Shown here: positions 1-64,000 of the stretch, in pieces
How positions within the stretch are numbered: the first letter of the stretch is position 1
How the letters are laid out: the number at the start of each line of letters is the position of its first letter
Source: Candidatus Uhrbacteria bacterium
Lineage (GTDB): Bacteria > Patescibacteriota > Patescibacteriia > UBA9934
Assembly (NCBI GenBank): GCA_003518105.1
Contig: DOZH01000005.1
Location: forward strand, 40,513-104,512
Length of the DNA stretch: 64,000 bases
Direction of reading: 5' to 3'
Position numbers and translations under genes: made by a program
The notes under the pieces: model-generated
What the model was told of the DNA's origin: nothing
Database searches by the model: none
Seen by the model: only the letters and a program-made list of their open reading frames with translations

Positions 1-1244
1 AGGCGTTTTTCCCTACTCTTTCCTAGCAAATCATCGGTCTGGAGGTCGAAGTATTCAGCTACTACACCAATCAACTGTCGAGCGGTTACTGTTTTTTTTG
101 CATTTTCGCTCTCGAAGCTAGCGAGTATTGGTTTGACGCTCTCAAGCGACGGCACCAGATTCTTAAACTGGTGAAAGGCAATGATCTTGGTTAACGCTCC
201 TTCTAATTCACGAATGTTGGAATAAATGACGCTAGCGACGTAGTGCAAAATGTCCCTATCGAGTAACACGCCTTTCTCTAGACACTTCTTTTGCAAAATA
301 GCTATCCGCGTTTCCAAGTCTGGCGTACCAATGTCGACGAGCATCCCCCATTCCAAGCGTGACTGTAGGCGCTTCTCGAGGGGCTGAATAGCCTTTGGTG
401 CCCGATCGGATGTAATGACAATCTGACGGTTGTCCTGATGGAGCGCATTGAAGGTATGAAAGAACTCCTCCTGTGTGGCGTCCTTACCCGAAATGAACTG
501 AATATCGTCGACCAGGAACAAATCGACGTTACGATACCTATCCTTAAACTCCTTACCCTTTCCTAAGCGCACCGAGTGAATGAAATCATTCGTGAAATGT
601 TCACAGGTGACGTAGAGAATGCGACAATTCGGGTTTTGCCTGCGCATTTCGTTCGCAATAGCGTGTAGTAAATGCGTTTTACCAAGGCCGACGCCACCAT
701 AAATGAATAATGGATTATACGTTCCACCCGGTTGCGCGGCCACTGCTTGAGCTGCTGCATGAGCCAATTCGTTCTGCTTACCAACAACAAAGTTACTAAA
801 AGTATAATTCGCGTTGATCGCAATGTTACTAGTTGGCGTATCAGTTTTAGCGCTCGCCCCACTGTCCGTCTGAATAAAACCGTAATCTTCTTGCTGACGT
901 GGCGGCTGCTGCACTACTAGAACTGGCGCTTCTTTCAAGACGACGGCTGCCGCGGGCTTCGCCTTGGTTTCAATATGATAAGTCAGACTCCGCACCGGCT
1001 CCTGCGTCACGTTTTGCAGTGATTCCAAAATCTCGCGATGATATTTCTTTTCGAGCCACGTCAACGTAAAATTATTTGGTACACCAATGGTCACCTGACC
1101 ATTATGGTACTCACTAATAAAGGTATCGCGGAACCAGGTAGTAAAATTAGCTCGGCTAAGTTTGAGCTCAACCTCACCTAGTACTGCCTGCCAGAGCTCG
1201 TGAGTGTTCATAAGGCTGCGGCTCTCACCATTATTAGTGCCCAT
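1..1244 (-). CDS. dnaA: Chromosomal replication initiator DnaA (C-terminal end runs off the window)
   Basis: Absent from the ORF track because it is open at the window edge. My reverse translation gives MGTNNGESRSLMNTHELWQAVLGEVELKLSRANFTTWF, Walker A YNPLFIYGGVGLGKTHLLHA (about 665-720) and RNVDLFLVDDIQFISGKD (about 485-540). Alternative start at 1211. Confidence 0.9.
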   Translation of the reverse strand, partial: MGTNNGESRSLMNTHELWQAVLGEVELKLSRANFTTWFRDTFISEYHNGQVTIGVPNNFTLTWLEKKYHREILESLQNVTQEPVRSLTYHIETKAKPAAAVVLKEAPVLVVQQPPRQQEDYGFIQTDSGASAKTDTPTSNIAINANYTFSNFVVGKQNELAHAAAQAVAAQPGGTYNPLFIYGGVGLGKTHLLHAIANEMRRQNPNCRILYVTCEHFTNDFIHSVRLGKGKEFKDRYRNVDLFLVDDIQFISGKDATQEEFFHTFNALHQDNRQIVITSDRAPKAIQPLEKRLQSRLEWGMLVDIGTPDLETRIAILQKKCLEKGVLLDRDILHYVASVIYSNIRELEGALTKIIAFHQFKNLVPSLESVKPILASFESENAKKTVTARQLIGVVAEYFDLQTDDLLGKSREKR

Positions 1245-1285
1245 AAACCAGAGCACCTATCCCAACTGTGAGCATAATAGCCTAC

Positions 1286-1383
1286 ATATCCACAGGCTTC
1301 AACCAGCCAGTCTGTGACTTGAAGGTGGATAGATTTGTGGATAACTTAGCCAAAACTGTGGATAAAGTGTGGAGTTATCCACA
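1286..1383. promoter_or_regulatory. oriC-type DnaA-box cluster between dnaA and rpmH
   Basis: Perfect TTATCCACA or its complement at 1336-1344, 1357-1365 and 1375-1383. Variants ATATCCACA at 1286-1294 and GGTGGATAG at 1324-1332. Confidence 0.75.
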
Positions 1384-1430
1384 ATTACCGCTCTTGCGCC
1401 TTCTGAAAACCCTCATCTAGCGGCCCGACT

Positions 1431-1459
1431 TTGACAATAATCCCTATTTTAACTATACT
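1431..1459 (+). promoter_or_regulatory. sigma70-like promoter upstream of rpmH
   Basis: TTGACA (1431-1436), 17-nt spacer, TATACT (1454-1459). Confidence 0.45.
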
Positions 1460-1521
1460 CTCCAGGACTTTTCAATCACATCAGGAACATTCTCTAAAGA
1501 GACTGACCTGCTCATTCATTT

Positions 1522-1674
1522 ATGCCTAAGCGAACTTACCAACCGAAGAAAAAAACTCGCGCGCGAGTTCATGGCTTCCGTAAGCGTATGTTGACCAAAG
1601 ATGGTCGTGCAACGCTCAAACGACGCCGTGCTAAGGGTCGCAAACGCCTAGTCGTTGCCGCCCGCCCACGCTAA
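1522..1674 (+). CDS. rpmH: 50S ribosomal protein L34
   Basis: Read by hand (50 aa, below the ORF-track cutoff): [50 protein letters not shown]. Canonical position next to rnpA. Confidence 0.9.
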
Positions 1675-1682
1675 ACATATTT

Positions 1683-1712
1683 TCCGGGCTGTTAAAGGCC
1701 CGGATTTATGTT
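1683..1712 (+). terminator. Hairpin plus T-rich tail after rpmH
   Basis: TCCGGGC-tgttaaa-GCCCGGA followed by TTTATGTTT. Confidence 0.35.
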
Positions 1713-1739
1713 TCAAGCTATTTCGACTATACTCTCCCT

Positions 1740-2126
1740 ATGTTCCCAATGGTTCACCGCCTCCGCCACGAAAAAGATGTCGCCCGCGTGCTGAAAAGCA
1801 AAAAGGGCGCCTTTGATTCAGCGTGCGGTATAAAAATGACCCCGAACGGCTTAGCCATCTCTCGCTTTAGCGTGGTCGTCGGCAAAAAGGTCAGCAAAAG
1901 CGCCGTCGTCCGCAATCGCATTCGCCGCCAATACCGCGAAATCATTCGCCTCCGCATTCCTCTCCTCTCCACCGGTTACGACGTCCTCTTCCTCACCGCC
2001 AAGCCTGCCTTAACTCTCGATTATGCGCAAAAAGAAGCTGGTCTCCTTCGCACGCTCCGTAAGGCAGGGCTACTTACTGCTAGCCACAGCGCCAATCCTG
2101 CTCTACCAAAAAACCCTGTCGTTTGA
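1740..2126 (+). CDS. rnpA: Ribonuclease P protein component
   Basis: 128-aa basic ORF directly after rpmH. RNase P protein-like core ([27 protein letters not shown]). Confidence 0.85.
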
Positions 2127-2301
2127 TCACGGGCCAATGAAAGGTCTCTACCCTTACGGTTACTGCCCTTTCTATCCATCTTGCTCAGAATATTGTCGTC
2201 TCTCCATCCTTCGCTACGGCCTCATCGGCGGCATCGCCAAAGGCAGCTATCGAATCCTTCGTTGCCACCCCCTTACCAAAGGCGGCGTTGATCTGCCGTA
2301 G
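2023..2301 (+). CDS. yidD: Membrane protein insertion efficiency factor YidD
   Basis: YidD-like [45 protein letters not shown]. Overlaps the rnpA 3' end in another frame; the true start is uncertain. Confidence 0.8.
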
Positions 2302-2337
2302 TGAATACGCTCAACGTATTCACTACTTATCAACAGT

Positions 2338-2589
2338 TTATTGCCCCAAATTTTTCAGCGAAGTCCCGTCTGGTAGTTCAAGATGCTTTACTTTACTTGC
2401 GTGTCCTCTTTTTAATATCACAAACATTTTCGCCATTTTCAAGCTCTTCGCCACAAACGCCACCAACTCCTCATTCGCCTTTCCCTCCGTGGCCGGCGCA
2501 TGAATGGCTATCACCACTGTGCCCGAATCAAGCCAGCCTGTGACTTTTGTCTCCTTGGCATTCGGTTTGACATGCACGGTCAGGATCAT
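2338..2589 (-). CDS. DUF167 (YggU-like) protein
   Basis: 83 aa: VHVKPNAKETKVTGW...IAIHAPATEGKANEELVAFVAKSL, the typical YggU/DUF167 pattern. 4-nt overlap with the upstream regulator gene. Confidence 0.7.
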   Translation of the reverse strand: MILTVHVKPNAKETKVTGWLDSGTVVIAIHAPATEGKANEELVAFVAKSLKMAKMFVILKRGHASKVKHLELPDGTSLKNLGQ

Positions 2590-3425
2590 AGAGTAAAATT
2601 ACTAGTCGACGGCCGTTCAGCTTGAAACCACAGGTAATCAAAGACACTTTTCATCATCGTCGCTATCACATCGTCCTCAATCCTAATCGCCAATAAATTT
2701 TCCGGTTGCCAAAATATTACCTTATCCGCAAAAAAATGAAACGACGCTTTAAATGGATTCATACCGGTCAAAATCCTAGTTTCTCGCATATTCTCCCTAT
2801 CCTCGACCGCAATTCTATCCGCATTCGGCCCGGCTAAGGTTAATGTTCGTGACGTCAGCCCGCGCTTCACTCGTTCTTTTAGATATTCTCGCTGATCGTC
2901 CAGGTCGATTAGATTTAGAAAGTCATCCACATTGCCAAAGAAATCCAATCCATCCTTACCCTCATCCAACATTCCAAAGAACGCTCCAATATATTGCCCG
3001 CGGCCCTGATAAATTCGCACATGACTCGGTAAATCCCCTCGTTGATATTTACTTAACAAATCAGGTAGTAAAGACGCCAGGTTCTGTTTAGTTTTCTTAT
3101 CTCTTTCCAGCTTTTTCTCTAACAAATCCGCCACAAACGTCGGCGACGCTACTGAAAATCGTTTGAGTTTTCCACCGGCTGGCAAAGCAGCCAAACCCTT
3201 ATTTTCCAAGCCTTTAATCAGTTTATAAATATTTGGCCGCGAAATTCCCAATTTAGTGGCCAACTGGCCCAGCGGATGGGGCCCAATCTCTAGACTCACT
3301 ACATATAACTGAGCTTCCCCCTCTGTCAGTCCAAGTTGCCGTAACGCTTCGTATATTGCCAATTTATCATTTTGTCCTGTTTTCACCGCCATATAATCGA
3401 TTAACTGTATAACACTACTATACAT
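2586..3425 (-). CDS. TrmB-family HTH transcriptional regulator (paralog 1 of 6)
   Basis: N-terminal winged HTH LGLTEGEAQLYVVSLEIGPHPLGQLATKLGISRPNIYKLIKGLENKGL. C-terminal domain alignable by eye with the five other paralogs (closest to 34503..35279). Confidence 0.75.
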   Translation of the reverse strand: MYSSVIQLIDYMAVKTGQNDKLAIYEALRQLGLTEGEAQLYVVSLEIGPHPLGQLATKLGISRPNIYKLIKGLENKGLAALPAGGKLKRFSVASPTFVADLLEKKLERDKKTKQNLASLLPDLLSKYQRGDLPSHVRIYQGRGQYIGAFFGMLDEGKDGLDFFGNVDDFLNLIDLDDQREYLKERVKRGLTSRTLTLAGPNADRIAVEDRENMRETRILTGMNPFKASFHFFADKVIFWQPENLLAIRIEDDVIATMMKSVFDYLWFQAERPSTSNFTL

Positions 3426-3449
3426 TAATAGCTTATACCCAGCAATGCA

Positions 3450-3478
3450 TTGATTTTATTGTAAATTAATGATATAGT
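3450..3478 (+). promoter_or_regulatory. sigma70-like promoter of cargo operon 1
   Basis: TTGATT, 17-nt spacer, TATAGT. Lies in the AT-rich divergent region. Confidence 0.45.
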
Positions 3479-3580
3479 ATCATGTCGGATGTGAAATGTT
3501 CTCTCGTCCGAATACCAAAAACAGAAGAGACGAAAACCTTAATCCCACCAGCTATGTCGCTCGAAACCCAGGAGATCCCC

Positions 3581-4426
3581 ATGAATAATCTCGAAGTCTA
3601 TCGTCATCGTCTCGATTGTGAGTTGCAGCGCGCCAAGGCTCGTTTGGCCGAACTTCCGGTTGGTGAGGCCATCGAGGATTTCGATATCCGGGGTGAACTC
3701 TACGGCCTGGCTTGTGAGATCGCACCCCGTGCTCGTCAGGGTGACTTGCTAGCTATGCGCGAGTGGATGAACATCCGTGGCAACGAACGCATCGTCGACT
3801 TGGCTGCTGGCACCGGCTTCTTTACCAAAGACTTCTTATCACAAACCGCTGGCGAAGTTATCGCCGTTGATCCAAGCCAGATGCAGCTCGGCGTACTCGA
3901 TAAGGTTTGTGCTGGCCGTGCCCGTCTTTTGTTGGGCAGTCCTGACAGTCAGCAGGATATGTCGGTCATATCCGACACCAGTGTGGACGTGGTGTCGAGT
4001 TTCGGCGGGCTTCACCATGTCGCAGATCAACGAACCATGCTCGAGGAAGTTGCCCGTATCCTCAAGCCTGGCGGTCAGTTCACCGCCGCTGACGTCTGCG
4101 CTAACACCGCACTCGCTCGTCACTTTGATGAGTTCGTTGCCGCCAAGTGTCTTACCGGCCACACCGCCCAGTGGTTAGACGAGGCTAAATTGCGTGAGCT
4201 CGCCTCTGGCTTGCCCTTGCAGCTCGAACGAGTTGCCACTGTCCCACTCACCTGGAAGTTCGCCTCGCCCACAGAAATAGCTCTATTCTTCAAAGGCCTG
4301 CACGCCTACGATCTGAGCGAGCAGGAAATTATCGAAGACCTTAAGGCAGCCCTCGGCTTCACCACCGAGAACGGCCTGATCTGCCTCAACTGGCCCATGG
4401 TCTTCTTCCGTTTTGTTCGCATCTAA
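3581..4426 (+). CDS. Class I SAM-dependent methyltransferase (GC-rich cargo 1)
   Basis: Motif I VDLAAGTGFFTKDF and LKPGGQF. The ORF is open from 3482, but the GC shift and GGAG at 3571-3574 favour ATG 3581. Confidence 0.75.
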   Translation: MNNLEVYRHRLDCELQRAKARLAELPVGEAIEDFDIRGELYGLACEIAPRARQGDLLAMREWMNIRGNERIVDLAAGTGFFTKDFLSQTAGEVIAVDPSQMQLGVLDKVCAGRARLLLGSPDSQQDMSVISDTSVDVVSSFGGLHHVADQRTMLEEVARILKPGGQFTAADVCANTALARHFDEFVAAKCLTGHTAQWLDEAKLRELASGLPLQLERVATVPLTWKFASPTEIALFFKGLHAYDLSEQEIIEDLKAALGFTTENGLICLNWPMVFFRFVRI

Positions 4427-4437
4427 ACACTAACGTA

Positions 4438-4472
4438 ACAGCCGCCCGGGAGGAGCGGCTGTTTACCTTTTA
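4438..4472. terminator. Bidirectional hairpin terminator between the methyltransferase and nfo
   Basis: ACAGCCGC-ccgggagga-GCGGCTGT followed by TTTACCTTTT. Confidence 0.55.
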
Positions 4473-4478
4473 TAACAA

Positions 4479-5333
4479 TTATTTATCACCTCTAAATTTC
4501 TTCAACAACTTCATATCCTCTTCCCTGTTCCCCGGCTCCTCTTCATCATCAAACGGCGTTTCAAGAATCAGGTCAATATGCTTTAACTTCGGGTGCTCAA
4601 CCAAATATTTAAATGCATCCGCGCCAATAAAGCCATGTCCTAAATGCTGGTGCCTATCTTTATGTGCCTCAAATTCCACCTTACTATCATTACAATGACT
4701 CGCCACTAACTTATCGAGCCCAATAATCCTATCAAAATCAGCAAAAGTTTTGTCGACGTCGGCCTTGGTCCGCAAATCATAACCACTAGCAAAAGCATGT
4801 TGCGTATCAAAACACACGCCAATCTTCTTACCCCGCTCAGCACCAGCAATAAACGCCGCAATTTCTTCGAACGAATCACCCATTACCGCCCCAGCGCCGG
4901 CACTTATTTCGATGAGTAACTGGCAACTACCCGTATACCCATCCATTATTCGGTCGAGGCCCTTAATCACCAACTCCCTCCCCTCCTCCTCACCAACTTC
5001 CTTAGCACTCCCCGGATGAAACATGATCGCCTTCGCTCCTAACTGCGAGCCTCTTTCTAATTCCTCCCGCAAAATCTTCACACTCCCAAACCGCGTTGTA
5101 TTCTTCGCACTCGCCAAATTCACAATATACGGCGCATGAATATACACGTCCTTAATCCCATTCTCTTTCATCGCATTTTTGAACATCTCAGCCTCCTCGT
5201 CCGTAATCGGCTTAGCCGCAAACGCCTGTGGGGACCTCGAAAATATCTGTATCACCTCGCACCCCAACTCCTTCCCTCTTTCTCCCGCCTTCCACAACCC
5301 TCCCGCCGCACTAACATGAGCCCCAAAGCGCAT
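4479..5333 (-). CDS. nfo: Deoxyribonuclease IV (AP endonuclease family 2)
   Basis: MRFGAHVSAAGGL...EVIQIFSRSPQ...HAPYIVNLAS...HCNDSK, typical Nfo. Confidence 0.85.
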   Translation of the reverse strand: MRFGAHVSAAGGLWKAGERGKELGCEVIQIFSRSPQAFAAKPITDEEAEMFKNAMKENGIKDVYIHAPYIVNLASAKNTTRFGSVKILREELERGSQLGAKAIMFHPGSAKEVGEEEGRELVIKGLDRIMDGYTGSCQLLIEISAGAGAVMGDSFEEIAAFIAGAERGKKIGVCFDTQHAFASGYDLRTKADVDKTFADFDRIIGLDKLVASHCNDSKVEFEAHKDRHQHLGHGFIGADAFKYLVEHPKLKHIDLILETPFDDEEEPGNREEDMKLLKKFRGDK

Positions 5334-5342
5334 AAAATATGT

Positions 5343-5873
5343 TTAAGAGTTATCCTTAAAGCCAATCGGTTCACGCTCTTCTTCAACAAAAATCCCCTTC
5401 TTTTTCTTATTGTTTCGTCTTTGTAAGGCATCGAACACAATCCTAAACTGTTCATCGTAAGTCTTCTCCATAAACTCTACACGGAGACGAAGATGTTGAT
5501 CGTCTTGCGACATATTCCTGATACTAACAAAGGTTCTCATTATCTGAATATTAATCGCTATCGCCCGTTTGCTTGTTAATACACTAGATAGCATGGCGAC
5601 TCCTTGTTCTGTAAACATCAGTGGTTTATAGCGCAAACCTTGTTTATCAGCTTTGGAGGTCACAAATTGTGACCTCCAATTTTTCAGCTCAATCGCCGTC
5701 ATTTCGAATATAAAATCAGCAGGAAATCTAGATAAGTTACGTTTTACAGCCTGCTTTAACCGCTTTGTTTCGACACCATATAGTTTCGCTAAATCACGAT
5801 CCATCATGACCTTAGTTTCTCTCAAGACATAAATTTTATTTTCAATTAGCTCAACTGGTAGTAATGCCTTCAT
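5343..5873 (-). CDS. ORF6N-domain (KilA-N-like) DNA-binding protein
   Basis: IENKIYVLRETKVMMDRDLAKLYGVETKRLKQAVKRNLSRFPADFIFEMT matches the ORF6N pattern common in mobile or phage contexts. Confidence 0.7.
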   Translation of the reverse strand: MKALLPVELIENKIYVLRETKVMMDRDLAKLYGVETKRLKQAVKRNLSRFPADFIFEMTAIELKNWRSQFVTSKADKQGLRYKPLMFTEQGVAMLSSVLTSKRAIAINIQIMRTFVSIRNMSQDDQHLRLRVEFMEKTYDEQFRIVFDALQRRNNKKKKGIFVEEEREPIGFKDNS

Positions 5874-5992
5874 ATAAATTTCTAAAATATTTTCGATATC
5901 ACAAATTGCGATATCGAGTTCAATACTGTAATTCTACCACACCTCCTTCCCTCATCTCCCCAACCCGAGTACAGTTTCCCTCGGAGTCCACC

Positions 5993-6493
5993 ATGACACT
6001 CACATCCCATCAGTTCGTCGCCCACGCCCACAATCTCGCTGACCTCGGCATCGAGGCTCTTCACCCCGACGCCACCTCAGCCGTCCTCAAGTTCCTGGCC
6101 ATCCTTGAGAACAGCACCGTTCATATCATCATGGCCGACACCACCCAGCACCGCGCTCTGGCCTTGCTGCACTACTGTTCATATCGCGAGGAGATTCTGC
6201 GCACCTGGTATGCTCGGGCCCTCGCCGACCCCAATCCTCACTACCCACGCGAAATCTTTCGCTACGTTTACGTCGGGGCTGGCTGGATCTCGCCCGGAAT
6301 CAAAAACCTGGTGCATGTCCCAGCCCAGGACGTCATCCAAGGCTGGAAATCTCCCAGTCTGCAGGTCGACACCACGCCCGAGTGGCAGGCCCTGCTCACT
6401 CCTCACCTTTTGGCCAACGTGGCCGCCACCGTCGAGCCTTCCCTCACCCTCTCCCGTGCCCTCCGCGCTGCCCCTCACCCCGATGACTTCTAA
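5993..6493 (+). CDS. Hypothetical protein (GC-rich orphan)
   Basis: ORF open from 5864. GGAGTCCACCATG places the likely start at 5993. No recognisable motif. Other ORFs over this span look like GC-driven artefacts. Confidence 0.5.
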   Translation: MTLTSHQFVAHAHNLADLGIEALHPDATSAVLKFLAILENSTVHIIMADTTQHRALALLHYCSYREEILRTWYARALADPNPHYPREIFRYVYVGAGWISPGIKNLVHVPAQDVIQGWKSPSLQVDTTPEWQALLTPHLLANVAATVEPSLTLSRALRAAPHPDDF

Positions 6494-6548
6494 TCGTTCC
6501 CCTCCCTCACCGGGTGCCGCGTCTTACCGCGACATCCGGTCTTTCTTT

Positions 6549-7319
6549 TTACCTCCCCGCAAACTCCCAAGCCATCGCAAAAATCGACCTCTGCGTTTCG
6601 TACATCGCCCCGTCATGAATCAATATCCCACCATACGGCGACTTGTGGGACATTATTGCCACCTTGCCGTCATAAATTTTAATCTCATTCGGCATCGCAT
6701 AAGTCTTCGGTACCAACCTCACCTCACGCAATTCTTCTCTACTAGCTTCGAAAAACTTTTTGCCTACATTTCCCTCATTTAATATCGCTTGCGTCCTCAC
6801 CCCAGCCGCCGTTCGCCTAGCAATATAATCACTGTAGTATTCCTTTAAGTTAGCCACCACTAAATCCGCATCACCAAAAGTTAAAATAGTTTCCTTAGCC
6901 GTTAGCGTATCCTCGAGCACCGTTTTCACCCCCTCAATTCCCGGGTAATACTGCACTCTTGGCTGCTTGGACGACACCCGTCCGGACAACGCCCGTAAAT
7001 CTGGCAATGTCTTTCGCAGGTCCTCGACACTTCTCTCCGCCTGTTTCAATAACAAGTCCGGCTCTTTAGCATAGAACAACTGCGTGCCATTTGTCTCGGT
7101 GGATCCCACCAACCCCCGCTTTTCCATCGCCTTCAATCCAACGTAAGTAGTGGACCTATTCATGCCCGTCTTCCTAGCAATCACACTGGCCGGCGCCTCC
7201 CCCAAAGCAGTACAGGCCACATATAAATCCGCCTCAGTCTGACTCAGGCCGACATTTTTGAGCGTCTCAGTGTATGCAATAGCCATAGTTGTTATATATA
7301 GTAACAGTATATAACTCAA
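6549..7319 (-). CDS. TrmB-family HTH transcriptional regulator (paralog 2)
   Basis: LKNVGLSQTEADLYVACTALGEAPASVIARKTGMNRSTTYVGLKAMEKRGLV. Probable true start is the ATG at 7286 (MAIAYTE). Confidence 0.75.
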   Translation of the reverse strand: MSYILLLYITTMAIAYTETLKNVGLSQTEADLYVACTALGEAPASVIARKTGMNRSTTYVGLKAMEKRGLVGSTETNGTQLFYAKEPDLLLKQAERSVEDLRKTLPDLRALSGRVSSKQPRVQYYPGIEGVKTVLEDTLTAKETILTFGDADLVVANLKEYYSDYIARRTAAGVRTQAILNEGNVGKKFFEASREELREVRLVPKTYAMPNEIKIYDGKVAIMSHKSPYGGILIHDGAMYETQRSIFAMAWEFAGR

Positions 7320-7369
7320 TAATAAAGCTGTAAATAGGGCTTATACACAGCAACGCACACCACACAGTT

Positions 7370-7398
7370 ATTGAAATTAACACTAAAATATGGTATAG
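7370..7398 (+). promoter_or_regulatory. sigma70-like promoter of cargo operon 2
   Basis: TTGAAA, 17-nt spacer, TATAGT. Confidence 0.45.
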
Positions 7399-7476
7399 TA
7401 CTTTGTCGAGTGAGAGCGCTTCTGCTCACACTCGGCCCCACCACCCATCGCCGACAACCTCGGTACGGAGATTCAC

Positions 7477-7947
7477 ATGGACGCTTCCCTTACTTCCATT
7501 CTCGCCCCCGAAGCCCTCATGATCGACGGTGACGCACCGCCAGTCGAGCCCTACTGGGCACAACTCGGCAAGACAGTGCAAATGCCATGCGGCCAGGTTG
7601 ATCCTGCAACCCTTGTCTTCTTCCAGACAGAGGAGATGAAGAACGGTGATAGCACCCCTGGTCTCGACCTGTCGGACAAGATCCGCCAGGCCAAGCTCAA
7701 GCCTGTCAACGCCAACGTCGCCGTATTCCTTGAGGCCCATCAGGAGTTTCTGGCTAGCGTGCCGAGGGGAATCGATTACCTGGTTTTCACAGAATCGCAA
7801 TTCCTCCGCTGGAACAACCTTCCGTCCTTCCAGTGCTTGCGCCGATGGAAAGACGGGCGATGGTACCCCTTCGACTACATCACCTGGCAAAGATACGGTG
7901 GCGAGGACGCTGCCGTGGCCTTCCGAGTCGACGAACCCACCAAGTAG
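7477..7947 (+). CDS. Hypothetical protein, family A copy 1
   Basis: 156 aa. Paralog of 8616..9062: shared LMIDGDAxPxVEPxWA, PCGQVDP, LFQTEEMK and identical C-terminus VAFRVDEPTK. GGAGATTCACATG ribosome-binding context. Confidence 0.6.
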   Translation: MDASLTSILAPEALMIDGDAPPVEPYWAQLGKTVQMPCGQVDPATLVFFQTEEMKNGDSTPGLDLSDKIRQAKLKPVNANVAVFLEAHQEFLASVPRGIDYLVFTESQFLRWNNLPSFQCLRRWKDGRWYPFDYITWQRYGGEDAAVAFRVDEPTK

Positions 7948-7953
7948 GCCTCT

Positions 7954-8040
7954 GCGTGAGGGTCGAGTAGTGCACTCTACTCCCCTCGCGCCCCCTTCCG
8001 AGGCGTCGAATTATCGACGTTTCAGATCCGGTCAACCACT
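7954..8040 (+). promoter_or_regulatory. Intercistronic double-hairpin element, copy 1
   Basis: GCGTGAGGG-TC-GAGTAG-tgcact-CTACTC-C-CCTCGCGC, then CCCCTTCCGAGG, then CGTCGA-atta-TCGACG, then TTTCAGATCCGGTCAACCAC. Confidence 0.7.
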
Positions 8041-8068
8041 ACGCCGACAACTTCGGCACGGAGACAAC

Positions 8069-8422
8069 ATGTTGTTCGACACCATTACCAGCTTCATCAA
8101 GAATGGCGCTCCTCACCAACTCACTACTGGTGACCATCTCCTGTTCCTCCATCGGGGAAATCCTGGCAATAAGCACTACTCTCTCGAGGTTGTCTTCAGG
8201 ACGGGTGGTTATGGAGCTTCTAGCGGCGACATCTGCGCGGTCCACAATACCTGTGGTTTCGTGCAGAATATCGCGTACTTGCCGATTACCCGTCAGCGTT
8301 GGATCGACGTTCTTGCATCACAAGATCGTCTGGCTGATCGCCTGAACATCGACTTCGTTCTAGGTGAAGTTTCTCCAATGTTCTGCAACAACCTACTTTT
8401 CGACGTGAAGCCGAGGACGTAG
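8069..8422 (+). CDS. Hypothetical protein
   Basis: In-frame ATG preceded by CGGCACGGAGACAAC. 117 aa (MLFDTITSFIKNGAPHQL...). The longer 7646 start runs through the upstream gene and the element. Confidence 0.5.
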   Translation: MLFDTITSFIKNGAPHQLTTGDHLLFLHRGNPGNKHYSLEVVFRTGGYGASSGDICAVHNTCGFVQNIAYLPITRQRWIDVLASQDRLADRLNIDFVLGEVSPMFCNNLLFDVKPRT

Positions 8423-8450
8423 TTTTGGAGAATGCCTTACTAGGCAGTTC

Positions 8451-8490
8451 GCGTGAGGGTCGAGTGGTTTACTCCACTCCCCTCGAACCC
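8451..8490 (+). promoter_or_regulatory. Intercistronic element, degenerate hairpin-1-only copy
   Basis: GCGTGAGGGTC-GAGTGG-tttact-CCACTC-CCCTCGAACC. The lower stem is partly decayed. Confidence 0.5.
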
Positions 8491-8508
8491 ATTAGTGAAC
8501 AAACCCTC

Positions 8509-8600
8509 GCGTGAGGATCAAATGCTGCACCGCATTCTCCTCGCGCCCCCTTCCGAGGCGTCGAATAGTTCGACGTTTCAGATCTGGCCAACCACCCCAC
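8509..8600 (+). promoter_or_regulatory. Intercistronic double-hairpin element, copy 2
   Basis: GCGTGAGGA-TCA-AATGC-tgcacc-GCATT-C-TCCTCGCGC (compensated GAGGA/TCCTC), then CGTCGAA-tag-TTCGACG, then TTTCAGATCTGGCCAACCAC. Confidence 0.7.
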
Positions 8601-8615
8601 ATCCCAGGAGTTTCT

Positions 8616-9062
8616 ATGCTTACCAACCTCATGATCGACGGTGACGCGGCCCCAGAAGTCGAGCCTAACTGGGCTGTGGCTAGCAAGACCGCACACACTC
8701 CTTGCGGTCAGGTAGATCCCACCAAACTCATCTTATTCCAGACGGAAGAGATGAAAAGAGGTGGTCGTTCTGAGGGCACAGTGCTTTCTGACCTGGCTTG
8801 CCAGGCTGGGCTCAACCCCATGAACGCCAATGGGGCCACCTTCCTCAAGAGGCACAAAAAGTTCCTAGCCAAGGTTCCGAAGACGATCAAGTATCTGATT
8901 TTTCCAGAGACGAAATACTTCTGCGGAAATGGATTCTGGTTCTTTCTGTGCCTAGACAGGAGTGCTACCGGGAAGTGGGAATTCAAGCTGAATCGCATCG
9001 TCAACAGCTACTGCGGTCAGTGCGCAATCGTGGCTTTCCGAGTCGACGAACCCACCAAGTAA
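8616..9062 (+). CDS. Hypothetical protein, family A copy 2
   Basis: 148 aa from the ATG after GGAGTTTCT. Paralog of 7477..7947. Confidence 0.6.
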   Translation: MLTNLMIDGDAAPEVEPNWAVASKTAHTPCGQVDPTKLILFQTEEMKRGGRSEGTVLSDLACQAGLNPMNANGATFLKRHKKFLAKVPKTIKYLIFPETKYFCGNGFWFFLCLDRSATGKWEFKLNRIVNSYCGQCAIVAFRVDEPTK

Positions 9063-9068
9063 GCCCCT

Positions 9069-9155
9069 GCGTGAGGGTCGAGTGTTGCACCACACTCCCC
9101 TCGCGCCCCTTTCTGAGACGCCGAATAGTTCGACGTTTCAGATCTGGTCAACCAC
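9069..9155 (+). promoter_or_regulatory. Intercistronic double-hairpin element, copy 3
   Basis: GCGTGAGGGTC-GAGTGT-tgcacc-ACACTC-CCCTCGCGC, then CGCCGAA-tag-TTCGACG, then TTTCAGATCTGGTCAACCAC. Confidence 0.7.
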
Positions 9156-9185
9156 CACGCCGACATGATCGGCACGGAGCACATC

Positions 9186-9494
9186 ATGAAAATTCGTACT
9201 GAAGCTGGTAAGGCCTACAAGTTGGTCGCCGGTGATCGCCTGCGCATCATCGATCGCTCGGATTGCGGCTACGGTTCGTTCAATCTGGAGCTGGAATCGG
9301 CTGTACGCGGCCGTCTTCACTTCATTGAGGATTACGGACCGAACAACTACAGGCGAACCAATGCTCTCTTCTTTTCAGGAGATTGCAGGAACCAGGTTGT
9401 CGACCTCATCTGTTACCTGTCTCACTTGAGCATCGCTCGTCGAGACACCAGCAGTGAGGCGTGCGATTACCTCGAGCTCGCTGCGAGCAAGTGA
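9186..9494 (+). CDS. Hypothetical protein
   Basis: ORF open from 9165. The ATG at 9186 follows CGGCACGGAGCACATC, as in sister genes. 102 aa (MKIRTEAGKAYKLVAGDRLRIID...). Confidence 0.5.
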   Translation: MKIRTEAGKAYKLVAGDRLRIIDRSDCGYGSFNLELESAVRGRLHFIEDYGPNNYRRTNALFFSGDCRNQVVDLICYLSHLSIARRDTSSEACDYLELAASK

Positions 9495-9500
9495 GCCCCT

Positions 9501-9585
9501 GCGTGAGGGTCGAGTGCTGCACCGCACTTCCCTCGCGCCCCTTTCCAAGTCGTGGATTATCGACGCTTTGGATTCGGTCTTCAAC
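9501..9585 (+). promoter_or_regulatory. Intercistronic double-hairpin element, copy 4
   Basis: GCGTGAGGGTC-GAGTGC-tgcacc-GCACTT-CCCTCGCGC. The second hairpin is weakened (GTCG...CGAC). Confidence 0.65.
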
Positions 9586-9598
9586 TAACAAACCAAAT

Positions 9599-10291
9599 AT
9601 GACCACCGTCGCCGCCACAGACCTCAACTACCATCGTTATTCCCTCACCAAATACGATCGCGACATCGTCAACGCTATTCCCTTTCATCGCGAGCTTCAT
9701 GAGCGCCTCGTGTCTATCATCGAAGCTCATTTTGCCGCCACAAAAACCTACAACATCCTGGACCTCGGCGTCGGCACCGGCCTCACGACCAAGCTCATCA
9801 AAGACTATTTACCCCAGTCGCATTTTGACGTCGTCGACTTCTCCGACAACATGTTGCAATGCGCCAAACAACGCCTCGGCCCAGTCAACGTTGATTATTT
9901 CTTAGGTGACTATGCCCTCCTCGACTTCACCAAAAAATACGACCTGATTACTTCCGTCATCGGCTTACATCACCAAGACATGGCTGGCAAGCGCATACTC
10001 TTCGCTAAAATCTATAATCTCCTTGAGCCCGGTGGCCTCTTCATCTTAGGCGACCTCATGACGCACCAAAACCCGCAGCTTAACGCCGTAGCCACAGCTC
10101 GCCACTATCATCACCTAGTCGAGCGCGCCACAGACGAGCAAACTCTCACCGACTGGGCGCACCATCATCTCTATCTCAACCAACTCGACACTCTCGAGGA
10201 TCAAAAGCTGTGGCTCGAATCAGCCGGCCTCAAGGTCGAAGTCGCTTTTCAAGAGTGGCACACGGCATTGCTTGTTTGTCGCAAAACCTAA
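9599..10291 (+). CDS. Class I SAM-dependent methyltransferase (last gene of cargo operon 2)
   Basis: Motif I ILDLGVGTGLTTKLI and LEPGGLFILGDL. ORF open from 9461, but that stretch overlaps the upstream element; the ATG at 9599 is preferred. Confidence 0.75.
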   Translation: MTTVAATDLNYHRYSLTKYDRDIVNAIPFHRELHERLVSIIEAHFAATKTYNILDLGVGTGLTTKLIKDYLPQSHFDVVDFSDNMLQCAKQRLGPVNVDYFLGDYALLDFTKKYDLITSVIGLHHQDMAGKRILFAKIYNLLEPGGLFILGDLMTHQNPQLNAVATARHYHHLVERATDEQTLTDWAHHHLYLNQLDTLEDQKLWLESAGLKVEVAFQEWHTALLVCRKT

Positions 10292-11049
10292 TACCCCGTC
10301 GTCCACACAATCTGCCAAATCATTTTGAGCGTTTTCGCAATCGCCTTACTTTCAAGAGTTAACGCAAACTCTTCATCTTGCGTATAAGAAATAAAACAGA
10401 CCACGTTATCATACAGTAACACCTCGCCCTCAAAGTTGTAGGTCGACGCTGGTACCAGACGCGACTCTCGGTCATGAGTTGCGTCTTTTGCTTTAAAAGC
10501 GTAGCCCTCGGCATTATCCGGAATAATCACGCGACCACTTACGTCATTTTTTTTGCGTTGTACTCGATACTCATTTTCCCAAAACTCATTTAACACTTTA
10601 GATCTCGCTGTTAATCTTTCAACTCCCACAAACGCCGCAATCGCCTTCTCTTTACTCAGCAACGAATCTCGATAAACATTTTTAATCCCTTCAACCCCTT
10701 CCACATACTTAATCTTCGGCTTAAAAACCCCATTCCGGCTAAGCGACAATAACTCCGGCAACAAATCGTCGAGCTTGGCTAATCTATTCTTCAGCAACAA
10801 CGCCAACTTCTCTGGTGGCTCAGCCACATATAACGCCCGCTTCCCCGTCACACTCTTCGTTAATAGTTGTTTCTCCCCCAGTCTCTCCACCACTCCATAA
10901 AGCGTAGTTCTATTGAGTTTGGTCTTCCTCGCCATCTCTAAAACACTGGCCGGTCCCAGCTCCAAACAGGCCGCATAAACCACCGCTTCATCTTCCTCAA
11001 GACCAATATTCTTCAGTTCTTCGTTCAAGTTTAACATATATGTCGGCAA
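10288..11049 (-). CDS. TrmB-family HTH transcriptional regulator (paralog 3)
   Basis: LKNIGLEEDEAVVYAACLELGPASVLEMARKTKLNRTTLYGVVERLGEKQLL. Confidence 0.75.
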   Translation of the reverse strand: MPTYMLNLNEELKNIGLEEDEAVVYAACLELGPASVLEMARKTKLNRTTLYGVVERLGEKQLLTKSVTGKRALYVAEPPEKLALLLKNRLAKLDDLLPELLSLSRNGVFKPKIKYVEGVEGIKNVYRDSLLSKEKAIAAFVGVERLTARSKVLNEFWENEYRVQRKKNDVSGRVIIPDNAEGYAFKAKDATHDRESRLVPASTYNFEGEVLLYDNVVCFISYTQDEEFALTLESKAIAKTLKMIWQIVWTTGY

Positions 11050-11130
11050 TTATGACAACAGAAATATAGCATATAATCCCAAAATTAACAACAAATAGCC
11101 AAAACAGCGAACACCATCACCATAAATCTG

Positions 11131-11159
11131 TCGACAATCACGACAAATTATGCTATATT
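11131..11159 (+). promoter_or_regulatory. sigma70-like promoter of cargo operon 3
   Basis: TCGACA, 17-nt spacer, TATATT. Confidence 0.4.
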
Positions 11160-11218
11160 ACTCAGTTCGAGGTCGCGGCATTCCGCCATAGCTGAGAACA
11201 TCACCACTGGAGTCAATC

Positions 11219-11764
11219 ATGCGCAGTTCTTTCATTCTCAGCAGCGAATCCCGGGGCGTACTCGTGGTTGGTCCGAATACCACCGAACGCTTATCCGGCA
11301 CCTGTTTTCGTGGCGGTCGCCAGGCCGGAGACTTCCTCCACTGGCGTTCCCCCGACGATGTCTTCGCCGACGAATACGTGCGACGCGAATTTCTGGCCGA
11401 CGTTGGTGAAGTGATCGGGCAGCGCGGGCAAGACCGGGCACGGCGCTCGCAAAGCTTGACCATCGTCTGTCCCGGTCAGATCGGTTGGCGCGGCACTCAT
11501 CCGAGTTCACTCTACAGCGCCCAGCAGCTCGAGCAGTTCCAGCCGAATAGGCGGAGCACGGCCTGGCGAATCAAGCCGGGCGTGGCTCTAGCACCGCTGA
11601 CTCACGATCTCACCATCATCTACGACCTGTTGTGGAATGACGACGATGAGTGGGCGGTGATTGTGGGCTCGATGTACCCCGGTCCCGACATCGGTGTCCT
11701 GCGCGGTAACATCACCGAGAACGAAGGCATTGTGTTCTTTGCTTGGGACAACCCCGGCGAGTAA
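11219..11764 (+). CDS. Hypothetical protein (GC-rich cargo 3)
   Basis: 181-aa ORF after GGAGTCAATC. No recognisable motif. Three overlapping minus-strand ORFs look like GC artefacts. Confidence 0.5.
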   Translation: MRSSFILSSESRGVLVVGPNTTERLSGTCFRGGRQAGDFLHWRSPDDVFADEYVRREFLADVGEVIGQRGQDRARRSQSLTIVCPGQIGWRGTHPSSLYSAQQLEQFQPNRRSTAWRIKPGVALAPLTHDLTIIYDLLWNDDDEWAVIVGSMYPGPDIGVLRGNITENEGIVFFAWDNPGE

Positions 11765-11779
11765 GTCGAATGAGTTCGT

Positions 11780-11870
11780 GGCGTGAGCGTTAAGAAGATT
11801 CCCGTAGACTTCTCAGCTCTCGCGCCCCCTTCCGAGCTGGCGAATAATCGTCATCTCGGAATCGCAACAT
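11780..11870 (+). promoter_or_regulatory. Intercistronic double-hairpin element, copy 5 (divergent)
   Basis: GGCGTGAG...AGAAG-attcccgtaga-CTTCT...CTCGCGCC, then CCCTTCCGAG...CTCGGAA. Same lower stem and CCCTTCCGAG box, different upper stem. Confidence 0.6.
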
Positions 11871-11889
11871 CACATCATCGAGGTTCACC

Positions 11890-12360
11890 GTGAAAATTCT
11901 CATCATCGAAGATGACCCCAAGCACTTCGCCGACGCCAACGCTTTCTTCTTTGGTCGCGAAGGCATCACCGAACTGGTCGTAGTCAAGACTTTTGACGAC
12001 GCACGCCCACACCTCTTCGACAGCGAGTATTTGAAAAGGAAAGCAGCTGACGGAGTGATTTCTGACGTCACCTTCCCGCGCTGGTACCTTTCAAAAAAGC
12101 CGTTGCAGATCGGCGTCGCCATCATGTCGCTTTGTCAAAAGCGTGGCATCCCCTGCGTGCTCAACACCGACGGCTACCATCACAACGACGAACTCGATTG
12201 GATCTGTACGTTGGGGCGTGAACTCGATTGGCCTGAAATAGTCGATTGTGGCAATCATCCGGATCAGCGAATTGAGACCAAGGACTGGGATTTGGCTTGG
12301 TCGACGCTACAAGAGTTGATGGCCGCAAAAGCCGTTACTACAGCGGTCGGTGCCCCTTAA
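11890..12360 (+). CDS. Receiver (CheY-like) domain-like protein, stand-alone
   Basis: GTG start. MKILIIEDDP...GVISDVTFP resembles a REC-domain N-terminus and phospho-acceptor region. The assignment is tentative. Confidence 0.4.
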   Translation: MKILIIEDDPKHFADANAFFFGREGITELVVVKTFDDARPHLFDSEYLKRKAADGVISDVTFPRWYLSKKPLQIGVAIMSLCQKRGIPCVLNTDGYHHNDELDWICTLGRELDWPEIVDCGNHPDQRIETKDWDLAWSTLQELMAAKAVTTAVGAP

Positions 12361-12421
12361 GCACATCGTAAAAAGCCGGACTCAGGGATGCACTCCCCGA
12401 GCCCGGCTCTTCTTGTTCATA

Positions 12422-12610
12422 TTATTTTCTACCCGATTTTTTTTCTACTTCTCCCTCAACTAATTCTCTACCAGACCACCTACCAATGCGTGCGCCACAA
12501 TCTTGGCAGTCAATTTCGCTCACACCATCATAATATTCTGGACTTAGTCTATCATATTCCACCATCATAAGATTATTACCACCGCACTTTTTACAGCTGG
12601 CTGTATCCAT
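12422..12610 (-). CDS. Small zinc-ribbon protein
   Basis: 62 aa with CKKCGG...CQDCGA (two CxxC pairs). Sits 11 nt downstream of the Fic gene on the same strand. Confidence 0.5.
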   Translation of the reverse strand: MDTASCKKCGGNNLMMVEYDRLSPEYYDGVSEIDCQDCGARIGRWSGRELVEGEVEKKSGRK

Positions 12611-12621
12611 AAATCAGCAGA

Positions 12622-13794
12622 TTAATTTCTATTAAGTGATGGCGGTACAAATCCATTTTGTTCTAGAACGTAGAATATACCCCTTAGTAAATAACTATTA
12701 ATAAAACCAATTGTGTAGACTCTGCTTTTACCCGGCACTGCTATTAGCATTTTCTTATCTTTTAAGCGCTTGAGAATGCGTGACCGTTGGACGGCTGACT
12801 CCTCGCCAATTATTACGTCTAAATCAGCCGACTTAAGTAGCATTTGCTCATGTCTAACTAGAGCACTAAGAATATCAAATTCTCTCTTTGTGATCAACTG
12901 TCGCTCGGCCGAATATTTGAGTGCAGGCAATAGAATAATTTCTGTCATGTACTTCAGGTCTAACAAACGATCAATTTTCTCAATCTCATTCTTTAGACCT
13001 CCTAATACATATAAACACCAAGCCAATACCTTGTCTTTTTCGCCAGTATCAGCTAGTGCCAAATTCTTATAGTATTCATTTCTATCCATGCAGAAAATTG
13101 CGGTTGGATTCAATATTCGTCCGTTGTGAACCTTGAATCCTTGCTTGATCAACATGGCATAAGTAAACATTCTAATCAATCGTCCGTTACCATTATCAAA
13201 AGGATGGATCCAGGCCATGCGGTGGTGTGACAAGGCCGTGACCAATAAATCATTTTGTAGGCTGGTAGGAGTATTGACGAACTTGAGAAGTTCAGTGAAA
13301 TATTCAGGTACCTTAAGTTTGTCTGTTGGTTTATGTAATGATCCTTGGATACTGATATTGATTGGCCGTAATTCTCCGGGGAATCTCGACCCCTCACCTT
13401 TAGGGGGCGGAGTAAGACCTTTTACAATTATTTTGTGAATTTCAGAGACTAAAGCTCGAGTAATATCACCACCCTCAGTCACGTTATCCTCAATGAACTT
13501 AATAGCTCGTTCAATATTGAAAATCTCACGAATACCCTCTTCCTTTGTGTCTCTTGGGACTTGTTCAATAATCCTCTCAACAAATTCAGCTAGTGTAGTA
13601 TGGTTACCCTCTATTCGCGCCGATCCCAGGCTTTCCATCATCTGAAATATCCCTTTTAACTGAAAGAAGATATAGGCTGGGACTGGCCCACCTAACTTTT
13701 TAACTCGCAGTTTCTCTAGTTCAACTATCGTGCTGGCAAGTTCCGAAGCCCAGGCTGGTTCAAATATTTTTAGAGGAATCTCATTGAGAACCAT
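12622..13794 (-). CDS. Fic family protein (adenylyltransferase-type fold)
   Basis: Canonical Fic motif HPFDNGNGRLIR, in an AT-rich segment. Confidence 0.85.
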   Translation of the reverse strand: MVLNEIPLKIFEPAWASELASTIVELEKLRVKKLGGPVPAYIFFQLKGIFQMMESLGSARIEGNHTTLAEFVERIIEQVPRDTKEEGIREIFNIERAIKFIEDNVTEGGDITRALVSEIHKIIVKGLTPPPKGEGSRFPGELRPINISIQGSLHKPTDKLKVPEYFTELLKFVNTPTSLQNDLLVTALSHHRMAWIHPFDNGNGRLIRMFTYAMLIKQGFKVHNGRILNPTAIFCMDRNEYYKNLALADTGEKDKVLAWCLYVLGGLKNEIEKIDRLLDLKYMTEIILLPALKYSAERQLITKREFDILSALVRHEQMLLKSADLDVIIGEESAVQRSRILKRLKDKKMLIAVPGKSRVYTIGFINSYLLRGIFYVLEQNGFVPPSLNRN

Positions 13795-13931
13795 ATTATT
13801 TACATATTAAGATTAAATTAATTAACATTATATACATATTACCCCTATAAAACAAGGCGAAACACAATAATTAAAATAACCTGATTTAACACTGGTAAAT
13901 CAGGTTATTTATCATTTATCCACAGTCGCAC

Positions 13932-15221
13932 TTACTTCACCATCTTCTCTTTCAAAAGGTCGATGGTCTTCCGGTTCACCATCTGGCGTTCGATGTAATC
14001 CCGATACTGTGGCTCGTAAATCTGCTTAGCAGCCTCGGCATCATCCTTATACTGCTCCGCAATCTTGTCGAGCTCAGCGTCGACCACGGCGGCGTCGACC
14101 ATCACCTTATCGTCAGCGGAAATCTTCTTCAAAATAATTCCCACCTTGATCCGTTGCAGCGCGGCTGGTGTGAAATCAATTTTGAGGTCGGTCAATGACT
14201 TATTGATGGAGGCCAAGTACTGTGTGAAGTCCATGCCCTGGCTCGTCACCTGGTGTTCCAACTCATGCGTCATCTTTTCAATCTCTTGGTTGACGAGCAA
14301 ATCTGGAATAATATCGAACGTCGACTTGTCGGCCACGAGGTCGAGCACCGCCTTGTCCAAGCGACGAGCTTCTTCAATCACATTCTCGGCACGCAAGTTT
14401 TCCATGAGCTTCTCTTCCATCTCACTCGCACTCGTCAAGCCAACGGTCACAGCAAAAGCGTCGTCGAACATTGGTGGCTGCAACAAGAAAATTTCATTCA
14501 ACTTGATGGTGAAATCGACTGGCTGACCAGCCAAGTGCTTCTGGTAGTGCTCCTCTGGGAAGTTCAAGGTGAAAGTTTTCTCGTCGCCTTCCTTCAAACC
14601 CAAAATCTCATCCACAAAACCTGGCACATAGTAACTCTCGTTCGTAAACACGCCGTGGTTCTTGCTCTCGCCGCCTTCCAGTACCACGCCATCTTTCTTC
14701 ATGGTCAAGTTTACAATCGCCTTATCACCCATGGTCAAAGCGCGACCAGCCTCTGCCTTCACCTCTTTGGTCTGCATCCGCACAATGTCGGCCTTGGCTT
14801 GTTCGAGTAACTCTTTTGTTGGCTCCGTGTCCTTCTTCTCGACGGACAACTTAGTCCAATCCGCCAACTTGGTGATCTGTGGCATCAAAGCAATTTCGGC
14901 TGTGTAAATAAATTCATTATCTGGGGCTAGCTTCTCCATGGCAAAAAATGGCTGACCAACCACGTCCAAGTCCGCTTCCACCATCGCTGCCACAAAGGTC
15001 TGACGCACCAAATCTTCTGTGGCATGCTCCAAAATAGCCATCTCACCAATTTTTTGCTTAATGGCTTCGTAAGGTGCCTTGCCCGGACGATAACCAGGAA
15101 TGGTGACGTCCTCGGCCATATGTTCGGCCGCTACGTGACAGGCCTCGGTTACTTCTTCTGCTGGGATAGTCACGGTGATCTTAGCCTTGTTCTCGGGGAG
15201 CTGTTCAACAACGTATGACAT
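13932..15221 (-). CDS. tig: Trigger factor
   Basis: MSYVVEQLPENKAKITVTIPAEEV and the central FKBP-like region, with typical length. ORF open to 15272, but the ATG at 15221 fits the family N-terminus. Confidence 0.85.
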   Translation of the reverse strand: MSYVVEQLPENKAKITVTIPAEEVTEACHVAAEHMAEDVTIPGYRPGKAPYEAIKQKIGEMAILEHATEDLVRQTFVAAMVEADLDVVGQPFFAMEKLAPDNEFIYTAEIALMPQITKLADWTKLSVEKKDTEPTKELLEQAKADIVRMQTKEVKAEAGRALTMGDKAIVNLTMKKDGVVLEGGESKNHGVFTNESYYVPGFVDEILGLKEGDEKTFTLNFPEEHYQKHLAGQPVDFTIKLNEIFLLQPPMFDDAFAVTVGLTSASEMEEKLMENLRAENVIEEARRLDKAVLDLVADKSTFDIIPDLLVNQEIEKMTHELEHQVTSQGMDFTQYLASINKSLTDLKIDFTPAALQRIKVGIILKKISADDKVMVDAAVVDAELDKIAEQYKDDAEAAKQIYEPQYRDYIERQMVNRKTIDLLKEKMVK

Positions 15222-15366
15222 AAAGAAAATTTCAGCTGATTCTAAGTCGCCAGAGTATAGGCAACTTGACAAATACTGTCAATTACTCTGCTACTGTTAG
15301 CCAAATTAAATATAAATTTTAAACAACATACTTTGACCAGCCAGGGCTTTCGAGCTATCCTAGTAG

Positions 15367-16755
15367 TTGTTATTCTTGACCCATAGGCATATTCCTACTC
15401 TCAAGAACATCTTCGTCCGTTTTGGTTTAGTCGTCGTTCGTACTTTAGTGCGCACGAAGTCGCTTGGTTTGCGCAGCCTCAAAGTCGTCGGCCGACCCTT
15501 CTTGGCCGTCGGTCGGGTTGTCTTACCGCATCTCGTTGTTCCTGTTTATCATGGCCTTTATCTTCTCCGTCGTCGCTTAGAACACTGGTATCGTCCGGCC
15601 AAGAACCGCTTCATGTATGCCCTCGCCAACCGCCACATGCTCCACGTTGTGGCTGTAGTTATTGCCGTTGTGGCTGGTGTCGTTAATTTCCAGTTGGGTA
15701 CCGTACGCGCCGAAACCTATGGCCAACGCAGCCTTATGTACGGATTAGCCACCCAACATTCCGAGCAACTCACGGACGAATATGCCAACGTCAACCGCAT
15801 TAATACTTCAACTCCTATAAAATATTTAGCTGGTACCACACTCACGCCATCTTTGGATGCTAATACTCTTGTTGGTTATGAGCAGGCCAGTGGTTCCATG
15901 GTGATTGGCAGTAGCTCACTTTCAGCTCTAACTATCGCCGACGGTAGCGCTAGCGTTGCTCCTCGTGAAAAGATTGAGACTTATATAGTCGGCAGCGGCG
16001 ATACCCTTTCCACCATCGCTTCCCGCTATGGCATTAGTCTTAATACCTTACTGTGGGCTAATAACCTTACTTCGCGTTCGCTCGTTAAACCTGGCCAATC
16101 ACTCACCATTTTACCAGTCTCTGGTATTGCTGCCACGGTTAAAAAAGGCGACACCATCGGGCGCATTGCTAGTCTTTACAAGGTCGACCAAAGCAAAATT
16201 ATTGCCTACAACAAGCTTGACGCTAGTGGCACTTTAACCGTTGGCCAGCAGGTTATTATTCCTGGTGGTTCTGCTCTTTACGTCGCCCCAGCCGTCAAAA
16301 CAAACACTGCTGGTCGCGTTCTGACAGCCGTACCAACTACCACCAAGCCTTCCACTACTCGCTATGCCGGCGCCAAAATGCTTTGGCCAACCGATCTCAC
16401 CTACATTGTACGCGGCCTCAGTTGGTCTCACAGCGGCCTCGATGTCGATTGTAACGGCCATAGCAACGGTACTTCCACCAACGACAACTACGCCGCCATG
16501 GATGGTGTCGTCTCCTATTCTGGTTGGCGCAGTGGTTATGGTAATACTGTAGAAATTCAGCACTCCAATGGTCTCATGACTCGTTACGGTCACCACTATT
16601 CTCTCTACGTTAAAACTGGCCAAACCGTCACCGCTGGTACTCCCCTCGGTCGCTGTGGTTCAACAGGTACCTCAACCGGCACTCACCTGCACTTCGAAGT
16701 TATCGGTCAGGGCGGACGCCGCGACTTCCGCAACCCACTTGAATTCCTCCGCTAA
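15367..16755 (+). CDS. LysM-domain M23 family metallopeptidase
   Basis: Two LysM repeats (GDTLSTIASRYGISLNTLLWANNL; GDTIGRIASLYKVDQSKIIAYNKL). M23 signature GYGNTVEIQHSNGLMTRYGH...GSTGTSTGTHLHFEV. The N-terminal start is uncertain (TTG). Confidence 0.85.
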   Translation: MLFLTHRHIPTLKNIFVRFGLVVVRTLVRTKSLGLRSLKVVGRPFLAVGRVVLPHLVVPVYHGLYLLRRRLEHWYRPAKNRFMYALANRHMLHVVAVVIAVVAGVVNFQLGTVRAETYGQRSLMYGLATQHSEQLTDEYANVNRINTSTPIKYLAGTTLTPSLDANTLVGYEQASGSMVIGSSSLSALTIADGSASVAPREKIETYIVGSGDTLSTIASRYGISLNTLLWANNLTSRSLVKPGQSLTILPVSGIAATVKKGDTIGRIASLYKVDQSKIIAYNKLDASGTLTVGQQVIIPGGSALYVAPAVKTNTAGRVLTAVPTTTKPSTTRYAGAKMLWPTDLTYIVRGLSWSHSGLDVDCNGHSNGTSTNDNYAAMDGVVSYSGWRSGYGNTVEIQHSNGLMTRYGHHYSLYVKTGQTVTAGTPLGRCGSTGTSTGTHLHFEVIGQGGRRDFRNPLEFLR

Positions 16756-16793
16756 ATTTTTTAGCAAGACGGAGGCCTTTAGCAGTGGGGAGA

Positions 16794-16972
16794 CTTCTGG
16801 CCGGGACGAGGGCATTACAATAAATTTCCTCTAGTCGGGTGACGCGAAGGGAGGCCCCCGGGCGGCGCGCAGCTTGCGAGCACAGAACGGGGTCCGCAGC
16901 GGCAGGACCCGACGAAGTCCGTTACCAAATAGCCCTCGTCGAACTCTTCGAACCCGGTAAGAGCTATGACTT
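16794..16972 (+). ncRNA. Candidate structured RNA (unidentified), strand uncertain
   Basis: GC-rich island between two convergent genes. Long closing helix GACGAGGGC (16803-16811) / GCCCTCGTC (16930-16938), flanked by CCGGG/CCCGG. Inner helices GTCGGGT/ACCCGAC and GGGTCC/GGACCC. Confidence 0.3.
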
Positions 16973-16974
16973 CT

Positions 16975-18504
16975 TCACTGCACCACCGTCTTCGGTCTAT
17001 ACTGCAACGCCTCAGCTATATGCCCCGCCGTAATAATCGACACTCCCGCTAAATCCGCAATCGTTCTCGCCACTCTCAGTACTCTCGTATAGCCTCGTGC
17101 ACTCATCGCCAACCTATCCACGGCGTGCTTCATCAAATTATTACTCTCATCGTCGAGCACGCAATGTTCACGGAGTAATTGCGACCGCAGTTCCGCATTG
17201 GTATGCACGTTGGTGCCCATGAATCTCTTTGTTTGCACATCTCGCGCTATTTGCACCCGTTCACGAATTTCTGCCGACGATTCTTCATTCTCGCGACTTG
17301 TCAGCTTAGCAAAGTCCACTCGTGGCACTTCGCAACACATATCAATGCGATCAAGTAGCGGCCCCGAGATTTTTTGTTGGTACTTGAGTATCTGGTGCGG
17401 ATTGCAGGTGCAAGCCCGTCCTGGGTCATTCAGGAACCCACAGGGGCACGGATTCATCGCCGCCACTAACATGAATCGTGCTGGAAACTCCAGCGTCCCC
17501 GCTGCTCGTGAAATTGTCACCACGCCGTCCTCCAATGGTTGCCGTAAATTCTCGAGTACTATTCGCGAAAACTCCGGGAACTCATCTAAAAACAACACTC
17601 CGCGGTGGGCCAGCGACACTTCACCCGGCTTTGGCCATGCGCCACCACCAACCAAGGCTGTTCCCGAACTTGTATGGTGCGGACTCCGAAATGGTCGCGC
17701 CGCCGCCAAGGCTCGTGTGCCATCGAGCGTCCCAGCCACCGAATGGATCATCGTAATCTCCAAGGCTTCACTGAACGTCAACGTCGGTAGTATCGACGGC
17801 AACGCTCTGGCTAACATAGTTTTCCCACTTCCCGGCGTGCCCGAAAGCAGAATATTATGTCCACCCGCCGCTGCAATCTCCATCGCTCGCTTCACTTGCG
17901 CTTGTCCGCGAATATTATGCATATCATCCGCCGGTGCAGTCTCAGTTGCGACTGCTGGCAGGCTAATCTGCGTCGTGAATGACTTATCGATTCCCTCTAA
18001 ACACATTAAGCATTCTTCAAGTGTCGCGACCGGGTGCACAGGAAGGTCGGCTACCAACGCCGCCTCATCCGCATTCTCTTTTGCGACAATTATTCCTTTG
18101 AATCCCTGTGCCTTGGCCATCATCGCCGCCAATAAGGCTCCGCGCACCGGGCAAACTCGACCATCTAACGCGAGTTCTCCTAGAAACACATAATCACTTA
18201 ATTTGATCGGTGTCTCAAAATGACCATGCGCCGCCAGCACCGCTACCGCAATCGCTAAATCATAAGCTGGCCCCTGCTTTTTCACATCCGCTGGTGCTAA
18301 ATTGATCGTAATGTGCGTTCGCGGAAACTTCAGTCCGCTATTCTTAATCGCTGCTCGCACTCTCTCCCTCGATTCATTCACCGCCGTGTCCGGTAGCCCC
18401 ACAATCAGGAACTTCGGCAGCCCCGATGTTATATCTGCCTCTACTCGTATTGTTTGTGCTGTTAAACCCAGTAACGCTGACGCATAACTACAAGCAGACC
18501 CCAT
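16975..18504 (-). CDS. comM: YifB/ComM family Mg-chelatase-like ATPase
   Basis: Lon-like N-terminus (GLPKFLIVGLPDTAVNESRERV), Walker A LSGTPGSGKT, C-terminal ARTIADLAG...HIAEALQYR. Confidence 0.85.
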   Translation of the reverse strand: MGSACSYASALLGLTAQTIRVEADITSGLPKFLIVGLPDTAVNESRERVRAAIKNSGLKFPRTHITINLAPADVKKQGPAYDLAIAVAVLAAHGHFETPIKLSDYVFLGELALDGRVCPVRGALLAAMMAKAQGFKGIIVAKENADEAALVADLPVHPVATLEECLMCLEGIDKSFTTQISLPAVATETAPADDMHNIRGQAQVKRAMEIAAAGGHNILLSGTPGSGKTMLARALPSILPTLTFSEALEITMIHSVAGTLDGTRALAAARPFRSPHHTSSGTALVGGGAWPKPGEVSLAHRGVLFLDEFPEFSRIVLENLRQPLEDGVVTISRAAGTLEFPARFMLVAAMNPCPCGFLNDPGRACTCNPHQILKYQQKISGPLLDRIDMCCEVPRVDFAKLTSRENEESSAEIRERVQIARDVQTKRFMGTNVHTNAELRSQLLREHCVLDDESNNLMKHAVDRLAMSARGYTRVLRVARTIADLAGVSIITAGHIAEALQYRPKTVVQ

Positions 18505-18561
18505 AAAAAATATGTGATTGGGGAGAGATTAAATTTTTAGAAAAACCCTGGGGGAGTTTTT

Positions 18562-19008
18562 CTATTTCGTCGACTGGGGAATAGACTCATTATAGTATAA
18601 AAGCAGAATCGCGCCAGCTACTATGAGGATATCTGACAAATTGATCGCCGACAGTCTAAAAAATATCAGGTAATCAGTCGTAAACCCATTAATGAACCTA
18701 TCAACTAAATTTCCCATCGCGCCAATCGCCACCACAACCGCCCCTGTCATTTGCATCTTGTTCGCAACTCTCTTCAACCACGCAAACCGTACCAACAGCG
18801 CAATGATAACCACCGTCAACGGTATCACCACGAACAACGGAATCATCGTATCCCCCGTAATCCCCGGGTTCTTATGCAGCGCGAGGTCGACGGGCCAGCT
18901 CAAAACTTCGCTATCCGGTTTAAAACTCGTAATTGCCAGCAACTTCAAAATCACATCGAGCATCCCGATCGCCAACGCTCCCGCAATTATTATCACCGAT
19001 TTTTTCAT
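18562..19008 (-). CDS. lspA: Lipoprotein signal peptidase (signal peptidase II)
   Basis: Four hydrophobic segments plus GNLVDR and INLSD motifs. Confidence 0.8.
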   Translation of the reverse strand: MKKSVIIIAGALAIGMLDVILKLLAITSFKPDSEVLSWPVDLALHKNPGITGDTMIPLFVVIPLTVVIIALLVRFAWLKRVANKMQMTGAVVVAIGAMGNLVDRFINGFTTDYLIFFRLSAINLSDILIVAGAILLLYYNESIPQSTK

Positions 19009-19025
19009 ACCGTGTCTAAACTATC

Positions 19026-19100
19026 AGGACGACGTCGAACATCGTCCTTATCAATGTTTGCAGGCCTAGGACGACTCCCGATGTCGTCCTTTGCACTTTT
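19026..19100. repeat. Double-hairpin REP-like element (AGGACGAC...GTCGTCCT family), copy 1
   Basis: AGGACGACgtcgaacaTCGTCCT + TATCAATGTTTGCAGGCCT + AGGACGACtcccgatGTCGTCCT + TTGCACTTTT. Abuts the stop codon of the HD gene. Confidence 0.7.
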
Positions 19101-19726
19101 TAGATCGCAAACTCTTTATACTTTCTCCTCATCTCCTCCGCAATCATATCACCAAACGCTCTAATCGCCGGATCGACGTCGGCATATTTGAGCCCATAAT
19201 TAATTGTGAACTCCAAATGAGCTGGGAACATGTGGCCTTGGCGATATTCGAGCACTTGCAATAGCGCCTCAATCTTATCCAGCGCTTTCACTACTCTTGC
19301 TTCAAATGTCTCATTAGCCTCGCTTTCCTGCCACAGTCCATACAACCGCTCATTCTCAACCGGTGGCAGCTTGCTAAATAGCTTCTTCGCCGCCTGCTCC
19401 TCCTTCGCCAGCTTTTCGGTTTTTCGTATTTCGTTGTAAGCATGACTGTCCTCGCCAGTCCCAGCCTTCCCTAGCGGACTCTCATCGCCACAAATAATCT
19501 CCGGCGTATCATGCAACACCGCCAACTGCACAGCTCTACCAACATCAAACGGCTGAGCCAACTTATCCGCGAACATCATCACGAGCATCGATAAGCGCCA
19601 GCTGTGATCCGCCACAGACTCATACTTAATCGGTCCTGCATAATCCTTCCAGTAATATTGTCCTCGAAATCTCTCCAGCTTCTTTAATCCTTCCAGTGTC
19701 GTCGCAAAATTTAAATAAGCATCCAT
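19100..19726 (-). CDS. HD-domain phosphohydrolase (YfbR-like 5'-nucleotidase type)
   Basis: VADHSWRLS...LHDTPEIICGD HD signature. Confidence 0.7.
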   Translation of the reverse strand: MDAYLNFATTLEGLKKLERFRGQYYWKDYAGPIKYESVADHSWRLSMLVMMFADKLAQPFDVGRAVQLAVLHDTPEIICGDESPLGKAGTGEDSHAYNEIRKTEKLAKEEQAAKKLFSKLPPVENERLYGLWQESEANETFEARVVKALDKIEALLQVLEYRQGHMFPAHLEFTINYGLKYADVDPAIRAFGDMIAEEMRRKYKEFAI

Positions 19727-19804
19727 ACAGCGTCTCGATAATATCGCAAACCACCCACAAACAAAAGACCCGCGAGTTAATCACGGGTCCTTTACTGCAG
19801 AACT

Positions 19805-19917
19805 TTCACATTTGAGACTAGTTTGGGTGCGGAGCAAGCCGAGCTTTTGAGACTCACTAGAGCGTGAGTTGAAAAAGTCGGCGCAGCGACAAACCCAAAA
19901 TAGGCCAAATGAGGAAG
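19805..19917 (+). ncRNA. Candidate structured element, copy 1 of 2 (strand uncertain)
   Basis: Shares the 5' TTTCACATTTGAGACTAGTTT and 3' AAAATAGGCCAAATG ends with 47686..47797. Interior helices are conserved by compensatory changes. Confidence 0.5.
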
Positions 19918-19922
19918 TTCTG

Positions 19923-20288
19923 TTAAATCTCTTGCGTAAGCGTCTTCTTACAAGCAATACAGGAAGTAGAAGCTGGACGTGCTAGTAAACGTTGAATATC
20001 AATTTCATGTTGGCAATACTTACACTTGCCGTAAGTGCCAGCTTCGATAGCCTTTTGGGCCGAGCGAATGTCCTTTAAGCCAGCTTCAAGTTCACTCTCC
20101 AGGGACAAGTTATCGCTAAACTCGGCAACTTCAGCCGCGTTTTCATCCTCGCTTTCCCCATGATTAGGAAAGTCCGTGGCCACAGCACCATCTACGCCAC
20201 GATGTGTGATCTTATTAATCTCAGCCTCGAGCTTTCCCTGTTCATCCTGCAGGGCTTGAGTAAGCTGAGCTAAAAGTGTCTTATCCAT
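19923..20288 (-). CDS. DksA/TraR-family C4 zinc-finger protein
   Basis: C-terminal CKYCQHEIDIQRLLARPASTSCIACK after a coiled-coil N-terminus. Confidence 0.75.
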   Translation of the reverse strand: MDKTLLAQLTQALQDEQGKLEAEINKITHRGVDGAVATDFPNHGESEDENAAEVAEFSDNLSLESELEAGLKDIRSAQKAIEAGTYGKCKYCQHEIDIQRLLARPASTSCIACKKTLTQEI

Positions 20289-20888
20289 ACAAGAAAAATC
20301 AGGTATCTGTTAAGTGCTAGCCACTATAGCAAAATCTAGGAAAAAGGGAAATCAAGGCTAAAAATACTCAAATTTAGTAAAAGAAAAGAGGGAAATAAGC
20401 GAGAAAATTGTTGAGGCGCGAGGCCTAAGGAAAGATAGAAATTAATCTACGATGATATCCTGGCTCAACAGTTTGGCTTATGTCCCTCAGACGAAGGGCG
20501 TAGGATGGACACCGGCTCTGGTGCTGGGTTTCCAGGTCATATCTTTCGTTTGGGAAAGGCATCACCGGGCAACGCAGCCACAGATCGGCGTCGACAGTCA
20601 GACGCTTTGACGTTCTACTCTACCCCGATAGGGTTACCTGGCGTGCCGAACGCATTCAAGACGCGAGCCCAGTCGACCAATAGTATGAGAGTAAAGTAGT
20701 GAGGTATCCCCCGAAGCTGAATTGTGGGGGCTTCGGAGGATTTCCCCTATGTCAGCCGTACGATGCTTCGCACGGAGCTTAGAGGTTTTGTGGAAAGAAC
20801 AAGTGAAGAGTTCACATTTATATTATAGTTCCCTGAACACCTATTGTAAACAGACTATAAGCCCTGCAAAATATAGAAAAACTCTATT

Positions 20889-20960
20889 TGTGGATAACTT
20901 TCCGAACTAATTCTGTGTAGGGCTGTGGATAACTTGTGGGGATAACGGCACTTATCCCCC
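20889..20960. promoter_or_regulatory. Secondary DnaA-box cluster
   Basis: TGTGGATAA at 20889-20897 and 20924-20932. TGTGGGGATAA at 20935-20945, facing TTATCCCCC at 20952-20960. Confidence 0.5.
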
Positions 20961-20972
20961 TCGCCCACATTA

Positions 20973-22271
20973 TTACCAGCAAAGTCTGGTCTGATTGTTA
21001 TCTATAGCCACTTCGCTAAAGTTTTTTAAGAATAATGAAACCGCACGATTGTTGTTCAGGAGTGACATTGGCGCTTGCTCGGTAATTAGCGATGTAGCGA
21101 ACCAAGTATGCGCATTTCCGAGACAAGTCGAGGCGGGCTTAGCTCCACTTTCCAGTGAAATCTCGCGATTAGCTATCGTCATTAAACTCGGCGTCTTAGC
21201 GATCCGTAGCGTTTTACCTGTATTATTGCTTAAAGTTATAAAAGTGTAAGTTTCCTCAGCTTTAATCTCAGTTGTAATATTTGCTGGGTCACTTCGCAGC
21301 TCGTTATAAACAGAGCCATCCTCAGTTGTCCACGCTAGCGTAGCCAAACTAACTCTATTCATAATGTCTTTACCCAGGCTCGCTGCTTCGTCCACTGTCA
21401 TGTCACCAGGTGCCAAACTTAAATAGTAGCCGAGCCCTTCCGCGTCTTCGGTTAGCAGAATCGAGCCACCATTCGTCAGTAGCATGGTTAAAGCCCGACT
21501 ATCAGCTGGAATTGTCAGCAACGTCGCAACGACGCTCGGCAACTGCAGAGAGTTAGCCGGAATAGTTAAATTGGCCAAAACCTTAACGTCTGCCTTGACC
21601 ATCGGCATTGTCGCGTCATCGACCGCCACATCCGTACCTCGGATCATTAAGCCTTTAGCGTTCAAGTGTAACGATTCACGCACTGCCTGCTCGCCATACG
21701 TTACCACCTCACCCTGAAAAAATGGCGACAAGGCTCGTAACGTCACGTGAGCTCCTGTATCAATGATCTCCTCGCCAGTCCTCGATATCACCGTTGTACG
21801 ACCTTGAATGCTAGCTACATAGCCAAAGCCTGCCAAGCGCTCGCTCGCTTCTACGCTCAGTTTAGTATCAACAACGTAACTAATTAAGCCGTCGTTGCTA
21901 ATATCGAAGGTCACTTCCCTTTTGCTTTCAGCGATTATTTCACCGAGCGTGACCGGCGCTCCTGTCAGTATCGCTAAGCCATGCAAGTGCTCAGTTATCA
22001 GCCGCTTATTCTTCGGCGTCACAAGTAAATGCACGCTCATCACCGTATCTTTCGGTTGATACCGCAGAGTCGGCGATACTACGTACTGCAACCGCCAAGC
22101 TACCACCGCCAGTACCAAGCCCAAGCCGAGCGCACTATAAAGGGCAACAACCCGAGCGTAATCACGCCGGGTTGTTATTTGTCCTTCCAAAGGAATATTG
22201 AGCGCGCCGGTCACAGTTTTAGCTCTTAGGAGCTGCAGTAGGTGCTGGACGTTCTGGGTAGACGTTACCAT
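20973..22271 (-). CDS. Hypothetical membrane-anchored protein
   Basis: 432-aa ORF with one N-terminal hydrophobic segment (VVALYSALGLGLVLAVVAW). Overlaps the pnp 3' end by about 50 nt, so the start may lie further downstream. Confidence 0.55.
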   Translation of the reverse strand: MVTSTQNVQHLLQLLRAKTVTGALNIPLEGQITTRRDYARVVALYSALGLGLVLAVVAWRLQYVVSPTLRYQPKDTVMSVHLLVTPKNKRLITEHLHGLAILTGAPVTLGEIIAESKREVTFDISNDGLISYVVDTKLSVEASERLAGFGYVASIQGRTTVISRTGEEIIDTGAHVTLRALSPFFQGEVVTYGEQAVRESLHLNAKGLMIRGTDVAVDDATMPMVKADVKVLANLTIPANSLQLPSVVATLLTIPADSRALTMLLTNGGSILLTEDAEGLGYYLSLAPGDMTVDEAASLGKDIMNRVSLATLAWTTEDGSVYNELRSDPANITTEIKAEETYTFITLSNNTGKTLRIAKTPSLMTIANREISLESGAKPASTCLGNAHTWFATSLITEQAPMSLLNNNRAVSLFLKNFSEVAIDNNQTRLCW

Positions 22272-24390
22272 CAGCCTGCTTCATGCTCAGGTTGGTGCGA
22301 CCCTTTTCGTCAATTTCAATCACCTTCACCTTCACCTTATCACCTACCTTCACAATGTCGGTCACCTTATCCACGCGCCATGGAGCCATTTCGGAGATAT
22401 GCACCAAGCCATCCTTGCCTGGCAAAATCTGCACAAACGCGCCAAATTCCATCAAACGTACCACCTCACCATCAAACAATTCGCCAGCTTGCACTTCGCG
22501 GGTCAAGTCAGTCACCCACTTGAGCGCTGCTTCACCAGAAGGGCCATCAAGCGCGGTGATCATCACCAAGCCGTCCTGTTCAATGTCGATCGAGCTGACA
22601 CCAGTCTTGGCAATGATCTCGTTGATCATCTTGCCGCCTGGGCCAATAACCTCACGAATCTTTTCTGGGTTAATCTTCAGCTGCAAAATACGTGGAGCAT
22701 TTGGCGACAATTCTTTACGTGGAGCTGGCAGTGCGGCCAACATCACGTCCAAAACTTGAAGGCGGGCCACCTTGGCACCACGCACAGCCTCCACAAGAAT
22801 CTCGCGGGTCAAACCTTCTGTCTTCGTGTCCATCTGAATAGCCGTAATACCCTTAGCAGTTCCCGTAATCTTGAAGTCCATGCCGCCCTCACCATCTTCC
22901 AAGTCCTGCAAGTCCGTAATCACCACGCTGCGCTTGCCGTCACTCGCCAAACCCATAGCAATACCAGCTACTGGCGCCACAATCGGCACACCAGCGTCCA
23001 TCAAAGCGAGCGTTGTGCCGCAAGTGGAACCCATGGAGCTGCTACCGTTGCTGCCCAAAACTTCCGACACCACGCGAATGGAGTATGGGAAGAATTCCTT
23101 CTCCGGAATCATGAAGTTCAATGCCTTTTCGGCGAGCGCACCGTGACCAATATCGCGGCGGCTAGCCCCACGGAGTGGCTTAGCTTCACCAACTGAAAAT
23201 GGTGGGAAGTTATAGTGATGCATGAAGCGCTTCTCACCAGTTAATTCCATGCCGTCGAGTGTCTGCTTGTCGCCCGGCGCACCAAGCGTACAGATGGACA
23301 GTACTTGTGTTTCACCACGCATAAAGAGAGCCGAACCATGGACGCATGGCAATGTTGCGACCTCGCTCGACAACGGACGAATCTCGTTCAGTGCCCGGCC
23401 GTCAACACGCTTACCCTCGTCCAAAATCATCTTGGTAATGACACCTTCAATCGCGCCATAAACCAAGCTACCAGCATAGCCAACCTCCGCTGACTCTACT
23501 CCCTGAGCTACTAAATACTCAGCCAAGCGGTGCTTAACCTCGTCGCGAGCTACGGCCCGTTCGGTCTTACTTGCCTTTGGTGCGCCAAAGAACAATTCGC
23601 GAATAACTGGTTCCAAGAAAGTCAGCGCCATTTCTTTAACGGCTTCACGTTTAGCGTGACCAAGCTTCTCGGCCTCAGTTCCTGGCGTAAACAAATCTTT
23701 CTTCTCCTTACCGACAGCGGCGCGCACCTCCTCAATCAACTTAATAACTGGGCCGAGCGCCTTACTACCAAACTCGAACGCCTTCAAGACCGTCTCCTCA
23801 TCCACCTGGTTAGCGCCAGCTTCAATCATGACAATCTTCTCAGGTGTTCCCGCTACGTCAATATCAAATTGGCTGATGCCGCGTTGTTCGTAGCTTCCGT
23901 TAATGATCAACTCACCGTTAATTTCGTTCACACGAGCGGCAGCAATCGGGCCATTCCAAGGGATGTCGCTCATGTGTAAGGCACAGCTAGCGGCAATTAG
24001 GCCTGGTACGTCAGCGTCGTTCTCGCCGTCAAAGGCTAGTACGCTCACGATGACCTGCACGTCGTGTTCAATCCGCTTATCAAACAACGGACGAATCGCA
24101 CGGTCAATAAACCGAGCGTTCAACACGGCTTCGTCTGTTGGGCGACCCTCACGCTTAATAAAACGGGAACCCTTAATGCGACCAGCGGCGTACAACTTCT
24201 CCTCAAACTCCACCATCAATGGGAAGAATCCAAGGCCTGGGCGCTTGTCCTTAGCTAATACCGCAGTGGCCAATACCACCGTGTTACCGTACTGCACCAA
24301 ACAGCTACCGTTCGCTGCTTGCGCCATCTTACCTGTTTCAATCGTCAGCGTTTTACCGCCGTACTCCATGCTGAACTTGTTCGTCGCCAT
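22219..24390 (-). CDS. pnp: Polyribonucleotide nucleotidyltransferase (PNPase)
   Basis: 723 aa with two RNase PH-like halves (GSSSMGSTCGTTLALMDAGVP), then KH and S1 regions (GELFDGEVVRLMEFGAFV). Confidence 0.95.
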   Translation of the reverse strand: MATNKFSMEYGGKTLTIETGKMAQAANGSCLVQYGNTVVLATAVLAKDKRPGLGFFPLMVEFEEKLYAAGRIKGSRFIKREGRPTDEAVLNARFIDRAIRPLFDKRIEHDVQVIVSVLAFDGENDADVPGLIAASCALHMSDIPWNGPIAAARVNEINGELIINGSYEQRGISQFDIDVAGTPEKIVMIEAGANQVDEETVLKAFEFGSKALGPVIKLIEEVRAAVGKEKKDLFTPGTEAEKLGHAKREAVKEMALTFLEPVIRELFFGAPKASKTERAVARDEVKHRLAEYLVAQGVESAEVGYAGSLVYGAIEGVITKMILDEGKRVDGRALNEIRPLSSEVATLPCVHGSALFMRGETQVLSICTLGAPGDKQTLDGMELTGEKRFMHHYNFPPFSVGEAKPLRGASRRDIGHGALAEKALNFMIPEKEFFPYSIRVVSEVLGSNGSSSMGSTCGTTLALMDAGVPIVAPVAGIAMGLASDGKRSVVITDLQDLEDGEGGMDFKITGTAKGITAIQMDTKTEGLTREILVEAVRGAKVARLQVLDVMLAALPAPRKELSPNAPRILQLKINPEKIREVIGPGGKMINEIIAKTGVSSIDIEQDGLVMITALDGPSGEAALKWVTDLTREVQAGELFDGEVVRLMEFGAFVQILPGKDGLVHISEMAPWRVDKVTDIVKVGDKVKVKVIEIDEKGRTNLSMKQADGNVYPERPAPTAAPKS

Positions 24391-24539
24391 AAGATTGTGC
24401 CTCTTTGCTCCACACCGATATCAGCCGACATCCCAAATGGGATATCATCTTCTATCGACATGGCAAAGTAGACGTTATGAATAAGTGATGGAAGCTATCG
24501 AATCAACTGACTCGATAGCTCTACATCATCGTTCATCTC

Positions 24540-25178
24540 CTAACTCTTCCTAATGTATCTTCGTGGCTTCCTCTCCGCATCATTCACCACATTCTTGTCG
24601 ACGGTCAAACTCGGTTCATCTTCCGTCGACGTTGGGTCAATACTCGAGCTGCCCGGCTTGGCTGGCCTTGGCTTATTGCTGCCCGGCAACAGGAAAGTAG
24701 CAGTATCATCACTCAAGTTGGTATAAATATCGGCGCATTCTACCAGTCTGGTTGACGTTGACTCGCGGAAAGAAGCTACATGGAAAATTCGTCCGTGTCC
24801 CTTCACATACTCGCCAACCGGCACATAGTCGCCGTCACCGCTGACGAGCACCACCACGTCCAACATGTCGAGCATACGAATAATATCGATGGTAATGCCC
24901 ACGTCCCAGTCGCCTTTCTTGTGACCAGAATCATATTCTAGCAACTCCTTGGTCATTACCTCGATGCCCGCACCATGCAAGGCCTCAAGGAACGGTGTTT
25001 CGTCACCCGTCTTGGTTGACACGCAGTAAGCAATCGCTCGAATAAGCTTCTGATTACCAGTCGTGCCTGTCACGATGTTCGTAAAGTTGACTTTATTACC
25101 GTACAAATTACGGGCACTGTAGTACATGTTCTGGATGTCGATGAACACGCCCACGCGGCGGTTTGAAGTATCTAACAT
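24540..25178 (-). CDS. NYN/LabA-like domain protein
   Basis: VGVFIDIQNMYYSARNL...VVLVSGDGDYVP. ORF open to 25235; MLDTSNRR (25178) is the likely start. Confidence 0.7.
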   Translation of the reverse strand: MLDTSNRRVGVFIDIQNMYYSARNLYGNKVNFTNIVTGTTGNQKLIRAIAYCVSTKTGDETPFLEALHGAGIEVMTKELLEYDSGHKKGDWDVGITIDIIRMLDMLDVVVLVSGDGDYVPVGEYVKGHGRIFHVASFRESTSTRLVECADIYTNLSDDTATFLLPGSNKPRPAKPGSSSIDPTSTEDEPSLTVDKNVVNDAERKPRRYIRKS

Positions 25179-25267
25179 AAAAGAAAAACTCTTTAAAAAA
25201 TGATAATGAAAGGCAGTCTTAGTATACAACAGCACCCCGCTCTGTCATAGGGCGAGGCGCTATCGAA

Positions 25268-25555
25268 TTATTTGGCGGACTTGATCTGTTGTGTCTTGAG
25301 GCCGAGATCGGCAACAAGTTCCAAGTAAGCCTTCTCGTCTTCACGTTCCAAGTACTTCATCAAGCGACGGCGTTCTGCCACCTTCTTGATCAAACCACGG
25401 CGGGAGCTGAAGTCCTTGCGGTGATCCTTCAAGTGCTTAGTCAATTCTTCGACTTCCTTGGTCAAAAGGGCGATCTGCACTTGTGGGGAACCTGTGTCCT
25501 TGGCGTGCGTACCGTACTTTTTGATCAGGTTCTCTTTCTGTTTGGCGCTGAGCAT
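25268..25555 (-). CDS. rpsO: 30S ribosomal protein S15
   Basis: HAKDTGSPQVQIALLTKEVEELTKHLKDHRKDFSSRRGLIKKVAERRRLMKYL. Sits upstream of pnp as in many bacteria. Confidence 0.9.
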   Translation of the reverse strand: MLSAKQKENLIKKYGTHAKDTGSPQVQIALLTKEVEELTKHLKDHRKDFSSRRGLIKKVAERRRLMKYLEREDEKAYLELVADLGLKTQQIKSAK

Positions 25556-25718
25556 AGCTACATTGTTCACTCGAGGATAGTAGTACCCCAGTGCTCAAAC
25601 TGGTTAACCGCCACCCACGACTTGGATTAAGTAGGCCAAGAATAGCGGAATTAGTTATCTTGGTCAATAGATTAGCAGGTAAATAAGCTAACATTAGCCA
25701 TTTTGTGCATTAACCAGG

Positions 25719-25747
25719 TTGACTTTAGCTCAATTTTCTGCTACACT
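25719..25747 (+). promoter_or_regulatory. sigma70-like promoter
   Basis: TTGACT, 17-nt spacer, TACACT, about 70 nt upstream of the 25820 ORF. Confidence 0.45.
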
Positions 25748-25819
25748 AACCTGTCGTTGCCCTCTAAAAATAGAGATTCCAACGTCGTTTTACCTTTTCC
25801 AACACCCCACGGGAGTCCC

Positions 25820-26305
25820 ATGTCCTCAAGCAAAAACACCCCCAACATCCACAATTTCATCGTGGACTGCAGCGGCACTCCTCCCACGTTCTACAATTAC
25901 AGACGAACCTATTCCCAGAGCAAGCAACTGCCCAATCTGTACCAGGGGGCAACGCTCGACATGCGTCGGGTTATCGGCATGGCGGCACCAACCCAGTTAC
26001 TACAAAGGCAAACTCGACTCGACGTTATCGAGCACGAGTTGGCTGAGTACGAGCTCGTTGGTGCCCACGGCGCCGAGTGGTTCCTGCGCCCAGAGAACAA
26101 AGCAGCCTTTTTCAAGGTTAGTCCGTCGGGCTGCCTCTACTTCCTCCACAAGGAATCGGTCGGTGACATGCTTTTGGGGCTAGTCTGCCGTCATCAACAT
26201 GAAGGCCCAATAGCCATTAGCGGCTTCTACGCCGAGGAACGCAGTAAGTTCCCCCCCGATGCTCTGTTCGCCGTCATCGACCCAGCCGCCCAGCCCACCC
26301 CCTGA
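25820..26305 (+). CDS. Hypothetical protein (GC-rich orphan)
   Basis: ATG after GGGAGTCCC. 161 aa, no recognisable motif. Confidence 0.5.
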   Translation: MSSSKNTPNIHNFIVDCSGTPPTFYNYRRTYSQSKQLPNLYQGATLDMRRVIGMAAPTQLLQRQTRLDVIEHELAEYELVGAHGAEWFLRPENKAAFFKVSPSGCLYFLHKESVGDMLLGLVCRHQHEGPIAISGFYAEERSKFPPDALFAVIDPAAQPTP

Positions 26306-26402
26306 CCTTCGGCACTTCCCCGCGAAGTGGCCCAGCGTCTCTAACCGGAGTTTGCCCGCCATCGTGCGTGCAGACTCCGGTTTCGCGTTTAGCAAGAAAA
26401 AG

Positions 26403-26440
26403 CCCCCATTGCAGACGTATCTGCAGCAGGGTCTTTTTCA
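26403..26440. terminator. Bidirectional hairpin terminator
   Basis: A-run, CCC..TGCAGA-cgta-TCTGCA..GGG, then T-run. Serves the convergent 25820 ORF and higA. Confidence 0.55.
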
Positions 26441-26470
26441 TAGTGATGGTTACATGATACCACGATCTAA

Positions 26471-26776
26471 TTAAGCCGAGACTAGCTGATGAGGTTGCAC
26501 CTCACGGCTAATACGTGCGCCAGAGAGAGATTGTTCGACCAGAAGGTCGTGACGAGATTGCAGGTTGGTCCAAAAAGCGGGTGAAGTGTTGAAGTAAGCG
26601 GCGAAACGGAGGGCGGTGTCGGCAGAAATAGCGCGGTTACCATGGACAATCTCGTTGATGCGGCGGGCTGGTACCTTGATATCTTTAGCAATTCGATATT
26701 GAGTTAGGGCCAGAGGTTTGAGGAATTCTTCGTTTAAAATTTCTCCTGGGTGAATTGGTTTTAGTTTGTTTTTCAT
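26471..26776 (-). CDS. higA: HigA-family antitoxin (XRE HTH)
   Basis: IHPGEILNEEFLKPLALTQYRIAKDIKVPARRINEIVHGNRAISADTALRFAAYFNTSPAFW. Confidence 0.85.
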   Translation of the reverse strand: MKNKLKPIHPGEILNEEFLKPLALTQYRIAKDIKVPARRINEIVHGNRAISADTALRFAAYFNTSPAFWTNLQSRHDLLVEQSLSGARISREVQPHQLVSA

Positions 26777-26784
26777 ATTGAAGT

Positions 26785-27063
26785 TTAGTGATAATCAACT
26801 ATTTTAGCGCCGTAGGCATTGCCATTTTTCCAGATAAAGCAGATACGCCATTGATCATTGATTCGGATACTGTGATATTCAACAAGCTTGCCCTGTAGCT
26901 TTTCCAATTTATTCCCTGGCGGACTAATCAAATCGATTAACGAAACTGCGGCATCTAGTATAGCCAGTTTTCTCAAGGCAATACGCTCAAATCGCTCTAA
27001 TTTTTTTACACGATCATGATTAAAAAGATTTTCCGTATCTTCGTCACCAAAACTTTGAATCAT
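26785..27063 (-). CDS. higB: HigB-type toxin (RelE/ParE superfamily killer protein)
   Basis: MIQSFGDEDTENLFN...LEKLQGKLVEYHSIRINDQWRICFIW. ORF open to 27117. Confidence 0.8.
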   Translation of the reverse strand: MIQSFGDEDTENLFNHDRVKKLERFERIALRKLAILDAAVSLIDLISPPGNKLEKLQGKLVEYHSIRINDQWRICFIWKNGNAYGAKIVDYH

Positions 27064-27174
27064 AGGCTGGGCAGAAGTTTGTAAAGTAATAGTAACGTGT
27101 CGCGTTATTAGTGTCAAATAGGCCGGTTATCGTCAGCTGTTCGTCAAGCCAGCTGTGTCGTATAATACATTGGT

Positions 27175-28095
27175 ATGGCCAAACTCATCGACAAATATCT
27201 CCAACAATTTTTAGAATACTTAGAAATCGAACGTGGCCGCTCTTTGCTCACGGTTAAGAATTATTGTTTTTATTTACGCCGTTTTCTCGACTGGTCGGCC
27301 ATCAGCGAGCCGAGCGACATCACGCAGGAAGTCGTCCGCAAGTTTCGCCTCTTCCTCAACCGCGACTTAGCTGGCCGTGAAGAAGCCAACCTCCAAAAAA
27401 CCACACAAAATTACCACCTCATCGCCCTGCGCTCATTCTTGAAGTTCCTCGCCAAGCGCGACATCGCTTCCCTCTCGCCCGAAAAAATCGAACTGGCCAA
27501 ACAAGAAGGCCGCCACGTCAGCTTCCTCGAAGCGGAAGAGCTCAAGCGCATGTTACTCCTCGCCGCCCGTGACACTTCACTCGTCGGTCTCCGCGATCGG
27601 GCCATTCTCGAGCTTCTCTTCTCCTCTGGCCTCCGCGTCTCCGAACTTTCCAACCTCCTCATCGAACAGGTCAACCTCAAGCTCGACGAATTCACCATCA
27701 AAGGCAAAGGCAGCAAACACCGCGTGGTCTTCCTCTCACCTGCCGCCAAACAATGTCTCAAAATGTACTTGGACGTCCGTCAAGACGTCGCTCCCTTCAT
27801 GTTTGTGCGCCACGACCGCGCTAAAAAAGGTGGTGTCGCTGCCCTCACCCCCCGTTCCGTGCAGCGCGTAATTGACGGCTTTGCCCGCAACGCCGGCATC
27901 ACCAAACGTGTCACCCCCCACACCCTGCGCCACACCTTCGCCACGGATCTCCTCCGTAACGGTGCCGATATCCGCTCCGTTCAATCCCTCCTCGGTCACT
28001 CTTCTATCGTCACCACCCAGGTCTACACCCACATTACAGACAAGGAACTCAAACGCGTTTACACCAAATTTCATGATAAACCCGAGGTCAGTTGA
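27175..28095 (+). CDS. Tyrosine recombinase XerC/XerD family
   Basis: C-terminal catalytic region HTLRHTFATDLLRNGADIRSVQSLLGHSSIVTTQVYTH. N-terminal SAM-like core-binding domain. Confidence 0.85.
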   Translation: MAKLIDKYLQQFLEYLEIERGRSLLTVKNYCFYLRRFLDWSAISEPSDITQEVVRKFRLFLNRDLAGREEANLQKTTQNYHLIALRSFLKFLAKRDIASLSPEKIELAKQEGRHVSFLEAEELKRMLLLAARDTSLVGLRDRAILELLFSSGLRVSELSNLLIEQVNLKLDEFTIKGKGSKHRVVFLSPAAKQCLKMYLDVRQDVAPFMFVRHDRAKKGGVAALTPRSVQRVIDGFARNAGITKRVTPHTLRHTFATDLLRNGADIRSVQSLLGHSSIVTTQVYTHITDKELKRVYTKFHDKPEVS

Positions 28096-28115
28096 TAATC
28101 TGTGGACAAACACCC

Positions 28116-28150
28116 AGGACGACGCGAGACGTCGTCCTTTGCATTTCCAT
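28116..28150. repeat. AGGACGAC...GTCGTCCT hairpin element, single-hairpin copy
   Basis: AGGACGACgcgagaCGTCGTCCT + TTGCATTTCC, directly after the recombinase gene. Confidence 0.6.
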
Positions 28151-28168
28151 AGTGTATAATCCCGCCAC

Positions 28169-29389
28169 ATGAAAAAACCTCACATTGTAATTGTCGGCGG
28201 CGGGTTCGGCGGGCTAGAGGTCGCCTGGGGCCTGCGTGGCCAAGTCAAACAAGGAAAAATCGCCGTCACGCTCATCAACATCACCAACTATTTTCTCTTT
28301 ACTCCCCTCTTGCACGAAGTCGCAACTGGCGGTCTCAGTGCCGCTAGCGTTGCCGAGCCTCTCCGTGAAGTCTTCGCCCACACCGGCCTCAATATAATCC
28401 AAGGCGAGGTCACCAAGGTCGACGCCGACAAGAAGGCCGTCTTCCTCGGCCATCACACCATTCCCTACGACGTCCTGGTTCTCTCAACTGGTGCCACCAC
28501 CAACTACTTCAATACTCCAGGCGCCGCGGAGTTTGCCCTCCCCCTCAAAACTCTCGCCGACGCCACTGCCATCCGCGCTCGCATCATCGACGCCTTCGAA
28601 ACCGCCTCACTCGTCACTACCGCTGCCGAACGCAAGGAACTCCTCTCCTTCGTCGTGGTCGGTGCTGGTGCCACCGGTGTCGAGCTCGCCGCCGAACTCG
28701 CCGAATTTGCTTTTCACATTGCCCGCCGCTATTTTTGCCAAAAAAATAGCTGTATTCTGCATAACGAAGTTTCTGTCACGCTCGTTAGTGCTGGTCCCGA
28801 ACTCCTCGCCCAGTTCTCCCCGCCAACTCGTAAGGCGGCTGAAGCTCGTTTAAAAAAGCTCGGCGTCAAACTCCGCTTGGGCGTGCAAGTCGGCGAGGTC
28901 GACGCAACTGGCGTCAACATGAACGACGGTTGGCGCATCCCCTCTGGCCTCACTATCTGGACCGCTGGCGTTAAAGCAGTCCTTCCATTGATTGTTGATA
29001 GCTCTGGCACCAAGGTAGCCAAAGCTCAGCTTTGGTCGCAAGCAAAAAAGCCAGCTGAGCTGGTCATCCTCGGCGACGCCGCTGCTGGCCTCCCCATGCT
29101 GGCCCAAGTCGCTGTTGCTCAAGGCCGTTCCGTGGCCAATAATATTGTTCTCCTCCTGGCTAGCCGTCCTCTCCTCCCATTTGTCTATCACTCCCGCGGC
29201 TCCTTCGTCTCCCTCGGTCAATGGTTCGCCGCTGGCACCATCGGTCGTATAAATTTGAGCGGTCGCCTCACCTGGTGGCTTTGGCGCACCGTCTATCTCT
29301 TCAAATTTGCCAGCCACAAAAAGCGCCTCCGCATTGTCTTCGAGTGGACGCTGAACCTCTTCTATCCCCGTGACATCACGCGCCTCTAA
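28169..29389 (+). CDS. Type II NADH dehydrogenase-like FAD-dependent oxidoreductase
   Basis: N-terminal dinucleotide fold IVIVGGGFGGLEVA and a second fold VVVGAGATGVELAAELA. Confidence 0.8.
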   Translation: MKKPHIVIVGGGFGGLEVAWGLRGQVKQGKIAVTLINITNYFLFTPLLHEVATGGLSAASVAEPLREVFAHTGLNIIQGEVTKVDADKKAVFLGHHTIPYDVLVLSTGATTNYFNTPGAAEFALPLKTLADATAIRARIIDAFETASLVTTAAERKELLSFVVVGAGATGVELAAELAEFAFHIARRYFCQKNSCILHNEVSVTLVSAGPELLAQFSPPTRKAAEARLKKLGVKLRLGVQVGEVDATGVNMNDGWRIPSGLTIWTAGVKAVLPLIVDSSGTKVAKAQLWSQAKKPAELVILGDAAAGLPMLAQVAVAQGRSVANNIVLLLASRPLLPFVYHSRGSFVSLGQWFAAGTIGRINLSGRLTWWLWRTVYLFKFASHKKRLRIVFEWTLNLFYPRDITRL

Positions 29390-29509
29390 AACAAAAACTT
29401 CCGGATCAGCCGGGAGTTTTTAGTTCTTGTTTTATCCTTGCAGATGCGTCGACCTAATCAACGACTCTGGGAGGGCGACGATCCGAGGGGTACTCGGATC
29501 GCCAGGCGT

Positions 29510-30043
29510 TCAGGTGAGCTTGAGGAACTTGGGAGCCTCATTCATCACCCGACCACGGATCACGATGTGCGGCGGTTCGTTCTCGGCCGGCAGCAGGTGT
29601 GCCTGCCAGTACAGCCGGTCGAAGTCATCGTGGTCCGGAGAGCGGCCTTCACCGTCGCGGACGACGACCTTCATGTCGAGCTGGAACTCGTTGAAGTCGT
29701 GCGGGTTGGCTTCGACCCTGCCCGCCTTGTCCAGGTTCCAGAAGGCCGCACCCTCGGCCTGGTCGAGACCCAGGAACCAGGACGCATCGCTCTGGCTGTT
29801 CTCCGAGGTGTGGATGCTGTCGCACAACTTGTCGAGGAAGTCCTCTCCAAGCTTCGCCACCTCCTCGGCCGTCGGCTGCCAGTCGATCTCCCCATCCGGC
29901 TTCGCGATGAAGAACGACCGCAGGCGCGGATTCGTCTCGAGCCCTTCCAGGGCGTCGCGCGCCGTTTCCGGCAAGCGCTCGGGGAAGAAGATGATGGCGA
30001 CAGTGACGACACTGACCTTGGAGGGATATTCGTTGCTTTCCAT
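29510..30043 (-). CDS. Hypothetical protein (GC-rich orphan)
   Basis: The only one of five overlapping ORFs with balanced composition. GGAGTATTGAATG start context. Upstream TTGACA, 17-nt spacer, CATTAT. Confidence 0.5.
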   Translation of the reverse strand: MESNEYPSKVSVVTVAIIFFPERLPETARDALEGLETNPRLRSFFIAKPDGEIDWQPTAEEVAKLGEDFLDKLCDSIHTSENSQSDASWFLGLDQAEGAAFWNLDKAGRVEANPHDFNEFQLDMKVVVRDGEGRSPDHDDFDRLYWQAHLLPAENEPPHIVIRGRVMNEAPKFLKLT

Positions 30044-30620
30044 TCAATACTCCATGTTGTTTCGAGTCCACTGAGCAGGATGATTCCCGCTCAACAGACC
30101 CAAAATAATGCCATGAACAGTGGGAATTGTCAATCTCGTTATATTACCTTATCGGTCACTATCATTCCCCCCCCCTGCATTACCTGCTTCCCAATCACAC
30201 CCATAATCGTATCGACGATAGTACTCGGGTGCTTAGCCATTTTCTGCAGCTGCGGTCCAACTTTCTTAATGTAAGCATCACCCAGGGTCGACGGTGAGAT
30301 AACGGTAAACGGCAGATAGAACGCTTCGACCACATCGTGGTAGTGCCGATTAAGTTCGTTTACAAACGAACCGAGACCAGAATTCACCAAACCATACAGA
30401 ATCAAATCCTTCGGTTTATTGTTTGGTGAACCAGCACCCCAAATCATCTGAATCGGTGTGGTGCGGTTCGTGTATTTCTGCACTATTGCCTTGGTTAAGA
30501 GCACACTACCCACCAGCTTCGCGCCAAAGCAGCTCTTAATGCCATCTTGGTCGAGCTCCTCCTGGCAGGTACCCCGCAAACTAGACACATTGTCTCGTTT
30601 CAAGGCATATTCAATGCCAT

Positions 30621-30878
30621 ATGCCTCGCCATACAGATCAGAGCACTAAGAACGAGATATTGTCAGCTATTAAAGACGGCCTAAGTGTGGCCGACGCTGC
30701 CATTAAATATACTAAACCTACTCAAACCATTTATGCTTGGCTACGAGGCCAAGTAGATAATATTGGCACCAGTGCTCTTGAAGTCGCTAAGTTACGGCGA
30801 GAAAACACTGAACTTAAAGAAATAATCGGCTGGCTGACGTTAGAAAAACGTCGCGGGGAAAAAAATCACAGAGGCTAG
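30621..30878 (+). CDS. IS3-family transposase OrfA (HTH)
   Basis: 85 aa with an HTH region and leucine-zipper-like tail (LEVAKLRRENTELKEIIGWLTLEK). Ends just after an A7 run (30859-30865). Confidence 0.8.
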   Translation: MPRHTDQSTKNEILSAIKDGLSVADAAIKYTKPTQTIYAWLRGQVDNIGTSALEVAKLRRENTELKEIIGWLTLEKRRGEKNHRG

Positions 30879-30885
30879 GCGTCGT

Positions 30886-31704
30886 ATGTCTGCCAGTAAA
30901 AACAAGGCCGAGCTAGCTAAAAAGCTCGGTGTTAGCCGTTCTTCACTCTACTACCGCCCTAAACGTCCCAAAGATGACGAAGCTCTCAGAGACCGCATCC
31001 TAGCCGTCCAGACAGAGCATCCAGCCTACGGCCACAAGAGGATTGCCATGGCTTTAAAGCTCAACAAGAAGCGTATCCGACGAGTCATGAAGAAGTTCAA
31101 TCTTCGTCCTCGTATCCTGCGGGGTCGGCCAACCAAGCGAGATGACAGAGGCAATTTGCCAACAAAAGTACCCAATCTCGCTAAAACTATCTGCCCAATC
31201 CGAGCTAACGTGCTCTACGCGGGCGACTTCACTTACATTCCCTGGGATAATGGCTTCGTTTATGTAGCCACTGTGCTTGATGTTTTTACGCGAGAGATTG
31301 TGGGCTGGCACATTGGCCTCCACCACACCACCTCCCTCATTACGGAGGCCTTCCTAGATGCTGTACGGAGAACTGGAGTGGCACCCCAGATCTTCCACTC
31401 GGACCAGGGTAGCGAATATGTGAGTGGCAGCTACGAGCTACTCCTGGCAGCCCACGGCACTAAGGCCTCACAGAGCAAGAAATCATCCCCTTGGGAAAAC
31501 TGCTACCAAGAGTCGTTCTACAGCGGCTTCAAGCTCGAGTTTGGCAATCCAACTCGTTTCCATGACTTAGGCGAGCTTGCCGAAGCAGTCCACCGCCAGA
31601 TACACTATTACAACACAAGGAGAATCCACACCGCACTCAAGATGCCACCAGTTACTTACAGGGTTCACCAAGAGAACAAAATAGCAGTCCTCATGACCGC
31701 CTAA
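30886..31704 (+). CDS. IS3-family transposase OrfB (DDE/rve integrase core)
   Basis: YAGDFTYIPW...LDVFTREIVGW...HSDQGSEY...ENCYQESFYSGFKLE...YNTRRIH. The frame is open from 30844 and is +1 relative to OrfA. Confidence 0.85.
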   Translation: MSASKNKAELAKKLGVSRSSLYYRPKRPKDDEALRDRILAVQTEHPAYGHKRIAMALKLNKKRIRRVMKKFNLRPRILRGRPTKRDDRGNLPTKVPNLAKTICPIRANVLYAGDFTYIPWDNGFVYVATVLDVFTREIVGWHIGLHHTTSLITEAFLDAVRRTGVAPQIFHSDQGSEYVSGSYELLLAAHGTKASQSKKSSPWENCYQESFYSGFKLEFGNPTRFHDLGELAEAVHRQIHYYNTRRIHTALKMPPVTYRVHQENKIAVLMTA

Positions 31705-32886
31705 TACCCAACTAATTTATTGTTTTGAAAGGTTATTAGTGTGTTTAAAGAACGGGGTACCTGCCATCCAATATTCCATGTCCGCCCTCAGCGTCCGCCA
31801 TCATCAATACCAAATCGAGACTCTTCACCTCGTTTAGCAACTTCGCAATACTTTTCTCACTTGAAATATCACAAGCTCGTTCGTGCCAACCAGCCTTGTC
31901 GACATTTTTAGCAGTCCGGCCATACAACCAAATCTCATAGCCCAACTTATGTAAGGCGACGGCGACGTAGCGGCCAATCGACTTGGTCTTAGTGCCGGCA
32001 ATCAAAGCTGTCTTGCGGGCTGGCTTTTCGGCAAAGAAAAAGCCCCAACCCATCTTGTCGTTCTCAACCGCGCTGACAATTCCCTCGTAACGGTTCTTCA
32101 ATTCCGTGTAAGTGCCATCAATCTTGTTCTCATAAGCCTTCATCTTCTTGGCTAGCTTGCCGTAGGTCCAAATCATATCTTGGTCGCGCTGTTCGGCCTT
32201 AACTATCTTCAAGCCGACCGCCTGTAAAATCTGCTGGTACACCTTAAACGAGAAGCCCTCGTTCCAGTTAACCATCTTATACACCAAGTCATGTTCATTC
32301 GACGTCAGCTCACTCTGCGCCGCCTGCGCTAAAAAGTCAGCCAAGGCGAACACGCCACCTGGCGCTAACAAGCGGTACACATTTTCATATAATGCCTGTT
32401 TGTCGGCCACGAGCATAATCGCGTCCTGGCTAATGACGTGCGTGAACATCTCGTTCTTCGGAAATACTTGGCTCAGTTCGCTAGCACTAGCGCGTACAAA
32501 CTGCACTTTAACTTTTGGCAGCTTCTTAGCCTTGCGCTCAGCATTAAGTTCACGCACATAAATCTTCGCGTCCTTAATCTGCTCGTCGCTCAGGTCGACG
32601 CCGACGCCACTACAGCCGAACTTTGCACACAGCTCAATAAGCGTCTTGCCCGTCCCACAACCAACGTCGAGCACAGTCGAGCTCTTACTAATCGGCGCAA
32701 TCGTTTCAATATTTTCTAACAAGTGTTCAGTCGCCTGTTTGTAGGCCGTGGGGAGCGAATCAGTTTCCTTCTTAAACAAACCAACGTGCAGCGTATGCGC
32801 CGCCTCGTCCCACGTTTCATCGTAATATTGCTTGAGGAAGTTGAACTTAGTGCGTGTGGTCTTTTCTTGTTCGTTAATCATATTGG

Positions 32887-34338
32887 TTATTTATCGTTCA
32901 TTAAGTAGCTCGTCATCTCGCCCAGCAACTTGTACGTCTTCACCTTGATCGACTCCTGCGTCTTCCAGCCTGCTCGGTAAGCCAGCACATTATTCGCCAA
33001 CTCTTTATGCAGCTTCCAGTCTTTCTTATCCGTCATCGGTAGCCCTAAAATATCTTTCCTTGGCAAGCCTGGGTAGACGTCGAGATAAGCGAATATTTCT
33101 TTCTTCGTCATTCTCTCGGTCAACGCTGTCTGGTCGATGGCATTCCCATCCGCCGTATTAATGAACATCGCCACGTTCTTCATCGCCTCGATGAACTTCT
33201 TATCGATCACATTCTCTGCCTTATGTGCTGGCACATGAAGTGAAATGACATCACTCACTCTTGCTAGTTCATTAATCTCTTTATATTTAATGCCGAGCCT
33301 CTCTTCGATTACTTCATTTCGCCGCTTCGAATAGTAGATAACCTCGAAGCCTAAACCCTTCGCCATCCTCGCCACTTGCTCACCAATCCTTCCTAGTCCC
33401 ACGAGTCCAAAAATCTTATCGGCGAATTCATAATCGGACGTTACTAGAGAATTGACGTCGACCAACTTCCTAGGCCACATCTTCTCTATCTTAGTGACCT
33501 CAGCTTCAGGTGTTAATCGTTTATCATAGTAGATGAGTTCATTCTCCGCCAAAAACTTATAGGTCGACGCTAGCGTAAAGTCGGTAATGCTTCGCTCTTC
33601 GATGATGACGCCAAACGTTCGTAAAGCTTTCACGGTCTCCTCGGCCTTTTCAATATTCATCAGGCCAATCATCTTATGCTCAATCATCCTCTCTGGAATC
33701 AACTGCTCTAAACTCTTCTTAGCAAAGTCGAACTTAACTTGCCCCAACTTATGAAAGTGATGTGAGAACTTTCCCAGCCTCGTATTCTTCTCATTCTCAG
33801 GCAGCATTCGAATGCGAGTAAACACGTCATTCAAAATCGCATTTGCCAGTCCCACTTCACTACTAGCCGAGCCATCACTCGCATAATTCCTCATCAATAA
33901 CTGCCACATGCCAGCAAACACCACTTCAGCCACCGCTTCCGTGCCATAGTCAGGAATATTCTTCACCTCAATTCCCAACTCGCGAGCGAGGTCGACGTTA
34001 ATCCTGTGCTCCTTTTCATGCGTCCAAAAAATAACCAGCTTTAATTGCGGGTTCAATCTTAATATCTCATCCGGAATATTCGTCCAGCAACTAACAATCA
34101 CCTCAGCTCCCTCCACCCGATTCATCAACAACTGCAGCGGCGTATTATTCGCGCCGAGCTCGGTGTAACACTTAGTCTCGGCAAACAACTCTGGCTGTTC
34201 ACTAAATTGCTGTTCTAATCTCTCTGGCAAACTCGACGGAAACTCCAACACCTCCTCCGCCAGTTTATTCAACAGCGCACGATGCTCCGGGTAAAATATG
34301 ACAGTATCGAGTATCACCACTTTCTTAAACTTCTTCAT
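32887..34338 (-). CDS. D-isomer-specific 2-hydroxyacid dehydrogenase-like protein with an extra N-terminal domain
   Basis: C-terminal half has FGLVGLGRIGEQVARMAKGLGFEVIYY and ISLHVP...FINTADGNAIDQTAL. 483 aa is longer than the usual family size. Confidence 0.65.
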   Translation of the reverse strand: MKKFKKVVILDTVIFYPEHRALLNKLAEEVLEFPSSLPERLEQQFSEQPELFAETKCYTELGANNTPLQLLMNRVEGAEVIVSCWTNIPDEILRLNPQLKLVIFWTHEKEHRINVDLARELGIEVKNIPDYGTEAVAEVVFAGMWQLLMRNYASDGSASSEVGLANAILNDVFTRIRMLPENEKNTRLGKFSHHFHKLGQVKFDFAKKSLEQLIPERMIEHKMIGLMNIEKAEETVKALRTFGVIIEERSITDFTLASTYKFLAENELIYYDKRLTPEAEVTKIEKMWPRKLVDVNSLVTSDYEFADKIFGLVGLGRIGEQVARMAKGLGFEVIYYSKRRNEVIEERLGIKYKEINELARVSDVISLHVPAHKAENVIDKKFIEAMKNVAMFINTADGNAIDQTALTERMTKKEIFAYLDVYPGLPRKDILGLPMTDKKDWKLHKELANNVLAYRAGWKTQESIKVKTYKLLGEMTSYLMNDK

Positions 34339-34502
34339 AGCAAATTCTTCTCATTATTAGCCGCAAACATGTCAGATCAAAAAACGTCACTGACCAAGTA
34401 GAATATCATAATTATACGTAAAAGTCAATGTAATTGCACTATAATTTGGCCTGATGTATAATAAAAATATACGCTAGTTACACAAATAAGCGCAAAATCC
34501 CT

Positions 34503-35279
34503 ATGATTACCAACACCGAGGTGAAACAAAATCTTTACACTTCCCTCAAGGAACTCGGTCTCACCGAGAGCGAAGCCAACCTCTACCTCACCTCCTTAAC
34601 CCTCGGCTCCGTCACCATCGTCTCTTTAGCCGAGCATCTCAGCATGCCCAGGCCCAACGTCTACAAAGTCATTGCCGGGCTGGAAAAGCACGGTTTAACT
34701 AAGTTTTCCGAACGTAAAAAGCAATCTCGCACTTTTGTAGTGGAGCCGCCAACCGTCGTCCTGGAACTATTACGCCGTAAACGCGAAGCCATGGCCAGCT
34801 TGGACCAAACCCTCGTCGGTTCCATGCCAGACCTGCTCGCGCTCTACCATCAAGGCGAAACCCCCACCAAAATCAAAGTTTACGAGGGGGAGGACCAGTG
34901 GAATAAAATTTTCTTTAAAGTTCTGGACGAAGCTAAAGATAAAATCGACTTCTTTGGTTCCGCCGACGCTTTCATCGGCCTCATCTCCTGGGAAACCGAA
35001 CTCGAATGGATCCGCCTCCGCACCAGCAAAAACATTCACATGAATTCCCTCCTCACCCCCGGCGCCGACGCTGCCACGCTCGTTCAAAACGACAAACTCC
35101 AAATGCGCACCACGCGCATCTTCCAAGGCACCCTCCCCTTCGTCACCGGCTTCATGCTCTACGCCAACAAGGTAATCATCTGGCAGCCCAAAGCCCCCCT
35201 CGCCGTCCTCGTGGAAGATGAATACATCGTGGCCATGCTCCGCAGCATCTTCGCCGCACTGTGGACACAAAGTGCATAA
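34503..35279 (+). CDS. TrmB-family HTH transcriptional regulator (paralog 4)
   Basis: LKELGLTESEANLYLTSLTLGSVTIVSLAEHLSMPRPNVYKVIAGLEKHGL. Confidence 0.75.
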   Translation: MITNTEVKQNLYTSLKELGLTESEANLYLTSLTLGSVTIVSLAEHLSMPRPNVYKVIAGLEKHGLTKFSERKKQSRTFVVEPPTVVLELLRRKREAMASLDQTLVGSMPDLLALYHQGETPTKIKVYEGEDQWNKIFFKVLDEAKDKIDFFGSADAFIGLISWETELEWIRLRTSKNIHMNSLLTPGADAATLVQNDKLQMRTTRIFQGTLPFVTGFMLYANKVIIWQPKAPLAVLVEDEYIVAMLRSIFAALWTQSA

Positions 35280-35285
35280 ACTCTC

Positions 35286-35360
35286 AGGACGACTTCGGGA
35301 GTCGTCCTGGGCCTGCAAACATTGATAAGGACGACGTTCGACGTCGTCCTTTGCACTTTT
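35286..35360. repeat. Double-hairpin REP-like element, copy 3 (core inverted)
   Basis: AGGACGACttcgggaGTCGTCCT + GGGCCTGCAAACATTGATA + AGGACGACgttcgaCGTCGTCCT + TTGCACTTTT. The spacer is the reverse complement of that in copies 1 and 4. Confidence 0.7.
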
Positions 35361-35378
35361 ACTATCTCTGGTTCACGA

Positions 35379-35705
35379 TTAAATAGCTAGTATTTTTCTT
35401 AACTTATCTTTCACTAACTTATAAGCAGTAGTCTCTAATTTACCAAGTTCTCCCAACACAATCTTTTTCTGTAAAGTAGCAATCTTATCCGTCCTAATAA
35501 ATGAGTCAGCCTTCAGGCCATTAGTTTGACTAGCCTTAATCCGAACATCAAAATTACCCAATTTGGCCTGTTTGACGGATGAAATGAATACCACAATGAA
35601 ATCCTCACCGCCTTTTTGTTCATAGAGCACCAAGCCGGGCCGTACTTTATGGCCAGACAGGTCGCTAAAAGGAAACGGTATTAAGACAATATCTCCTTTA
35701 GACAT
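35379..35705 (-). CDS. PemK/MazF-family toxin
   Basis: MSKGDIVLIPFPFSDLSGHKVRPGLVL, typical of the MazF/PemK N-terminus. Confidence 0.8.
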   Translation of the reverse strand: MSKGDIVLIPFPFSDLSGHKVRPGLVLYEQKGGEDFIVVFISSVKQAKLGNFDVRIKASQTNGLKADSFIRTDKIATLQKKIVLGELGKLETTAYKLVKDKLRKILAI

Positions 35706-35949
35706 AGCTTTTCTTAAGATCAGCTACTGAATATAGATCTGGTTCCTCGTTTAGGAAATCAAAACTCCGCGACAAAGCATTAATATTTGTAATCTCGTTC
35801 AAATTTTTATTGTAATGATTGGGAAATTGAATGACAATGGCATCAATAGAATTACGTCGACCAATTCCAAAAACTTCTCCGTGCATTTTTACACGGTCAA
35901 TCACCTGCTTAATATTCTTTCGAGCCTCAGTAGTAGTAATAACCTGCAT
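35698..35949 (-). CDS. Putative cognate antitoxin
   Basis: 8-nt overlap with the toxin gene. MQVITTTEARKNIKQVIDRV resembles Phd/YefM-type N-termini. ORF open to 36021. Confidence 0.55.
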   Translation of the reverse strand: MQVITTTEARKNIKQVIDRVKMHGEVFGIGRRNSIDAIVIQFPNHYNKNLNEITNINALSRSFDFLNEEPDLYSVADLKKSYV

Positions 35950-36022
35950 ATGTACAAATTGTACAATATTGCACAATGAAGCGCAAGACCAGGCCAAAAT
36001 AAGCCAAATAAACATCTCCATC

Positions 36023-36067
36023 CAAACAAAGAACCGCCCACCTGAGCAAGCGGCTCAGTGTGGGCGG
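36023..36067 (-). terminator. Intrinsic terminator of the radical SAM operon
   Basis: On the minus strand: CCGCCCACACTGAGC-cgctt-GCTCAGGTGGGCGG followed by TTCTTTGTTTG. Confidence 0.65.
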
Positions 36068-36125
36068 CGAGTTGCCGTAGTGAAGTTTTACTCGATAGTT
36101 GTCTCCTCCTCAGTTGTTGAATTGT

Positions 36126-37646
36126 TTACGCAAAAGCACACTGCCAAGCCTCAATCGTCTGCACATCGGACGACTCCTTCACCCACCGGATCATGCCCTC
36201 CTCGATCTTACGAGCAGTCATGTCGTTGGTGTTGTGGTGGGTGCTGAACAGGTTGTAGCCTGCCCAGTCGTCCGGGTGGACGATGTTGTGGCCGTTGCGT
36301 TCGAACCACCTGGTGCCGGGCAGCATGGTGGCGGACAATGGCAGCGCCGTGTCGAGGTACCCGTCCACAATCAACTTCCTGGAAGCAGCCATGTCTTCCG
36401 CGAACGTCTCGTGTGTCTGGTCTGGCGTACCGACCATGATGCTCGTCAACACGTACACTTTCGCCGAGCGCAGCTTTTTCAGGTTCTCCTTGCTGTTCTC
36501 GTACTTCGTGGTCATCGACCCTGCTGAGCTCTGCTTCTCGTTTCCCTGCCGCGGATTAAACGGCACATACAGTGAGAAACACTTGCCCGGCCTACCGTCG
36601 TTGTACGCCATGATAGCCGCAGTGACCTCATCCGACAGGCTCTCGAACTCGACGCCTCCGTTGTCGGACCACGAAAGTCCCCGCTGCTTCATCTCCCCGA
36701 GCAAGGGAATGAAGAACTCCTTCGGGCGGGAGAGAATCGCGTCGTCTTGCAGCACGATCTCCTGGTAGCCGCAGGCCACAAAGTGGTCGAGCTGCTGCCG
36801 GATCTTGTCCCAACCTGACTGCGTGACTTTCTGTTCCGGACGCCCGGCAAAGCAGAATTCGCAATGACGGTAGCACCCACGGCTGGCCATCCAGTCAATC
36901 GACTTCAACCCCGAGGGGAAGTTGTGCGTCGGCGGGGTGGAGTAGCCAGCGTCGGCCAAGAGGTCGCAGTTCATGACCGGGTACGCCTCCATCTTCTGGA
37001 AGCCCCCTGGCACGATCTTGTCCTTCAGTCGACCGGCCATCATGGCCTCAATGGTCGTGATTGCATCTCCCTCTGCCACGTGGTCGACCCACGGGTTGTC
37101 CCGCACGAATTTCACGGGATCGGCCGTGATGTGCTGACCGCCCATGACAACGCGGACGTGCGGCAATTCCCGCTTGATCCGCGCGCCGAGCGAGGTCGCA
37201 GCCAAGTAGTTGGCGGACGCCGCGAGCGGAATACCCACGGCCTCGATGTGGTGCCGGCGCAGGTACTCAATCGTCTCCTCCTCGGGGATGCCGATCCGCG
37301 CGATGATGCGCTGCACGCTGCCATCTTCCCTGAACGCCGAGTACTTCTTGATGAAGTCAGTCGACGACAGCTTGTGGAAGTCGTACATCTTCTCCTCATG
37401 CACTTCCCCCCACGTCCGGTTGAGGGCTTCCTCGTGGATGCCGCGCTGACCTGGCCACAGCGTGCGAACGCAGAGCTCACGCCGTTGCCAGCCACCGTTG
37501 TGGACGGACTCGTCCAGGAAGTGGACCTTCCAGCCCTTATTGAAAAGTAGCGAGGCCATCAAGGCCGGACCAATCTGCACTCCGCCACGGGGCGGCTCAT
37601 GGATGGCATCGACCTGGCGCAGGGGAGAAACGAATGCGACGTTCAT
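36126..37646 (-). CDS. B12-binding-domain radical SAM enzyme (GC-rich cargo 5)
   Basis: 506 aa. N-terminal cobalamin-binding-type region, then ASRGCYRHCEFCFAG (CxxxCxxC). Several overlapping ORFs are GC artefacts. Confidence 0.75.
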   Translation of the reverse strand: MNVAFVSPLRQVDAIHEPPRGGVQIGPALMASLLFNKGWKVHFLDESVHNGGWQRRELCVRTLWPGQRGIHEEALNRTWGEVHEEKMYDFHKLSSTDFIKKYSAFREDGSVQRIIARIGIPEEETIEYLRRHHIEAVGIPLAASANYLAATSLGARIKRELPHVRVVMGGQHITADPVKFVRDNPWVDHVAEGDAITTIEAMMAGRLKDKIVPGGFQKMEAYPVMNCDLLADAGYSTPPTHNFPSGLKSIDWMASRGCYRHCEFCFAGRPEQKVTQSGWDKIRQQLDHFVACGYQEIVLQDDAILSRPKEFFIPLLGEMKQRGLSWSDNGGVEFESLSDEVTAAIMAYNDGRPGKCFSLYVPFNPRQGNEKQSSAGSMTTKYENSKENLKKLRSAKVYVLTSIMVGTPDQTHETFAEDMAASRKLIVDGYLDTALPLSATMLPGTRWFERNGHNIVHPDDWAGYNLFSTHHNTNDMTARKIEEGMIRWVKESSDVQTIEAWQCAFA

Positions 37647-37679
37647 TGTGAACTCCGTAGTTTGGTTGCTGTCGTTGTT

Positions 37680-37758
37680 GTTTCAGTGTCGATCCGCCGA
37701 ACCGTTCGGCGTCTCGATGCTGGGCGCGAGAAGAGACGAGTGCTGTCTCGACTCACGC
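37680..37758 (-). promoter_or_regulatory. Intercistronic double-hairpin element, copy 6 (minus strand)
   Basis: Minus-strand reading: GCGTGAG-TC-GAGAC-agcact-GTCTC-T-TCTCGCGC, then CGCCGAA-cgg-TTCGGCG (compensated relative to CGTCGAA/TTCGACG), then ...ACGGAGTTCACAATG. Confidence 0.65.
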
Positions 37759-37769
37759 CAGGAAAGTTG

Positions 37770-37988
37770 TTACAGATCTCGCATGAGTTCTTCGGCCAGT
37801 TTTTTACGAAAGGCTGAAACTTCGGACTTAAACCCCCATCTACTAGAGGTCCAACTATACGTCACTCCGTGCCGAAAAAAATCACTGGGGTAGAACGGCA
37901 CGACCTCCTCAGGCAGGCTTCCCAGACTGCGTTTGGGAATAATTGTTTGTTGACCGTCATGGTGATTAATTGTCCTGAACAGCAACAC
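37770..37988 (-). CDS. Hypothetical ORF, probably the true C-terminal part of the upstream gene (frameshifted)
   Basis: The -1 frame relative to 37862..38263 reads protein-like (IIPKRSLGSLPEEVVPFYPSDFFRHGVTYSW...KKLAEELMRDL). It stops 11 nt before the conserved element, as in sister operons. Confidence 0.4.
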   Translation of the reverse strand: MLLFRTINHHDGQQTIIPKRSLGSLPEEVVPFYPSDFFRHGVTYSWTSSRWGFKSEVSAFRKKLAEELMRDL

Positions 37989-38263
37989 CGCCCAATCTCG
38001 CCATTTTCTTCAACCATGACATCCCACCACAGAGCTGGCATCTCACCGAACCTGAGTTCGATCTTCTTTTCTCCTACATCGAGGTATCGCCAGGGATACC
38101 CGCTGTTGTCCCACATGCCCTTTGAGGGTATTTCGGTGATCAGTCCATCAGGCAGCTCCTGCGTTTTAAGTTCATCCTTATATCGGTCTGCGATATCGTT
38201 GGCAGTCTTGATCACATTGTTTGAGTAGCCACTATTGCTGCTACATTCATGAATCGTTGCCAT
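37862..38263 (-). CDS. Hypothetical protein, first gene of cargo operon 5 (3' part doubtful)
   Basis: AGGAGGCCACCATG start context. After about residue 92 the translation turns Cys/Arg-rich (GRCCCSGQ...CLRRSCRS), while the -1 frame looks more natural. Confidence 0.45.
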   Translation of the reverse strand: MATIHECSSNSGYSNNVIKTANDIADRYKDELKTQELPDGLITEIPSKGMWDNSGYPWRYLDVGEKKIELRFGEMPALWWDVMVEENGEIGRCCCSGQLITMTVNKQLFPNAVWEACLRRSCRSTPVIFFGTE

Positions 38264-38334
38264 GGTGGCCTCCTGAGTCTTTGTGTAACTTGTCGAACCG
38301 GGCCAATCCCTGCTCGACTAAATACAATACCATT

Positions 38335-38363
38335 TTTTACCTCTTTCGTCAACTAATATGTGC
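38335..38363 (-). promoter_or_regulatory. sigma70-like promoter of cargo operon 5
   Basis: Minus-strand reading: TTGACG, 17-nt spacer, TATTGT. Confidence 0.4.
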
Positions 38364-38423
38364 ATAACTCCCAACAAAACTCAAATAATCAACAAACAAA
38401 GCATTATCTGCTGATAAAAATAA

Positions 38424-39239
38424 TTGACAACATGGTCATTTTTGGCTAAGATGACTTATATGACCAATCCCAAAGAACTCTTAAGCTACTTCTCCGTCAC
38501 GCCCGACGAAGCCGATATTTACTTAGCTTTGCTTAAACTCGGCACCGCCGCCGTGTCAGAAATTGCCAGTAAAATTAAAAAAAACCGCACCGCCACGCAC
38601 TTTCACCTCAAAAAACTCCTAGCTAAAGAGTTAGTTATCGAATCCAATCACGGCCGCACTCTACTCTACACCGCCATTCCACCAGCCGATCTTGCCGCTC
38701 GTTTCGACCGCTTAACTACAGACTTTAAGAGCCTCGTCCCCCAGCTCGAAGCCCTCCAAACCATCGAAGTCGACGCCCCCCGCGTCCAAGTTAGCGAATC
38801 GCGGGCCGGCTACTTCAAAGTTTATGATGAAATCTCTTCTCTCCCTGAAGGTTCAACTTTCTACGTCATCGAAGGAGCGACAGCATTAAATAGCGAGCTG
38901 ACTCTCTTAAGCAACACCGAAACTACTAACTTCTTCTCCAAAATCATCGCCCGCAAAATAGCCACTAAACTCATCCTCACTGCTGAAGCCACCCAAATCC
39001 CCAACACCCTCATCTCGCCCACCAACCTCGTCTTACTCCACCAGCGCGAAATGAGTGTCCGCACCTATCCAGAATCAGCCCTACCCTTCCAGGGCCTCAC
39101 TATTATGTACGGCAGCACCCTCGCCTACCTCTTCCCGCAAACCAACTTGGTCGTCACCATCAAACACGCCGGCATCGCCGACTCTTTTAAGGCTACTTTC
39201 GACACTCTCTTCACCCTCGGCCAGGAATATAAGTTCTAA
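38424..39239 (+). CDS. TrmB-family HTH transcriptional regulator (paralog 5)
   Basis: VTPDEADIYLALLKLGTAAVSEIASKIKKNRTATHFHLKKLLAKELV. Likely start at 38451 or 38460. Confidence 0.7.
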   Translation: MTTWSFLAKMTYMTNPKELLSYFSVTPDEADIYLALLKLGTAAVSEIASKIKKNRTATHFHLKKLLAKELVIESNHGRTLLYTAIPPADLAARFDRLTTDFKSLVPQLEALQTIEVDAPRVQVSESRAGYFKVYDEISSLPEGSTFYVIEGATALNSELTLLSNTETTNFFSKIIARKIATKLILTAEATQIPNTLISPTNLVLLHQREMSVRTYPESALPFQGLTIMYGSTLAYLFPQTNLVVTIKHAGIADSFKATFDTLFTLGQEYKF

Positions 39240-39263
39240 TTTTATTAATGCTTAAAAGAAGAA

Positions 39264-39299
39264 GCCCCGATCCACGCTGTGCAAGCGTAGAATCGGGGC
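39264..39299. terminator. Bidirectional hairpin between regulator 5 and radical SAM 2
   Basis: GCCCCGAT-ccacgctgtgcaagcgtaga-ATCGGGGC, flanked by A/T runs. Confidence 0.5.
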
Positions 39300-39371
39300 A
39301 ACGTTAGGGTTGGTGCACTCTTGGTCCCGCGAACCCTATCATCGCGGGAGAGGTTGGAAACTGGCATCTGC

Positions 39372-40385
39372 CTACAGATCATCACGCCCAGGGCGGTACA
39401 TCTGCAAGTATGCCTTCGTTTCCTCCGGCGACACGAATTGGCGGTGGCTGGTGTCCCTCGCATTATTGTGCGTGTCCATCGACCCGTCCGGCTTCATGTA
39501 GCCGTACGTTGCTTCGGTCTCAGACTCGTTCCCAATCGCGAGGTCGCCGAGCATGACTCGGATCCCGCTCTCGCAGTGTTTGAACTCGAACGTCCGCCCT
39601 TGGGCGTTGTGACGTGCAAATTCCGACACAAACGTGAAAGCGTTGCTCTTCATCACGTCGGCCACCAGCTCGTCGAACTGGGCTCGGTGGTCATCTGTCC
39701 ACTTCATGACTTCCTGACTGCCAGGTGTGGTCTGCTCATTTCTAATTGGCAGACTAAACATGTCACTGAAGTAACAGATCCCGACGCCGAGACGGGCGGC
39801 CCAGCTGACAAACTCCTCGACCTGTTGCACAGAATCGATGAACCCGTCAGCCAACACCGTCCGCGTCATCACCCGCATGCCCTTACGGACAATCGCGGGG
39901 ATTAACGTCTCGAAGTCTACATCGGCCATCGCGGGACCACTGATCACCTCCTTCTGCTCGCGCGTCAGGCCGTGTACGGAGAGGTTGATATCCTTGAGCC
40001 CCATCTCAGCCAGCCGGTCAAGGAACGTCTGCCCGCCGCAGCCCATGATCGGCCGAAGAAGTTTAACGGCGTTCGTGTACACCGCCAGGAGCTCCAGCTC
40101 CACCCCGCGCGCCTCGGTCCGCTCCCGCACGATCCGCAGCGATCCGAACAACTTCCCGGGCGCGTCGGTGGGCTCCCCACCCCCGGTCAAGATGACCTTG
40201 CGGCCACCGTTCTCGAGGTAGATGTCGAGGTTGTCCTCGAACCGCTGCAGGAAAGCCTCTTGTCCCGCCTCGATAACGACCGGCCGAATGGTCGGGCTGC
40301 AGAACGTGCAGCGCCCGTCGCTGCAGAGGTTCGTGAGCTCGACCTTCATTTCTGTCCCTGAAAAGCTAATAGGCTTGCAGTCCAT
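39372..40385 (-). CDS. Radical SAM-like enzyme with a CX4CX2C cluster motif (GC-rich cargo 6)
   Basis: VELTNLCSDGRCTFCS near the N-terminus, then ILTGGGEPT (GGE-type SAM motif). AGGAGGTCACCATG start context. Confidence 0.65.
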   Translation of the reverse strand: MDCKPISFSGTEMKVELTNLCSDGRCTFCSPTIRPVVIEAGQEAFLQRFEDNLDIYLENGGRKVILTGGGEPTDAPGKLFGSLRIVRERTEARGVELELLAVYTNAVKLLRPIMGCGGQTFLDRLAEMGLKDINLSVHGLTREQKEVISGPAMADVDFETLIPAIVRKGMRVMTRTVLADGFIDSVQQVEEFVSWAARLGVGICYFSDMFSLPIRNEQTTPGSQEVMKWTDDHRAQFDELVADVMKSNAFTFVSEFARHNAQGRTFEFKHCESGIRVMLGDLAIGNESETEATYGYMKPDGSMDTHNNARDTSHRQFVSPEETKAYLQMYRPGRDDL

Positions 40386-40570
40386 GGTGACCTCCTAGGT
40401 CGGTTATTTGTTGTGTAACTCGGGCCCGGTTGCTATCCCCAGGCTGTAACCATAATATCCTAAAAGCGGACTTTTGTCCAGAAAAAAGACACTAAATTAT
40501 AGTAAATTACCAAATAGCTTGTGTTAGTTAGCTAATATGCTACACTACTGTTGTCTAAATAACGGACAGT

Positions 40571-41308
40571 ATGAATACAATCACCTCTCTCACTCGTTTG
40601 GGCCTCTCCACCAACGAGGCTAAAATCTACGTTTGCCTCCTAAAAATCCTGGAAGGTACCGTCTTCGAAATCGCTAAACACTCCGGTATTCCTCGCACGA
40701 CCACTTATACCACCCTCGAATCTCTCAAAGTTCAGGGCCTAGTTACTGCTTTTCGCAAAAATAACGTGCAGTATTTTACACCCGAGAATCCCAAGCAAAT
40801 CCTCACTATACTTCAACACAAACAAGAAATCATCAATGAAATTCTCCCGTCTTTACAGGCCTTATCCCTCGGCACAGACGTTCAGCCATCCGTCAAAATG
40901 TTCACTGGTACACAGGGCATGAAGCTGGCTTTTGAGGACATCCTGGATACTCTTGAGCAAACAGACCAGCGCATTCTTTATGCTGCCGCTTTTCCTGATG
41001 TTATGGATGCTTTGCCTAGGTATTATCACTCTTGGGTTAAGCGTCGTGAAGAGCTTGGCGTAACCACAAAAATGATTCTGCCGGAGTCATCGCGCGAACG
41101 CCGGGCTTTCTACGAAGGGCATAATCGCCAAGTAAAGTTCATGCCCGAGCCGTATCTCTTTGAATGCGCCATGGACATTTACGGCCATAAAATCGTCTTC
41201 TTTGCTCTCCGCGAAGGTACCACCTACTCCATCATTCTCGAATCTCCCACTATCGCCGCCGCCTTTCTCAAATTCTTCCTCTTTGCCTTTGACCACCTCC
41301 CAGAATAG
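40571..41308 (+). CDS. TrmB-family HTH transcriptional regulator (paralog 6)
   Basis: LTRLGLSTNEAKIYVCLLKILEGTVFEIAKHSGIPRTTTYTTLESLKVQGLV. Confidence 0.75.
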   Translation: MNTITSLTRLGLSTNEAKIYVCLLKILEGTVFEIAKHSGIPRTTTYTTLESLKVQGLVTAFRKNNVQYFTPENPKQILTILQHKQEIINEILPSLQALSLGTDVQPSVKMFTGTQGMKLAFEDILDTLEQTDQRILYAAAFPDVMDALPRYYHSWVKRREELGVTTKMILPESSRERRAFYEGHNRQVKFMPEPYLFECAMDIYGHKIVFFALREGTTYSIILESPTIAAAFLKFFLFAFDHLPE

Positions 41309-41342
41309 CAAAAACCCTCGAAATAAATCGAGGGTCTCCTGC

Positions 41343-41418
41343 TGGGGTGCCTAGAGGGAATCGGACCCTCGTAGCCGGGACCACAACCCGGTGCACTAAC
41401 CACTGTGCTATAGGCACC
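41343..41418 (-). tRNA. tRNA-His (GTG)
   Basis: Hand-folded cloverleaf. G-1 encoded, acceptor GTGCCTA/TAGGCAC, anticodon arm CCGGG-TTGTGGT-CCCGG, T arm GAGGG-TCCGATT-CCCTC, CCA encoded. Confidence 0.9.
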
Positions 41419-41527
41419 ATGCTCGTTTGCGGGAAAATAATAACCGAAAACCATTAAATTAGCAAGCCAGAGGCACCTATTTACTAATAACAAAAACCAC
41501 CGTATCACTCCGATACGGTGTTTTCTC

Positions 41528-41601
41528 TGTTCCAGGATGGAATCGAACCATCGACCTTGGGCTTAGAAGTCCCCTGCTCTATCCAACTGAGCTACTGGAA
41601 C
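41528..41601 (-). tRNA. tRNA-Arg (TCT)
   Basis: Acceptor GTTCCAG/CTGGAAC, D arm GCTC-AGTTGGATA-GAGC, anticodon loop CTTCTAA, T arm GATGG-TTCGATT-CCATC. The anticodon stem has two mismatches. A hairpin plus T-run follows. Confidence 0.8.
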
Positions 41602-41730
41602 ACGCACTTCGAACGCCAGAAATATAGCCGTTTTTGTCGCAAATAGCAAACCTCCGGGCCAAAATTAATTGACTTATCACCTAACCTAAGGCATATTCTG
41701 GCAGCTCAACCCCACACCCAGGAACCTACC

Positions 41731-42648
41731 ATGCACCTTCACGGCCTCCACCTCCTGTTCCTCATCGACCTCGTGCGCAATTCCAGGCAGAACCGCATGC
41801 TCTTGAATCAGCACAACGTCGACCCCAGCCACCGCCCCAACCTGGACGAAGTCACCTACTTCGCCGTCGATCACGATGGCAACACCATCTTCTCCACCAC
41901 CCACACCGCCTTCCCCACGGTGAACCACTACGTCGAGCGTTGCTACGCGGCCTTCCTCACCGTCCACAACGGCTCACGCTACTACCTGTCCATTCAGCAG
42001 GACGACGGCGAGACGTTACATCACCGAGTTGCCGTCCTCGAGGCCGCCTTGTACCACGCTTGGTTGCCGGATCCCGGTGCCCACGTTGCTACCACGGCGT
42101 TGGTCGACACTACCTTCACGACCGTCGGCGTCCTTTACGTCACGGACATGAACGGCGTCATGACGCACCGCTACCAGATTGAGGGCGGATTCGCCGCCTT
42201 CTTAGCTGGTCACGACAAGCTGACCGTGCAACACCAGGGTTACGTCGGCCTCGTCGGCATCGACAGCTTCATCCGGCGCATTGTCACCGGGCAGGCACCT
42301 CTGTCGCTTGGCAAGCGTCGCCGGCTCGAGTCTGGCAGGCGCTTGACCTGCGGCGACATCAGCCTCGCTGAACCCGTGCTCACCACCTTCAGCGTGGACG
42401 ACCACGAGCTCGAGGTGCCGCGGGTTGACGAGTCGGGTCAGCAATCGGGCGGTCTGGTACTGCTCCGCCGCGATCCTGATCACGACCAAGGCAGCGTTCG
42501 CTATGTGCCGCCGCCGGCCAGTCTCCCGTTGCCACCAGTCAGCAATACGCCGGGCCCGCTCGATGCGACGGATCAGCCCTTGCCGCACCCCGACCGTACC
42601 TACCTGAACGCCTGTACTCCAAATCTCACCGCGCGCACCTTCGGCTAG
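41731..42648 (+). CDS. Hypothetical protein (GC-rich orphan)
   Basis: 305-aa ORF, no recognisable motif. The opposite-strand ORFs here look like GC artefacts. Confidence 0.5.
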   Translation: MHLHGLHLLFLIDLVRNSRQNRMLLNQHNVDPSHRPNLDEVTYFAVDHDGNTIFSTTHTAFPTVNHYVERCYAAFLTVHNGSRYYLSIQQDDGETLHHRVAVLEAALYHAWLPDPGAHVATTALVDTTFTTVGVLYVTDMNGVMTHRYQIEGGFAAFLAGHDKLTVQHQGYVGLVGIDSFIRRIVTGQAPLSLGKRRRLESGRRLTCGDISLAEPVLTTFSVDDHELEVPRVDESGQQSGGLVLLRRDPDHDQGSVRYVPPPASLPLPPVSNTPGPLDATDQPLPHPDRTYLNACTPNLTARTFG

Positions 42649-42790
42649 CCCGTCTTCTGCTCCTCTCCGACGTCTGTCGGGAAGGGGCTTTTCTTTTACG
42701 CCCCAACCCTAGCCTTTTTCTAGCCTATAGTGTAAGCTCTGCCCGACTCAGATCTCCTGAGTTTTCAACCCCTAGCCACAAAGTGACACC

Positions 42791-43231
42791 ATGCCCACCC
42801 ACTCCAGTCCTCTCCCTCTCGATGAAAATCCGGACGACATGCTCGCCCCGAACGGCGACGACACCGAGTTCGACGGCGATGCCGAGGATGAAGACTCCGA
42901 CATTGTCACCCTCATGGACGCGGACGGCAACGATCAGGACTTCCGCTTCCTCGGCGTCATCAGCTTGGAGGGCGACCCCGATGCAGGCCAGTTCGCAGCC
43001 CTCACCCCGGCTGAGGAAGACGAGGACCCCGACGCCCCCACCGAAGTCTTCCTCTTCCACTACGAGGCGGACGAAGACGGCGGCGAGTCCTTCGCCCCCA
43101 TCGACGACGAAGACCTCTTCGCCCGCGTCCAGATCGCCGCCGAGGCACACTTCGCAGCGCTGGATGACGACCCCGAGGTCGACGCCCTCGCTGAACAGAC
43201 CGAGCTCGCCTCCATCGACGACGAGGACTAG
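42791..43231 (+). CDS. Highly acidic DUF1292-like protein
   Basis: IVTLMDADGNDQDFRFLGVISLEG...EVFLFHYEADEDGGESFAPIDDEDLFARV resembles the DUF1292 pattern. Very Asp/Glu-rich. Confidence 0.55.
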   Translation: MPTHSSPLPLDENPDDMLAPNGDDTEFDGDAEDEDSDIVTLMDADGNDQDFRFLGVISLEGDPDAGQFAALTPAEEDEDPDAPTEVFLFHYEADEDGGESFAPIDDEDLFARVQIAAEAHFAALDDDPEVDALAEQTELASIDDED

Positions 43232-43259
43232 TCCACCCGATCCCCTCGCGGGTCACCCT

Positions 43260-43300
43260 GCGCCAGTCCGAGACTCTCGGGCTGGCGCTCTTCTTTTTTA
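43260..43300 (+). terminator. Intrinsic terminator
   Basis: GCGCCAGTCCGAG-act-CTCGGGCTGGCGC followed by TCTTCTTTTTT. Confidence 0.65.
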
Positions 43301-43328
43301 CTACTTTGGCCTGTACACTTAAGCCATT

Positions 43329-45983
43329 ATGACATCATCTTCTCCCGCCAAAACTTTCCTTATTCTCGACGGCAATGCCCTGCTCCATCGCGCTTGGCAC
43401 GCCATTCCACCACTCACCACCAAAGACGGCCGCGTAGTCAACGCTGTTTACGGCTTCATCATGGTTATTGAAAAAATGCTCAGTCAACTTAAGCCCGACT
43501 ACATGGCCGTCGCCTGGGACTTGCCTGGCAAAACCTTCCGTCATGACGAATACGTTGAATACAAGTCACAGCGCGAAAAAAAGGCCCCAGAACTCTACGC
43601 TCAAATCCCCATGATTCAAGAGGTTCTCAAAGCCTATCACCTCCCATCACTTTCGGTCCCCGGCTTTGAAGGCGACGACATTTTGGGCACCATCGCTACG
43701 CTCAACAAACCACTCGGTATCAAGACCCTTATCGTCACCGGCGACCTTGATGCTCTCCAGCTAGTCGACGACACCACGCACGTCGTCTTCTTCGTCAAAG
43801 GCCTCTCCCAAACCACGCTTTACGACACTGCTGCGGTGGAGGCTCGCTATCACCTCCGACCTAACCAACTTATCGACTACAAAACACTCATCGGCGACCA
43901 TTCCGACAATCTCCCTGGTGTAGCTGGCATTGGTGAAAAGTCCGCCCTCGAACTCATCCAGCAATTCGGCACGGTCGACGGTATCTTCGCCAATCTCGAG
44001 ACCGGCATGGTTCCTTCCAAGTACGCTAAGAAGCTCACCGGCAAGCAGGACGTGGCCAAACAAATGAAGCGCCTCGTCACCATCGTCCGCAACGTCCCAC
44101 TCGACAATTTCGACGTCACTCAGGCCGTCGTTCAACCTCCACACCTCGATGATCTCATTCCCCTTCTCCAAGATCTCGAGTTCCACACCATCCTCAAAAA
44201 GTACCTCCCAGCCACAGCCGAACCCATAAGCCCTCCCCCAGCCATGGGGGAGTTGGAGGGGGCCGTTAAGGTGCCAGCAATAGTTCGTGCGCCAAAAACT
44301 TCGCTCGCCAAACTCGGCGCACTTTCCGATCTTAAAACCGAAAAACTCGCCATTCTCCTCACCAACAAAATCCAACAAGATCTCTTCAGCACCGGCGGCC
44401 TCGCAAGCATTGCCCTCACCGACGGCGAAACCACCTTCATTGCCGAATCGCCGACCCCAGAAGTCATGGCTGACATCGTCAAACTATTATCGACCGCCAA
44501 TCTCATCATCGCCCACGACCTCAAGGCTATCTGGCACACTTTCGCCAAGGCCAGCGTCGACGTCACCTCAGCACTCAATCGTCCTTGTTTTGACACCATG
44601 GTTGCTGCCTACCTCCTCTCTTCCGGCGAACGAGCCATGGCCTTCGCCGACATTGTCCGCGAAACTCTGCACTCCGAGCTGACTGACGACGTTGTCTCGA
44701 CCCTCAGTATTCTTCTCACCTTGTCGATCGCTCTCCAAGCCAAGCTCGCCCACGTTGGCATGACTAAACTCTCCACCGAGATAGAAATGCCGCTCATCGG
44801 CGTCCTCTTCCAAATGGAGCACACCGGTATCGCCGTGGATAGCTCCATTCTGCAAGAACTCTCCAAAAAATTCGCCATTACTCTCGCCAACTTAACCACC
44901 AAGATCTACGCCGCGGCCGGGAAAGAATTCAACATCCAGTCCCCTTCGCAGTTAGCCGACATTCTCTACGTCGACCTCGCTATTCCCACCAAAGGCATCA
45001 AAAAAACCAAGAGCGGCTTCAGTACTGCCGCCCCCGAACTCGAAAAAATAACCGCTCTTCACCCTATCGTCGCCCTCATCGGCGAGTACCGCGAAATCGC
45101 CAAGCTCAAAAACACCTACGCCGATTCCCTTCCTCTCCTCGTTGGTGCCGACGGTCGTATTCACGCCGAGTTCAACCAGTGTATCGCCGCCACCGGTCGT
45201 CTCTCATCATCAAACCCGAATCTGCAGAATATTCCTGTTCGTTCCGAGCTCGGCCGTGAAATCCGCAAAGCCTTCGTTGCCCCTGCCGGTCGTATCCTCG
45301 TCAGCGCCGACTATTCGCAAATCGAATTACGCTTGGCTGCTGTTCTCGCTAAGGACACGGGTTTCATCACCGCCTTCCGGGACAACGCCGACATTCACAA
45401 ACGCACCGCTGCCGAAATGTGGGGCATCCCCGAGGCCGAGGTGACCAAAGAACAGCGTTACGCCGCTAAAGCTATCAACTTCGGCATTCTCTATGGCATC
45501 GGTGCCCGCGCCTTAGCACGTTCATCGAAGGTGAGCTTCGAAGAAGCGAAAGGGTTTATAGACCTCTACTTCCAAGCCCACCCCGGCATTCGTGGCTTCA
45601 TAGATGCCATGAAGGCCAAGGCCCACGCCGACGAATACGTGGAAACTCTCTACGGCCGCCGTCGTTATCTGCCAGAAATCAACGGCAATATGCCCCAGCT
45701 GGTCGCCATGGCCGAACGAATGGCTATCAACATGCCAGCTCAGGGCACGCAAGCCGATATCATCAAAATCGCCATGCGTCGTGTACAAGATTGGCTCACC
45801 ACCTCTGGCCTCACAGCGACGCTTCTCCTCCAGGTTCACGACGAACTTGTCCTGGAAGCGGACCTAGTCGACGTCCCCGTAGTCTCGCAAAAAGTTCAAG
45901 AAATCATGACCTCAGTCATCACCCTCGACGTCCCTCTCTTGGTCGACGTGGAAACCGGCACTAACTGGGGAGATCTAAAATAA
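43329..45983 (+). CDS. polA: DNA polymerase I
   Basis: 5'-nuclease N-terminus (LILDGNALLHRAWHA), polymerase motifs DYSQIELRLAA and LLQVHDELVLE. 884 aa. Confidence 0.95.
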   Translation: MTSSSPAKTFLILDGNALLHRAWHAIPPLTTKDGRVVNAVYGFIMVIEKMLSQLKPDYMAVAWDLPGKTFRHDEYVEYKSQREKKAPELYAQIPMIQEVLKAYHLPSLSVPGFEGDDILGTIATLNKPLGIKTLIVTGDLDALQLVDDTTHVVFFVKGLSQTTLYDTAAVEARYHLRPNQLIDYKTLIGDHSDNLPGVAGIGEKSALELIQQFGTVDGIFANLETGMVPSKYAKKLTGKQDVAKQMKRLVTIVRNVPLDNFDVTQAVVQPPHLDDLIPLLQDLEFHTILKKYLPATAEPISPPPAMGELEGAVKVPAIVRAPKTSLAKLGALSDLKTEKLAILLTNKIQQDLFSTGGLASIALTDGETTFIAESPTPEVMADIVKLLSTANLIIAHDLKAIWHTFAKASVDVTSALNRPCFDTMVAAYLLSSGERAMAFADIVRETLHSELTDDVVSTLSILLTLSIALQAKLAHVGMTKLSTEIEMPLIGVLFQMEHTGIAVDSSILQELSKKFAITLANLTTKIYAAAGKEFNIQSPSQLADILYVDLAIPTKGIKKTKSGFSTAAPELEKITALHPIVALIGEYREIAKLKNTYADSLPLLVGADGRIHAEFNQCIAATGRLSSSNPNLQNIPVRSELGREIRKAFVAPAGRILVSADYSQIELRLAAVLAKDTGFITAFRDNADIHKRTAAEMWGIPEAEVTKEQRYAAKAINFGILYGIGARALARSSKVSFEEAKGFIDLYFQAHPGIRGFIDAMKAKAHADEYVETLYGRRRYLPEINGNMPQLVAMAERMAINMPAQGTQADIIKIAMRRVQDWLTTSGLTATLLLQVHDELVLEADLVDVPVVSQKVQEIMTSVITLDVPLLVDVETGTNWGDLK
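44231..44270 (+). repeat. In-frame mini-palindromic repeat (PPAMGE element) inside polA
   Basis: CCCTCCCCCAGCCATGGGGGAGTTGGAGGGGGCCGTTAAG. Near-identical copies at 46728 and 60185. Hairpin CTCCCCCA/TGGGGGAG. Confidence 0.75.
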
Positions 45984-45988
45984 CTCAA

Positions 45989-46063
45989 AGGACGACTTCG
46001 GGAGTCGTCCTAATCAATGTTTGCAGGCCAAGGACGACTTTCGATGTCGTCCTTGTGTTTTGT
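45989..46063. repeat. Double-hairpin REP-like element, copy 4
   Basis: AGGACGACttcgggaGTCGTCCT + AATCAATGTTTGCAGGCCA + AGGACGACtttcgatGTCGTCCT + TGTGTTTTG, directly after polA. Confidence 0.7.
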
Positions 46064-46183
46064 CCACATATTTTTCACAGCCCTCAGCATCTTTACAAAC
46101 TCAGCAATTTATGGCAGACTTTAGCCACGTTTTGCTCCCATCGTGCCAATCCTGGCCGTCCCCCAGCAAACCCGGAGTCTCTC

Positions 46184-46513
46184 ATGTCCAAGCCCAGCCC
46201 ACTCTTCAGCCCCGAGTATATCCTCCGGGTCTGCCATCGCCCGACGGTCACCCACGTCTTCGGTAGCCTCGAGATCTTCGAATACTATCTGCGCAAACTT
46301 GAAGCGGGTGAAGGTTTCGTCCTTCGTGTCAGCTACAAGGATGAAGAGGATCGCCACATTCACGAAACCATGTTGCGTCAGCTGGGTTGGAATTTTAGCG
46401 ACAAGTTCTACTTCTCTTCCTCTCCCGCCATCCCCACCAAAGAGAACGAGCCCTTTCAATCCTTCTGGACCTTTCGGCCCCGGCACAAGCTCACGGTGCA
46501 GGTCGCCGCTTGA
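46184..46513 (+). CDS. Hypothetical protein (GC-rich orphan)
   Basis: ATG after GGAGTCTCTC. 109 aa (MSKPSPLFSPEYILRVCHRPTV...). A hairpin plus T-run follows at about 46549-46590. Confidence 0.45.
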   Translation: MSKPSPLFSPEYILRVCHRPTVTHVFGSLEIFEYYLRKLEAGEGFVLRVSYKDEEDRHIHETMLRQLGWNFSDKFYFSSSPAIPTKENEPFQSFWTFRPRHKLTVQVAA

Positions 46514-46607
46514 TCACTCGTGCTCTACCCGTTGTCGTGTCGGCCCCTCGTCCTCTGGACCTGGGGCCTTCGCTTTTTCTCCCAAAATCGTCTACCATAA
46601 GCGAGCT

Positions 46608-47600
46608 ATGATCATCTTTATCTACGGCGACGACGGCCCTCGTCTCAAAACAAAACTTTTGCAATTAACCACCCAATTTACCACTAAATTTGATACTACC
46701 GGCCTCAATCTAGCCTCTTTTTACAACTCTCCCCCAGCTATGGGGGAGTTGGTGGGGGCTTTAACTTACCCCGACGTGCTCCAGGCTGTCATGAGCTCAC
46801 CATTTCTCAGTGAGAAGCGCATGGTCATCGTCCACAATCTCATGGACGGCCTCAAAAAGGACGACGCTATTATGTGGGCCGATGGCCTCGCTAAAACCCC
46901 CTCGTCAACCATTCTTGTCCTCGTTGATAACCTCGACCCAACCAAAGTCGAGAAACACGAGCTCTTCAAGCGCCTTAAAGATGGTGCCGAGGTTCACACC
47001 TACGCCGAAGTTAAACGTGAAGGAGCAGCTCTTTATTCCTGGCTTATCGACGAGGCCAAAAAACAAGGTGCTCAACTCAGCTTATCAGTGGCTACAGATC
47101 TCGCCACCCGTGTTGGTGACGACGCCTGGCAGCTGCAAAACGAGTTGGCCAAAGTGGTCGCCTACGCCAACGGTGCGGCTATCACCACCACCATGCTCGA
47201 CCTACTCGTCCAAAGCTCCAGCGAGTCCAACATTTTCGCCTTCGTGGATGCTATTAGCCAACGAGACGCTAAAAACGCCCTCCGCCTGCTGGCTACTGAA
47301 CGGGCCGCTGGTTCCGTCGACTTCTACCTCTTAACCATGCTCGCTCGCCAAATTCGCATTCTCCTCCAAATCTGCGTCCTCCTCGCGGACGAGCCAGGTG
47401 CTGCCGCCGACGTCGCTAAACGCCTATCTTTACACCCCTTTGTGGCCGGCAAGGCTACCTCCCAAGCCAAGCGCTTCACCCTCCTCCAGCTCCTCAATCT
47501 CCATCAGCTCCTCGTTAAACTCGACCACGACGCCAAAACAGGCGGCCTCGACGCTGGCCTGGCTGTGGACCGACTTGTCGCCGAAATGCTAGCTATTTAG
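46608..47600 (+). CDS. holA: DNA polymerase III subunit delta
   Basis: MIIFIYGDDGPRLKTKLLQL... with the typical HolA layout. The ORF-track start at 46143 runs through the upstream gene; the ATG at 46608 is preferred. Confidence 0.75.
   Translation: MIIFIYGDDGPRLKTKLLQLTTQFTTKFDTTGLNLASFYNSPPAMGELVGALTYPDVLQAVMSSPFLSEKRMVIVHNLMDGLKKDDAIMWADGLAKTPSSTILVLVDNLDPTKVEKHELFKRLKDGAEVHTYAEVKREGAALYSWLIDEAKKQGAQLSLSVATDLATRVGDDAWQLQNELAKVVAYANGAAITTTMLDLLVQSSSESNIFAFVDAISQRDAKNALRLLATERAAGSVDFYLLTMLARQIRILLQICVLLADEPGAAADVAKRLSLHPFVAGKATSQAKRFTLLQLLNLHQLLVKLDHDAKTGGLDAGLAVDRLVAEMLAI
46728..46768 (+). repeat. In-frame mini-palindromic repeat (PPAMGE element) inside holA
   Basis: CTCTCCCCCAGCTATGGGGGAGTTGGTGGGGGCTTTAACTT, encoding SPPAMGELVGALT. 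Confidence 0.75.
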
Positions 47601-47685
47601 CCTGCAAAACGCCCCCTCTGCTTGACGATTTTCCTCCATTCCGCTACACTTCGCACAATCTTGATAACCTTATTTGTACCAGGAT

Positions 47686-47797
47686 TTTCACATTTGAGAC
47701 TAGTTTCGATGAACATCGAGCAAAGCTCCTGAGGCTTAGTTACTGCTAAGATGAAGGAGTTTGCGCTGATGTGAGTCGAAAATAGGCCAAATGGGAA
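47686..47797 (+). ncRNA. Candidate structured element, copy 2 of 2, immediately upstream of rpsT
   Basis: Same conserved ends as 19805..19917. Helices TTTCGA/TCGAAA, GCAAA(G)CTCCT/AGGAGTTTGC and CTTAG/CTAAG replace GTTTGGGT/ACCCAAA, GCCGA(G)CTTTT/AAAAAGTCGGC and ACTCAC/GTGAGT. Confidence 0.5.
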
Positions 47798-47810
47798 ATC
47801 CGTTGTCTCT

Positions 47811-48080
47811 ATGCCAAACCTACAGAATGCCATCAAAGCTCTCCGCCAAGCCAACAAGCGCGCCGAGCGTAACGCCGTCCGCAAGGGCCTTGTCGATAGC
47901 TTGAAGCGCCAATTCCGCAAAGCCTTGGAAGCTGGTAAAGCCGTCGATGCTAAGACCATCTACCAGAACTTGACCCAGGCTTTGGACAAAGCAGCCTCTA
48001 AGAATGTAATCGCTGCTAACAAAGCTTCCCGCACCAAGTCCCGCTTGGCCGCCAAGCTCAACCTAGCCCTCAAGAAATAA
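47811..48080 (+). CDS. rpsT: 30S ribosomal protein S20
   Basis: MPNLQNAIKALRQANKRAERNAVRKG...KNVIAANKASRTKSRLA. Confidence 0.9.
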   Translation: MPNLQNAIKALRQANKRAERNAVRKGLVDSLKRQFRKALEAGKAVDAKTIYQNLTQALDKAASKNVIAANKASRTKSRLAAKLNLALKK

Positions 48081-48099
48081 TTGACGCCAATAAACACAA

Positions 48100-48134
48100 A
48101 ACGTTACACCACTTCGGTGTAACGTTTTTGTTTT
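48100..48134 (+). terminator. Intrinsic terminator after rpsT
   Basis: AACGTTACACC-acttc-GGTGTAACGTT followed by TTTGTTTT. Confidence 0.7.
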
Positions 48135-48145
48135 AACTTCAAATA

Positions 48146-48715
48146 CTATCTCACCTCCTCAATCAACCTCTTCACCAGATCAATCGGCATGCCAAAGAAA
48201 CTGTCCACCGTTCTTTCACGCTGCACCTCATGCTTTTTCATGAGTGGGTTCTCCACCACCAATCCCCCGGCACTTTCCATCGCAAAAGAGTTGTCGACGA
48301 TCATCTCAGTCTCATCTAGCAAGCTCTTGTTATATTGAACGCTCGCTATATCGATACCCGAGGCCATAGCTCCGGTCGCCGTATTAGTCACCATGATGCC
48401 GTTAATAATTTCTGCCGGATGGTCAACGTAAGAGGCTAAGAATCGCGTCGCCTCTTCCCTACTCTGCGGCTTTTCTCTCATCTCGCCATTACAAACCACC
48501 ACTTGATCCGCTGTAATCAAAATCGCCGGCCCATCAATCTTATCGACTATCGCCTCAGCTTTAGCCTTCGCCAAAGCCAACACCAACTTCTCCGGGTCAT
48601 CACATCGTATCGCTTTTTCATCAATCCCCGGACTAATACACTCATCAACCTCAATCCCCGCCTCTCGGAGCGCCTGCGCCCTAAACCTAGATTGCGAACC
48701 GAGAATAATTTTCAT
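48146..48715 (-). CDS. maf: Maf-like nucleoside triphosphate pyrophosphatase
   Basis: MKIILGSQSRFRAQAL...ITADQVVVCNGEMREKP. ORF open to 48772. Confidence 0.75.
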   Translation of the reverse strand: MKIILGSQSRFRAQALREAGIEVDECISPGIDEKAIRCDDPEKLVLALAKAKAEAIVDKIDGPAILITADQVVVCNGEMREKPQSREEATRFLASYVDHPAEIINGIMVTNTATGAMASGIDIASVQYNKSLLDETEMIVDNSFAMESAGGLVVENPLMKKHEVQRERTVDSFFGMPIDLVKRLIEEVR

Positions 48716-48795
48716 ATTTACACCAAGTCTACCACACAGAAAATGTAAAATACAGGCTCGATAATATACCAAGTCTGTATTTTAATTTGTTGCAT

Positions 48796-50007
48796 TTAGG
48801 TGTTACGTTCCTCTTGGTTCATTCTGAACATTTCATTTTCAACCCGTAGATAGCAATTAGACCATATACTTTTGTCTTTACCGAGTTGGTTGGGATTACC
48901 AATTTTTTTTGCCTGTTCACCTATCATAACCACTAATTCATTTTTTAACCGATCAAAGACCACCTGTGGCTCGATCTTCCAGGTCGCCTTACCATCCTTG
49001 ATTTCAACAAGCGGACGAAACGATGCCAATATTGGATAGATGAAGCCACTCGTAATTCTATATTTAGAAGTTTTACCAGTGAATGGCAATTCTTCGACTG
49101 ACATTCTGCCTGCTACGGGAGTGACACCCCGAAGAAGACCAAACTTTCCTCCACTTGCATTATACTCATCTGGAAGTGCAAGATAGATAGCATCATGTAG
49201 ATCAAGAATTTCCGGCAGTAATGGAGCTAGACGATCAAGACGCTCTTTCTTGTTTGGATTATCTTTATCAATAGCGAAGTGTTCAACTGTAGCCGAAAGA
49301 GATGAGTAGGCAATGATAGGGTGCGAATTTCCTTTATAGGACTCTGTATCAAAGCATAATAGGTAGGAGAGAATATCGCGAATGTCAATATCTTTGGGCG
49401 TTCCGTCTTGAAACTCCTCATACTGCTTATAGAAGATACGATCTTTATAATCCTTATCTTTTAGCTTTTCTTTGATAACTTCATAGGCTCCAAGCAGATC
49501 CTGAAAACCTTGTTCTGCCACGGGGGTAGAGTTATTACGAGCTTCAATAATCGGTGCTACTTCTTCCCGTGACTTGAATCCTTCAAGGAACTCAATTTTA
49601 ACATAAGCCTGGATTTCGTTCTGCTCTTCTGTTGTCCGAGAATCAACGTATCTACGAATAGCTCGGTTAGTGTGACCGCCATCAGCAAGGCCACTCATCA
49701 TATTATCGCTAAACTCAACCTCTACCAGACCTGTTTTATTATCATGTGTCACACTTTCTGCAAGTACGAGCAAGCCACGGTTTTTAAAGAAAAAACTTTC
49801 TGGCTCTTTACTGAGTGAATCACTGATCTCCCTTGGCACAGTCTTACTCATTTTTGGGTCACGAACATTTAACTTACGCCAGTCTTCAAGTTCCGCAGGT
49901 ACATCTTTAATATTAACAACAGCGGTATAGAGTCGATGGTCTGTAGAATCGTATGGTGTATCTTGACGGCGGAATGAGAAGGATTTAAATCTAAGAATCG
50001 TGGACAT
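48796..50007 (-). CDS. AIPR-like (abortive-infection type) protein, tentative
   Basis: AT-rich 403-aa ORF. NVRDPKMSKTVPREISDSL...FFFKNRGLLVLAESV...LADGGHTNRAI resembles the AIPR/DGQHR-type N-terminal pattern, judged from memory only. Confidence 0.4.
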   Translation of the reverse strand: MSTILRFKSFSFRRQDTPYDSTDHRLYTAVVNIKDVPAELEDWRKLNVRDPKMSKTVPREISDSLSKEPESFFFKNRGLLVLAESVTHDNKTGLVEVEFSDNMMSGLADGGHTNRAIRRYVDSRTTEEQNEIQAYVKIEFLEGFKSREEVAPIIEARNNSTPVAEQGFQDLLGAYEVIKEKLKDKDYKDRIFYKQYEEFQDGTPKDIDIRDILSYLLCFDTESYKGNSHPIIAYSSLSATVEHFAIDKDNPNKKERLDRLAPLLPEILDLHDAIYLALPDEYNASGGKFGLLRGVTPVAGRMSVEELPFTGKTSKYRITSGFIYPILASFRPLVEIKDGKATWKIEPQVVFDRLKNELVVMIGEQAKKIGNPNQLGKDKSIWSNCYLRVENEMFRMNQEERNT

Positions 50008-50266
50008 AGAGATATTTGCTAAGTAATTAGACTACTTAATAAAAAAGCACGCTACTCGCGTGTTTAGTTAAGCAAATATATCTGCAGATACATTAGCACT
50101 AGCTAAACGTTCGTCGAGAGTAGATACCTACCTGCGACTCCTTGCAAAGCTACTATGTGCTGTTGCAAGCAGCAAATCTCACGAGCGAGATCTGATAAAT
50201 GCATTATTACTCCAAATAAAAAAATACGCAAGTGGACAAGTTGTAATTAATTCAAAAATTATGAAT

Positions 50267-51403
50267 TTACTCAATCACAGGCCGTTCAATCGTCGCCATC
50301 TCAAGCACATCATCACTCGAGCCGTCTGTAATTTTCACCACATCTTTACTCATCTTCTTCAACTCATTACTCGACAAATTATACTGGTTAATCACGGTGG
50401 TCAGGTTGTTACCCACTTTAGAATGGAACTCCGCAAAGGCCCGGAAATGCTTACCCAAATCCGCCACACGCTTTAAAATGTCCTGAGTTGATTTCTCGAG
50501 CTGTAACTCTCGTAGTCCTAGCAGCACGGTCTGCAAGTAAGCAAAAAACGACGTCGGCGACACAATCATGACGTGCTTACTAAACGCGTATTCCAGCAAA
50601 TTACGACTGTTAATACCCGAACCAATCTCCGCATTCATTAAATTATAGTAGACACCCTCAGCCGGAATAAACATGAAGGCGAAGTTCATGGTGCCGTTCT
50701 GTTGTTGAATGTATTTTGACGTTTCATCAATGCGCGTCTGAATATCCGACTTCAAGTCTTTCTCTAGCTGTACCTTCCGGGCTGGGTCCTGTTCTTCCAT
50801 TAGGCGGTTGTAATTCTCTAAGCTAAACTTGGCATCAATCGGAATGATCTGATCGCGGACGAGGATGACGGCATCAGCAATTAACTCCTTGCCGGTCGCC
50901 TCATTAACTCCCAAATGATACTGCACCTTATAAGCATCTTTCGGCAGGACGTTACCTAGCAATGTTTCCAGCCAATACTCGCCGAGCACGCCACGTTGTT
51001 TAGGATTTTTCAAAATATTCTGCAAATTCTGCAATTGACCGGAGAAGTCGAGCACCTGCTTGTTGGTCGCGTCGAGCGTAGCCAGCTTTCCAGTTACATC
51101 TTGCATAGTCTTACTCGCCTCCTGCATGTTCTTCATCATCTGCTCGAACTGAGCTGCTGCACTCTTCTGCGAATCGCTAATTCCTCGGTATAACTGGTCA
51201 TTCGTGCGGTCAAGCTTGGCATGCACCTCCTGGCGTTGCTCACTATTTAAACGCTGCATCTCAGCTCGCAGGTTTTCTAGCGCTGAACCCAGTTCTTTAG
51301 CAAGCTCACCACCATCGGTTTTTTTGCTAACCTCACGGAAATAATAAAACGCCACACTCGCAATCAACACAACCAACGTAACCACGAGCAGTATATTTTC
51401 CAT
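50267..51403 (-). CDS. rmuC: DNA recombination protein RmuC
   Basis: N-terminal TM segment, long coiled coil, C-terminal FAFMFIPAEGVYY...VMIVSPTSFFAYLQTV. Confidence 0.85.
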   Translation of the reverse strand: MENILLVVTLVVLIASVAFYYFREVSKKTDGGELAKELGSALENLRAEMQRLNSEQRQEVHAKLDRTNDQLYRGISDSQKSAAAQFEQMMKNMQEASKTMQDVTGKLATLDATNKQVLDFSGQLQNLQNILKNPKQRGVLGEYWLETLLGNVLPKDAYKVQYHLGVNEATGKELIADAVILVRDQIIPIDAKFSLENYNRLMEEQDPARKVQLEKDLKSDIQTRIDETSKYIQQQNGTMNFAFMFIPAEGVYYNLMNAEIGSGINSRNLLEYAFSKHVMIVSPTSFFAYLQTVLLGLRELQLEKSTQDILKRVADLGKHFRAFAEFHSKVGNNLTTVINQYNLSSNELKKMSKDVVKITDGSSDDVLEMATIERPVIE

Positions 51404-51477
51404 ATTGACCCAAAGCTTAAAAATGACTATACTCGCCCTGTCCTCGAGCTTCTAGTATAGCACGACACATATATTCT

Positions 51478-51551
51478 GACCTCGTAGCTCAACTGGATAG
51501 AGCAGGTCCGTCCTAAGGACAAGGTTACAGGTTCAACTCCTGTCGAGGTCA
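51478..51551 (+). tRNA. tRNA-Arg (CCT)
   Basis: Acceptor GACCTCG/CGAGGTC, D arm GCTC-AACTGGATA-GAGC, anticodon loop GTCCTAA, T arm ACAGG-TTCAACT-CCTGT. CCA not encoded. Confidence 0.85.
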
Positions 51552-51566
51552 AGAGAAATTAAAACA

Positions 51567-51590
51567 TTTGTCTAGGCCACTGTAGACAAA
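51567..51590. promoter_or_regulatory. Inverted-repeat operator candidate TTTGTCTA-N8-TAGACAAA (site 1)
   Basis: Perfect 8-bp arms with an 8-bp spacer. An identical architecture is at 52574-52597. Confidence 0.45.
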
Positions 51591-51635
51591 TAAGTTACAG
51601 CACGTGTTACAACTATAGTTACAAGATAAAATTCA

Positions 51636-51708
51636 GGGCCTGTGGCTCAGTTGGTAGAGCGCTGCATTCGCATTGCAGAGGTCAGCGGTTCGAATCCGCT
51701 CAGGTCCA
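51636..51708 (+). tRNA. tRNA-Ala (CGC)
   Basis: Acceptor GGGCCTG/CAGGTCC with G3:U70, anticodon arm CTGCA-TTCGCAT-TGCAG, T arm AGCGG-TTCGAAT-CCGCT. Confidence 0.9.
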
Positions 51709-51807
51709 CCCGAGCTCAGCTCGGTTGTCGGTATGCGCCCAAAGCTCAGCTTTGGTAATTCGACAACTAGCTTGCTGCTGAGCGAAGGGTGAGTCAGCTC
51801 AGCTGAC
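51709..51807. repeat. AGCTSAGCT hairpin repeat cluster (non-coding copy of the element found inside two surface-protein genes)
   Basis: CGAGC-tca-GCTCG, CCAAAGC-tca-GCTTTGG, GTCAGC-tca-GCTGAC. The reverse complement of 51709-51765 aligns with 60085-60135 and 55408-55460. Confidence 0.65.
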
Positions 51808-51855
51808 CACCACTCGATCATTCAACCATGATCAATATTGGTTGACTCAGTCAGA

Positions 51856-51883
51856 TATAGTAGATTATATATAATCTACTATA
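51856..51883. repeat. Perfect 28-bp palindrome
   Basis: TATAGTAGATTATATATAATCTACTATA. Confidence 0.7.
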
Positions 51884-51906
51884 ATAACGAGGTGAATTCG
51901 GCAAAC

Positions 51907-51941
51907 AAAATCAGTCACTTCTGTGGCTGATTTTGTTTTTT
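51907..51941 (+). terminator. Intrinsic terminator about 200 nt downstream of tRNA-Ala
   Basis: AAAATCAGTCAC-ttct-GTGGCTGATTTT followed by GTTTTTT. Confidence 0.6.
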
Positions 51942-52013
51942 GCGCTTTTATTGGGCTTTATTGAAAACGGCACGTGTAACAGGCTTATTTGAGAAAAAAG
52001 GAAGCTCATTTTC

Positions 52014-52042
52014 TGTTGATAACCTGTGGATTGTGTGGATAA
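52014..52042. promoter_or_regulatory. DnaA-box cluster (third locus, part a)
   Basis: TGTTGATAA (52014-52022), TGTGGATTG (52025-52033), perfect TGTGGATAA (52034-52042). Confidence 0.45.
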
Positions 52043-52441
52043 CTCAGCAATATGGAAACTGAAAAATCATATAATCATATTATTACAGGGGTAAGTTGGA
52101 AATTTAGCTATCCATCACATAAAGAATACATCTGTGCATAACTAGTTAAATTAATCGCAATCCCAGCTTATCAATCACTATTGAAAACTCTCAAGAGTAG
52201 AATATTGTTAGGTTAGTATTTGGCTAAAATTAGCCTAAAAATAGTTTATAACTTAACAGAAGATTGCCCTAGCCGCAGTAGACAATTCGAATATAACTTT
52301 TGTATTCATCAACGCAAAGTATCGATAAAAAATCTACTTCTCTGGCTCTAAAAAGCTATAAGAAATCTATAAATAAAATTAGTCCTTCAGTCATCTTATC
52401 GTAGTAATTTAGCGTCACCAACTCGTTTAAACGAACACAGT

Positions 52442-52487
52442 TTATCCACCGTCAAAAATCGCAAAATTACACCAAAAGTTATCCACA
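52442..52487. promoter_or_regulatory. DnaA-box pair (third locus, part b)
   Basis: TTATCCACC (52442-52450) and perfect TTATCCACA (52479-52487). Confidence 0.45.
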
Positions 52488-52573
52488 GTTAGGGGAAGAT
52501 GAACTCGAAATTACGCAAAAAATCACTTTAATTTTAGAGATCATAAGCCAAAAAAACACCAAAATAACCTTTT

Positions 52574-52597
52574 TTTGTCTACGCTAGAGTAGACAAA
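52574..52597. promoter_or_regulatory. Inverted-repeat operator candidate TTTGTCTA-N8-TAGACAAA (site 2)
   Basis: Perfect arms, about 120 nt upstream of the surface operon start. A half-site GTAGACAA is at 52278-52285. Confidence 0.45.
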
Positions 52598-52719
52598 TTC
52601 ATGAAACATTGTGAAACTTACAAAATTTAATTTAAGTATTCAGATAATTTAAAAGTTAGTCACCGCAGAGTCATCAGGCAAGTGGTTCAGTAGGAGATTC
52701 CGCGGTATACTGTAACCAT

Positions 52720-53634
52720 ATGCAGCGACGATGGAGCCTAATTCTAGCAGTCGTGTCACTCTTGTTGTTGGCCTTGAACGTCCCTCAAGTTTTGGCCGTC
52801 ATGTCCTCCACTAACTACTCCATCGGCTGGGACTCGGTTGGCGTCGGCGGGTCTGACACCTCGTCGAGCGCCACTTATAAACTTCGCGACAACTTCGGCT
52901 TCGTGCAGGGGGCCTCATCCTCGGCTAGTTACCAGTTTAACTCCGGCTACCGCGCCGGCGTCTATGATCGGGTAGCTGACTTCTCGGTCAACTCCCAACT
53001 CCGTTCAAGCGCCGTTGCCGCCACCTCAGCTACAGCTACCACAGTCACCGTCACTTCAACCTCAGGTTTCTCGGTTGGGGACTACATAGCCGTCATCCAG
53101 GACGAAGGTTCTGGCCAAATCTCAGAAATGGGAAAAATAACCTCTATCGCCAGTCCAATTATTACGGTCGACGCATTTAACGGGGCTGGGCCGTCAATTG
53201 ACGGTAGTAATGACCTTGTCTACCGTCTCTCAGGTAGCGCACTGGACCTCGGTACTCTCACCGCCTCGGCCGTGTCCACCTCCATCATCGGTTGGGACGT
53301 CACCGCCGACATCGCTCAGGGTTACAGTGTCTATATCATGGAAGACCACGACCTCCGTAATGCGGACAATATTGCCATCACCGACGTTGCTGACGGCACA
53401 GTCAGTGCTGGCATTGGCGAGTACGGTGCCAAGTCGTCGGACACCACCCTCGCCTCATCCACTTTCGACACCGCCGATACGGCCATCACCTCATCCCTCC
53501 AGCAAGTCGCCAGCCGCAGTGATAACAGTTTTAGCACACGCGACTTCCTCACCCTCAAAGTCGCTCCAGCTACAGCGCAGGCCTCTGGTACCTACAGCCA
53601 AACCGTGAGCCTTATTTATGTTGGCGATTACTAG
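52720..53634 (+). CDS. Secreted protein (signal peptide), first gene of the surface operon
   Basis: N-terminal RRWSLILAVVSLLLLALNVPQVLA. Ser/Thr/Ala-rich. No enzyme motif. Confidence 0.6.
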   Translation: MQRRWSLILAVVSLLLLALNVPQVLAVMSSTNYSIGWDSVGVGGSDTSSSATYKLRDNFGFVQGASSSASYQFNSGYRAGVYDRVADFSVNSQLRSSAVAATSATATTVTVTSTSGFSVGDYIAVIQDEGSGQISEMGKITSIASPIITVDAFNGAGPSIDGSNDLVYRLSGSALDLGTLTASAVSTSIIGWDVTADIAQGYSVYIMEDHDLRNADNIAITDVADGTVSAGIGEYGAKSSDTTLASSTFDTADTAITSSLQQVASRSDNSFSTRDFLTLKVAPATAQASGTYSQTVSLIYVGDY

Positions 53635-54532
53635 CCTCCGCTCGTTTGCGTTAGCCCTCGTTGGCCTTTGGTTTTTTTTATTACCAAGCTCCGCCTCGGC
53701 CTTATCGTTTACGCCTACCGCTACAGATCTCACGCTCATGCCAGGCGAAACTCTCACTAAAAATTTCACCCTTACTAACGATTCAACCGTCACTAAAAAT
53801 TATCTAACAGCCCTCAACCTTGTTCACTTCGACGCCACTACGAACGAACCTATCTTTGACGCCTGGCCTGCCTCCCTCAACTCATCGGTTATTATCGACA
53901 CTAACGACTTCACTCTCGATGCCAACGCTCAAAAAAATATCACTGTCACCGTCAGCCTACCCGCCAACACCACCGCCAGTTCACTCGTACTCGGCCTCAT
54001 CATCACCGAAGTGGCACCAGCGACCGTAGTTCAGGTCACGCCCGGCGTCAGCAGCCTCATCTTTGTCACCATCGGCCAACCCTCAGTTTTACCAGTTCTG
54101 ACAGGTTTTTCCGCCTCGTCATTTATTCGCAGCTCTCTGCCTATCGACTTCACCGGCAACATTATCAACAACGGCGATCGCACTTTGCAACCACTCGGCA
54201 CCGTTACGGTGTATAATGCGTTCAGTAAACGTCTCGCTACTTTTGACATCAACCCTACAGTGCGCCGCATTCCCACCAATCAGAATCGCGATTTCACCGT
54301 TACTTGGGGTTCGGCCCGGACCACCGGTAATTTCTTTCAAGAGTTATGGCGCGAAGTAACCAATTTTAAAGTTGGCTTCTTCACGGCAGAACTGTTGGTA
54401 GCACCATTTCCCGGCGCTGACGCCACCATCAGCCAAACCACGCACGTTATCGTGCTACCTTGGCGAGTGTTGCTAGTCGTCCTCGGGTTTGGTGCAATCA
54501 TCATCGTCTCTGTCCGCCGTCACAAGCGGTAA
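53618..54532 (+). CDS. Cell-surface protein with a signal peptide and a C-terminal membrane anchor
   Basis: N-terminal hydrophobic leader. C-terminal VLLVVLGFGAIIIVSV followed by RRHKR. 17-nt overlap with the upstream gene. Confidence 0.6.
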   Translation: MLAITSLRSFALALVGLWFFLLPSSASALSFTPTATDLTLMPGETLTKNFTLTNDSTVTKNYLTALNLVHFDATTNEPIFDAWPASLNSSVIIDTNDFTLDANAQKNITVTVSLPANTTASSLVLGLIITEVAPATVVQVTPGVSSLIFVTIGQPSVLPVLTGFSASSFIRSSLPIDFTGNIINNGDRTLQPLGTVTVYNAFSKRLATFDINPTVRRIPTNQNRDFTVTWGSARTTGNFFQELWREVTNFKVGFFTAELLVAPFPGADATISQTTHVIVLPWRVLLVVLGFGAIIIVSVRRHKR

Positions 54533-54541
54533 AAACCTCGT

Positions 54542-57082
54542 GTGAGGCAGTTTTTTTTAACCTTGCGTGCAACTTTTTTTATCATACTCGGAGGAGTGTG
54601 CATTTTGCATTCAGCCAATATTACCCAAGCCGCCACCGTGACAGATCTCTACGATCAGCCTTCGTCGCTCGTCATTTCCGCCGCCTCAAATCATAAATTT
54701 GTCTTCGTTCCAGCTAGCAATATCAGTGGCGGCAGCACCTTAACTTTCACCTTTGCCTCACAATTTACTACCACCAGTATCACCGAAGACGACGTCGACA
54801 TCGCCGACGATGGCGTAGACCTCACCACGGCCGTCAACTGCGCTGGTGCCGACCAAGCCTCAATCGCCATGGCCGGTAACATTTTAACCATCACCATTTG
54901 TGCTGGCAACGGTGGCGACATTGCACTTGGAAGTTCGGTTACTGTCGAGGTTGGCACCAACGCCTCGGCCTCAGGTAGCGGCACAAATCAAATCACTAAC
55001 CCTAGTACTGCCGCCACCTATTACATCACCTTAGGTGGTACCTTCGGCGACTCCGGTTCGATTCCATTGCCCTTTGTTACCAGCAATAGCGGCGGCGTTT
55101 CTGGTACCTTCACGGCTCCCAGTAGTGATAACGGTAATAATGGTTGCGGCGCTTGCGGTGGCGATCCAACCCCAACTCCCACACCCGACCCAACTCCAGT
55201 TCCAGATATTCCACCCGTCGAACCCACCCCAGAACCAACCCCAACACCTGAACCTACACCCACTCCGACCCCAGAACCAATCCCTACACCAACTCCCACC
55301 CCAGCGCCCGACTCAACCCCAACTCCAACCTCAGGCTCAACGCCTTCCTCGGGTTCGACGCCAACAACGACTCCCACCGAACCAACAACCCCACCTACTG
55401 AACCAATCACCGAGCCAAGTCAAAGTCCAGATTTGACCGCAAATCCACCAATCGAGCTCAGCTCGACCACCGCCACTCTTATCGTCGACGGCGGCCTTAC
55501 GCTCACCCCCGACGGAACTACTTTCTCTACTCTCGCTGGCACCCCCTCCACTATCAGCGTCACCCTAGATGAATCTACTCCAGTCACGGAAGCTCGTGTC
55601 ATCATCGACCATGTTGCCTACGTTTTAGTAGCCAACAATAGCTCGTACACAGCCAACATCGTGCTACCATCCGCCGACACCGCCCTCACCATTCAAGCCG
55701 ACCATACTGACGGTACTACGTCGACCTCATCCTACACCCTCAACGTCCAGGGCGGCGGCATGGTTTACGAAGTCGTCAATAAATCATGGGTGCCAGTTAG
55801 CGGCGCTATGGTTACGGTCTATCAAACTAGCGGCGGCTCGCATACAGCCTGGAATGCCTCAGCCTACGACTCCATCAATCCAGTCATCGTTGGCAGTAGT
55901 GGCGCCTATTCTTTCTACGTTCCGAACGGCACTTATCAAATCACCGCCAGTCACCTCGGTTTTCAAGAGGGAACTAGTCCCACAATCACAGTTACTAATC
56001 ACATCCTTACTACCTCGATCGAACTTAAACGAACAACGATTGCGCCAATTTCTCCTGCACCAACCGGTGCTATAAATATCGCAGTCGCCGCGGTCACCAC
56101 GCAGCTCGACGTCATTCGTGATATTCCGGCAGTCCAAGTTGCCACCTCAATTGCTACCCCCGCCACGGCCGTACTTGCCGCTACCTCAGCCGTTGCCTTG
56201 GCCTCCTCCTTCAGCCTTCTTCCATACCTCCAATACCTCTTCACCGCACCCTTCCTCTTCTTTGCTCGCCGTAAGCGTAAAGCTTTCGGTACCGTCTATA
56301 ATGCCGCCACCAAACTTCCAGTGGACCTCGCTATCATTCGTCTCTTTTCAAGTCCCGAGCATAAACTAATCCGCAGTGTCGTCACCAACCAAAAAGGTGA
56401 GTATTTGTTATCCGTCGCCGCCGGCACTTACACTATTGAAGTTCTAAAGCAAAATTTCTCCTTCCCAAGTGCCATCCTACAAGGCAAAAAAGACGATGGT
56501 GCATTCCTCGACGTCTACACTGGCCAAATCATCACCGTTTCTGATCAAGAAGCTACCATTGCCGCTAACATTCCGCTCGATCCTGCTGGCGCTGCTTCAC
56601 TCGCCACGCCACGTCATGCCGCCCTCATTCGCCTATTCCGCGTTGCCCAACAGGTCGTAGCTATTGCCGGCATAGTTCTGTCTATTGTTGTGCTCATCAT
56701 CGCGCCAACAATATTCACCACCATCATGTGCGTGGTGCAAATAATCGTCTATCTTTTAGTCCGTCGTTTGGCTCGTGTCCGCAAACCAAAAGGTTGGGGC
56801 ATTGTTTACGACGAGGTGACTAAGCAGCCTGTGAGTAACACCGTCGTCAGATTGTTCGAGCCCGTGTATAATAAACTCATCGAAACGGTTTTAACGGATC
56901 GCTTCGGTCGCTACGCTTTTCTTGTTGGGCCAAGTCAGTATTACGTCAGCTATAGTAAACCTGGTTACACCGAGAAATTGGTGCGACCAATTGACTTTAG
57001 CACCCGCACCGAGCCAACCGCTCTAGCGCTTGATGTACCACTAGCCGAAGCCGCAGAAGTTGTAGTCAAAACGGAGGTATGA
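54542..57082 (+). CDS. Large surface protein: signal peptide, Pro/Thr linker, CarboxypepD_reg-like repeats, several TM segments
   Basis: [30 protein letters not shown] linker. Two repeats of type GxVYxxxTKxPVxxxxxRLF. Hydrophobic segments near residues 560-590 and 700-740. Confidence 0.65.
55408..55460 (+). repeat. AGCTSAGCT double-hairpin element, in-frame copy inside the 846-aa gene
   Basis: AGTCAAAGTCCAGATTTGACCGCAAATCCACCAATCGAGCTCAGCTCGACC, encoding [17 protein letters not shown]. Confidence 0.6.
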
Positions 57083-60000
57083 TGACTCGTGCCGCATTTC
57101 ATCTGCGACGATTCTTAGCTAGCTCCATGCTGGCCATCTTGTTGTTTTCAGGCCTCTTCGGTTTTACACTTTCTCAAGTCAACGCCGCCTCAGCCCCAAA
57201 CATTCTCAACTATCAAGGCCGCCTATTGAACGCGAACGGCGTACCGATCAGTGCTGCCTCGGCTAGCATGACCTTCGCGCTCTACACCGTGCTCGCCACT
57301 GGCAGCCCCGGTGACGCCGAATGTGTCTGGACTAATAGTAGCAGCAGTGGTTTTTCAGCGACGACTCGTACAGTAACCTTAACCGATGGCCTCTTTAGCG
57401 AAAACTTGGGTGACACCGCCGCTGGCACTCCCTATGCGGCTATCACTGATTCAATTTTTTCTAATAATGCCAATCTCTACCTAGAAATTACCATCAACGG
57501 TGAAATGCTCACTCCTCGCAAACAAATCGTCTCCGCTCCGTACGCCATGAACTCGGACACCCTCGACGGCTTCGACAGCACGCAAGCCGGCGGTACCACG
57601 GCCGCCACTCTCGTCCTCAACAGTTCTGGCAACCTCCAGCTCACCGGTAATCCAAGCGGTTCCACTATCAGCAGCGGTTCGCTTTATATTAATCCAGCTA
57701 CTGGCGACGTGGCTGCCAACGACGTTCTCTTTGGCATTGCTGTCACCGGTACCACAAAATTTTCTCTCGACGCCGAGGGCGACACTATCGCTACGGGCGA
57801 CCTCGCGGTTAATGGGGGGGACTTCACAACTAGTGCTACCACCTTCAATTTGCTCACCACCACCGCTACCACGCTCAGCTTCGCCTCAGCCGCCACTACC
57901 CTCAATATCAACAACGCAGCTGGCGTCTCCACCAAAACCATCAACATTGGTGGCACTTCTGCCGACAGTCCCAATGCCATCAACATCGCCACCGAAGGCA
58001 CCCAAGCCGACACCATCATCATCGGCAACAATAACGCGTCGACTCTGATGACCTTAACTGGTGGTAATGACTGGTCAATCGACAACGCTGGTATTATTAC
58101 GACAACTGGCAATATTACAACAGCTGGCGACGTCGCTGTTAACGGCGGTGGAATCACCTCGACAGACACTCTTGATATTTCCTCATCAAGCAGCAATATT
58201 TCATTGTCAGCAAGCGGCAGCGGATCGGGTATGGTCTACGTTACAGCGGGCGACAATTTTGCTGTCGGCGGTATCACAGACGCTGTTCCTTTCTCAGTAA
58301 CCGAAGCCACCAATTCGGTGCGCATCGGTGACGGAGCAAGTGATAGCAATGATCCAGCGATCAGATTCTTTGCTTCCGATGCTTCAGACGACGGCACCCT
58401 CAAATATGCAGACACTGATGCTTTCGAATTCTTTGGTGGCGACCTCGTCCATACTGCTATCGCTACTACAACCTTCGGTCAGCATTTTGTTAATGACTCA
58501 ATCACGAGCGGGGTCGGCATGTCTATCAGCCGTGCTGATGGCGTGACAGACTTTACAGGCGCCTTGCTCAGTATTGCTCAGAATGATACCAGTACTACCA
58601 GCACGGGCAATGCTTTAGTAGTTGTCCAAGACGCTAATAATACTAGTTGCGTCGCCGGTCCTTGCGCTAAAGGCCTTTTCATTGCTCAAGCCCACACTAC
58701 AGCCCACATCGCTGACGACCCAGGGGGGAGCGCTCTTGCTATCGACATAGGTGAAGCAGGCAGTACCGACGACGCCATTGTTCTTCGAGCTGGTCCTGCT
58801 ACAACTTTCCGTGTGACTACCGAAGGTAATGCCTACGCCGACGGTGCCTTTACTGGTGGTGGCGCTGACTTGGCTGAGTATTTTCCCACCTCCAACACTA
58901 GTCTCGGCAGTGGTCAAATAGTTTGCCAAGATACAGTGAATAAAAATCAAGTTACGCAGTGTATTAACAGTCAGTACGCTCCGATCGGTGTAGTTTCAGA
59001 CAATCCTGCCTTTATCGGTAATCTCATAGGTGATGCTTCTGAAGATCTGCGCCACAACCCTAATTATAGTCTCGTCGGTTTGCTCGGTCAGATCGACACC
59101 TTGGTCGACGACAGCAGGGGAGTCATCAACATCGGTGACCCCATCACGGCCTCGTCAGCTACCAGCGGCTACGGCGCCAAAGCTATCGGCGCTGGTCGCA
59201 TTGTCGGTTACGCCCTCGAACCTCTCTCATCCACCACCGGCACTATCCGCGTGCTCGTCCAACCACAATGGTTCGGCGGTACAGTAGCGGCTCCAGCCCC
59301 TGCCACCTCGGCCGAAGTTGTCGCTGCTAACCCAGTTGTTATCGCCGATAATTCCGTTTCTGGCTTAACCAACACCTCTGTTCTCGACGTCGACGGTTCG
59401 CTCAACATGAACGGCGGTCGTATTCTATCCGTCTCATCATTGCAGGGTCTCGGTGGTAACTGGCACCTGGCCGAGAACGGTGACTTCACTACCCACGGTC
59501 AATTCATTGGCTTGGTCAATGGCTACAGCGGCGCCCCAGTCGAGACTTATGCCACGATGAGTCGCCAGCATCTCATTCAACTCTCCGGCACTGCTACCCT
59601 CCAAAACGGCATCGCTCACGTTCTCTTCGTAGACGTCGACCCTCAGTTCGCCGACGTTATCAGTAACACCTCACCTTACCGCGTCATCGCCACGCCTTCT
59701 GGTCTCACTGGCCAAATCTACATCAGCGAACGCACTCTCACTGGCTTCACCATCCGCGACATCAATAACTCAAACGGCGTCGAGGTTGACTGGTTAGTTA
59801 TGGCCTATAATAAAGACTTCTCCCCAGACTCGGTCATCACTGTGCCTGTTGTTGAGCCAGTTATCGGTAATGCTCCACCCGCCTCTGCTCCATCAGTCGA
59901 GCCATCTGCTGACACCACTGCTCCCCTCACCGAACCAGCTATCATCGATCCTCAAGTTGATGCTTTAGTAGTCGCCGAAGACCCGGTTATTACCACCGAA

Positions 60001-60207
60001 CCGGTCATTACGCCCGACCCAGTTGCCGACGCTCCCGTTATTGCCGAGCCAGTCTCGACTCCTGACCCAGCCGTTACCGAGTCAAGCCAAAGCTCAGCTT
60101 TGGCCGCAAATCCAACAAGCGAGCTGAGCTCGCCCGAGCCTGTAGCCGAAGCTGCACCAGTAGTCGAGCCATCACCCGCAAACCCTCCTCCAGCTATGGG
60201 GGAGTAG
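57079..60207 (+). CDS. Giant secreted protein (1042 aa), fibre/adhesin-like
   Basis: Signal peptide (LASSMLAILLFSGLFGFTLSQVNA), long Thr/Ser/Gly/Ala-rich repeats, ADLAEYFP...GDPITAS C-terminal domain, Pro-rich tail. ATGA overlap with the upstream gene. Confidence 0.65.
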   Translation: MMTRAAFHLRRFLASSMLAILLFSGLFGFTLSQVNAASAPNILNYQGRLLNANGVPISAASASMTFALYTVLATGSPGDAECVWTNSSSSGFSATTRTVTLTDGLFSENLGDTAAGTPYAAITDSIFSNNANLYLEITINGEMLTPRKQIVSAPYAMNSDTLDGFDSTQAGGTTAATLVLNSSGNLQLTGNPSGSTISSGSLYINPATGDVAANDVLFGIAVTGTTKFSLDAEGDTIATGDLAVNGGDFTTSATTFNLLTTTATTLSFASAATTLNINNAAGVSTKTINIGGTSADSPNAINIATEGTQADTIIIGNNNASTLMTLTGGNDWSIDNAGIITTTGNITTAGDVAVNGGGITSTDTLDISSSSSNISLSASGSGSGMVYVTAGDNFAVGGITDAVPFSVTEATNSVRIGDGASDSNDPAIRFFASDASDDGTLKYADTDAFEFFGGDLVHTAIATTTFGQHFVNDSITSGVGMSISRADGVTDFTGALLSIAQNDTSTTSTGNALVVVQDANNTSCVAGPCAKGLFIAQAHTTAHIADDPGGSALAIDIGEAGSTDDAIVLRAGPATTFRVTTEGNAYADGAFTGGGADLAEYFPTSNTSLGSGQIVCQDTVNKNQVTQCINSQYAPIGVVSDNPAFIGNLIGDASEDLRHNPNYSLVGLLGQIDTLVDDSRGVINIGDPITASSATSGYGAKAIGAGRIVGYALEPLSSTTGTIRVLVQPQWFGGTVAAPAPATSAEVVAANPVVIADNSVSGLTNTSVLDVDGSLNMNGGRILSVSSLQGLGGNWHLAENGDFTTHGQFIGLVNGYSGAPVETYATMSRQHLIQLSGTATLQNGIAHVLFVDVDPQFADVISNTSPYRVIATPSGLTGQIYISERTLTGFTIRDINNSNGVEVDWLVMAYNKDFSPDSVITVPVVEPVIGNAPPASAPSVEPSADTTAPLTEPAIIDPQVDALVVAEDPVITTEPVITPDPVADAPVIAEPVSTPDPAVTESSQSSALAANPTSELSSPEPVAEAAPVVEPSPANPPPAMGE
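60085..60135 (+). repeat. AGCTSAGCT double-hairpin element, in-frame copy inside the 1042-aa gene
   Basis: GCCAAAGCTCAGCTTTGGCCGCAAATCCAACAAGCGAGCTGAGCTCGCC, encoding SQSSALAANPTSELSSP. Confidence 0.6.
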
Positions 60208-60225
60208 GAGGGGGCTTTAACTTAT
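60185..60225 (+). repeat. PPAMGE mini-palindromic repeat at the 3' end of the 1042-aa gene
   Basis: CTCCTCCAGCTATGGGGGAGTAGGAGGGGGCTTTAACTTAT. It contains the gene's TAG stop and ends at the next gene's ATG. Confidence 0.75.
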
Positions 60226-62569
60226 GAAATTAAATTTTTTACGAGTGAGCCACCTCTGGACGTCAGTCGCGTTCCTAATTCTGGCCGTCGCCATCCCGTT
60301 ACTCTATCTCCCATTTACCATCGAACCCCACGAACTCATCAAGCAAACCCTCCTCGTTCTTATCATCGTCCTCTCGAGCCTCACCTTGGTCGCCACCATC
60401 ATCCAAACTCGCACTCTCACTCTCCGTCGTGACTGGAGTTATTTATTGTTCGCCCTCCTCATCGTTTCTCTGCTCATCGCCCCCGGTCTCCGCGAGTCAC
60501 CTTTCTTGTCGTTAATGGGCCAAGCTGGGCAGGAATACACCAGCGTTCTCAGCTTTGTCATGTACGGCCTGCTCTTCTTCCTCGGTGCCGAATCACTCAA
60601 AACACCCGGTCAAATTAGCCGTCTTCTCTCAGCCCTCCTCATTGGCAGCGCCCTAATTTCCATACTCGCCATCCCAGCCTTCTTCGGTGCCACCTTCCCT
60701 CCACCCCTCATCGGCGGCGCCAACACTTTCGCCGTTTATCTCATTACGCTGATGACCCTCGGCCTTGGTCTGTGGTTGTTGGATCGCGCCGACGCCCCTC
60801 ACCCTATACTGCCGAGCGGTTTCTTCGGCCTCATCGTCCGCGCCTCTATTCTCATCACGAGTATAATTTCTTTCATCACTCTCCTCGCCCTCGACTACAG
60901 CCCCCTCTGGTTCTTGTCGATGATCGGCCTTGGCGCCCTCTTCCTCATCGCCTTCATTAAGCCAACTGAGTTCAAGTATCACGGTCGCTTTGTCCTACCC
61001 ATGCTTTTCTTCGGCTTAAGCCTCATCTTTATCTTCTTACCGAGCCCTATCAGCAGTCCCTTCGCCCCAGAAATAGCACCCACTCAATCCGCTAGTCTCG
61101 CCATCGCCACTAGCACTCTTAACGAGCATCTCCTCTTCGGCTCCGGCGCCGGCACTTACGGCTTCGATTACGCCGCCCATTCCTCACCATCGCTCAACTC
61201 TACAGCCTATTGGGACACCACTTTTTCCTCAGCTAATTCCTATTTCTTAACACTTCTCCCAACCGTCGGCCTCATTGGCACAGGTCTTTATCTGCTCATC
61301 TGCTTAATGATTTTGGCTGGTGCGATCATCGTACTCTTCCACGCTCGCCACATTGCTAATCGAACCATCATTATCGCGCCAATAACTGCCTGGCTCGTCC
61401 TCTTTAGCGCTCAGTTCTTAGTTTCTTCAAACATCACTCTCTCCGTCACGTTCTGGCTCCTTTCCGCCATTCTCGCCTCACTCTCAGTCAAAAAACTTTA
61501 CACCGTGTCCTTCGACCGGTCACCCCGCACCGGTCTCGCCGCTATTTTTCTTTCCGTCTGCGTCATCCTCGGCCTCTTCACCGCTCTGTTCGTCACCGCC
61601 TCCCGTTACCTTGCCGAGTTATCTTTTCAACGCGCTATCACTCTCAGTCAAACTGGTGGCAATCCTGATGACGTCATTGCGACTCTGGATCGCGCCGCCA
61701 TTCTTAACCGCTGGAACGACGTTTACTATCGCAATCTCGCCCACATTCTTCTGCAAAAAACCGCCATCGCCTTAAAACAACCAGACGTCGACCAAACCTA
61801 CATTCAGCAGCTCATCGGGTCGAGCGTCAATGCCGCCAAGCGTGCTACCGAACTTGCTCCAAGCAACGTCGCCAACTGGGTCATTCTCGGCGACACTTAC
61901 AAAGAAATCGCTCCAGCCATTCCAGAATCTGTTATCTTTGAACTCGCCGCTTACCAAAAAGCCCAAGTTCTCGCCCCCAGTAACCCACGCTATCTAGTCG
62001 ACGTGGCTCAGGCCCACCTCGCAGTTGCGGATGGTGCAGCAATCGTCATGGCCGGCTCTGACAAGGACCTCGCCGCCCAAGCCACTATCAATCGCGCCTC
62101 AGCCCTCGACTCTGCCCTAACTGCCTTACTCTCCGCCCAAAAACTTAAGCCAGATTACGCTCCAGCCGGTTACTACCTGGCTGGTGTCTACGAACGCCAA
62201 GGCAAATTAGCCGACGCCATTGCTGGCCTCGAAGCCATTCGCAATTCTAACCTAAACGACGTCGGAGTCGGCGTCCAGCTCGCCTTACTTTATCTCAAAC
62301 AAGGCAAAAATACTCTCGCTCAAGATGAACTAACTCGCGTGCTCGACATCAGTTCCGACTATGCGGACGCCCACTGGTATTTGGCCACCATTTTTGAGAA
62401 CCAAGGCGACCTTGAGCGCGCCATCATTCAGGTCGAAGCCGTAGCTGCCGCTAACCCAGACAATGAACTAGTAAAAACTCGTCTCTCCCGCCTCCGTCAA
62501 GGCCTGGCCGATAAACTTCTGCCACCGCCACTTGAGACTCCGACTACCGACGCCACGACTTCTCCATAA
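60224..62569 (+). CDS. Polytopic membrane protein (O-antigen ligase/Wzy-like core) with a C-terminal TPR region
   Basis: At least 10 hydrophobic segments. LLFGSGAGTYGFDY loop. C-terminal TPR-like repeats (YYLAGVYERQGKLADAI, HWYLATIFENQGDLERAI). Confidence 0.55.
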   Translation: MKLNFLRVSHLWTSVAFLILAVAIPLLYLPFTIEPHELIKQTLLVLIIVLSSLTLVATIIQTRTLTLRRDWSYLLFALLIVSLLIAPGLRESPFLSLMGQAGQEYTSVLSFVMYGLLFFLGAESLKTPGQISRLLSALLIGSALISILAIPAFFGATFPPPLIGGANTFAVYLITLMTLGLGLWLLDRADAPHPILPSGFFGLIVRASILITSIISFITLLALDYSPLWFLSMIGLGALFLIAFIKPTEFKYHGRFVLPMLFFGLSLIFIFLPSPISSPFAPEIAPTQSASLAIATSTLNEHLLFGSGAGTYGFDYAAHSSPSLNSTAYWDTTFSSANSYFLTLLPTVGLIGTGLYLLICLMILAGAIIVLFHARHIANRTIIIAPITAWLVLFSAQFLVSSNITLSVTFWLLSAILASLSVKKLYTVSFDRSPRTGLAAIFLSVCVILGLFTALFVTASRYLAELSFQRAITLSQTGGNPDDVIATLDRAAILNRWNDVYYRNLAHILLQKTAIALKQPDVDQTYIQQLIGSSVNAAKRATELAPSNVANWVILGDTYKEIAPAIPESVIFELAAYQKAQVLAPSNPRYLVDVAQAHLAVADGAAIVMAGSDKDLAAQATINRASALDSALTALLSAQKLKPDYAPAGYYLAGVYERQGKLADAIAGLEAIRNSNLNDVGVGVQLALLYLKQGKNTLAQDELTRVLDISSDYADAHWYLATIFENQGDLERAIIQVEAVAAANPDNELVKTRLSRLRQGLADKLLPPPLETPTTDATTSP

Positions 62570-62575
62570 CGAAGA

Positions 62576-62611
62576 AGTCCCCTCTCGCCACGCGGCGAAA
62601 GGGGACTTTTG
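62576..62611. terminator. Bidirectional hairpin terminator
   Basis: AGTCCCCTCTCGCC-acgc-GGCGAAAGGGGACT followed by TTTTG. Lies between convergent genes. Confidence 0.65.
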
Positions 62612-62642
62612 TTGTCAGCGCACGCTTGGGCGTCGCTGAGAA

Positions 62643-63854
62643 CTAGAACGAAGTTGCGAAGCTGATCGTCTGGTCGGAGAGCAGGAGTGTGGTGGTACCG
62701 AGACCGACGCCCAGGCCCGCGCAGGCGTAGAGCCCGATGGCCGTGTTGCCTTGGGCGCTCAGCTTGGCCATCGTCGCGTCGTAGGCCGTGTTCATATCAG
62801 CCTCACTGCTGAAGTTGTCGGTCAGGTTGCCCTCAGCGAAGGTCTGCTTGGCCTCCTTCACGCCCTGCATGTACAGGACGCTCTCGACCACTCCGCCAAC
62901 CAGACATCCACCACCAGCCGCAAAGCCAAGCACACTCGGCACCCGCGACTTCGGCTTGGCCTTGTTGATGCTGGAGGACATCAGCACGTTTGTGAGCGGC
63001 ACCGTCGGGTCGATCACCGGCGTGAACTTGGGCGCCAGCTCGACGACCACCGGATCAGGTGGCACGCCGCTGCCCAGGAGCATGACGGTCTTCGGCGTTA
63101 CGCTCCCGCTGTACCTGGCCTCGGGTGTGAAGTTGCAGACGGCCGAACCGTTCACCGCATCGACCACGGTGATACCGGTCACCTCCTTGGCCGCCTGCGT
63201 CAGCTCGTAGAAGTTCAGGTCATGGCCGGAGGCGTAGCGCGTGGCCAGCTTGTTGAACAACATGCTGCCATAGTTCGTGGCGCACAGGTCATTCGGCAGT
63301 TGGTCAGACCTGGTCGCCGTCAGCACGAACACATTGCTGCCCGGCAACGACGCTTCCAACCACTGGCTCGCATCCGGTCCGATCAGCGACTGCTGGCTAC
63401 CTGTCGTGACGCCATCAGTCATGCTGTTGCTGATCACGGCCACCCAGGCTTGGTTGCCTTGGACCGCCTTCATGATGTCGCTCGGCCGAAGCACTGTACT
63501 GACATCATCTGGGGTTGCTCCGGAAGGTACCAGGTACGGGTCGCCGAAATCTTGACCAACACCCAGCATGTCTACGTCCAAGATGACGTGACCATACTGC
63601 TTGGTCTGGCTGAGGCCGGCGAGTATGTTGCTCTTGGTCGCCTGCTCGCCGTCAATCAGCAGGAAGCCATCGGGCTGCCAGGTGTTGATGTTGCCGAGCG
63701 TGCTCTCATCGACGTGAGTTCGGCTGATGAGCACGATCACCGTCGCCTGACTCGGGCTGAGGTTCGGGTCGACCGGCTTGATCCAGGTGAGCGGGACATC
63801 GGCAGCCAGGGCCAACGAAGAAACGAGGGAACACATGAGAATGAACAGGTGCAT
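62643..63854 (-). CDS. Secreted hypothetical protein (GC-rich orphan)
   Basis: Signal peptide MHLFILMCSLVSSLALA. C-terminal Gly/Ala-rich hydrophobic region. GGAGTCCCCATG start context. Confidence 0.55.
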   Translation of the reverse strand: MHLFILMCSLVSSLALAADVPLTWIKPVDPNLSPSQATVIVLISRTHVDESTLGNINTWQPDGFLLIDGEQATKSNILAGLSQTKQYGHVILDVDMLGVGQDFGDPYLVPSGATPDDVSTVLRPSDIMKAVQGNQAWVAVISNSMTDGVTTGSQQSLIGPDASQWLEASLPGSNVFVLTATRSDQLPNDLCATNYGSMLFNKLATRYASGHDLNFYELTQAAKEVTGITVVDAVNGSAVCNFTPEARYSGSVTPKTVMLLGSGVPPDPVVVELAPKFTPVIDPTVPLTNVLMSSSINKAKPKSRVPSVLGFAAGGGCLVGGVVESVLYMQGVKEAKQTFAEGNLTDNFSSEADMNTAYDATMAKLSAQGNTAIGLYACAGLGVGLGTTTLLLSDQTISFATSF

Positions 63855-64000
63855 GGGGACTCCGGGGGTTGGTGGGGAAGTGATGTTGCCACGGCGGCAA
63901 CCACAAAAATTACCTCAAAACTTGGCTTTTGTCAAAGTTTTTGCTATTGTTCGGCCAGTTATTTATTGTTTCAGAATATGTTGAACGTCGGTATTGTCGG

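Follow-up and report, generated by a model that had tools for sequence, protein, structure and literature searches.

The intergenic tract at 51552-52719 is, judged from comparison among related genomes, a conserved orthologous control region running from an RmuC gene to a pilin-like (Pam-like) surface operon in an Uhrbacteria-type CPR bacterium, and it probably carries operators of an HTH_17 protein, one of which (site 2) would set expression of the pilus operon. Both of its arm-sharing palindromes are predicted operators of a MerR-like winged-helix protein of about 98 amino acids, of the HTH_17 or 'excisionase family' type. Positions are those of the window, by which we mean the whole stretch of 64,000 nucleotides that was analysed. 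Pili are central to host attachment of CPR episymbionts and, to our knowledge, hardly anything is known of how genes are regulated in CPR/Patescibacteria, most of which are not cultivable. What is proposed here is a testable regulon, consisting of a regulator family, a predicted 24-bp operator and a recognition rule (residue 24 would read base 6), with at least two targets that are conserved: the promoter of the regulator itself, next to an ECF sigma operon, and the region upstream of the pilin-like operon. Were all the functional claims to fail, the tract would still be an ordinary, well-conserved intergenic control region.

A conserved tract between RmuC and a pilin-like operon

The tract is AT-rich (GC 0.39 at 52001-53000, against about 0.5 for the whole window) and its longest open reading frame, of 62 amino acids, overlaps tRNA-Ala. 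Its features, together with those of the tRNA unit that leads into it, are as follows.

51405-51433, + strand: sigma-70-type promoter TTGACC-17-TATACT, matching the consensus at 10 of 12 positions, 44 nt ahead of tRNA-Arg
51477-51552, + strand: tRNA-Arg (CCT), tRNA call
51567-51590, no strand: predicted operator site 1, TTTGTCTA-GGCCACTG-TAGACAAA, perfect arms, off-consensus spacer, 28.5 bits
51597-51611, no strand: parS-like half-site GCACGTGTTAC, CACGTG-centred
51636-51710, + strand: tRNA-Ala (CGC), tRNA call
51710-51810, + strand: structured tRNA trailer, in which a longer stem encloses three AGCTCAGCT-cored hairpins (RNA fold)
51856-51883, no strand: perfect 28-bp palindrome, 14-nt arms, 100% complementary
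51903-51945, no strand: terminator-like hairpin (hairpin 51903-51938), 16-nt arms, 94% complementary, A-run before and T-run after
51967-51981, no strand: second parS-like half-site GCACGTGTAAC
52012-52044, no strand: DnaA-box block TCTGTTGATAACCTGTGGATTGTGTGGATAACT, 33 nt
52034-52042 (- strand) and 52479-52487 (+ strand): perfect DnaA boxes, with one-mismatch boxes at 52014, 52133 and 52442
52222-52235, no strand: palindrome GGCTAAAATTAGCC, GCTAAwATTAGC conserved in all three aligned genomes
52278-52308, no strand: operator half-site GTAGACAA (52278-52285) and conserved block ATAACTTTTGTATTCA
52442-52487, + strand: DnaA boxes TTATCCACC (52442) and TTATCCACA (52479)
52574-52597, no strand: predicted operator site 2, TTTGTCTA-CGCTAGAG-TAGACAAA, consensus spacer, 40.5 bits
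52601-52642, no strand: conserved block ATGAAACAttGTGAAACT ... TAATTTAAGTATTCA, containing a parS right half-site GTGAAAC
52683-52722, + strand: candidate promoter TGGTTC-17-TATACT, read from the sequence, its -10 ending 8 nt before the ATG at 52720

A first-pass annotation had described an AT-rich tract without an open reading frame of note, two inverted repeats with the same arms and 8-bp spacing (TTTGTCTA-N8-TAGACAAA), a half-site at 52278, tRNA-Ala after the first repeat, a cluster of hairpin repeats, a perfect palindrome, an intrinsic terminator at 51907-41 and DnaA boxes. All of these were found, at coordinates exact or off by 1-2 nt. For the terminator, the hairpin and its T-run are present at 51903-51938; a simple consensus scan called 0 terminators, missing this hairpin because the A-run and T-run were probably absorbed into the stem.

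Comparison of the tract among related genomes, which the annotation had proposed, found it orthologous and conserved, with its orientation unchanged, in more than 12 genomes (three near-identical contigs and more than ten relatives). Column identity averages 72% in a three-way alignment of the window with the loci L114 and L060, and within this diverging sequence the islands of identity are the two predicted operators, the DnaA boxes and the blocks on either side of site 2. Rfam searches returned the two tRNAs and nothing else in 50-54 kb at E <= 1, and nothing beyond the tRNAs in the whole window at gathering level.

The predicted operators and their probable regulator

The two palindromes are far beyond chance. 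At up to 3 mismatches, TTTGTCTA-N8-TAGACAAA has 3 matches in the window against 0.23 in shuffles, while a weight matrix built from independent operators gives three outliers in the 64 kb (40.5, 29.0 and 28.5 bits), the next unrelated position reaching 9.1 bits and the top of 20 shuffles 13.5 bits. In 20 kb of flanking contig no motif match comes closer than 4 mismatches. By these measures the motif is rare and specific. Sites 1 and 2 are inverted repeats of each other, 1007 bp apart, with spacers that mismatch at 4 of 8 positions (GGCCACTG versus CGCTAGAG): that of site 1 departs from the consensus at three of the inner positions that are conserved best, and that of site 2 is identical to the spacers of several autoregulatory operators. 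As a third full copy, 52263-52286 was rejected (-2.1 bits); it offers a half-site only, and the block ATAACTTTTGTATTCA after this half-site parallels TAATTTAAGTATTCA after site 2. The Paenibacillus XylR operator, which also has TAGACAAA, differs in architecture and is unrelated.

The same palindrome recurs in front of one kind of gene. A motif-only scan (one genome per species, 119 loci listed) found at least 22 Patescibacteria loci, and in at least 15 of these 22 or more the motif stands directly before an HTH_17 gene; as tallies these are lower bounds from a set not drawn at random. Conversely, when 80 metagenome loci were picked by the HTH_17 protein alone, 70 of them carried the motif (at most 3 mismatches) within 260 nt upstream of the gene, and the other 367,478 positions of the 80 loci held 0, 1 and 3 matches at up to 1, 2 and 3 mismatches, respectively. 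The gene occurs widely among Patescibacteria and sits back to back with an ECF sigma/anti-sigma pair, its neighbours there being an ECF sigma factor and a DUF5667 membrane protein; a divergent ECF sigma gene is present in 71 of the 80 protein-picked loci. TTGACA (at most one mismatch) keeps one fixed distance to 56 of 80 distinct operators, its end lying exactly 11 nt ahead of them, and this places TAC(A/T/G)CT as the -10; at the HTH gene, a TTGACA-17-TACnCT promoter is overlapped by the operator across its -10 and spacer. Half-site base 6 varies together with residue 24 of the protein (Arg or Lys with C in 141 of 142 half-sites, Gln with A in 8 of 10, Ile or Met with A or T in 8 of 8), a pattern that rests on perhaps 3-5 independent lineages and that shared ancestry may inflate. 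A site before its own gene in distant genomes, combined with protein-DNA covariation, points to an autoregulated factor-operator pair. LexA- and TetR-type autorepressors, whose fold and motif differ from those of this regulator, likewise have a palindrome at fixed register over the -10 of their own sigma-70-type promoter and further copies at other operons.

The regulator would bind as a dimer to the 24-bp palindrome TTTGTCTAC-nCTAGn-GTAGACAAA, with Arg or Lys at residue 24 reading the G:C pair at half-site position 6, and its operator over the -10 and spacer suggests that it represses its own gene. The earlier proposal of one dimeric regulator for both sites is supported in that the palindrome is a conserved element at a CPR-wide HTH_17 promoter whose protein covaries with it. 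In one MAG (PFJC01) the exact motif occurs both at the HTH promoter (L047) and in the RmuC/tRNA tract (L067). A tblastn search of the window and of L203/L204, covering 82 kb of the same 148-kb contig, did not find the regulator gene; that this genome encodes it is an extrapolation from relatives.

The AF2 model of the regulator predicts a confident winged helix-turn-helix at residues 9-57, and the folds nearest to the model are Xis, BldC, the RacA DNA-binding domain, GlnR and MerR. Regulators from the relatives L046 and L095 match HTH_17 (PF12728) at 39.1 bits against a cut-off of 27 and TIGR01764 at 36.8 bits against 28.8. The family comprises 3,909 protein clusters, none with a label other than hypothetical or 'excisionase family', and appears, as far as seen, to be confined to Patescibacteria. 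MerR proper combines an N-terminal winged helix-turn-helix with a long C-terminal coiled-coil dimerisation helix, and its operator lies inside a 19-20-bp promoter spacer; the present regulator has the winged helix-turn-helix, but its matches to Pfam MerR and MerR_1 fall below cut-off, its C-terminal helices are modelled as short and with low confidence, and its promoter spacer is 17 bp. The protein has a conserved C-terminal extension of about 40 amino acids, GIGQ[FY]V..WKIKN.LYSPNP; neither this extension nor the rest of the protein has sequence-level relatives in the PDB. Like BldC of Streptomyces, Xis, TorI and AlpA, the regulator is a small protein that is essentially a MerR-type winged helix-turn-helix, and BldC and the Pukovnik Xis are among the top matches of its model. 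BldC and Xis bind head-to-tail direct repeats, whereas the site predicted here is an inverted repeat, a perfect 24-bp palindrome; the regulator also differs from both in its C-terminal extension and its pairing with an ECF sigma gene, and it scores 13.1 bits against a cut-off of 77 for the BldC family NF033787. Its role, as with BldC, appears to be that of a transcription regulator and not that of a recombination directionality factor. Searching the literature for the operator motif, or for such a regulator in CPR bacteria, brought up nothing relevant.

Promoters of the ECF sigma genes read GTAAC/GTAATGA-N16-CGAC. The tract does not contain GTAAC-N16-CGAC, whose single occurrence in the window is a chance one, so there is no support for tying the sigma factor to the operon. 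The sequence GTGAAACT-N16-AAGTATTCA after site 2 was rejected as an ECF-sigma promoter, the pattern of the sigma genes themselves being absent from the tract.

Site 2 lies 122 nt before the operon ATG at 52720 (about -133 from the start). No sigma-70 promoter passed the promoter scan at either operator. The candidate promoter at 52683-52722 has a weak -35 and was not called by the scan; its CGCGGTATACTG is invariant in three genomes (window, L114 and L060), and as its -10 ends 8 nt before the ATG, a leaderless start is suggested. Site 2 is about 110 nt upstream of this, the only plausible promoter of the operon, which by the predicted promoter is neither a classical repressor position nor that of a class I or II activator; being so far upstream, it does not fit the simple promoter occlusion of LexA- and TetR-type repressors. 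Its occupancy would set pilus-operon expression, with either sign. Six loci of relatives (about 9 kb each), picked by homology to the pilin protein alone (48-88% identity), all retain the order RmuC, gap, operon, and all six have an operator-like site 146-225 nt upstream of the pilin-like gene. This site is the best match of its locus except in L205, where it comes second, behind the equivalent of site 1. The link to the surface operon that the annotation had drawn therefore stands in a sample blind to the motif. On the minus strand at site 2 we also observed TTCACA-N12-operator, resembling the geometry of the HTH promoters (gap 12 versus 11); this TTCACA is also a remnant parS half-site, and a minus-strand promoter here is speculative.

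The first gene of the operon matches NCBIfam CPR_pilus_PamT (E = 1.9e-11, 43.8 bits against a cut-off of 240) and Pam_pilin_C (15.8 bits against 55) below the cut-offs, so that its similarity to the Pam pilus operon of Ca. Mycosynbacter amalyticus is, on these profile scores, distant only; the pilin-like protein has no sequence-level relatives in the PDB. Pam pilins are reported mainly from Saccharimonadia and Microgenomatia, and their regulation is not addressed in that study (bioRxiv 10.64898/2026.03.03.709456).

Replication-type elements and competing readings

Interleaved with the predicted operators are five DnaA boxes with at most one mismatch (52014-52487), two of them perfect. The 33-nt block at 52012-52044 is 100% identical in the window, L114 and L060 and matches at 32 of 33 positions in L205; AAAAGTTATCCACAG is invariant in the first three, and the perfect box near the operator is also kept in relatives. 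The block at 52601-52642 is nearly invariant across the same three genomes. At the HTH promoters, too, a DnaA box is found, at a fixed +29 in 17 of 67. The gene dnaA is about 50 kb from the tract and has its own cluster of boxes. Non-coding consensus boxes away from dnaA recall datA and DARS of E. coli and the DnaA-box clusters of B. subtilis, and datA, like the tract boxes, is next to tRNA genes; the boxes here are under strong purifying selection and, unlike those of datA and DARS, are interleaved with the predicted operators of another regulator upstream of an operon. Transcriptional control by DnaA would be as likely here as DnaA titration or reactivation.

The canonical 16-bp parS palindrome TGTTNCACGTGAAACA has 0 matches within 3 mismatches in the 64-kb window, which unlike a ParB-parS locus holds only CACGTG-centred half-sites (GCACGTGTWAC); these would at best be decayed or re-specified parS. 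Perfect parS occurs at one to four copies per tract in the relatives L075, L107, L112, L207 and L210. The perfect GTTTCACGTGAAAC lies at homologous positions of the dnaA-proximal tract, as centromere sites do: between the two tRNAs in L075 and L112, matching the half-site at 51597-51611, and after the terminator in L075, at the place of the half-site at 51967-51981, which is invariant in the window, L114 and L205. In L207 and L210 the operator directly adjoins a perfect parS. It is thus probable that DnaA acts on the same control region, as ParB would in relatives, and the invariant boxes and perfect parS hint at cross-talk between chromosome cycle and surface structures. A bolder proposal is that the regulator family, paired with the ECF sigma/anti-sigma genes, is a CPR-wide master switch of Pam-like pili whose operators are deliberately interleaved with the DnaA boxes and, in many lineages, with the parS cluster of the chromosome, coupling host-attachment pili to the state of replication and segregation; we think this rather unlikely.

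That the tract is itself an origin- or centromere-type locus, with palindromes binding a RacA-type chromosome-organising protein, would account for five boxes within 470 nt, the fully conserved 33-nt block, the parS sites of relatives and the distance to dnaA, and the RacA fold and the boxes at +29 lean the same way. On either side of the tract GC skew stays near -0.2 without a change of sign, so oriC was not placed here on that ground; there is no switch at dnaA either, which makes the criterion weak and means that it gives no position for the origin in the 82 kb examined. The tract does have the DnaA-box cluster of an origin. It shows neither a skew switch nor adjacency to dnaA/dnaN, canonical parS is missing from the window even at 3 mismatches, none of the 80 operator-bearing HTH-promoter loci has parS, and an operator over a promoter -10 fits a transcription factor; this reading is very unlikely. 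It is also improbable, if less strikingly so, that the palindromes are operators of another dimeric regulator, of which the HTH_17 gene is merely one target beside the pilin-like operon. A site adjoining a regulator gene is circumstantial, that gene was not found in the 82 kb, and several TrmB-type HTH genes lie in the window and flanks; against this, the recognition-helix residue covaries with base 6 in the classical Arg-G, Gln-A, hydrophobic-T pattern, and the site overlaps the HTH promoter -10 at fixed register (56 of 80), a standard signature of autoregulation.

The annotation had offered, as an alternative, that the two sites delimit a recombination or integration module, and inverted arms around an 8-bp spacer do recall loxP and FRT, the sites are mutually inverted, and tRNA genes and a surface operon are a typical setting for islands and phase variation. 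A lox/FRT-type or inverton-like module bounded by recombinase targets is nonetheless hardly credible: the arms are of 8-9 bp, not 13, strand exchange between spacers differing at 4 of 8 positions would fail, the tract keeps one orientation throughout the near-identical contigs and relatives, no recombinase family is found among the genes called within 10 kb on either side, and at thousands of HTH genes this very site has a fixed place in the promoter.

The tRNA unit, site 1 and the hairpins

Under the preferred reading, of HTH_17 operators in a control region, site 1 has a less certain part than site 2. It stands between tRNA-Arg(CCT) and tRNA-Ala(CGC), which would be co-transcribed, likely from the predicted promoter at 51405-51433, and it has no promoter of its own within this transcription unit. 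Site 1 is kept in L114, L060 (one change) and L205 while its flanks diverge; it is confined to these closest relatives, and farther out its position is taken by parS, hairpins or nothing. Control of a tRNA-proximal transcript, the remaining part of the annotation's regulatory proposal, gains no support from this. Site 1 would either raise local occupancy by looping to site 2 or act as a roadblock before tRNA-Ala.

tRNA-Arg is present in the RmuC-to-pilin gap of every relative examined. The RNA of 51705-51950 folds at -102.5 kcal/mol (z = -9.3 against shuffles). Its trailer hairpins are kept in L114 with loop changes, partly kept in L205 with one compensatory pair, and absent in L060; in L067 they lie between the tRNA genes. 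Specific to this lineage in the comparison, the 28-bp palindrome is absent from L114 and L060, and L205 has only an imperfect inverted repeat there. The terminator-like hairpin has compensatory changes, A-T to G-C in L114 and G-T to A-T in L205, and could work in both directions, given the A-run before it and the T-run after. Nearer the operon, the palindrome at 52222-52235 recurs as GCTAAnnTTAGC directly ahead of the pilin-gene promoter in L049, L067, L082, L209 and L210.

The intergenic control region and its conservation

The 1.1-kb non-coding tract between the RmuC gene and the pilin-like surface operon contains every element that the first-pass annotation had placed there: two palindromes (sites 1 and 2), tRNAs, a hairpin cluster, a 28-bp palindrome, a hairpin followed by a T-run, DnaA boxes and a half-site. 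It is also AT-rich, with GC as low as 0.39, and lacks any open reading frame (ORF) of note, the longest being 62 aa.

Elements of the tract, in window coordinates
51405–51433: sigma-70-type promoter TTGACC-17-TATACT, 5′ of tRNA-Arg
51477–51552: tRNA-Arg(CCT)
51567–51590: site 1, TTTGTCTA-GGCCACTG-TAGACAAA, exact palindrome between tRNA-Arg and tRNA-Ala
51636–51710: tRNA-Ala(CGC)
51710–51810: hairpin cluster
51856–51883: perfect 28-bp palindrome
51903–51945: hairpin and T-run
52012–52044: DnaA-box block, 33 nt
52278: half-site GTAGACAA
52574–52597: site 2, TTTGTCTA-CGCTAGAG-TAGACAAA, exact palindrome 122 nt 5′ of ATG 52720

The tRNA trailer folds strongly (z = −9.3), and a single transcription unit that crosses site 1 probably comprises both tRNAs, this trailer and the hairpin–T-run element. 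The two sites are a predicted transcription-factor operator pair within an intergenic control region. The comparison among relatives proposed earlier finds the tract to be syntenic in two loci recovered by the exact-motif scan, L114 (Uhrbacteria LJ_bin-3226) and L060, where the order is RmuC, tRNA-Arg, site 1, tRNA-Ala, the tract, site 2, two genes of ~304 aa and larger surface proteins. Alignment of the window with both loci (mean column identity 72%) reveals islands of identity that include both operators and the 33-nt DnaA-box block, which is the same in all three; the DnaA boxes of the tract are under strong constraint. Further islands are AAAAGTTATCCACAG, a GCTAAwATTAGC palindrome and the half-site with ATAAyTTTTGTATTCA, together with ATGAAACAnnGTGAAACT and TAATTTAAGTATTCA 3′ of site 2 and CGCGGTATACTG directly 5′ of the ATG. 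The stem of the terminator-like hairpin carries compensatory changes in L114 and in a further relative, L205; the 28-bp palindrome was not found in L114 or L060, and L205 has an imperfect repeat only.

In several relatives (L049, L067, L082, L209, L210), the −35 element of the pilin-gene promoter is directly preceded by the palindrome GCTAAnnTTAGC (52222–52235 in the window), probably the site of a further regulator; in the window's clade it lies ~500 nt upstream instead. Between a DnaA box and site 2 (52462–52564), three copies of CAAAATTACACCAAAA, rich in A-tracts and partially conserved in L114 and L060, are spaced by 43–44 nt (~four helical turns) and may constitute a bent-DNA or UP-like region. 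Flanked by Maf and RmuC, an AIPR (abortive-infection) gene (48796–50007) occupies a low-GC stretch (0.41–0.43). Relatives lack this gene: the slot is empty in L060, holds a deaminase in L205 and NUDIX genes in L206 and at the P0194 locus, and looks variable and defence-island-like.

The HTH_17 protein family and its probable operator

The concern that the motif might simply be frequent in AT-rich DNA is not borne out, as three matches with ≤3 mismatches are present in the window versus 0.23 in shuffles. A weight matrix derived from HTH-gene operators only gives three outliers in the window, namely site 2 (40.5 bits), 21325–21348 (29.0 bits) and site 1 (28.5 bits); the next-best position scores 9.1 bits and the shuffle maximum is 13.5 bits. 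The site at 21325–21348 (GTTGTCCACGCTAGCGTAGCCAAA), whose spacer is the consensus, falls within a 432-aa ORF (20973–22271, − strand), where it codes for LATLAWTT, and is ~1 kb upstream of a DksA/TraR-type gene (19923–20288); an exact operator likewise lies upstream of a DksA-type gene in locus L045.

A scan for the exact motif in one genome per species gave 119 loci among the matches listed, of which at least 22 are, by record title, from Patescibacteria, most of these Uhrbacteria. In 15 such loci from Patescibacteria (CPR), found by motif alone, the motif is immediately 5′ of a ~98-aa gene, which is divergent from genes for an ECF sigma factor and a DUF5667 membrane protein and whose product scores above the cut-offs of Pfam HTH_17 and TIGR01764 ('excisionase family'). 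In the converse test, a protein alignment (A2) was used to choose 80 metagenome loci by protein similarity alone: the motif (≤3 mismatches, ≤260 nt upstream) is present in 70 of them (unchanged in 5, with one mismatch in 15, two in 28 and three in 22), and the rest of these loci (367,478 positions) has no match at ≤1, one at 2 and three at 3 mismatches. The divergent sigma gene is found in 71/80. The full operator consensus of the protein-chosen loci is TTTGTCTACaCTAGtGTAGACAAA; the site 2 spacer is among the common variants, unlike that of site 1. In 56 of 80 distinct operators a TTGACA (≤1 mismatch) stands 5′ of the operator with a gap of exactly 11 nt, and TAC(A/T/G)CT at operator positions 7–12 is a −10 element with a 17-nt spacer to TTGACA. 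An operator over the −10 at fixed register is autorepressor geometry.

Residue 24 of the protein, one before an invariant T-I/V-R-R-A, covaries with base 6 of the half-site: Arg or Lys accompanies C (141/142 half-sites), Gln accompanies A (8/10) and Ile or Met accompanies A or T (8/8), the changes being drawn from few lineages only. Such pairing is the textbook contact pattern. An AF2 model shows a confident winged HTH (residues 9–57), with Pukovnik Xis, BldC, the RacA DNA-binding domain, GlnR and MerR proteins as the nearest solved folds. The family comprises 3,909 clusters, all named as hypothetical, HTH-domain or excisionase-family proteins, and no paper on it was found in the literature; its identity and breadth are new. 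This genome presumably encodes an HTH_17 regulator, and the protein would bind its operator as a dimer.

Only a few nucleotides 5′ of the start codon of the ECF sigma genes adjoining the HTH gene (L123–L202) stands a conserved promoter of ECF type, GTAAC(A/G) or GTAATGA-N16-CGAC(T/A), implying that the sigma factors regulate their own genes and that leaders are very short. Beyond the CPR, in an unrelated context, Legionellales, Coxiellaceae, Thiotrichales and other proteobacterial MAGs (L015, L018, L044, L066, L076, L117) carry TTTGTCTA-N8-TAGACAAA in head-to-tail tandem arrays of iteron-like appearance, built from TAGACAAATTTGTCTA units with variable 8-mers between them. The Bacillus cereus group and other Bacillales (L014, L022, L027, L041, L042, L054, L065, L071, L096, L101, L111, L120 and Sporolactobacillus loci) have a conserved copy immediately 3′ of a terminator-like hairpin (..CTGGAT TTTGTCTA N8 TAGACAAA GCAGC..), presumably the operator of an unrelated regulator.

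The link to the pilin-like operon

Loci retrieved blind to the motif, through homologues of the first operon protein (48–88% identity), keep the RmuC–gap–operon synteny in all seven cases. DNA was available for six of them, each ~9 kb long, and there the top-scoring operator-like match is 146–225 nt upstream of the pilin-like gene; that of L205 ranks second, the top match there being an exact site-1 equivalent between both tRNAs. In the MAG PFJC01, the exact motif occurs at an HTH promoter (L047) and again in the RmuC/tRNA tract (L067). Site 2 is ~110 nt upstream of the sole plausible operon promoter (TGGTTC-17-TATACT, apparently leaderless); the sign and mechanism of its control there are inferred.

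Against the CPR pilus models of NCBIfam, the first operon protein gives weak matches (PamT, E = 1.9e-11, far under cut-off), and the second has an Fn3-like match and a C-terminal membrane anchor; they resemble the recently described Pam pilus system in outline only. The remainder of the operon (52720–62569) encodes CarboxypepD_reg-repeat, fibre-like and TPR proteins, and the whole is only distantly like a Pam-type CPR pilus operon. Pam pilins are reported to be most prevalent in Saccharimonadia and Microgenomatia (bioRxiv 10.64898/2026.03.03.709456), whereas the window's lineage is Uhrbacteria-like and outside both. Short units of two hairpins each (CCAAAGCTCAGCTTTGG ... GCGAGCTGAGCTCGC), akin to those of the tRNA-Ala trailer, occur within ORFs at 29018–29064, 55452–55466 and 60086–60135, and also in L114; in two pilus-operon proteins they code for similar linker peptides (..SQS.AL.ANP..ELSS..).

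DnaA boxes, parS and alternative readings

A DnaA box (TTATCCACA, ≤1 mismatch) lies exactly 5 nt past the operator, on the gene side, at 17/67 HTH promoters (L145, L148, L154, L190, L196 and others), the background expectation being about 0.05 per 144 nt, and in relatives the operator that precedes the pilin gene has a perfect box 36–88 nt away. Where the window has CACGTG-centred half-sites only, relatives have perfect parS (GTTTCACGTGAAAC): four in L075 (4828–5507), three in L107 (1469–2178) and one in L112 (2920); L207 (3264, 3819) and L210 (1365, 2015) also have perfect copies, and in each a perfect parS adjoins the operator. With up to four per 700 nt, the RmuC/tRNA-Arg-to-pilin tract appears to be the centromere region of several relatives, and in the window's clade parS have decayed to GCACGTGTWAC. 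The window belongs to a metagenome contig of 148 kb (JGI 3300009031, Ga0103682_10000025). The gene dnaA is cut by the window's left edge (− strand, start near 1258), with dnaN further left (L203) and, beyond dnaA, four DnaA boxes (1286–1383), rpmH (~1515–1650) and rnpA (1740–2126). GC skew is ~−0.2 on either side of the tract and of dnaA, which is not at a skew switch; skew, uninformative across this span, gives no indication that the tract is an origin.

Both palindromes are probably operators of the HTH_17 regulator. Site 2 would be a conserved component of the region controlling the pilin-like operon, site 1 a clade-specific addition inside the tRNA unit, serving as looping partner or roadblock, and DnaA, plus ParB in relatives, would work on the same region. 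The first-pass annotation had proposed one dimeric regulator for the tRNA-proximal transcript and the surface operon or, alternatively, a recombination or integration module. The former stands in so far as the sites are of operator type and the position of site 2 upstream of the operon is conserved; a recombination module or inverton is highly improbable given fixed synteny and orientation, unequal spacers and no recombinase family among the genes called within ±10 kb. Binding by another regulator is unlikely, being countered by the covariation of residue 24 with base 6. That the tract is an origin or a centromere element bound by a RacA-like protein is improbable, since the operator keeps a fixed register with the promoter and parS is absent from the HTH promoters. 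New for the HTH_17 family are its conserved link with the pilus-like operon and the interleaving with DnaA boxes and parS.

Elsewhere in the window, a 680-nt stretch (20289–20972) has no ORF >64 aa and a GC skew near zero; Rfam yields nothing for it, even at E ≤ 1, and it has no tmRNA. Three DnaA-box-like 9-mers occur there (20889–20945), and the stretch may represent either an RNA gene not yet recognised or a further control region.

Follow-up and report, generated by a model that had tools for sequence, protein, structure and literature searches.

The stretch of DNA analysed here, a window of 64 kb from a Candidatus Uhrbacteria genome, contains a tRNA-Arg/tRNA-Ala pair, the gene of a type-II NADH dehydrogenase (NDH-2), two surface-protein genes and the gene of a TPR membrane protein, which gave no Wzy_C or O-antigen-ligase Pfam match. 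Dispersed among these genes are four copies of a short palindromic element: one follows tRNA-Ala in non-coding DNA, and three are located in frame inside genes. The family to which they belong is built of short hairpins, which share the tip AGCTSAGCT and are set 30-31 nt apart; the individual hairpins are termed Ha, Hb and Hc. The long form found behind RNA genes is designated the trailer form. The relevant features are, in coordinates of the window:

29014-29066, plus strand: copy 1, inside the NDH-2 gene (28169-29389); the reading frame gives VAKAQLWSQAKKPAEL
29019-29035 and 29051-29063, plus strand: hairpins of copy 1, namely Hb and a variant of Ha (CCAGCTGAGCTGG)
41500-41527, minus strand: empty site, where tRNA-Arg(tct) is followed by a plain terminator; the same tRNA in locus L091 has a trailer element
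51405-51433, plus strand: promoter-like site TTGACC-17-TATACT upstream of the tRNA-Arg/tRNA-Ala pair, a consensus match only
51477-51552, plus strand: tRNA-Arg(cct), with no element behind it in the window genome
51636-51710, plus strand: tRNA-Ala(cgc), encoded 3' end ACC, with the element (copy 2) directly after it
51710-51724, plus strand: trailer hairpin Ha, CCGAGCTCAGCTCGG
51724-51767, plus strand: long hairpin with stem P3 (GTTGTCG, 51724-51730; CGACAAC, 51761-51767) and cap Hb (CCAAAGCTCAGCTTTGG, 51739-51755)
51777-51791, plus strand: 3' box GCTGAGC-GAA-GGGTG (GCTGAGCGAAGGGTG), complementary to GCTCAGC of Ha and to the tRNA 3'-end CACCC
51793-51807, plus strand: hairpin Hc, GTCAGCTCAGCTGAC
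51903-51945, plus strand: hairpin and T-run (AAACAAAATCAGTCAC/GTGGCTGATTTTGTTT TTTT) 3' of the element, probably the real terminator of the tRNA transcript
55411-55468, plus strand: copy 3, in the surface-protein gene 54542-57082; an 18-residue peptide after a Pro/Thr linker
55421-55435 and 55453-55465, plus strand: hairpins of copy 3, with Hb decayed and Ha intact
60079-60135, plus strand: copy 4, in the surface-protein gene 57079-60207; peptide ESSQSSALAANPTSELSSP
60087-60103 and 60120-60132, plus strand: hairpins Hb and Ha of copy 4
61334-61369, plus strand: empty site in a loop of the TPR membrane protein (60224-62569); a copy is present in the orthologs of loci L102 and L089

The tip AGCTSAGCT occurs nine times in the 64-kb window, compared with an expected number of 0.56; none of 100 shuffled sequences reached nine, and eight of the nine occurrences are inside elements. 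A search with a profile built from the copies of other genomes returned four full copies for the window and no more, at E-values of 6e-18 (60077-60135), 2e-15 (29014-29066), 1e-14 (51710-51757) and 9e-11 (55411-55468). The shuffles and the profile E-values rule out a chance origin. The original prediction, whose quoted sequences are all present at their coordinates, had listed three of these copies and missed the fourth, 29014-29066 in the NDH-2 gene, which was exposed by two AGCTSAGCT matches 30 nt apart (29023 and 29053). The reverse complement of 51709-51757 is identical to 60086-60133 at 40 of 46 positions; the alignment contains the single 1-nt indel that had been claimed for the intergenic copy. 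The alignment of 51709-51757 with 55418-55466 is weaker, and the two surface-protein copies agree with each other at 51 of 60 positions. Two hairpins with the AGCTSAGCT core had been predicted for each copy, which is correct except for copy 3 (55418-55466), where the first hairpin has decayed (CAAAGTCCAGATTTG). The intergenic copy is indeed a neighbour of tRNA-Ala(cgc), starting at its CC end, and it lies outside any credible ORF, as a 62-aa ORF over it overlaps the tRNA. The hairpin at 51793-51807, previously described as solitary, is real but not solitary: Hc is the regular third module of the trailer form. In Rfam, only tRNAs were matched, both for 51000-53000 at E-values up to 1 and for the whole window at the gathering score.

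In order to determine the range of the element, one genome per species (185,579 species) was scanned with the pattern AAAGCTSAGCTTT-N15-20-AGCTSAGCT. Of the 60 loci obtained, 47 provided, together with the window, 55 aligned real copies. Matches in Psychrobacter, Clostridiales and some others were unrelated coding sequences or chance hits and were set aside. The hosts of the real copies are MAGs labelled as Uhrbacteria, one MAG labelled "bacterium" and five labelled "uncultured Gammaproteobacteria"; the latter label looks wrong, because at least one of the five encodes an NDH-2 that is 87% identical to that of the window. Copy number varies widely among the scanned genomes, with a maximum of 21 exact copies in one MAG of ~1 Mb. 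Note that genomes were sampled as fragments and that most loci were picked for containing the element; thus, copy numbers and contexts are samples. Viral contigs did not contain the specific pattern, and a loose pattern gave only unrelated AGCT-rich tandem repeats, which speaks against a phage or plasmid origin. Likewise, no element was found in 65 metagenome loci (885 kb) encoding relatives of the window surface protein with 30-54% identity; these 885 kb contain 13 AGCTSAGCT sites, and by our own estimate ~7 are expected. The 392 kb of element-bearing loci contain 142 such sites, nearly all of them in groups of two to four. The clean viral and distant-relative controls and the grouping of the motif sites indicate that the family is real, multi-copy and restricted to a sub-clade of Candidatus Uhrbacteria. 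Literature searches revealed no such element described for CPR, Parcubacteria or Uhrbacteria; the element is previously undescribed.

The genic and intergenic copies have a length of ~55 nt (45-57) and follow the scheme (C)GAGCCAAG - YCAAAGCTSAGCTTTGR - CCGCAAACCAACAA - NCGAGCTSAGCTCG, with a tip spacing of 30 or 31 nt (39 and 20 cases, respectively). Read on the opposite strand, this form corresponds to the trailer from Ha to Hb, and its spacer is nearly the same in the trailers of the window, L068, L091 and L093. Of its ends, only CGAGC...GCTCG is inverted. About 25 copies lie in ORFs in sense orientation and one, in the gene of a SpoIID-domain protein, is antisense. The genic copies are translated in all three sense frames, which give EPSQSSALAANPTSELSS, TKAQLWSQTNKPAEL or PKLSFGRKPTSQLSW; one Wzy-type gene harbors three copies in three loops, for which two frames are used. 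The sense-oriented copies occupy linkers and loops, irrespective of the frame. They are found outside of Pfam domains in the C-terminal linker of FtsZ, in the linker between the subtilase (S8 protease) and FG-GAP domains, at the end of a DAO oxidoreductase, between two bPH domains, before a C39-like domain and between LTD domains; a further one follows a signal peptide, and the two surface proteins of the window carry their copies in Pro/Thr or Glu/Pro linkers. Apart from this placement, the host proteins are functionally unrelated. The original prediction had also suggested that copies might be enriched in the 3' flanks of tRNAs and in low-complexity protein linkers, which is borne out.

Translation imposes its own constraints on the element. 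The mean hydropathy (GRAVY) of the encoded peptides is -0.5 to -1.2 in the sense frames and +0.35 to +0.9 in the antisense frames, which yield hydrophobic peptides containing Cys and Trp. The bias towards sense orientation can be explained by peptide tolerance alone, because the sense frames are hydrophilic and the antisense frames hydrophobic. In the EPSQS[S/stop] frame, the centre of Hb is C in at least 15 of 15 copies; G, which is common elsewhere, is excluded here because it would create TGA. This finding shows that the copies are translated and that a coding constraint acts on the nucleic-acid module. For NDH-2 of the window, a structure model with a mean pLDDT of 91 and a pTM of 0.90 has low values (55-68) solely over the element-coded stretch. 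A G-U versus A-C asymmetry in the genic stems was dropped as an argument, since it is confounded by the A/C-rich spacer. With respect to the intergenic copies, all five examined abut a -35 hexamer (GCTCGG directly followed by TTGACN-17-TATNNT), for example ahead of infB, which places them at the 3' end of the upstream transcript.

The hairpins are more strongly conserved than their surroundings. Among 12 orthologous pairs, identity is 92% for Hb, 93% for Ha and 77% for the spacer, compared with 37-47% for the flanks, a value that comes from an ungapped reading and is probably somewhat low. Three NDH-2 orthologs retain both tips, and their third codon positions are only ~62% identical. The conservation of hairpins at orthologous sites argues that many copies have stayed intact over long periods; the decay of window copy 3 and of the trailer in a syntenic locus described below signals that not every copy is maintained. 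Base pairing of the stems is maintained by compensatory change. The conserved unit is therefore a nucleic acid and not a peptide, as originally predicted: three frames are in use, non-coding copies exist and the stems covary around an invariant tip. Outside the element, AGCT is neither avoided nor enriched (observed/expected 1.05-1.07), and an analysis of restriction-modification sites gave no clear signal of avoidance or enrichment (1.07 for AGCT, 0.67 for CAGCTG). A PvuII-type restriction-modification system is located near the same syntenic locus.

The trailer form is ~100 nt long and was found behind tRNAs for Leu, Ala, Asp, Ser, Ile, Arg, Tyr and Lys as well as behind the tmRNA gene. It is tied exactly to the CCA end of these genes: it begins directly after the encoded CCA, or after CC in the cases of the window tRNA-Ala and of tmRNA. 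The order of modules is Ha (CCGAGCTSAGCTCGG), the long hairpin with a variable outer stem P3 and the cap Hb, (G)CAAAGCTSAGCTTTG(C), the box GCTS'AGC-GA-GGTG and Hc (GTCGAGCTGAGCTCGAC or variants); a classical terminator consisting of a hairpin and a T-run is often found only beyond Hc. The ends of the trailer are inverted over ~12 nt and covary, (A)CCGAGCTSAGC ... GCTS'AGCGAGGT. A tRNA-gene island (att) signature was looked for in the form of a tRNA-end repeat, which is absent; the ~100-nt element sits between CCA and the native terminator. An argument from helical phasing of the three hairpins was abandoned, since the Hb-Ha distance is fixed at 30-31 nt but the Hb-Hc distance ranges from 49 to 54 nt.

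Single-sequence folding of 18 trailers resulted mostly in a rod, in which the box forms two helices, P2 with the 5' half of Ha and P1 with the terminal tRNA bases and CC, so that the rod can pair with the very end to which the trailer is attached. The trailer of the window folds with -48.5 kcal/mol (z -4.5); the 5' half of its Ha, together with CA/CC of the tRNA, is able to enter the alternative helices P1/P2 with the 3' box. The rod competes with a second fold, in which Ha forms its local hairpin. In the alignment, 95% of the cells are paired, versus 84% in shuffles, and no shuffle out of 500 was paired as highly as the real alignment. Nine sequences have G-C as the central pair of P2, five have C-G and one has G-U; 7 of the 18 sequences have G-U at one P2 pair, which works on the tRNA-sense strand only. 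The strands of P3 fit their cognate partners better than non-cognate ones (permutation p 0.0008), and P1 tracks the end of the tRNA with CACC/GGUG, CACCC/GGGUG (window) and CUACCAA/UUGGUAG (L093). At the base of Hb and Hc, the pair may be GC, CG or AU, depending on the copy; the 9-nt tips are invariant. The difference between sense and antisense folding is small (-2.1 kcal/mol, 13 of 18 trailers, p 0.04). It is mainly the G-U pairs and co-transcription that point to a structure of RNA rather than of single-stranded DNA; co-transcription itself we infer from two features of the window, the promoter-like sequence that begins at 51405 and the terminator-like hairpin further on (51903-51945).

The comparison of related genomes shows that copies are both gained and lost. 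Locus L180 is syntenic to the window and stems from a species whose orthologs are 79-85% identical; its surface-protein orthologs are devoid of copies 3 and 4. In the case of copy 4, the 57 nt at 60079-60135 stand against TCT in L180, a clean net gain of 18 codons. For copy 3, the net gain is nine codons, and the left junction ACC GAR CCA is shared by the empty allele. The tRNA-Ala trailer of L180 is half-decayed: Ha is intact, the tip of Hb is mutated, and the P1 box and Hc are absent; the Hb stem is compensated (CACTAAA/TTTAGTG). Further differences in occupancy concern tRNA-Arg(tct), empty in the window and filled in L091, and the loop of the TPR membrane protein, which is filled in two non-sister orthologs, in the same frame and with the same Ha variant, and is empty in the window and three other relatives. 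Within a single genome, the trailers of different tRNAs may agree almost completely across 100 nt, which implies recent copying.

At NDH-2, the 17 aa encoded by the element stand exactly for 17 aa that form an xxGRIxVDxxL beta-hairpin in relatives. This replacement is present throughout a clade of at least 73% identity, and more distant Uhrbacteria keep the native hairpin; in P0005, 30 nt between the two tips are deleted. A homology-driven conversion was rejected for this site, as there is no microhomology between native and element alleles. A protein identical to the NDH-2 of the window, which NCBI assigns to a Candidatus Uhrbacteria bacterium, is encoded on groundwater metagenome contigs. 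Several copies, among them those at NDH-2 and in the TPR membrane protein, have taken the place of native sequence at nearly or exactly the same length, which is not what a simple insertion model predicts. The mechanism of copying is a conjecture, because neither a transposase nor an autonomous partner IS with the same ends was seen in the window or in ~400 kb of loci, and because target-site duplications are not regular, as judged from copies 3 and 4 in comparison with the empty L180 alleles and from the other copies inspected. The sole flanking repeat is a CCGAG(C/T)C microhomology on both sides of copy 4. The AGCTSAGCT motif is absent from the IS3-family element of the window, which rules out an IS3-derived MITE.

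Based on these results, we propose with a probability of roughly 60% that the element is a clade-specific dispersed palindromic repeat, which is copied at the DNA level and tolerated in genes, the trailer acting as RNA and the tip being read by a factor of the clade. The route of spread, the RNA role of the trailer and the tip-reading factor are proposed with moderate to low confidence. New sites would be reached by DNA-level copying and not by cut-and-paste transposition, probably where microhomologies such as CCGAGCC (codons for Pro-Glu-Pro) allow template switching or recombination over a short patch. Such a route would fit the replacement events, the absent target duplications and the preference for Glu-Pro linkers; the last point is consistent with microhomology because the codons CCN GAG CCN match the element start CCGAGCC. 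Inside genes, the element would survive owing to its A/C-rich sense strand, each frame of which is free of stops and yields a hydrophilic peptide. The trailer form would be co-transcribed with the tRNA, and the structure of this RNA may contribute to 3'-end processing or protection. A clade-specific factor that reads the invariant hairpin tip is the proposed reason why tips are intact at orthologous sites.

The factor could also be the primary reason for the existence of the family, a possibility that we consider clearly less likely than the repeat reading. AGCUSAGCU tips would then be sites for a clade-specific RNA-binding protein or nuclease, the copies in trailers, 5' regions and coding linkers would form a regulated set, trailer RNA might act antisense to genic copies, and mobility would be secondary. 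Invariant tips between diverged flanks across species, the compensated stem even in the decaying L180 trailer and the P2 G-U pairs confined to the tRNA-sense strand are compatible with such a hairpin code. The same is true for the genic copies, which are sense in all but one case and consequently complementary to the trailer strand, and for the intergenic copies, all five of which, as far as examined, lie where an upstream transcript ends. However, a candidate for the reading factor was not found, peptide tolerance explains the orientation bias equally well, some copies decay (copy 3 of the window, the trailer of L180), close relatives manage without copies 3 and 4, and the host genes have no function in common. 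In its most far-reaching and similarly doubtful version, the AGCUSAGCU tip would be a lineage-wide nucleic-acid "tag" read by the clade factor at the 3' ends of tRNAs and tmRNA, at transcript ends ahead of promoters and at dozens of coding sites, in frame in essential genes, and RNAs derived from trailers would possibly pair with sense genic copies.

Less probable still is an ordinary element of the MITE or REP type without any host role, moved by a transposase that is encoded elsewhere, e.g. a HUH/RAYT or IS enzyme acting on single-stranded-DNA hairpins. It would account for the ~12-nt inverted ends of the trailers, for the wide differences in copy number, for near-identical copies behind different tRNAs of one genome and for GTAG, which precedes Hc in 6 of 18 trailers. 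A random inserter is, however, not expected to start precisely at CCA or to possess a 3' box whose sequence changes together with the end of the tRNA; moreover, regular target duplications are absent, events of the replacement type occur, and no transposase lies beside or between the copies in ~400 kb, the IS3-family element of the window being devoid of the motif.

Patescibacteria carry competence genes, and a signal for DNA uptake or recombination that is kept by molecular drive was considered as well. Fragments with the motif would be preferentially taken up in natural transformation and recombined among related lineages. This would be in line with tips that are intact at orthologous sites without an evident host function, with the TPR membrane protein loop, where site, frame and Ha variant agree in two non-sister lineages and four relatives are empty, and with copies located both in tolerant coding regions and between genes, as is the case for USS and DUS. 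Known uptake sequences occur about once per kb, though, and the element only once per 16-50 kb; its covarying stems imply a folded single strand and not a duplex word, and a unit of 45-100 nt far exceeds known uptake signals, which makes this explanation improbable. Finally, a protein-level motif, such as a sorting or cleavage signal SQSSALxANPxxELSS, or the remnant of a surface-protein pseudogene beside the tRNA can be dismissed: the surface-protein copies do share one frame at the ends of Pro/Thr or Glu/Pro linkers, but the use of three frames rules out a peptide motif, copies exist in FtsZ and NDH-2 and, non-coding, behind tRNAs and tmRNA, and a tblastn comparison of the intergenic DNA with the surface proteins found no similarity beyond the element (best E 8-9.5), so that the intergenic copy is not a pseudogene remnant.

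The dispersed repeat offers a compact test case, with a 9-nt invariant tip, covarying stems, a strict CCA start and sites that are filled or empty in close relatives. It can be used to study the spread of repeats that have no obvious transposase, their possible recognition by a factor of the host and the maturation of tRNA 3' ends in these organisms. In practical terms, its copies can confuse gene calling, domain annotation and the assembly of MAGs in Uhrbacteria, and the element could serve as a clade marker.

Several known repeat systems resemble the element in part. The DNA uptake sequences DUS and USS are clade-specific words in coding and non-coding DNA; within proteins they fall into tolerant parts, and inverted pairs of them are often located behind genes. 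In comparison, the Uhrbacteria element is at least 10-fold sparser (4 copies in 64 kb; at most ~21 exact copies per ~1-Mb MAG) and is a structured unit of 45-100 nt. The CcrM-associated intergenic repeats (CIRs) of Caulobacter expose a short palindromic enzyme site, GANTC, in RNA hairpin loops (PMC2229807); similarly, the tips described here contain AGCT, GCTNAGC and, depending on the stem type, one GAGCTC or CAGCTG site. CIRs, however, are never intragenic. Correia/NEMIS, ERIC and other bacterial MITEs are small and non-autonomous, and their ends are inverted. Transcribed together with neighbouring genes, they form RNA folds that RNase III cleaves or that change the stability of the mRNA; in some cases, they are joined to an ORF or contribute promoter boxes (PMC2229807, PMC10969869). 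The intergenic copies resemble Correia-type MITEs in abutting -35 hexamers. In contrast to these MITEs, the element is not flanked by a regular target duplication, of TA or otherwise, and a parent IS was not seen; it is also much shorter, and its conserved part is the tip and not the ends.

By definition, REPs lie outside genes, and one end of their palindrome bears the tetranucleotide GTAG or CGTC (PMC3733652). As in REPs, BIMEs and REPINs, short palindromic units are arranged in small mosaics; the trailer with its imperfect long hairpin of ~90 nt is REPIN-like, and the position behind genes would suit a stabilising effect on the 3' ends of the preceding transcripts. However, about half of the Uhrbacteria copies (~25) lie inside ORFs, the genic consensus contains neither GTAG nor CGTC, and RAYT genes, to which REPs are linked, were not seen.

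The closest parallel are the Rickettsia palindromic elements (RPEs), clade-specific repeats that occur between genes and in frame inside conserved genes at fold-compatible positions and that are associated with RNA genes including tmRNA (PMC2229807, PMC10969869). In the same manner, the Uhrbacteria element is found in frame in FtsZ, NDH-2, a subtilase and other proteins, and one copy follows tmRNA directly. RPEs differ in being single long stem-loops of 105-146 bp from an alphaproteobacterium, whereas the element is two to three times shorter, has a length of 45-57 nt in genes and ~100 nt as a trailer, occurs in the Candidate Phyla Radiation (CPR) and consists of two to three short hairpins with a shared 9-nt tip, three usable frames and a CCA start; a sequence similarity to RPEs was not found. 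The element thus works most like the RPEs without being a member of their family. Palindromic repeats in frame within genes have hitherto been regarded as nearly peculiar to Rickettsia; this functionally analogous, structurally different CPR family indicates that small genomes of a very different lineage also admit repeats into essential genes, as exemplified by the linker of FtsZ and by NDH-2.

The tRNA-Arg(cct)/tRNA-Ala(cgc) pair of the window is associated with two parS-like sites with CACGTG at their centre, one between the two tRNA genes and the other 3' of the terminator, and an AT-rich palindrome lies after the trailer element and before the terminator:

51593-51612, parS-like site, GTTACAGCACGTGTTACA
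51856-51883, perfect 28-bp palindrome, TATAGTAGATTATA/TATAATCTACTATA
about 51967-51981, parS-like site, GGCACGTGTAACAGG

Distant relatives have canonical parS (TGTTTCACGTGAAACA) at both equivalent positions around the pair; besides the window, the observation covers the loci L117, L119, L120, L121, L154, L173, L174, and L177. Because both places are filled in this way, the two tRNA genes are apparently a landmark of a conserved, predicted ParB-binding region. In the more distant relative represented by L118, another hairpin-rich sequence, GCCTTCRCTCCTTCGGAGYT.CGGCTGGCRGGCCA, is common to the 3' flanks of tRNA-Arg(cct) and tRNA-Ala(cgc) and starts directly 3' of their CCA. The tRNA 3' ends of these bacteria may be recurrent sites of lineage-specific repeats.

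The window also holds the following genes:

26471-27117, HigB-like/HTH toxin-antitoxin pair
30886-31704, IS3-family (rve) transposase
35379-36021, PemK toxin-antitoxin pair
48796-51403, AIPR abortive-infection protein adjoining RmuC
52720-53634 and 53618-54532, two tandem ORFs of 304 aa each, upstream of the two surface-protein genes

The AGCTSAGCT motif is absent from the toxin-antitoxin pairs, the transposase, and the AIPR/RmuC region. Neither tandem ORF has a Pfam match; the pair is kept in the syntenic locus L180 of a relative (304 and 306 aa). In L180, 2.5 kb separate the surface-protein genes that are syntenic with those of the window from a PvuII-type restriction-modification cassette:

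14851-16596 of L180, N6_N4 methyltransferase, HTH controller, and Endonuc-PvuII

Every variant of the element's hairpins Ha and Hc of type CCAGCTSAGCTGG contains exactly one CAGCTG site. The observed/expected ratios in the window are 0.67 for CAGCTG and 1.07 for AGCT.

In the NDH-2 gene of P0004 (L113), an A replaces the usual C or G at the centre of hairpin Hb (AAAGCTAAGCTTT) and thereby gives rise to an AAGCTT site; therefore, the central base is not strictly S. Upstream of infB in L058 (about 2480-2550, minus strand), a promoter-like TTGACC-17-TATTCT abuts the element. Since it lies about 6 nt from the ATG, a leaderless infB transcript or a very short leader is suggested.

The element is also present in five MAGs deposited as 'uncultured Gammaproteobacteria' (L052, L055, L060, L078, L081, L106, L108, L109). 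These labels look wrong, as the NDH-2 of one of them, CAYHFQ01, is 87% identical to the Uhrbacteria protein of the window.

Follow-up and report, generated by a model that had tools for sequence, protein, structure and literature searches.

The 3' end of a gene encoding a large secreted or surface protein of Candidatus Uhrbacteria (Patescibacteria), together with its intercistronic junction, appears to have been remodelled by two short repeats, a conclusion that is supported by the comparison with orthologous operons and according to which the start of the downstream gene was left unchanged. The two repeats, termed element A and element B, probably represent two families of dispersed DNA repeats, both short and able to form hairpins, that resemble intragenic REPs and Rickettsia palindromic elements (RPEs) and that arose by insertion or patch replacement. 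The descriptive findings on the position and ancestry of the parts are almost certain, and the least secure component of this reading is how the elements spread. Both families are nucleotide-level elements of a clade within Candidatus Uhrbacteria and not peptide-level ones. The copies reside in unrelated hosts, namely the genes for PolA, HolA, NDH-2 and surface and membrane proteins, they use several reading frames and both orientations, and they occur in intergenic positions as well; moreover, their presence or absence varies among orthologs.

In the window, which is the whole analysed stretch of 64,000 nucleotides, the upstream gene extends from 57079 to 60207 (+) and encodes 1042 amino acids, and the downstream gene extends from 60224 to 62569 (+) and encodes 781 amino acids, in agreement with an earlier note on this DNA; the product of the latter is a membrane protein with C-terminal TPR repeats. 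The 1042-aa protein combines an N-terminal signal-like segment with a low-complexity C-terminal tail rich in Pro, Glu, Val and Ala that begins at about 59830. An identical protein (P0001) was found on seven contigs, the single location displayed being that in another assembly, and the junction with its repeats is therefore no assembly artefact; the proteins P0002 to P0006 are orthologs. The double-hairpin AGCTSAGCT element that had been noticed near the 3' end of the surface gene was recovered as the multi-copy element B, which covers 52 nt at 60082-60133 (+) and is translated in frame as SSQSSALAANPTSELSS. It is composed of hairpin 1 (GCCAAAGC-TCA-GCTTTGGC, 60086-60104), the linker CGCAAATCCAACAA (60105-60118) and hairpin 2 (GCGAGC-TGA-GCTCGC, 60119-60133), and it is flanked by the 5-nt direct repeat CCGAG at 60077-60081 and 60134-60138 (both +), which may be a target-site duplication or microhomology. 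Element A, previously designated the PPAMGE element, is likewise present, with a length of about 40 nt at approximately 60181-60220 (+) instead of the span 60185-60225 initially assigned to it. Its parts are the 5' arm CCCTCCTCC (60183-60191), with one C>T change relative to the consensus, the loop AGCTAT (60192-60197), the proximal arm GGGGGAG (60198-60204), the variable dinucleotide TA (60205-60206), the distal block GGAGGGGGC (60207-60215) and the tail TTTAA (60216-60220). The proposal that this element supplies the stop codon of the 1042-aa gene was confirmed, since the TAG at 60205-60207 (+) consists of the variable dinucleotide and the first G of the distal block; the resulting C-terminal peptide is ...VVEPSPANPPPAMGE. 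The positions 60208-60223 (+) represent a new intercistronic spacer of 16 nt, made up of 13 nt of element A and an ancestral CTT.

The junction was compared with the syntenic orthologous operons L026, L028, L029 and L030, and with that of P0003 by gene calls; P0003 was covered at the peptide level, as was another protein, P0125. The orthologous operons contain TAG or TAA followed by 3-6 nt and then ATGAAATT, in contrast to the stop-to-ATG gap of 16 nt in the window. The closest ortholog (P0002 in L026, 75% identity) is devoid of both elements, has a gap of 6 nt and differs from the window at the site of element B by net 18 codons (54 nt); its tail ends in ...APAAEAPATP*, whereas the window protein ends in ...PSPANPPPAMGE*. 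An A copy is found elsewhere in the tail of P0004 (L028), where it is read through in frame. Element B is carried by P0003 and P0006 (L029), and L029 contains extra B copies, which have given its upstream gene a remodelled C-terminus and are also located inside its downstream gene. The downstream start ATGAAATT/ATGAAG is kept in all orthologs whose junction has no element, with CCT or TCT as the preceding triplet and CTT in the window, and the N-termini of the downstream proteins align from residue 1. As the start is conserved in orthologs without the element, A is not its source. Comparison of the HolA copy with element-free relatives places the 3' end of A at ...GGGGGCTTTAA, so that the following CTTA belongs to the flank and the ATG lies 3 nt past the conserved end. 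The suggestion of the earlier note that the tail of the PPAMGE element donates the downstream ATG consequently has to be abandoned, and its wider claim that repeats remodelled the gene ends holds for the C-terminus, the stop codon and the spacer but not for the downstream start; in orthologs without the repeat the start position is the same and the stop is changed. The dinucleotide TA at the junction is one substitution away from the TT of two other window copies, which read TTG, and a reversion of TAG to TTG would extend the open reading frame to 60430.

In its general form, element B comprises about 52 nt with two hairpins, each centred on AGC-TSA-GCT, that are joined by CGCAAAYCCAACAA. The motif AGCTSAGCT occurs nine times in the window, compared with an expectation of 0.56, and this number was reached in none of 100 shuffles. 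Among seven copies, 99% of the stem cells pair and 6 of the 14 pairs show compensatory changes; both the covariation score and the percentage of paired positions were matched by none of 500 shuffles, and the number of pairs with changes on both sides by a single one of 500. The copies are read in three frames, giving SQSSALxANPxSELSS in the tails of surface proteins and KAQLWSQxxKPAEL or PKLSFGRK in NDH-2, a TPR membrane protein and PolA, and intergenic copies are present in both orientations. The copy in NDH-2 (29016-29067, +), which is read in another frame as AKAQLWSQAKKPAEL, occupies the place of a conserved segment with a net change of -3 aa. The 846-aa surface protein encoded upstream contains a copy (55415-55468, +) with a partly decayed hairpin 1; this copy is missing in the orthologs of L026, L028 and L030 and corresponds to net +9 aa. 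A further copy is located in an intergenic position directly 3' of a tRNA-Ala gene (51711-51755, -) and belongs to a strongly structured region of 100 nt. A metagenome scan with the B pattern yielded three matches, none of which clearly belongs to the family, and element B appears to be confined to close relatives.

Five B copies are situated in surface-protein tails in one frame with the peptide (E)PSQSSALxANPxSELSS, and a 60-nt match between 55409 and 60076 (repeat family D13) takes in flanking codons. Both observations would be expected if the repeats were conserved peptide modules of such tails, for instance a sorting or processing motif, that spread by recombination among paralogous tails. 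In view of the several frames in use, this reading is largely refuted and is regarded as highly improbable: the same DNA is read in the two other frames or lies between genes behind the tRNA-Ala gene, the stem covariation of B alters the peptide from SQSSAL to SGSSAS while the pairing is kept, and element A is found in cytoplasmic replication proteins.

The consensus of element A reads CYCTCCCCC-AGCYAT-GGGGGAG-NN-GGAGGGGGC-TTTAA. Apart from the junction copy, the window contains two copies at 44229 and 46725 that are 75-91% identical over 44 nt (family D10), and the 31-nt core matches 44232-44262 with three mismatches, where no such match is expected. The former copy (44229-44268, +) is located in the linker between the 5'-nuclease and polymerase domains of PolA and is translated in frame as SPPPAMGELEGAV. 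The latter (46725-46764, +) is in frame in HolA, the delta subunit of DNA polymerase III, whose true start is the ATG at 46608, and it occupies the site of IGQD(R/H)AD in relatives with net +7 aa. A pattern scan of a genome collection detected 25 loci in seven Patescibacteria MAG assemblies, and nhmmer detected 39 copies in 326 kb. About 11 long open reading frames translate element A as PPAMGE, about eight use another sense frame and about four contain it in antisense; other copies are intergenic or overlap the stop of convergent open reading frames. The dinucleotide NN is TA in one of the 39 copies, namely that at the junction. The tail of a different surface protein (L007) bears A followed by B.

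The arms and core of A are nearly invariant across copies and distant genomes while NN and the loop vary, the copies are co-oriented in seven of the eight loci with at least two copies, and, to judge from the letters, the arrangement of CTCCCCC, GGGGGAG and the mirror block GAGGGGG hints at a defined non-B structure. These features could be explained by functional DNA motifs under selection at each copy, such as protein-binding sites, uptake or architecture signals or strand-polar sequences. Most copies were, however, found with a search pattern that fixes arm positions, so that the core is invariant in large part by construction, and the density of three A copies per 64 kb is low. Additionally, the element decays in orthologs: in PolA it is common to the closest relatives only and missing at 85% identity or less, P0123 reads SPPPAMEGLGEAV and L034 has a 27-nt insertion in the loop. 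Close relatives lack the elements at these sites, and selection on each copy is considered an unlikely origin of the repeats. Taken by itself, the near-invariance of the arms across distant genomes could reflect such selection, with the caveat that it is in part imposed by the pattern.

Another explanation invokes selected cis-acting RNA structures on the polycistronic mRNA. The CCUCC/GGAGG hairpin of A would hide the Shine-Dalgarno-like AGGAGG, and when a ribosome terminated at the TAG, the hairpin would be melted and the translation of both genes would become coupled; in another version, the hairpins would serve to stabilise or punctuate the mRNA. The GGAGG motifs and the complementary C-rich arm of A are consistent with this model, as are the AGGAGG at 60206-60211, which lies mostly within the new spacer and ends 12 nt 5' of the downstream ATG, the sense orientation of every intragenic B copy, the covariation in the B hairpins and the position of several A copies in other genomes just 5' of an ATG. 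On the other hand, the SD-like motif is missing from most window genes, several of which seem leaderless, and the orthologs function with a stop-start gap of 3-6 nt and no SD. Element A furthermore occurs in both orientations and deep in PolA and HolA, where such a role is impossible, and its fold is no better than that of shuffles (z = -0.54). When the whole window was compared with Rfam at the gathering threshold, only tRNAs passed, and local searches by E-value (60000-60300 and 51550-52000) returned chance-level matches only. Selected RNA structures accordingly seem a rather improbable source of the two families. A role of A as supplier of a Shine-Dalgarno sequence was retained as a minor rival only, and an intrinsic terminator at the junction was rejected, as the region 59700-60421 contains no terminator-like site on the + strand.

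With respect to mobility, a comparison of about 38 window ORFs with Pfam revealed no transposase or RAYT tied to A or B, and the only mobile-type genes were those of an IS3-type element (30563-31766) and a Xer-like recombinase. The terminal repeats of the IS3-type element are unrelated to A and B, no parent IS with matching ends was found in the window, and an all-vs-all comparison of surrounding ORFs revealed no protein family recurring beside A copies. Flanking direct repeats of 5-8 nt accompany four of the seven B copies, against a background rate of 10% for the window as a whole and of 25% for low-complexity tails, which corresponds to estimated p values of about 0.003 and 0.07, respectively; target-site duplications of B are thus suggestive, and not significant against the low-complexity background. 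A phage origin was rejected since neither pattern was found in a viral contig collection.

The copies in NDH-2, HolA and the upstream gene replace sequence instead of merely adding it, an observation not expected from simple cut-and-paste insertion, and the sense orientation of all seven intragenic B sites is not expected from purely selfish insertion. It is conceivable, if rather doubtful, that ultra-small CPR bacteria perform an as yet undescribed patch replacement, strand-specific and hairpin-guided, in which 20-60 nt of host DNA are overwritten by a structured cassette, and that A and B are its products and not ordinary mini-transposons moved by cut and paste. The replaced sequence, including the conserved NDH-2 segment, the sense-only intragenic B copies and the variable length of the flanking microhomologies fit this idea. 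The three blocks of A could form an intramolecular purine-motif triplex that is recognised by such a process.

According to the preferred reading of A and B as dispersed repeats, a mobile or copied element would give rise to new copies by insertion or patch replacement, through a mechanism acting in trans; the copies would enter protein-coding genes, remain open in the frame of the host and be translated, and they would persist in tolerant protein segments. At the present locus, the insertion of B in the disordered C-terminal tail would have added net 18 codons, and A, located right at the 3' terminus of the gene, would have replaced the ancestral stop together with the last codons before it and the 3-6-nt spacer behind it. 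With its unpaired NN as TA, A would have created the in-frame TAG, which was presumably needed to halt a read-through of 75 codons into the next gene, and its remaining 13 nt together with the ancestral CTT would have set the spacer before the ancestral ATG. The locus thereby offers an ortholog-controlled case in which repeats of 40-52 nt rewrite a C-terminus, contribute a stop codon and change the spacing at an operon junction; the genome concerned is a streamlined one (about 1 Mb), a setting in which little selfish DNA is supposed to occur. The long-inherited copies in PolA, HolA and NDH-2 point to a contribution of the repeats to protein-sequence change in Patescibacteria, and the repeats can mislead the prediction of genes as well as the annotation and alignment of proteins from CPR bacteria. 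Literature searches revealed no earlier description of such elements in Patescibacteria.

According to PMC10969869, RPEs (Ogata et al. 2000, 2002) are Rickettsia-specific, dispersed palindromes of about 100-150 bp that are located in frame in unrelated housekeeping genes of a reduced genome and are translated into additional peptide segments. A and B are similarly dispersed, multi-copy and hairpin-forming, and they lie in frame in unrelated genes whose ORFs stay open. They differ in their length of 40-52 nt and their occurrence in Candidatus Uhrbacteria, a distinction that is drawn from the descriptions, and in that several copies replace host sequence, such as the conserved NDH-2 segment, where an RPE would only add a loop, and one copy provides a stop codon; a relationship in sequence would not be expected. 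The MITEs, including Correia, ERIC and BOX, are small non-autonomous repeats that make in-frame fusions, new termini and new gene junctions (PMC10969869). A and B also alter gene ends and junctions, but they are far shorter than typical MITEs and have no matching parent IS in the window; weak terminal inverted repeats GTAAA...TTTAC are present in some A copies and missing in others. The GTAG- or CGTC-tagged intragenic REPs (Di Nocera et al. 2013) are palindromes with a length of 20-40 bp that frequently form dimers coding for 20-30 amino acids and that are located mainly 3' of ORFs and in some cases inside genes (PMC3733652). Like these, A and B consist of short palindromic units of 20-40 bp, single or as dimer, with PolA and HolA among their hosts. 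They lack a GTAG or CGTC tag at their ends, as the tag position in seven aligned B copies is mostly CAAG, with GTAG only in the NDH-2 copy, and the 39 A copies have no consistent tag. A REPIN has inverted units, whereas B has its two hairpins in direct, head-to-tail order with a conserved linker, and no RAYT of the IS200/IS605 type was found among the window ORFs compared with Pfam. By kind, intragenic REPs and Rickettsia palindromic elements would be the closest known counterparts of A and B.

The surface-protein gene (57079-60207, forward strand) encodes 1042 amino acids with a signal-like segment at the N-terminus, and its tail is from about 59830 onwards of low complexity and rich in proline, glutamate, valine and alanine. 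After a gap of 16 nt it is followed by the gene of a membrane protein of 781 aa that has TPR repeats at its C-terminus (60224-62569, forward strand). The window derives from a Candidatus Uhrbacteria bacterium, a name given in the source annotation of an identical PolA protein. The presence of two repeats within the last 150 nt of the surface-protein gene, as described in the earlier note, was confirmed, and both belong to multi-copy families. The 52-nt double-hairpin repeat, element B, consists on the forward strand of hairpin 1 at 60086-60104 (GCCAAAGC-TCA-GCTTTGGC), a linker at 60105-60118 (CGCAAATCCAACAA) and hairpin 2 at 60119-60133 (GCGAGC-TGA-GCTCGC), and the minimum-energy structure of the region calculated with RNAfold contains both hairpins. 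The PPAMGE repeat, element A, lies on the same strand at approximately 60181-60220 and has the structure AAC-CCTCCTCC-AGCTAT-GGGGGAG-TA-GGAGGGGGC-TTTAA. Since seven contigs carry a protein identical to the 1042-aa protein, this arrangement is not an assembly error. The AGCTSAGCT motif of element B was observed nine times in the window, with 0.56 occurrences expected, and the repeat finder grouped copies of element B at 29017, 51737, 55418 and 60085 (families D11 and D13) and three copies of element A at 44229, 46725 and 60181 (family D10). A second copy of the A core was detected at three mismatches, where none is expected by chance. All three A copies of the window are located in frame within genes, namely at the linker joining the 5'-nuclease and polymerase domains of PolA, in HolA and at the end of the surface-protein gene.

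The TAG stop codon at 60205-60207 is formed inside element A by the dinucleotide TA and the following G, as had been claimed. Among the 39 copies of element A detected by a profile search that covered the 326 kb of DNA retrieved, the dinucleotide between the G blocks, which forms a bulge in the predicted fold, is CC in 10, TT in nine, AT in five, GC in four, CT in four, TC in three, AC in two, and AG and TA in one copy each; TA is thus unique to the copy at 60181 and is the only one of these dinucleotides to generate a stop in the PPAMGE frame. The other two window copies have TTG at this position, and a TTG at 60205 would extend the open reading frame by 75 codons to 60430, with an overlap of about 200 nt with the next gene. 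The simplest account is that the stop arose by a single T-to-A change or that a TA-bearing copy was selected.

The operon is syntenic in relatives, with genes encoding proteins of 304 aa, 306 aa, about 820 aa (CarboxypepD_reg), about 1000 aa (surface protein) and about 775 aa (TPR membrane protein). In the related locus L026 the surface-protein gene contains neither element. At the B site, PDPAVT-E[SSQSSALAANPTSELSSP]EPVAEAAPV of the window aligns with PDPIVT-S-EPVAESAPV of L026, a net gain of 18 codons between CCGAG direct repeats; the L026 tail goes on to DSAPAAEAPATP and its stop, and that of the window passes from VEPSPA into element A. Locus L028 (protein P0004) has element A elsewhere in the tail with in-frame read-through (NNPPPVMGEMEGALIT), P0003 and L029 (P0006) carry element B close to the C-terminal end, and both elements are absent from L030 (P0005). 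The low-complexity tails of surface proteins evidently tolerate the arrival of such elements. In another Uhrbacteria MAG (L007, 2707-2931), the C-terminal tail of a different, distantly related surface protein has A followed by B, the order opposite to that of the window.

The junction reads CCA TAG tcgcct ATGAAATTTTCG in L026 (75% identity; gap of 6 nt), GAG TAG cct ATGAAATTTTCG in L028 (3 nt), CCA TAA ttttct ATGAAGTCA in L029 (6 nt) and TTC TAA tcatct ATGAAATTAACG in L030 (6 nt), and the gap on the P0003 contig is 6 nt according to gene calls only; in the window it is GAG TAG gagggggctttaactt ATGAAATTAAAT. Since the downstream proteins align from the first residue (window MKLNFLRVSHLWTS versus L026 MKFSFARLSQLWTS), the downstream ATG is ancestral, and the preceding CTT probably is as well, the orthologs having CCT or TCT. 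In HolA, element-free relatives continue with CTACCCCGAC at the point at which the window reads GGGGGCTTTAA|CTTACCCCGAC; this fixes the 3' boundary of element A, so that the CTTA common to two window copies represents flanking sequence. The proposal that element A donates the downstream ATG was consequently not borne out: the ortholog comparison supports remodelling of the C-terminus, stop codon and spacer by the repeats, but the start codon is unchanged. Element A supplies the stop codon and most of the 16-nt spacer, not the start codon. It is also possible, if weakly so, that element A acts at this junction in translational coupling or as a Shine-Dalgarno sequence, since AGGAGG is present at 60206-60211; however, the ortholog junctions work without a Shine-Dalgarno motif, and most genes here lack one (e.g. 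at the starts at 27175, 28169 and 52720). In several window genes a TATAAT-like box precedes the ATG by 4-10 nt, so that their mRNAs may be leaderless.

Copies in other genes were likewise compared with relatives. The A copy of PolA is common to the closest relatives and decaying (P0123 has SPPPAMEGLGEAV at this site); it is absent from an ortholog at 85% identity, and the linkers of more distant orthologs are shorter by 15-25 aa. In a relative with 90% identity (L034, 3890-3960), the orthologous copy carries a 27-nt insertion in the loop (AGGCGATGGTGCCAATACCGTTGCCCT), so the element is itself a site of further insertion. In HolA, element A occupies the position of IGQD(R/H)AD in relatives (net +7 aa). 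In NDH-2 (28169-29389), the conserved nGRi.VD..l...G segment that precedes the second GD motif is replaced by element B (net -3 aa), an arrangement retained in relatives at 73-86% identity. The upstream 846-aa gene gained nine codons net by element B, and in L029 one B copy replaced and extended the C-terminus of the upstream gene and another lies inside the TPR membrane gene (net +7 aa). Several of these events therefore look like short-patch replacement rather than clean insertion, with the proviso that the loops align poorly and later deletions are possible.

A scan for the A core in one genome per species yielded 25 loci in seven Patescibacteria MAG assemblies, two of them labelled Gammaproteobacteria in their records and several with at least eight copies each. 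By a simple ORF model, about 11 of the 39 copies lie in long ORFs in the PPAMGE frame (PPAMGE.EGA), about eight in a second sense frame and about four antisense within ORFs, the remainder being located between genes or across a gene end. The CAYFME01 genome contains a subfamily with the 5' extension GTGACACGTGGAGTC, copies of which usually overlap with a convergent ORF at its stop codon. Element B is limited to close relatives (window, L029, L007, L034 and the tRNA flank of L026), and neither element occurred in the viral contigs searched.

Element B is read in three different frames, as SQSSALxANPxSELSS in surface-protein tails, as KAQLWSQxxKPAEL in NDH-2 and the TPR membrane protein of L029, and, from peptide evidence only, as PKLSFGRK in the PolA linker of P0125. 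Its stems pair at 99% of positions in seven copies, with compensatory changes in six of 14 stem pairs; the covariation score and percentage paired were reached by none of 500 shuffles, and slid controls collapsed. The constraint on element B thus acts on the nucleotide sequence. Its reading as a protein motif is opposed by compensatory changes that alter the peptide (SQSSAL to SGSSAS) and leave the pairing intact. Intergenic copies occur in both orientations (window 51755-51711, reverse strand, immediately after tRNA-Ala; L034 1037-1083, forward strand). The 100 nt directly 3' of tRNA-Ala (51711-51811) are strongly structured (RNAfold z = -4.85), comprise the reverse-oriented B copy and a third AGCTCAGCT hairpin, and are conserved with compensatory changes in L026 (628-700); this region could be a functional RNA or a source copy of element B.

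The window contains further repeats and paralogs. A third hairpin family, AGGACGAC-N6/7-GTCGTCCT, is present at 19019-19098, 28113-28146, 35279-35358 and 45982-46061, with copies often paired via ATCAATGTTTGCAGGCC and all intergenic at gene 3' ends, for instance directly after the PolA stop; since the copies contain CGTC, the family may represent REPs of the CGTC type or terminators. A 96-121-nt repeat with an internal hairpin (GCGTGAGGGTCGAGTG...CACTCCCCTCGCGC) occurs in four copies spaced by about 555 nt at 7891-9588 (also 11819-11860), and the ORFs in between (7646-8422, 8511-9062) had no Pfam match. Six paralogous TrmB-like helix-turn-helix proteins are encoded in the 64 kb (2586-3425, 6549-7319, 10288-11049, 34503-35279, 38424-39239, 40571-41308).

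Elements A and B are hairpin-forming, variably present repeat families at the nucleotide level that are translated where they lie in genes, and they may have spread by insertion or patch replacement of a mobile or copied element. Direct repeats of 5-8 nt flank four of seven B copies (CCGAG, CACCG, TCGACG, CCAGCCTC), which is only suggestive, because the same test was positive for 10% of positions picked randomly from the window and for 25% of those in low-complexity tails. The window ORFs yielded no RAYT and no other transposase linked to the elements, and no protein family recurs beside A copies. An IS3-family element (30563-31766; rve transposase 30886-31704) with 27-nt terminal inverted repeats, whose ends are unrelated to A and B, lies near a XerC/D-like tyrosine recombinase (27175-28095). 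All seven B sites within genes are in sense orientation and A copies within one locus mostly share orientation. Possible causes are constraints of the reading frame, a role at the RNA level and a bias between replication strands of the kind typical of ssDNA transposition.

A literature search on Patescibacteria, CPR, Uhrbacteria and Parcubacteria found no report of repeats of this type. The behaviour of A and B resembles that of the intragenic REPs of Di Nocera et al. and of the Rickettsia palindromic elements, for which in-frame insertion into numerous unrelated genes is described (PMC10969869). In contrast to REPs, they carry no GTAG or CGTC tag and the two hairpins of B are in direct orientation, and they are far shorter than the Rickettsia elements; membership in either family is not supported. 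The remodelled gene end is not categorically new; it is a clear example, backed by controls, of a type of event already known, here in a new lineage.
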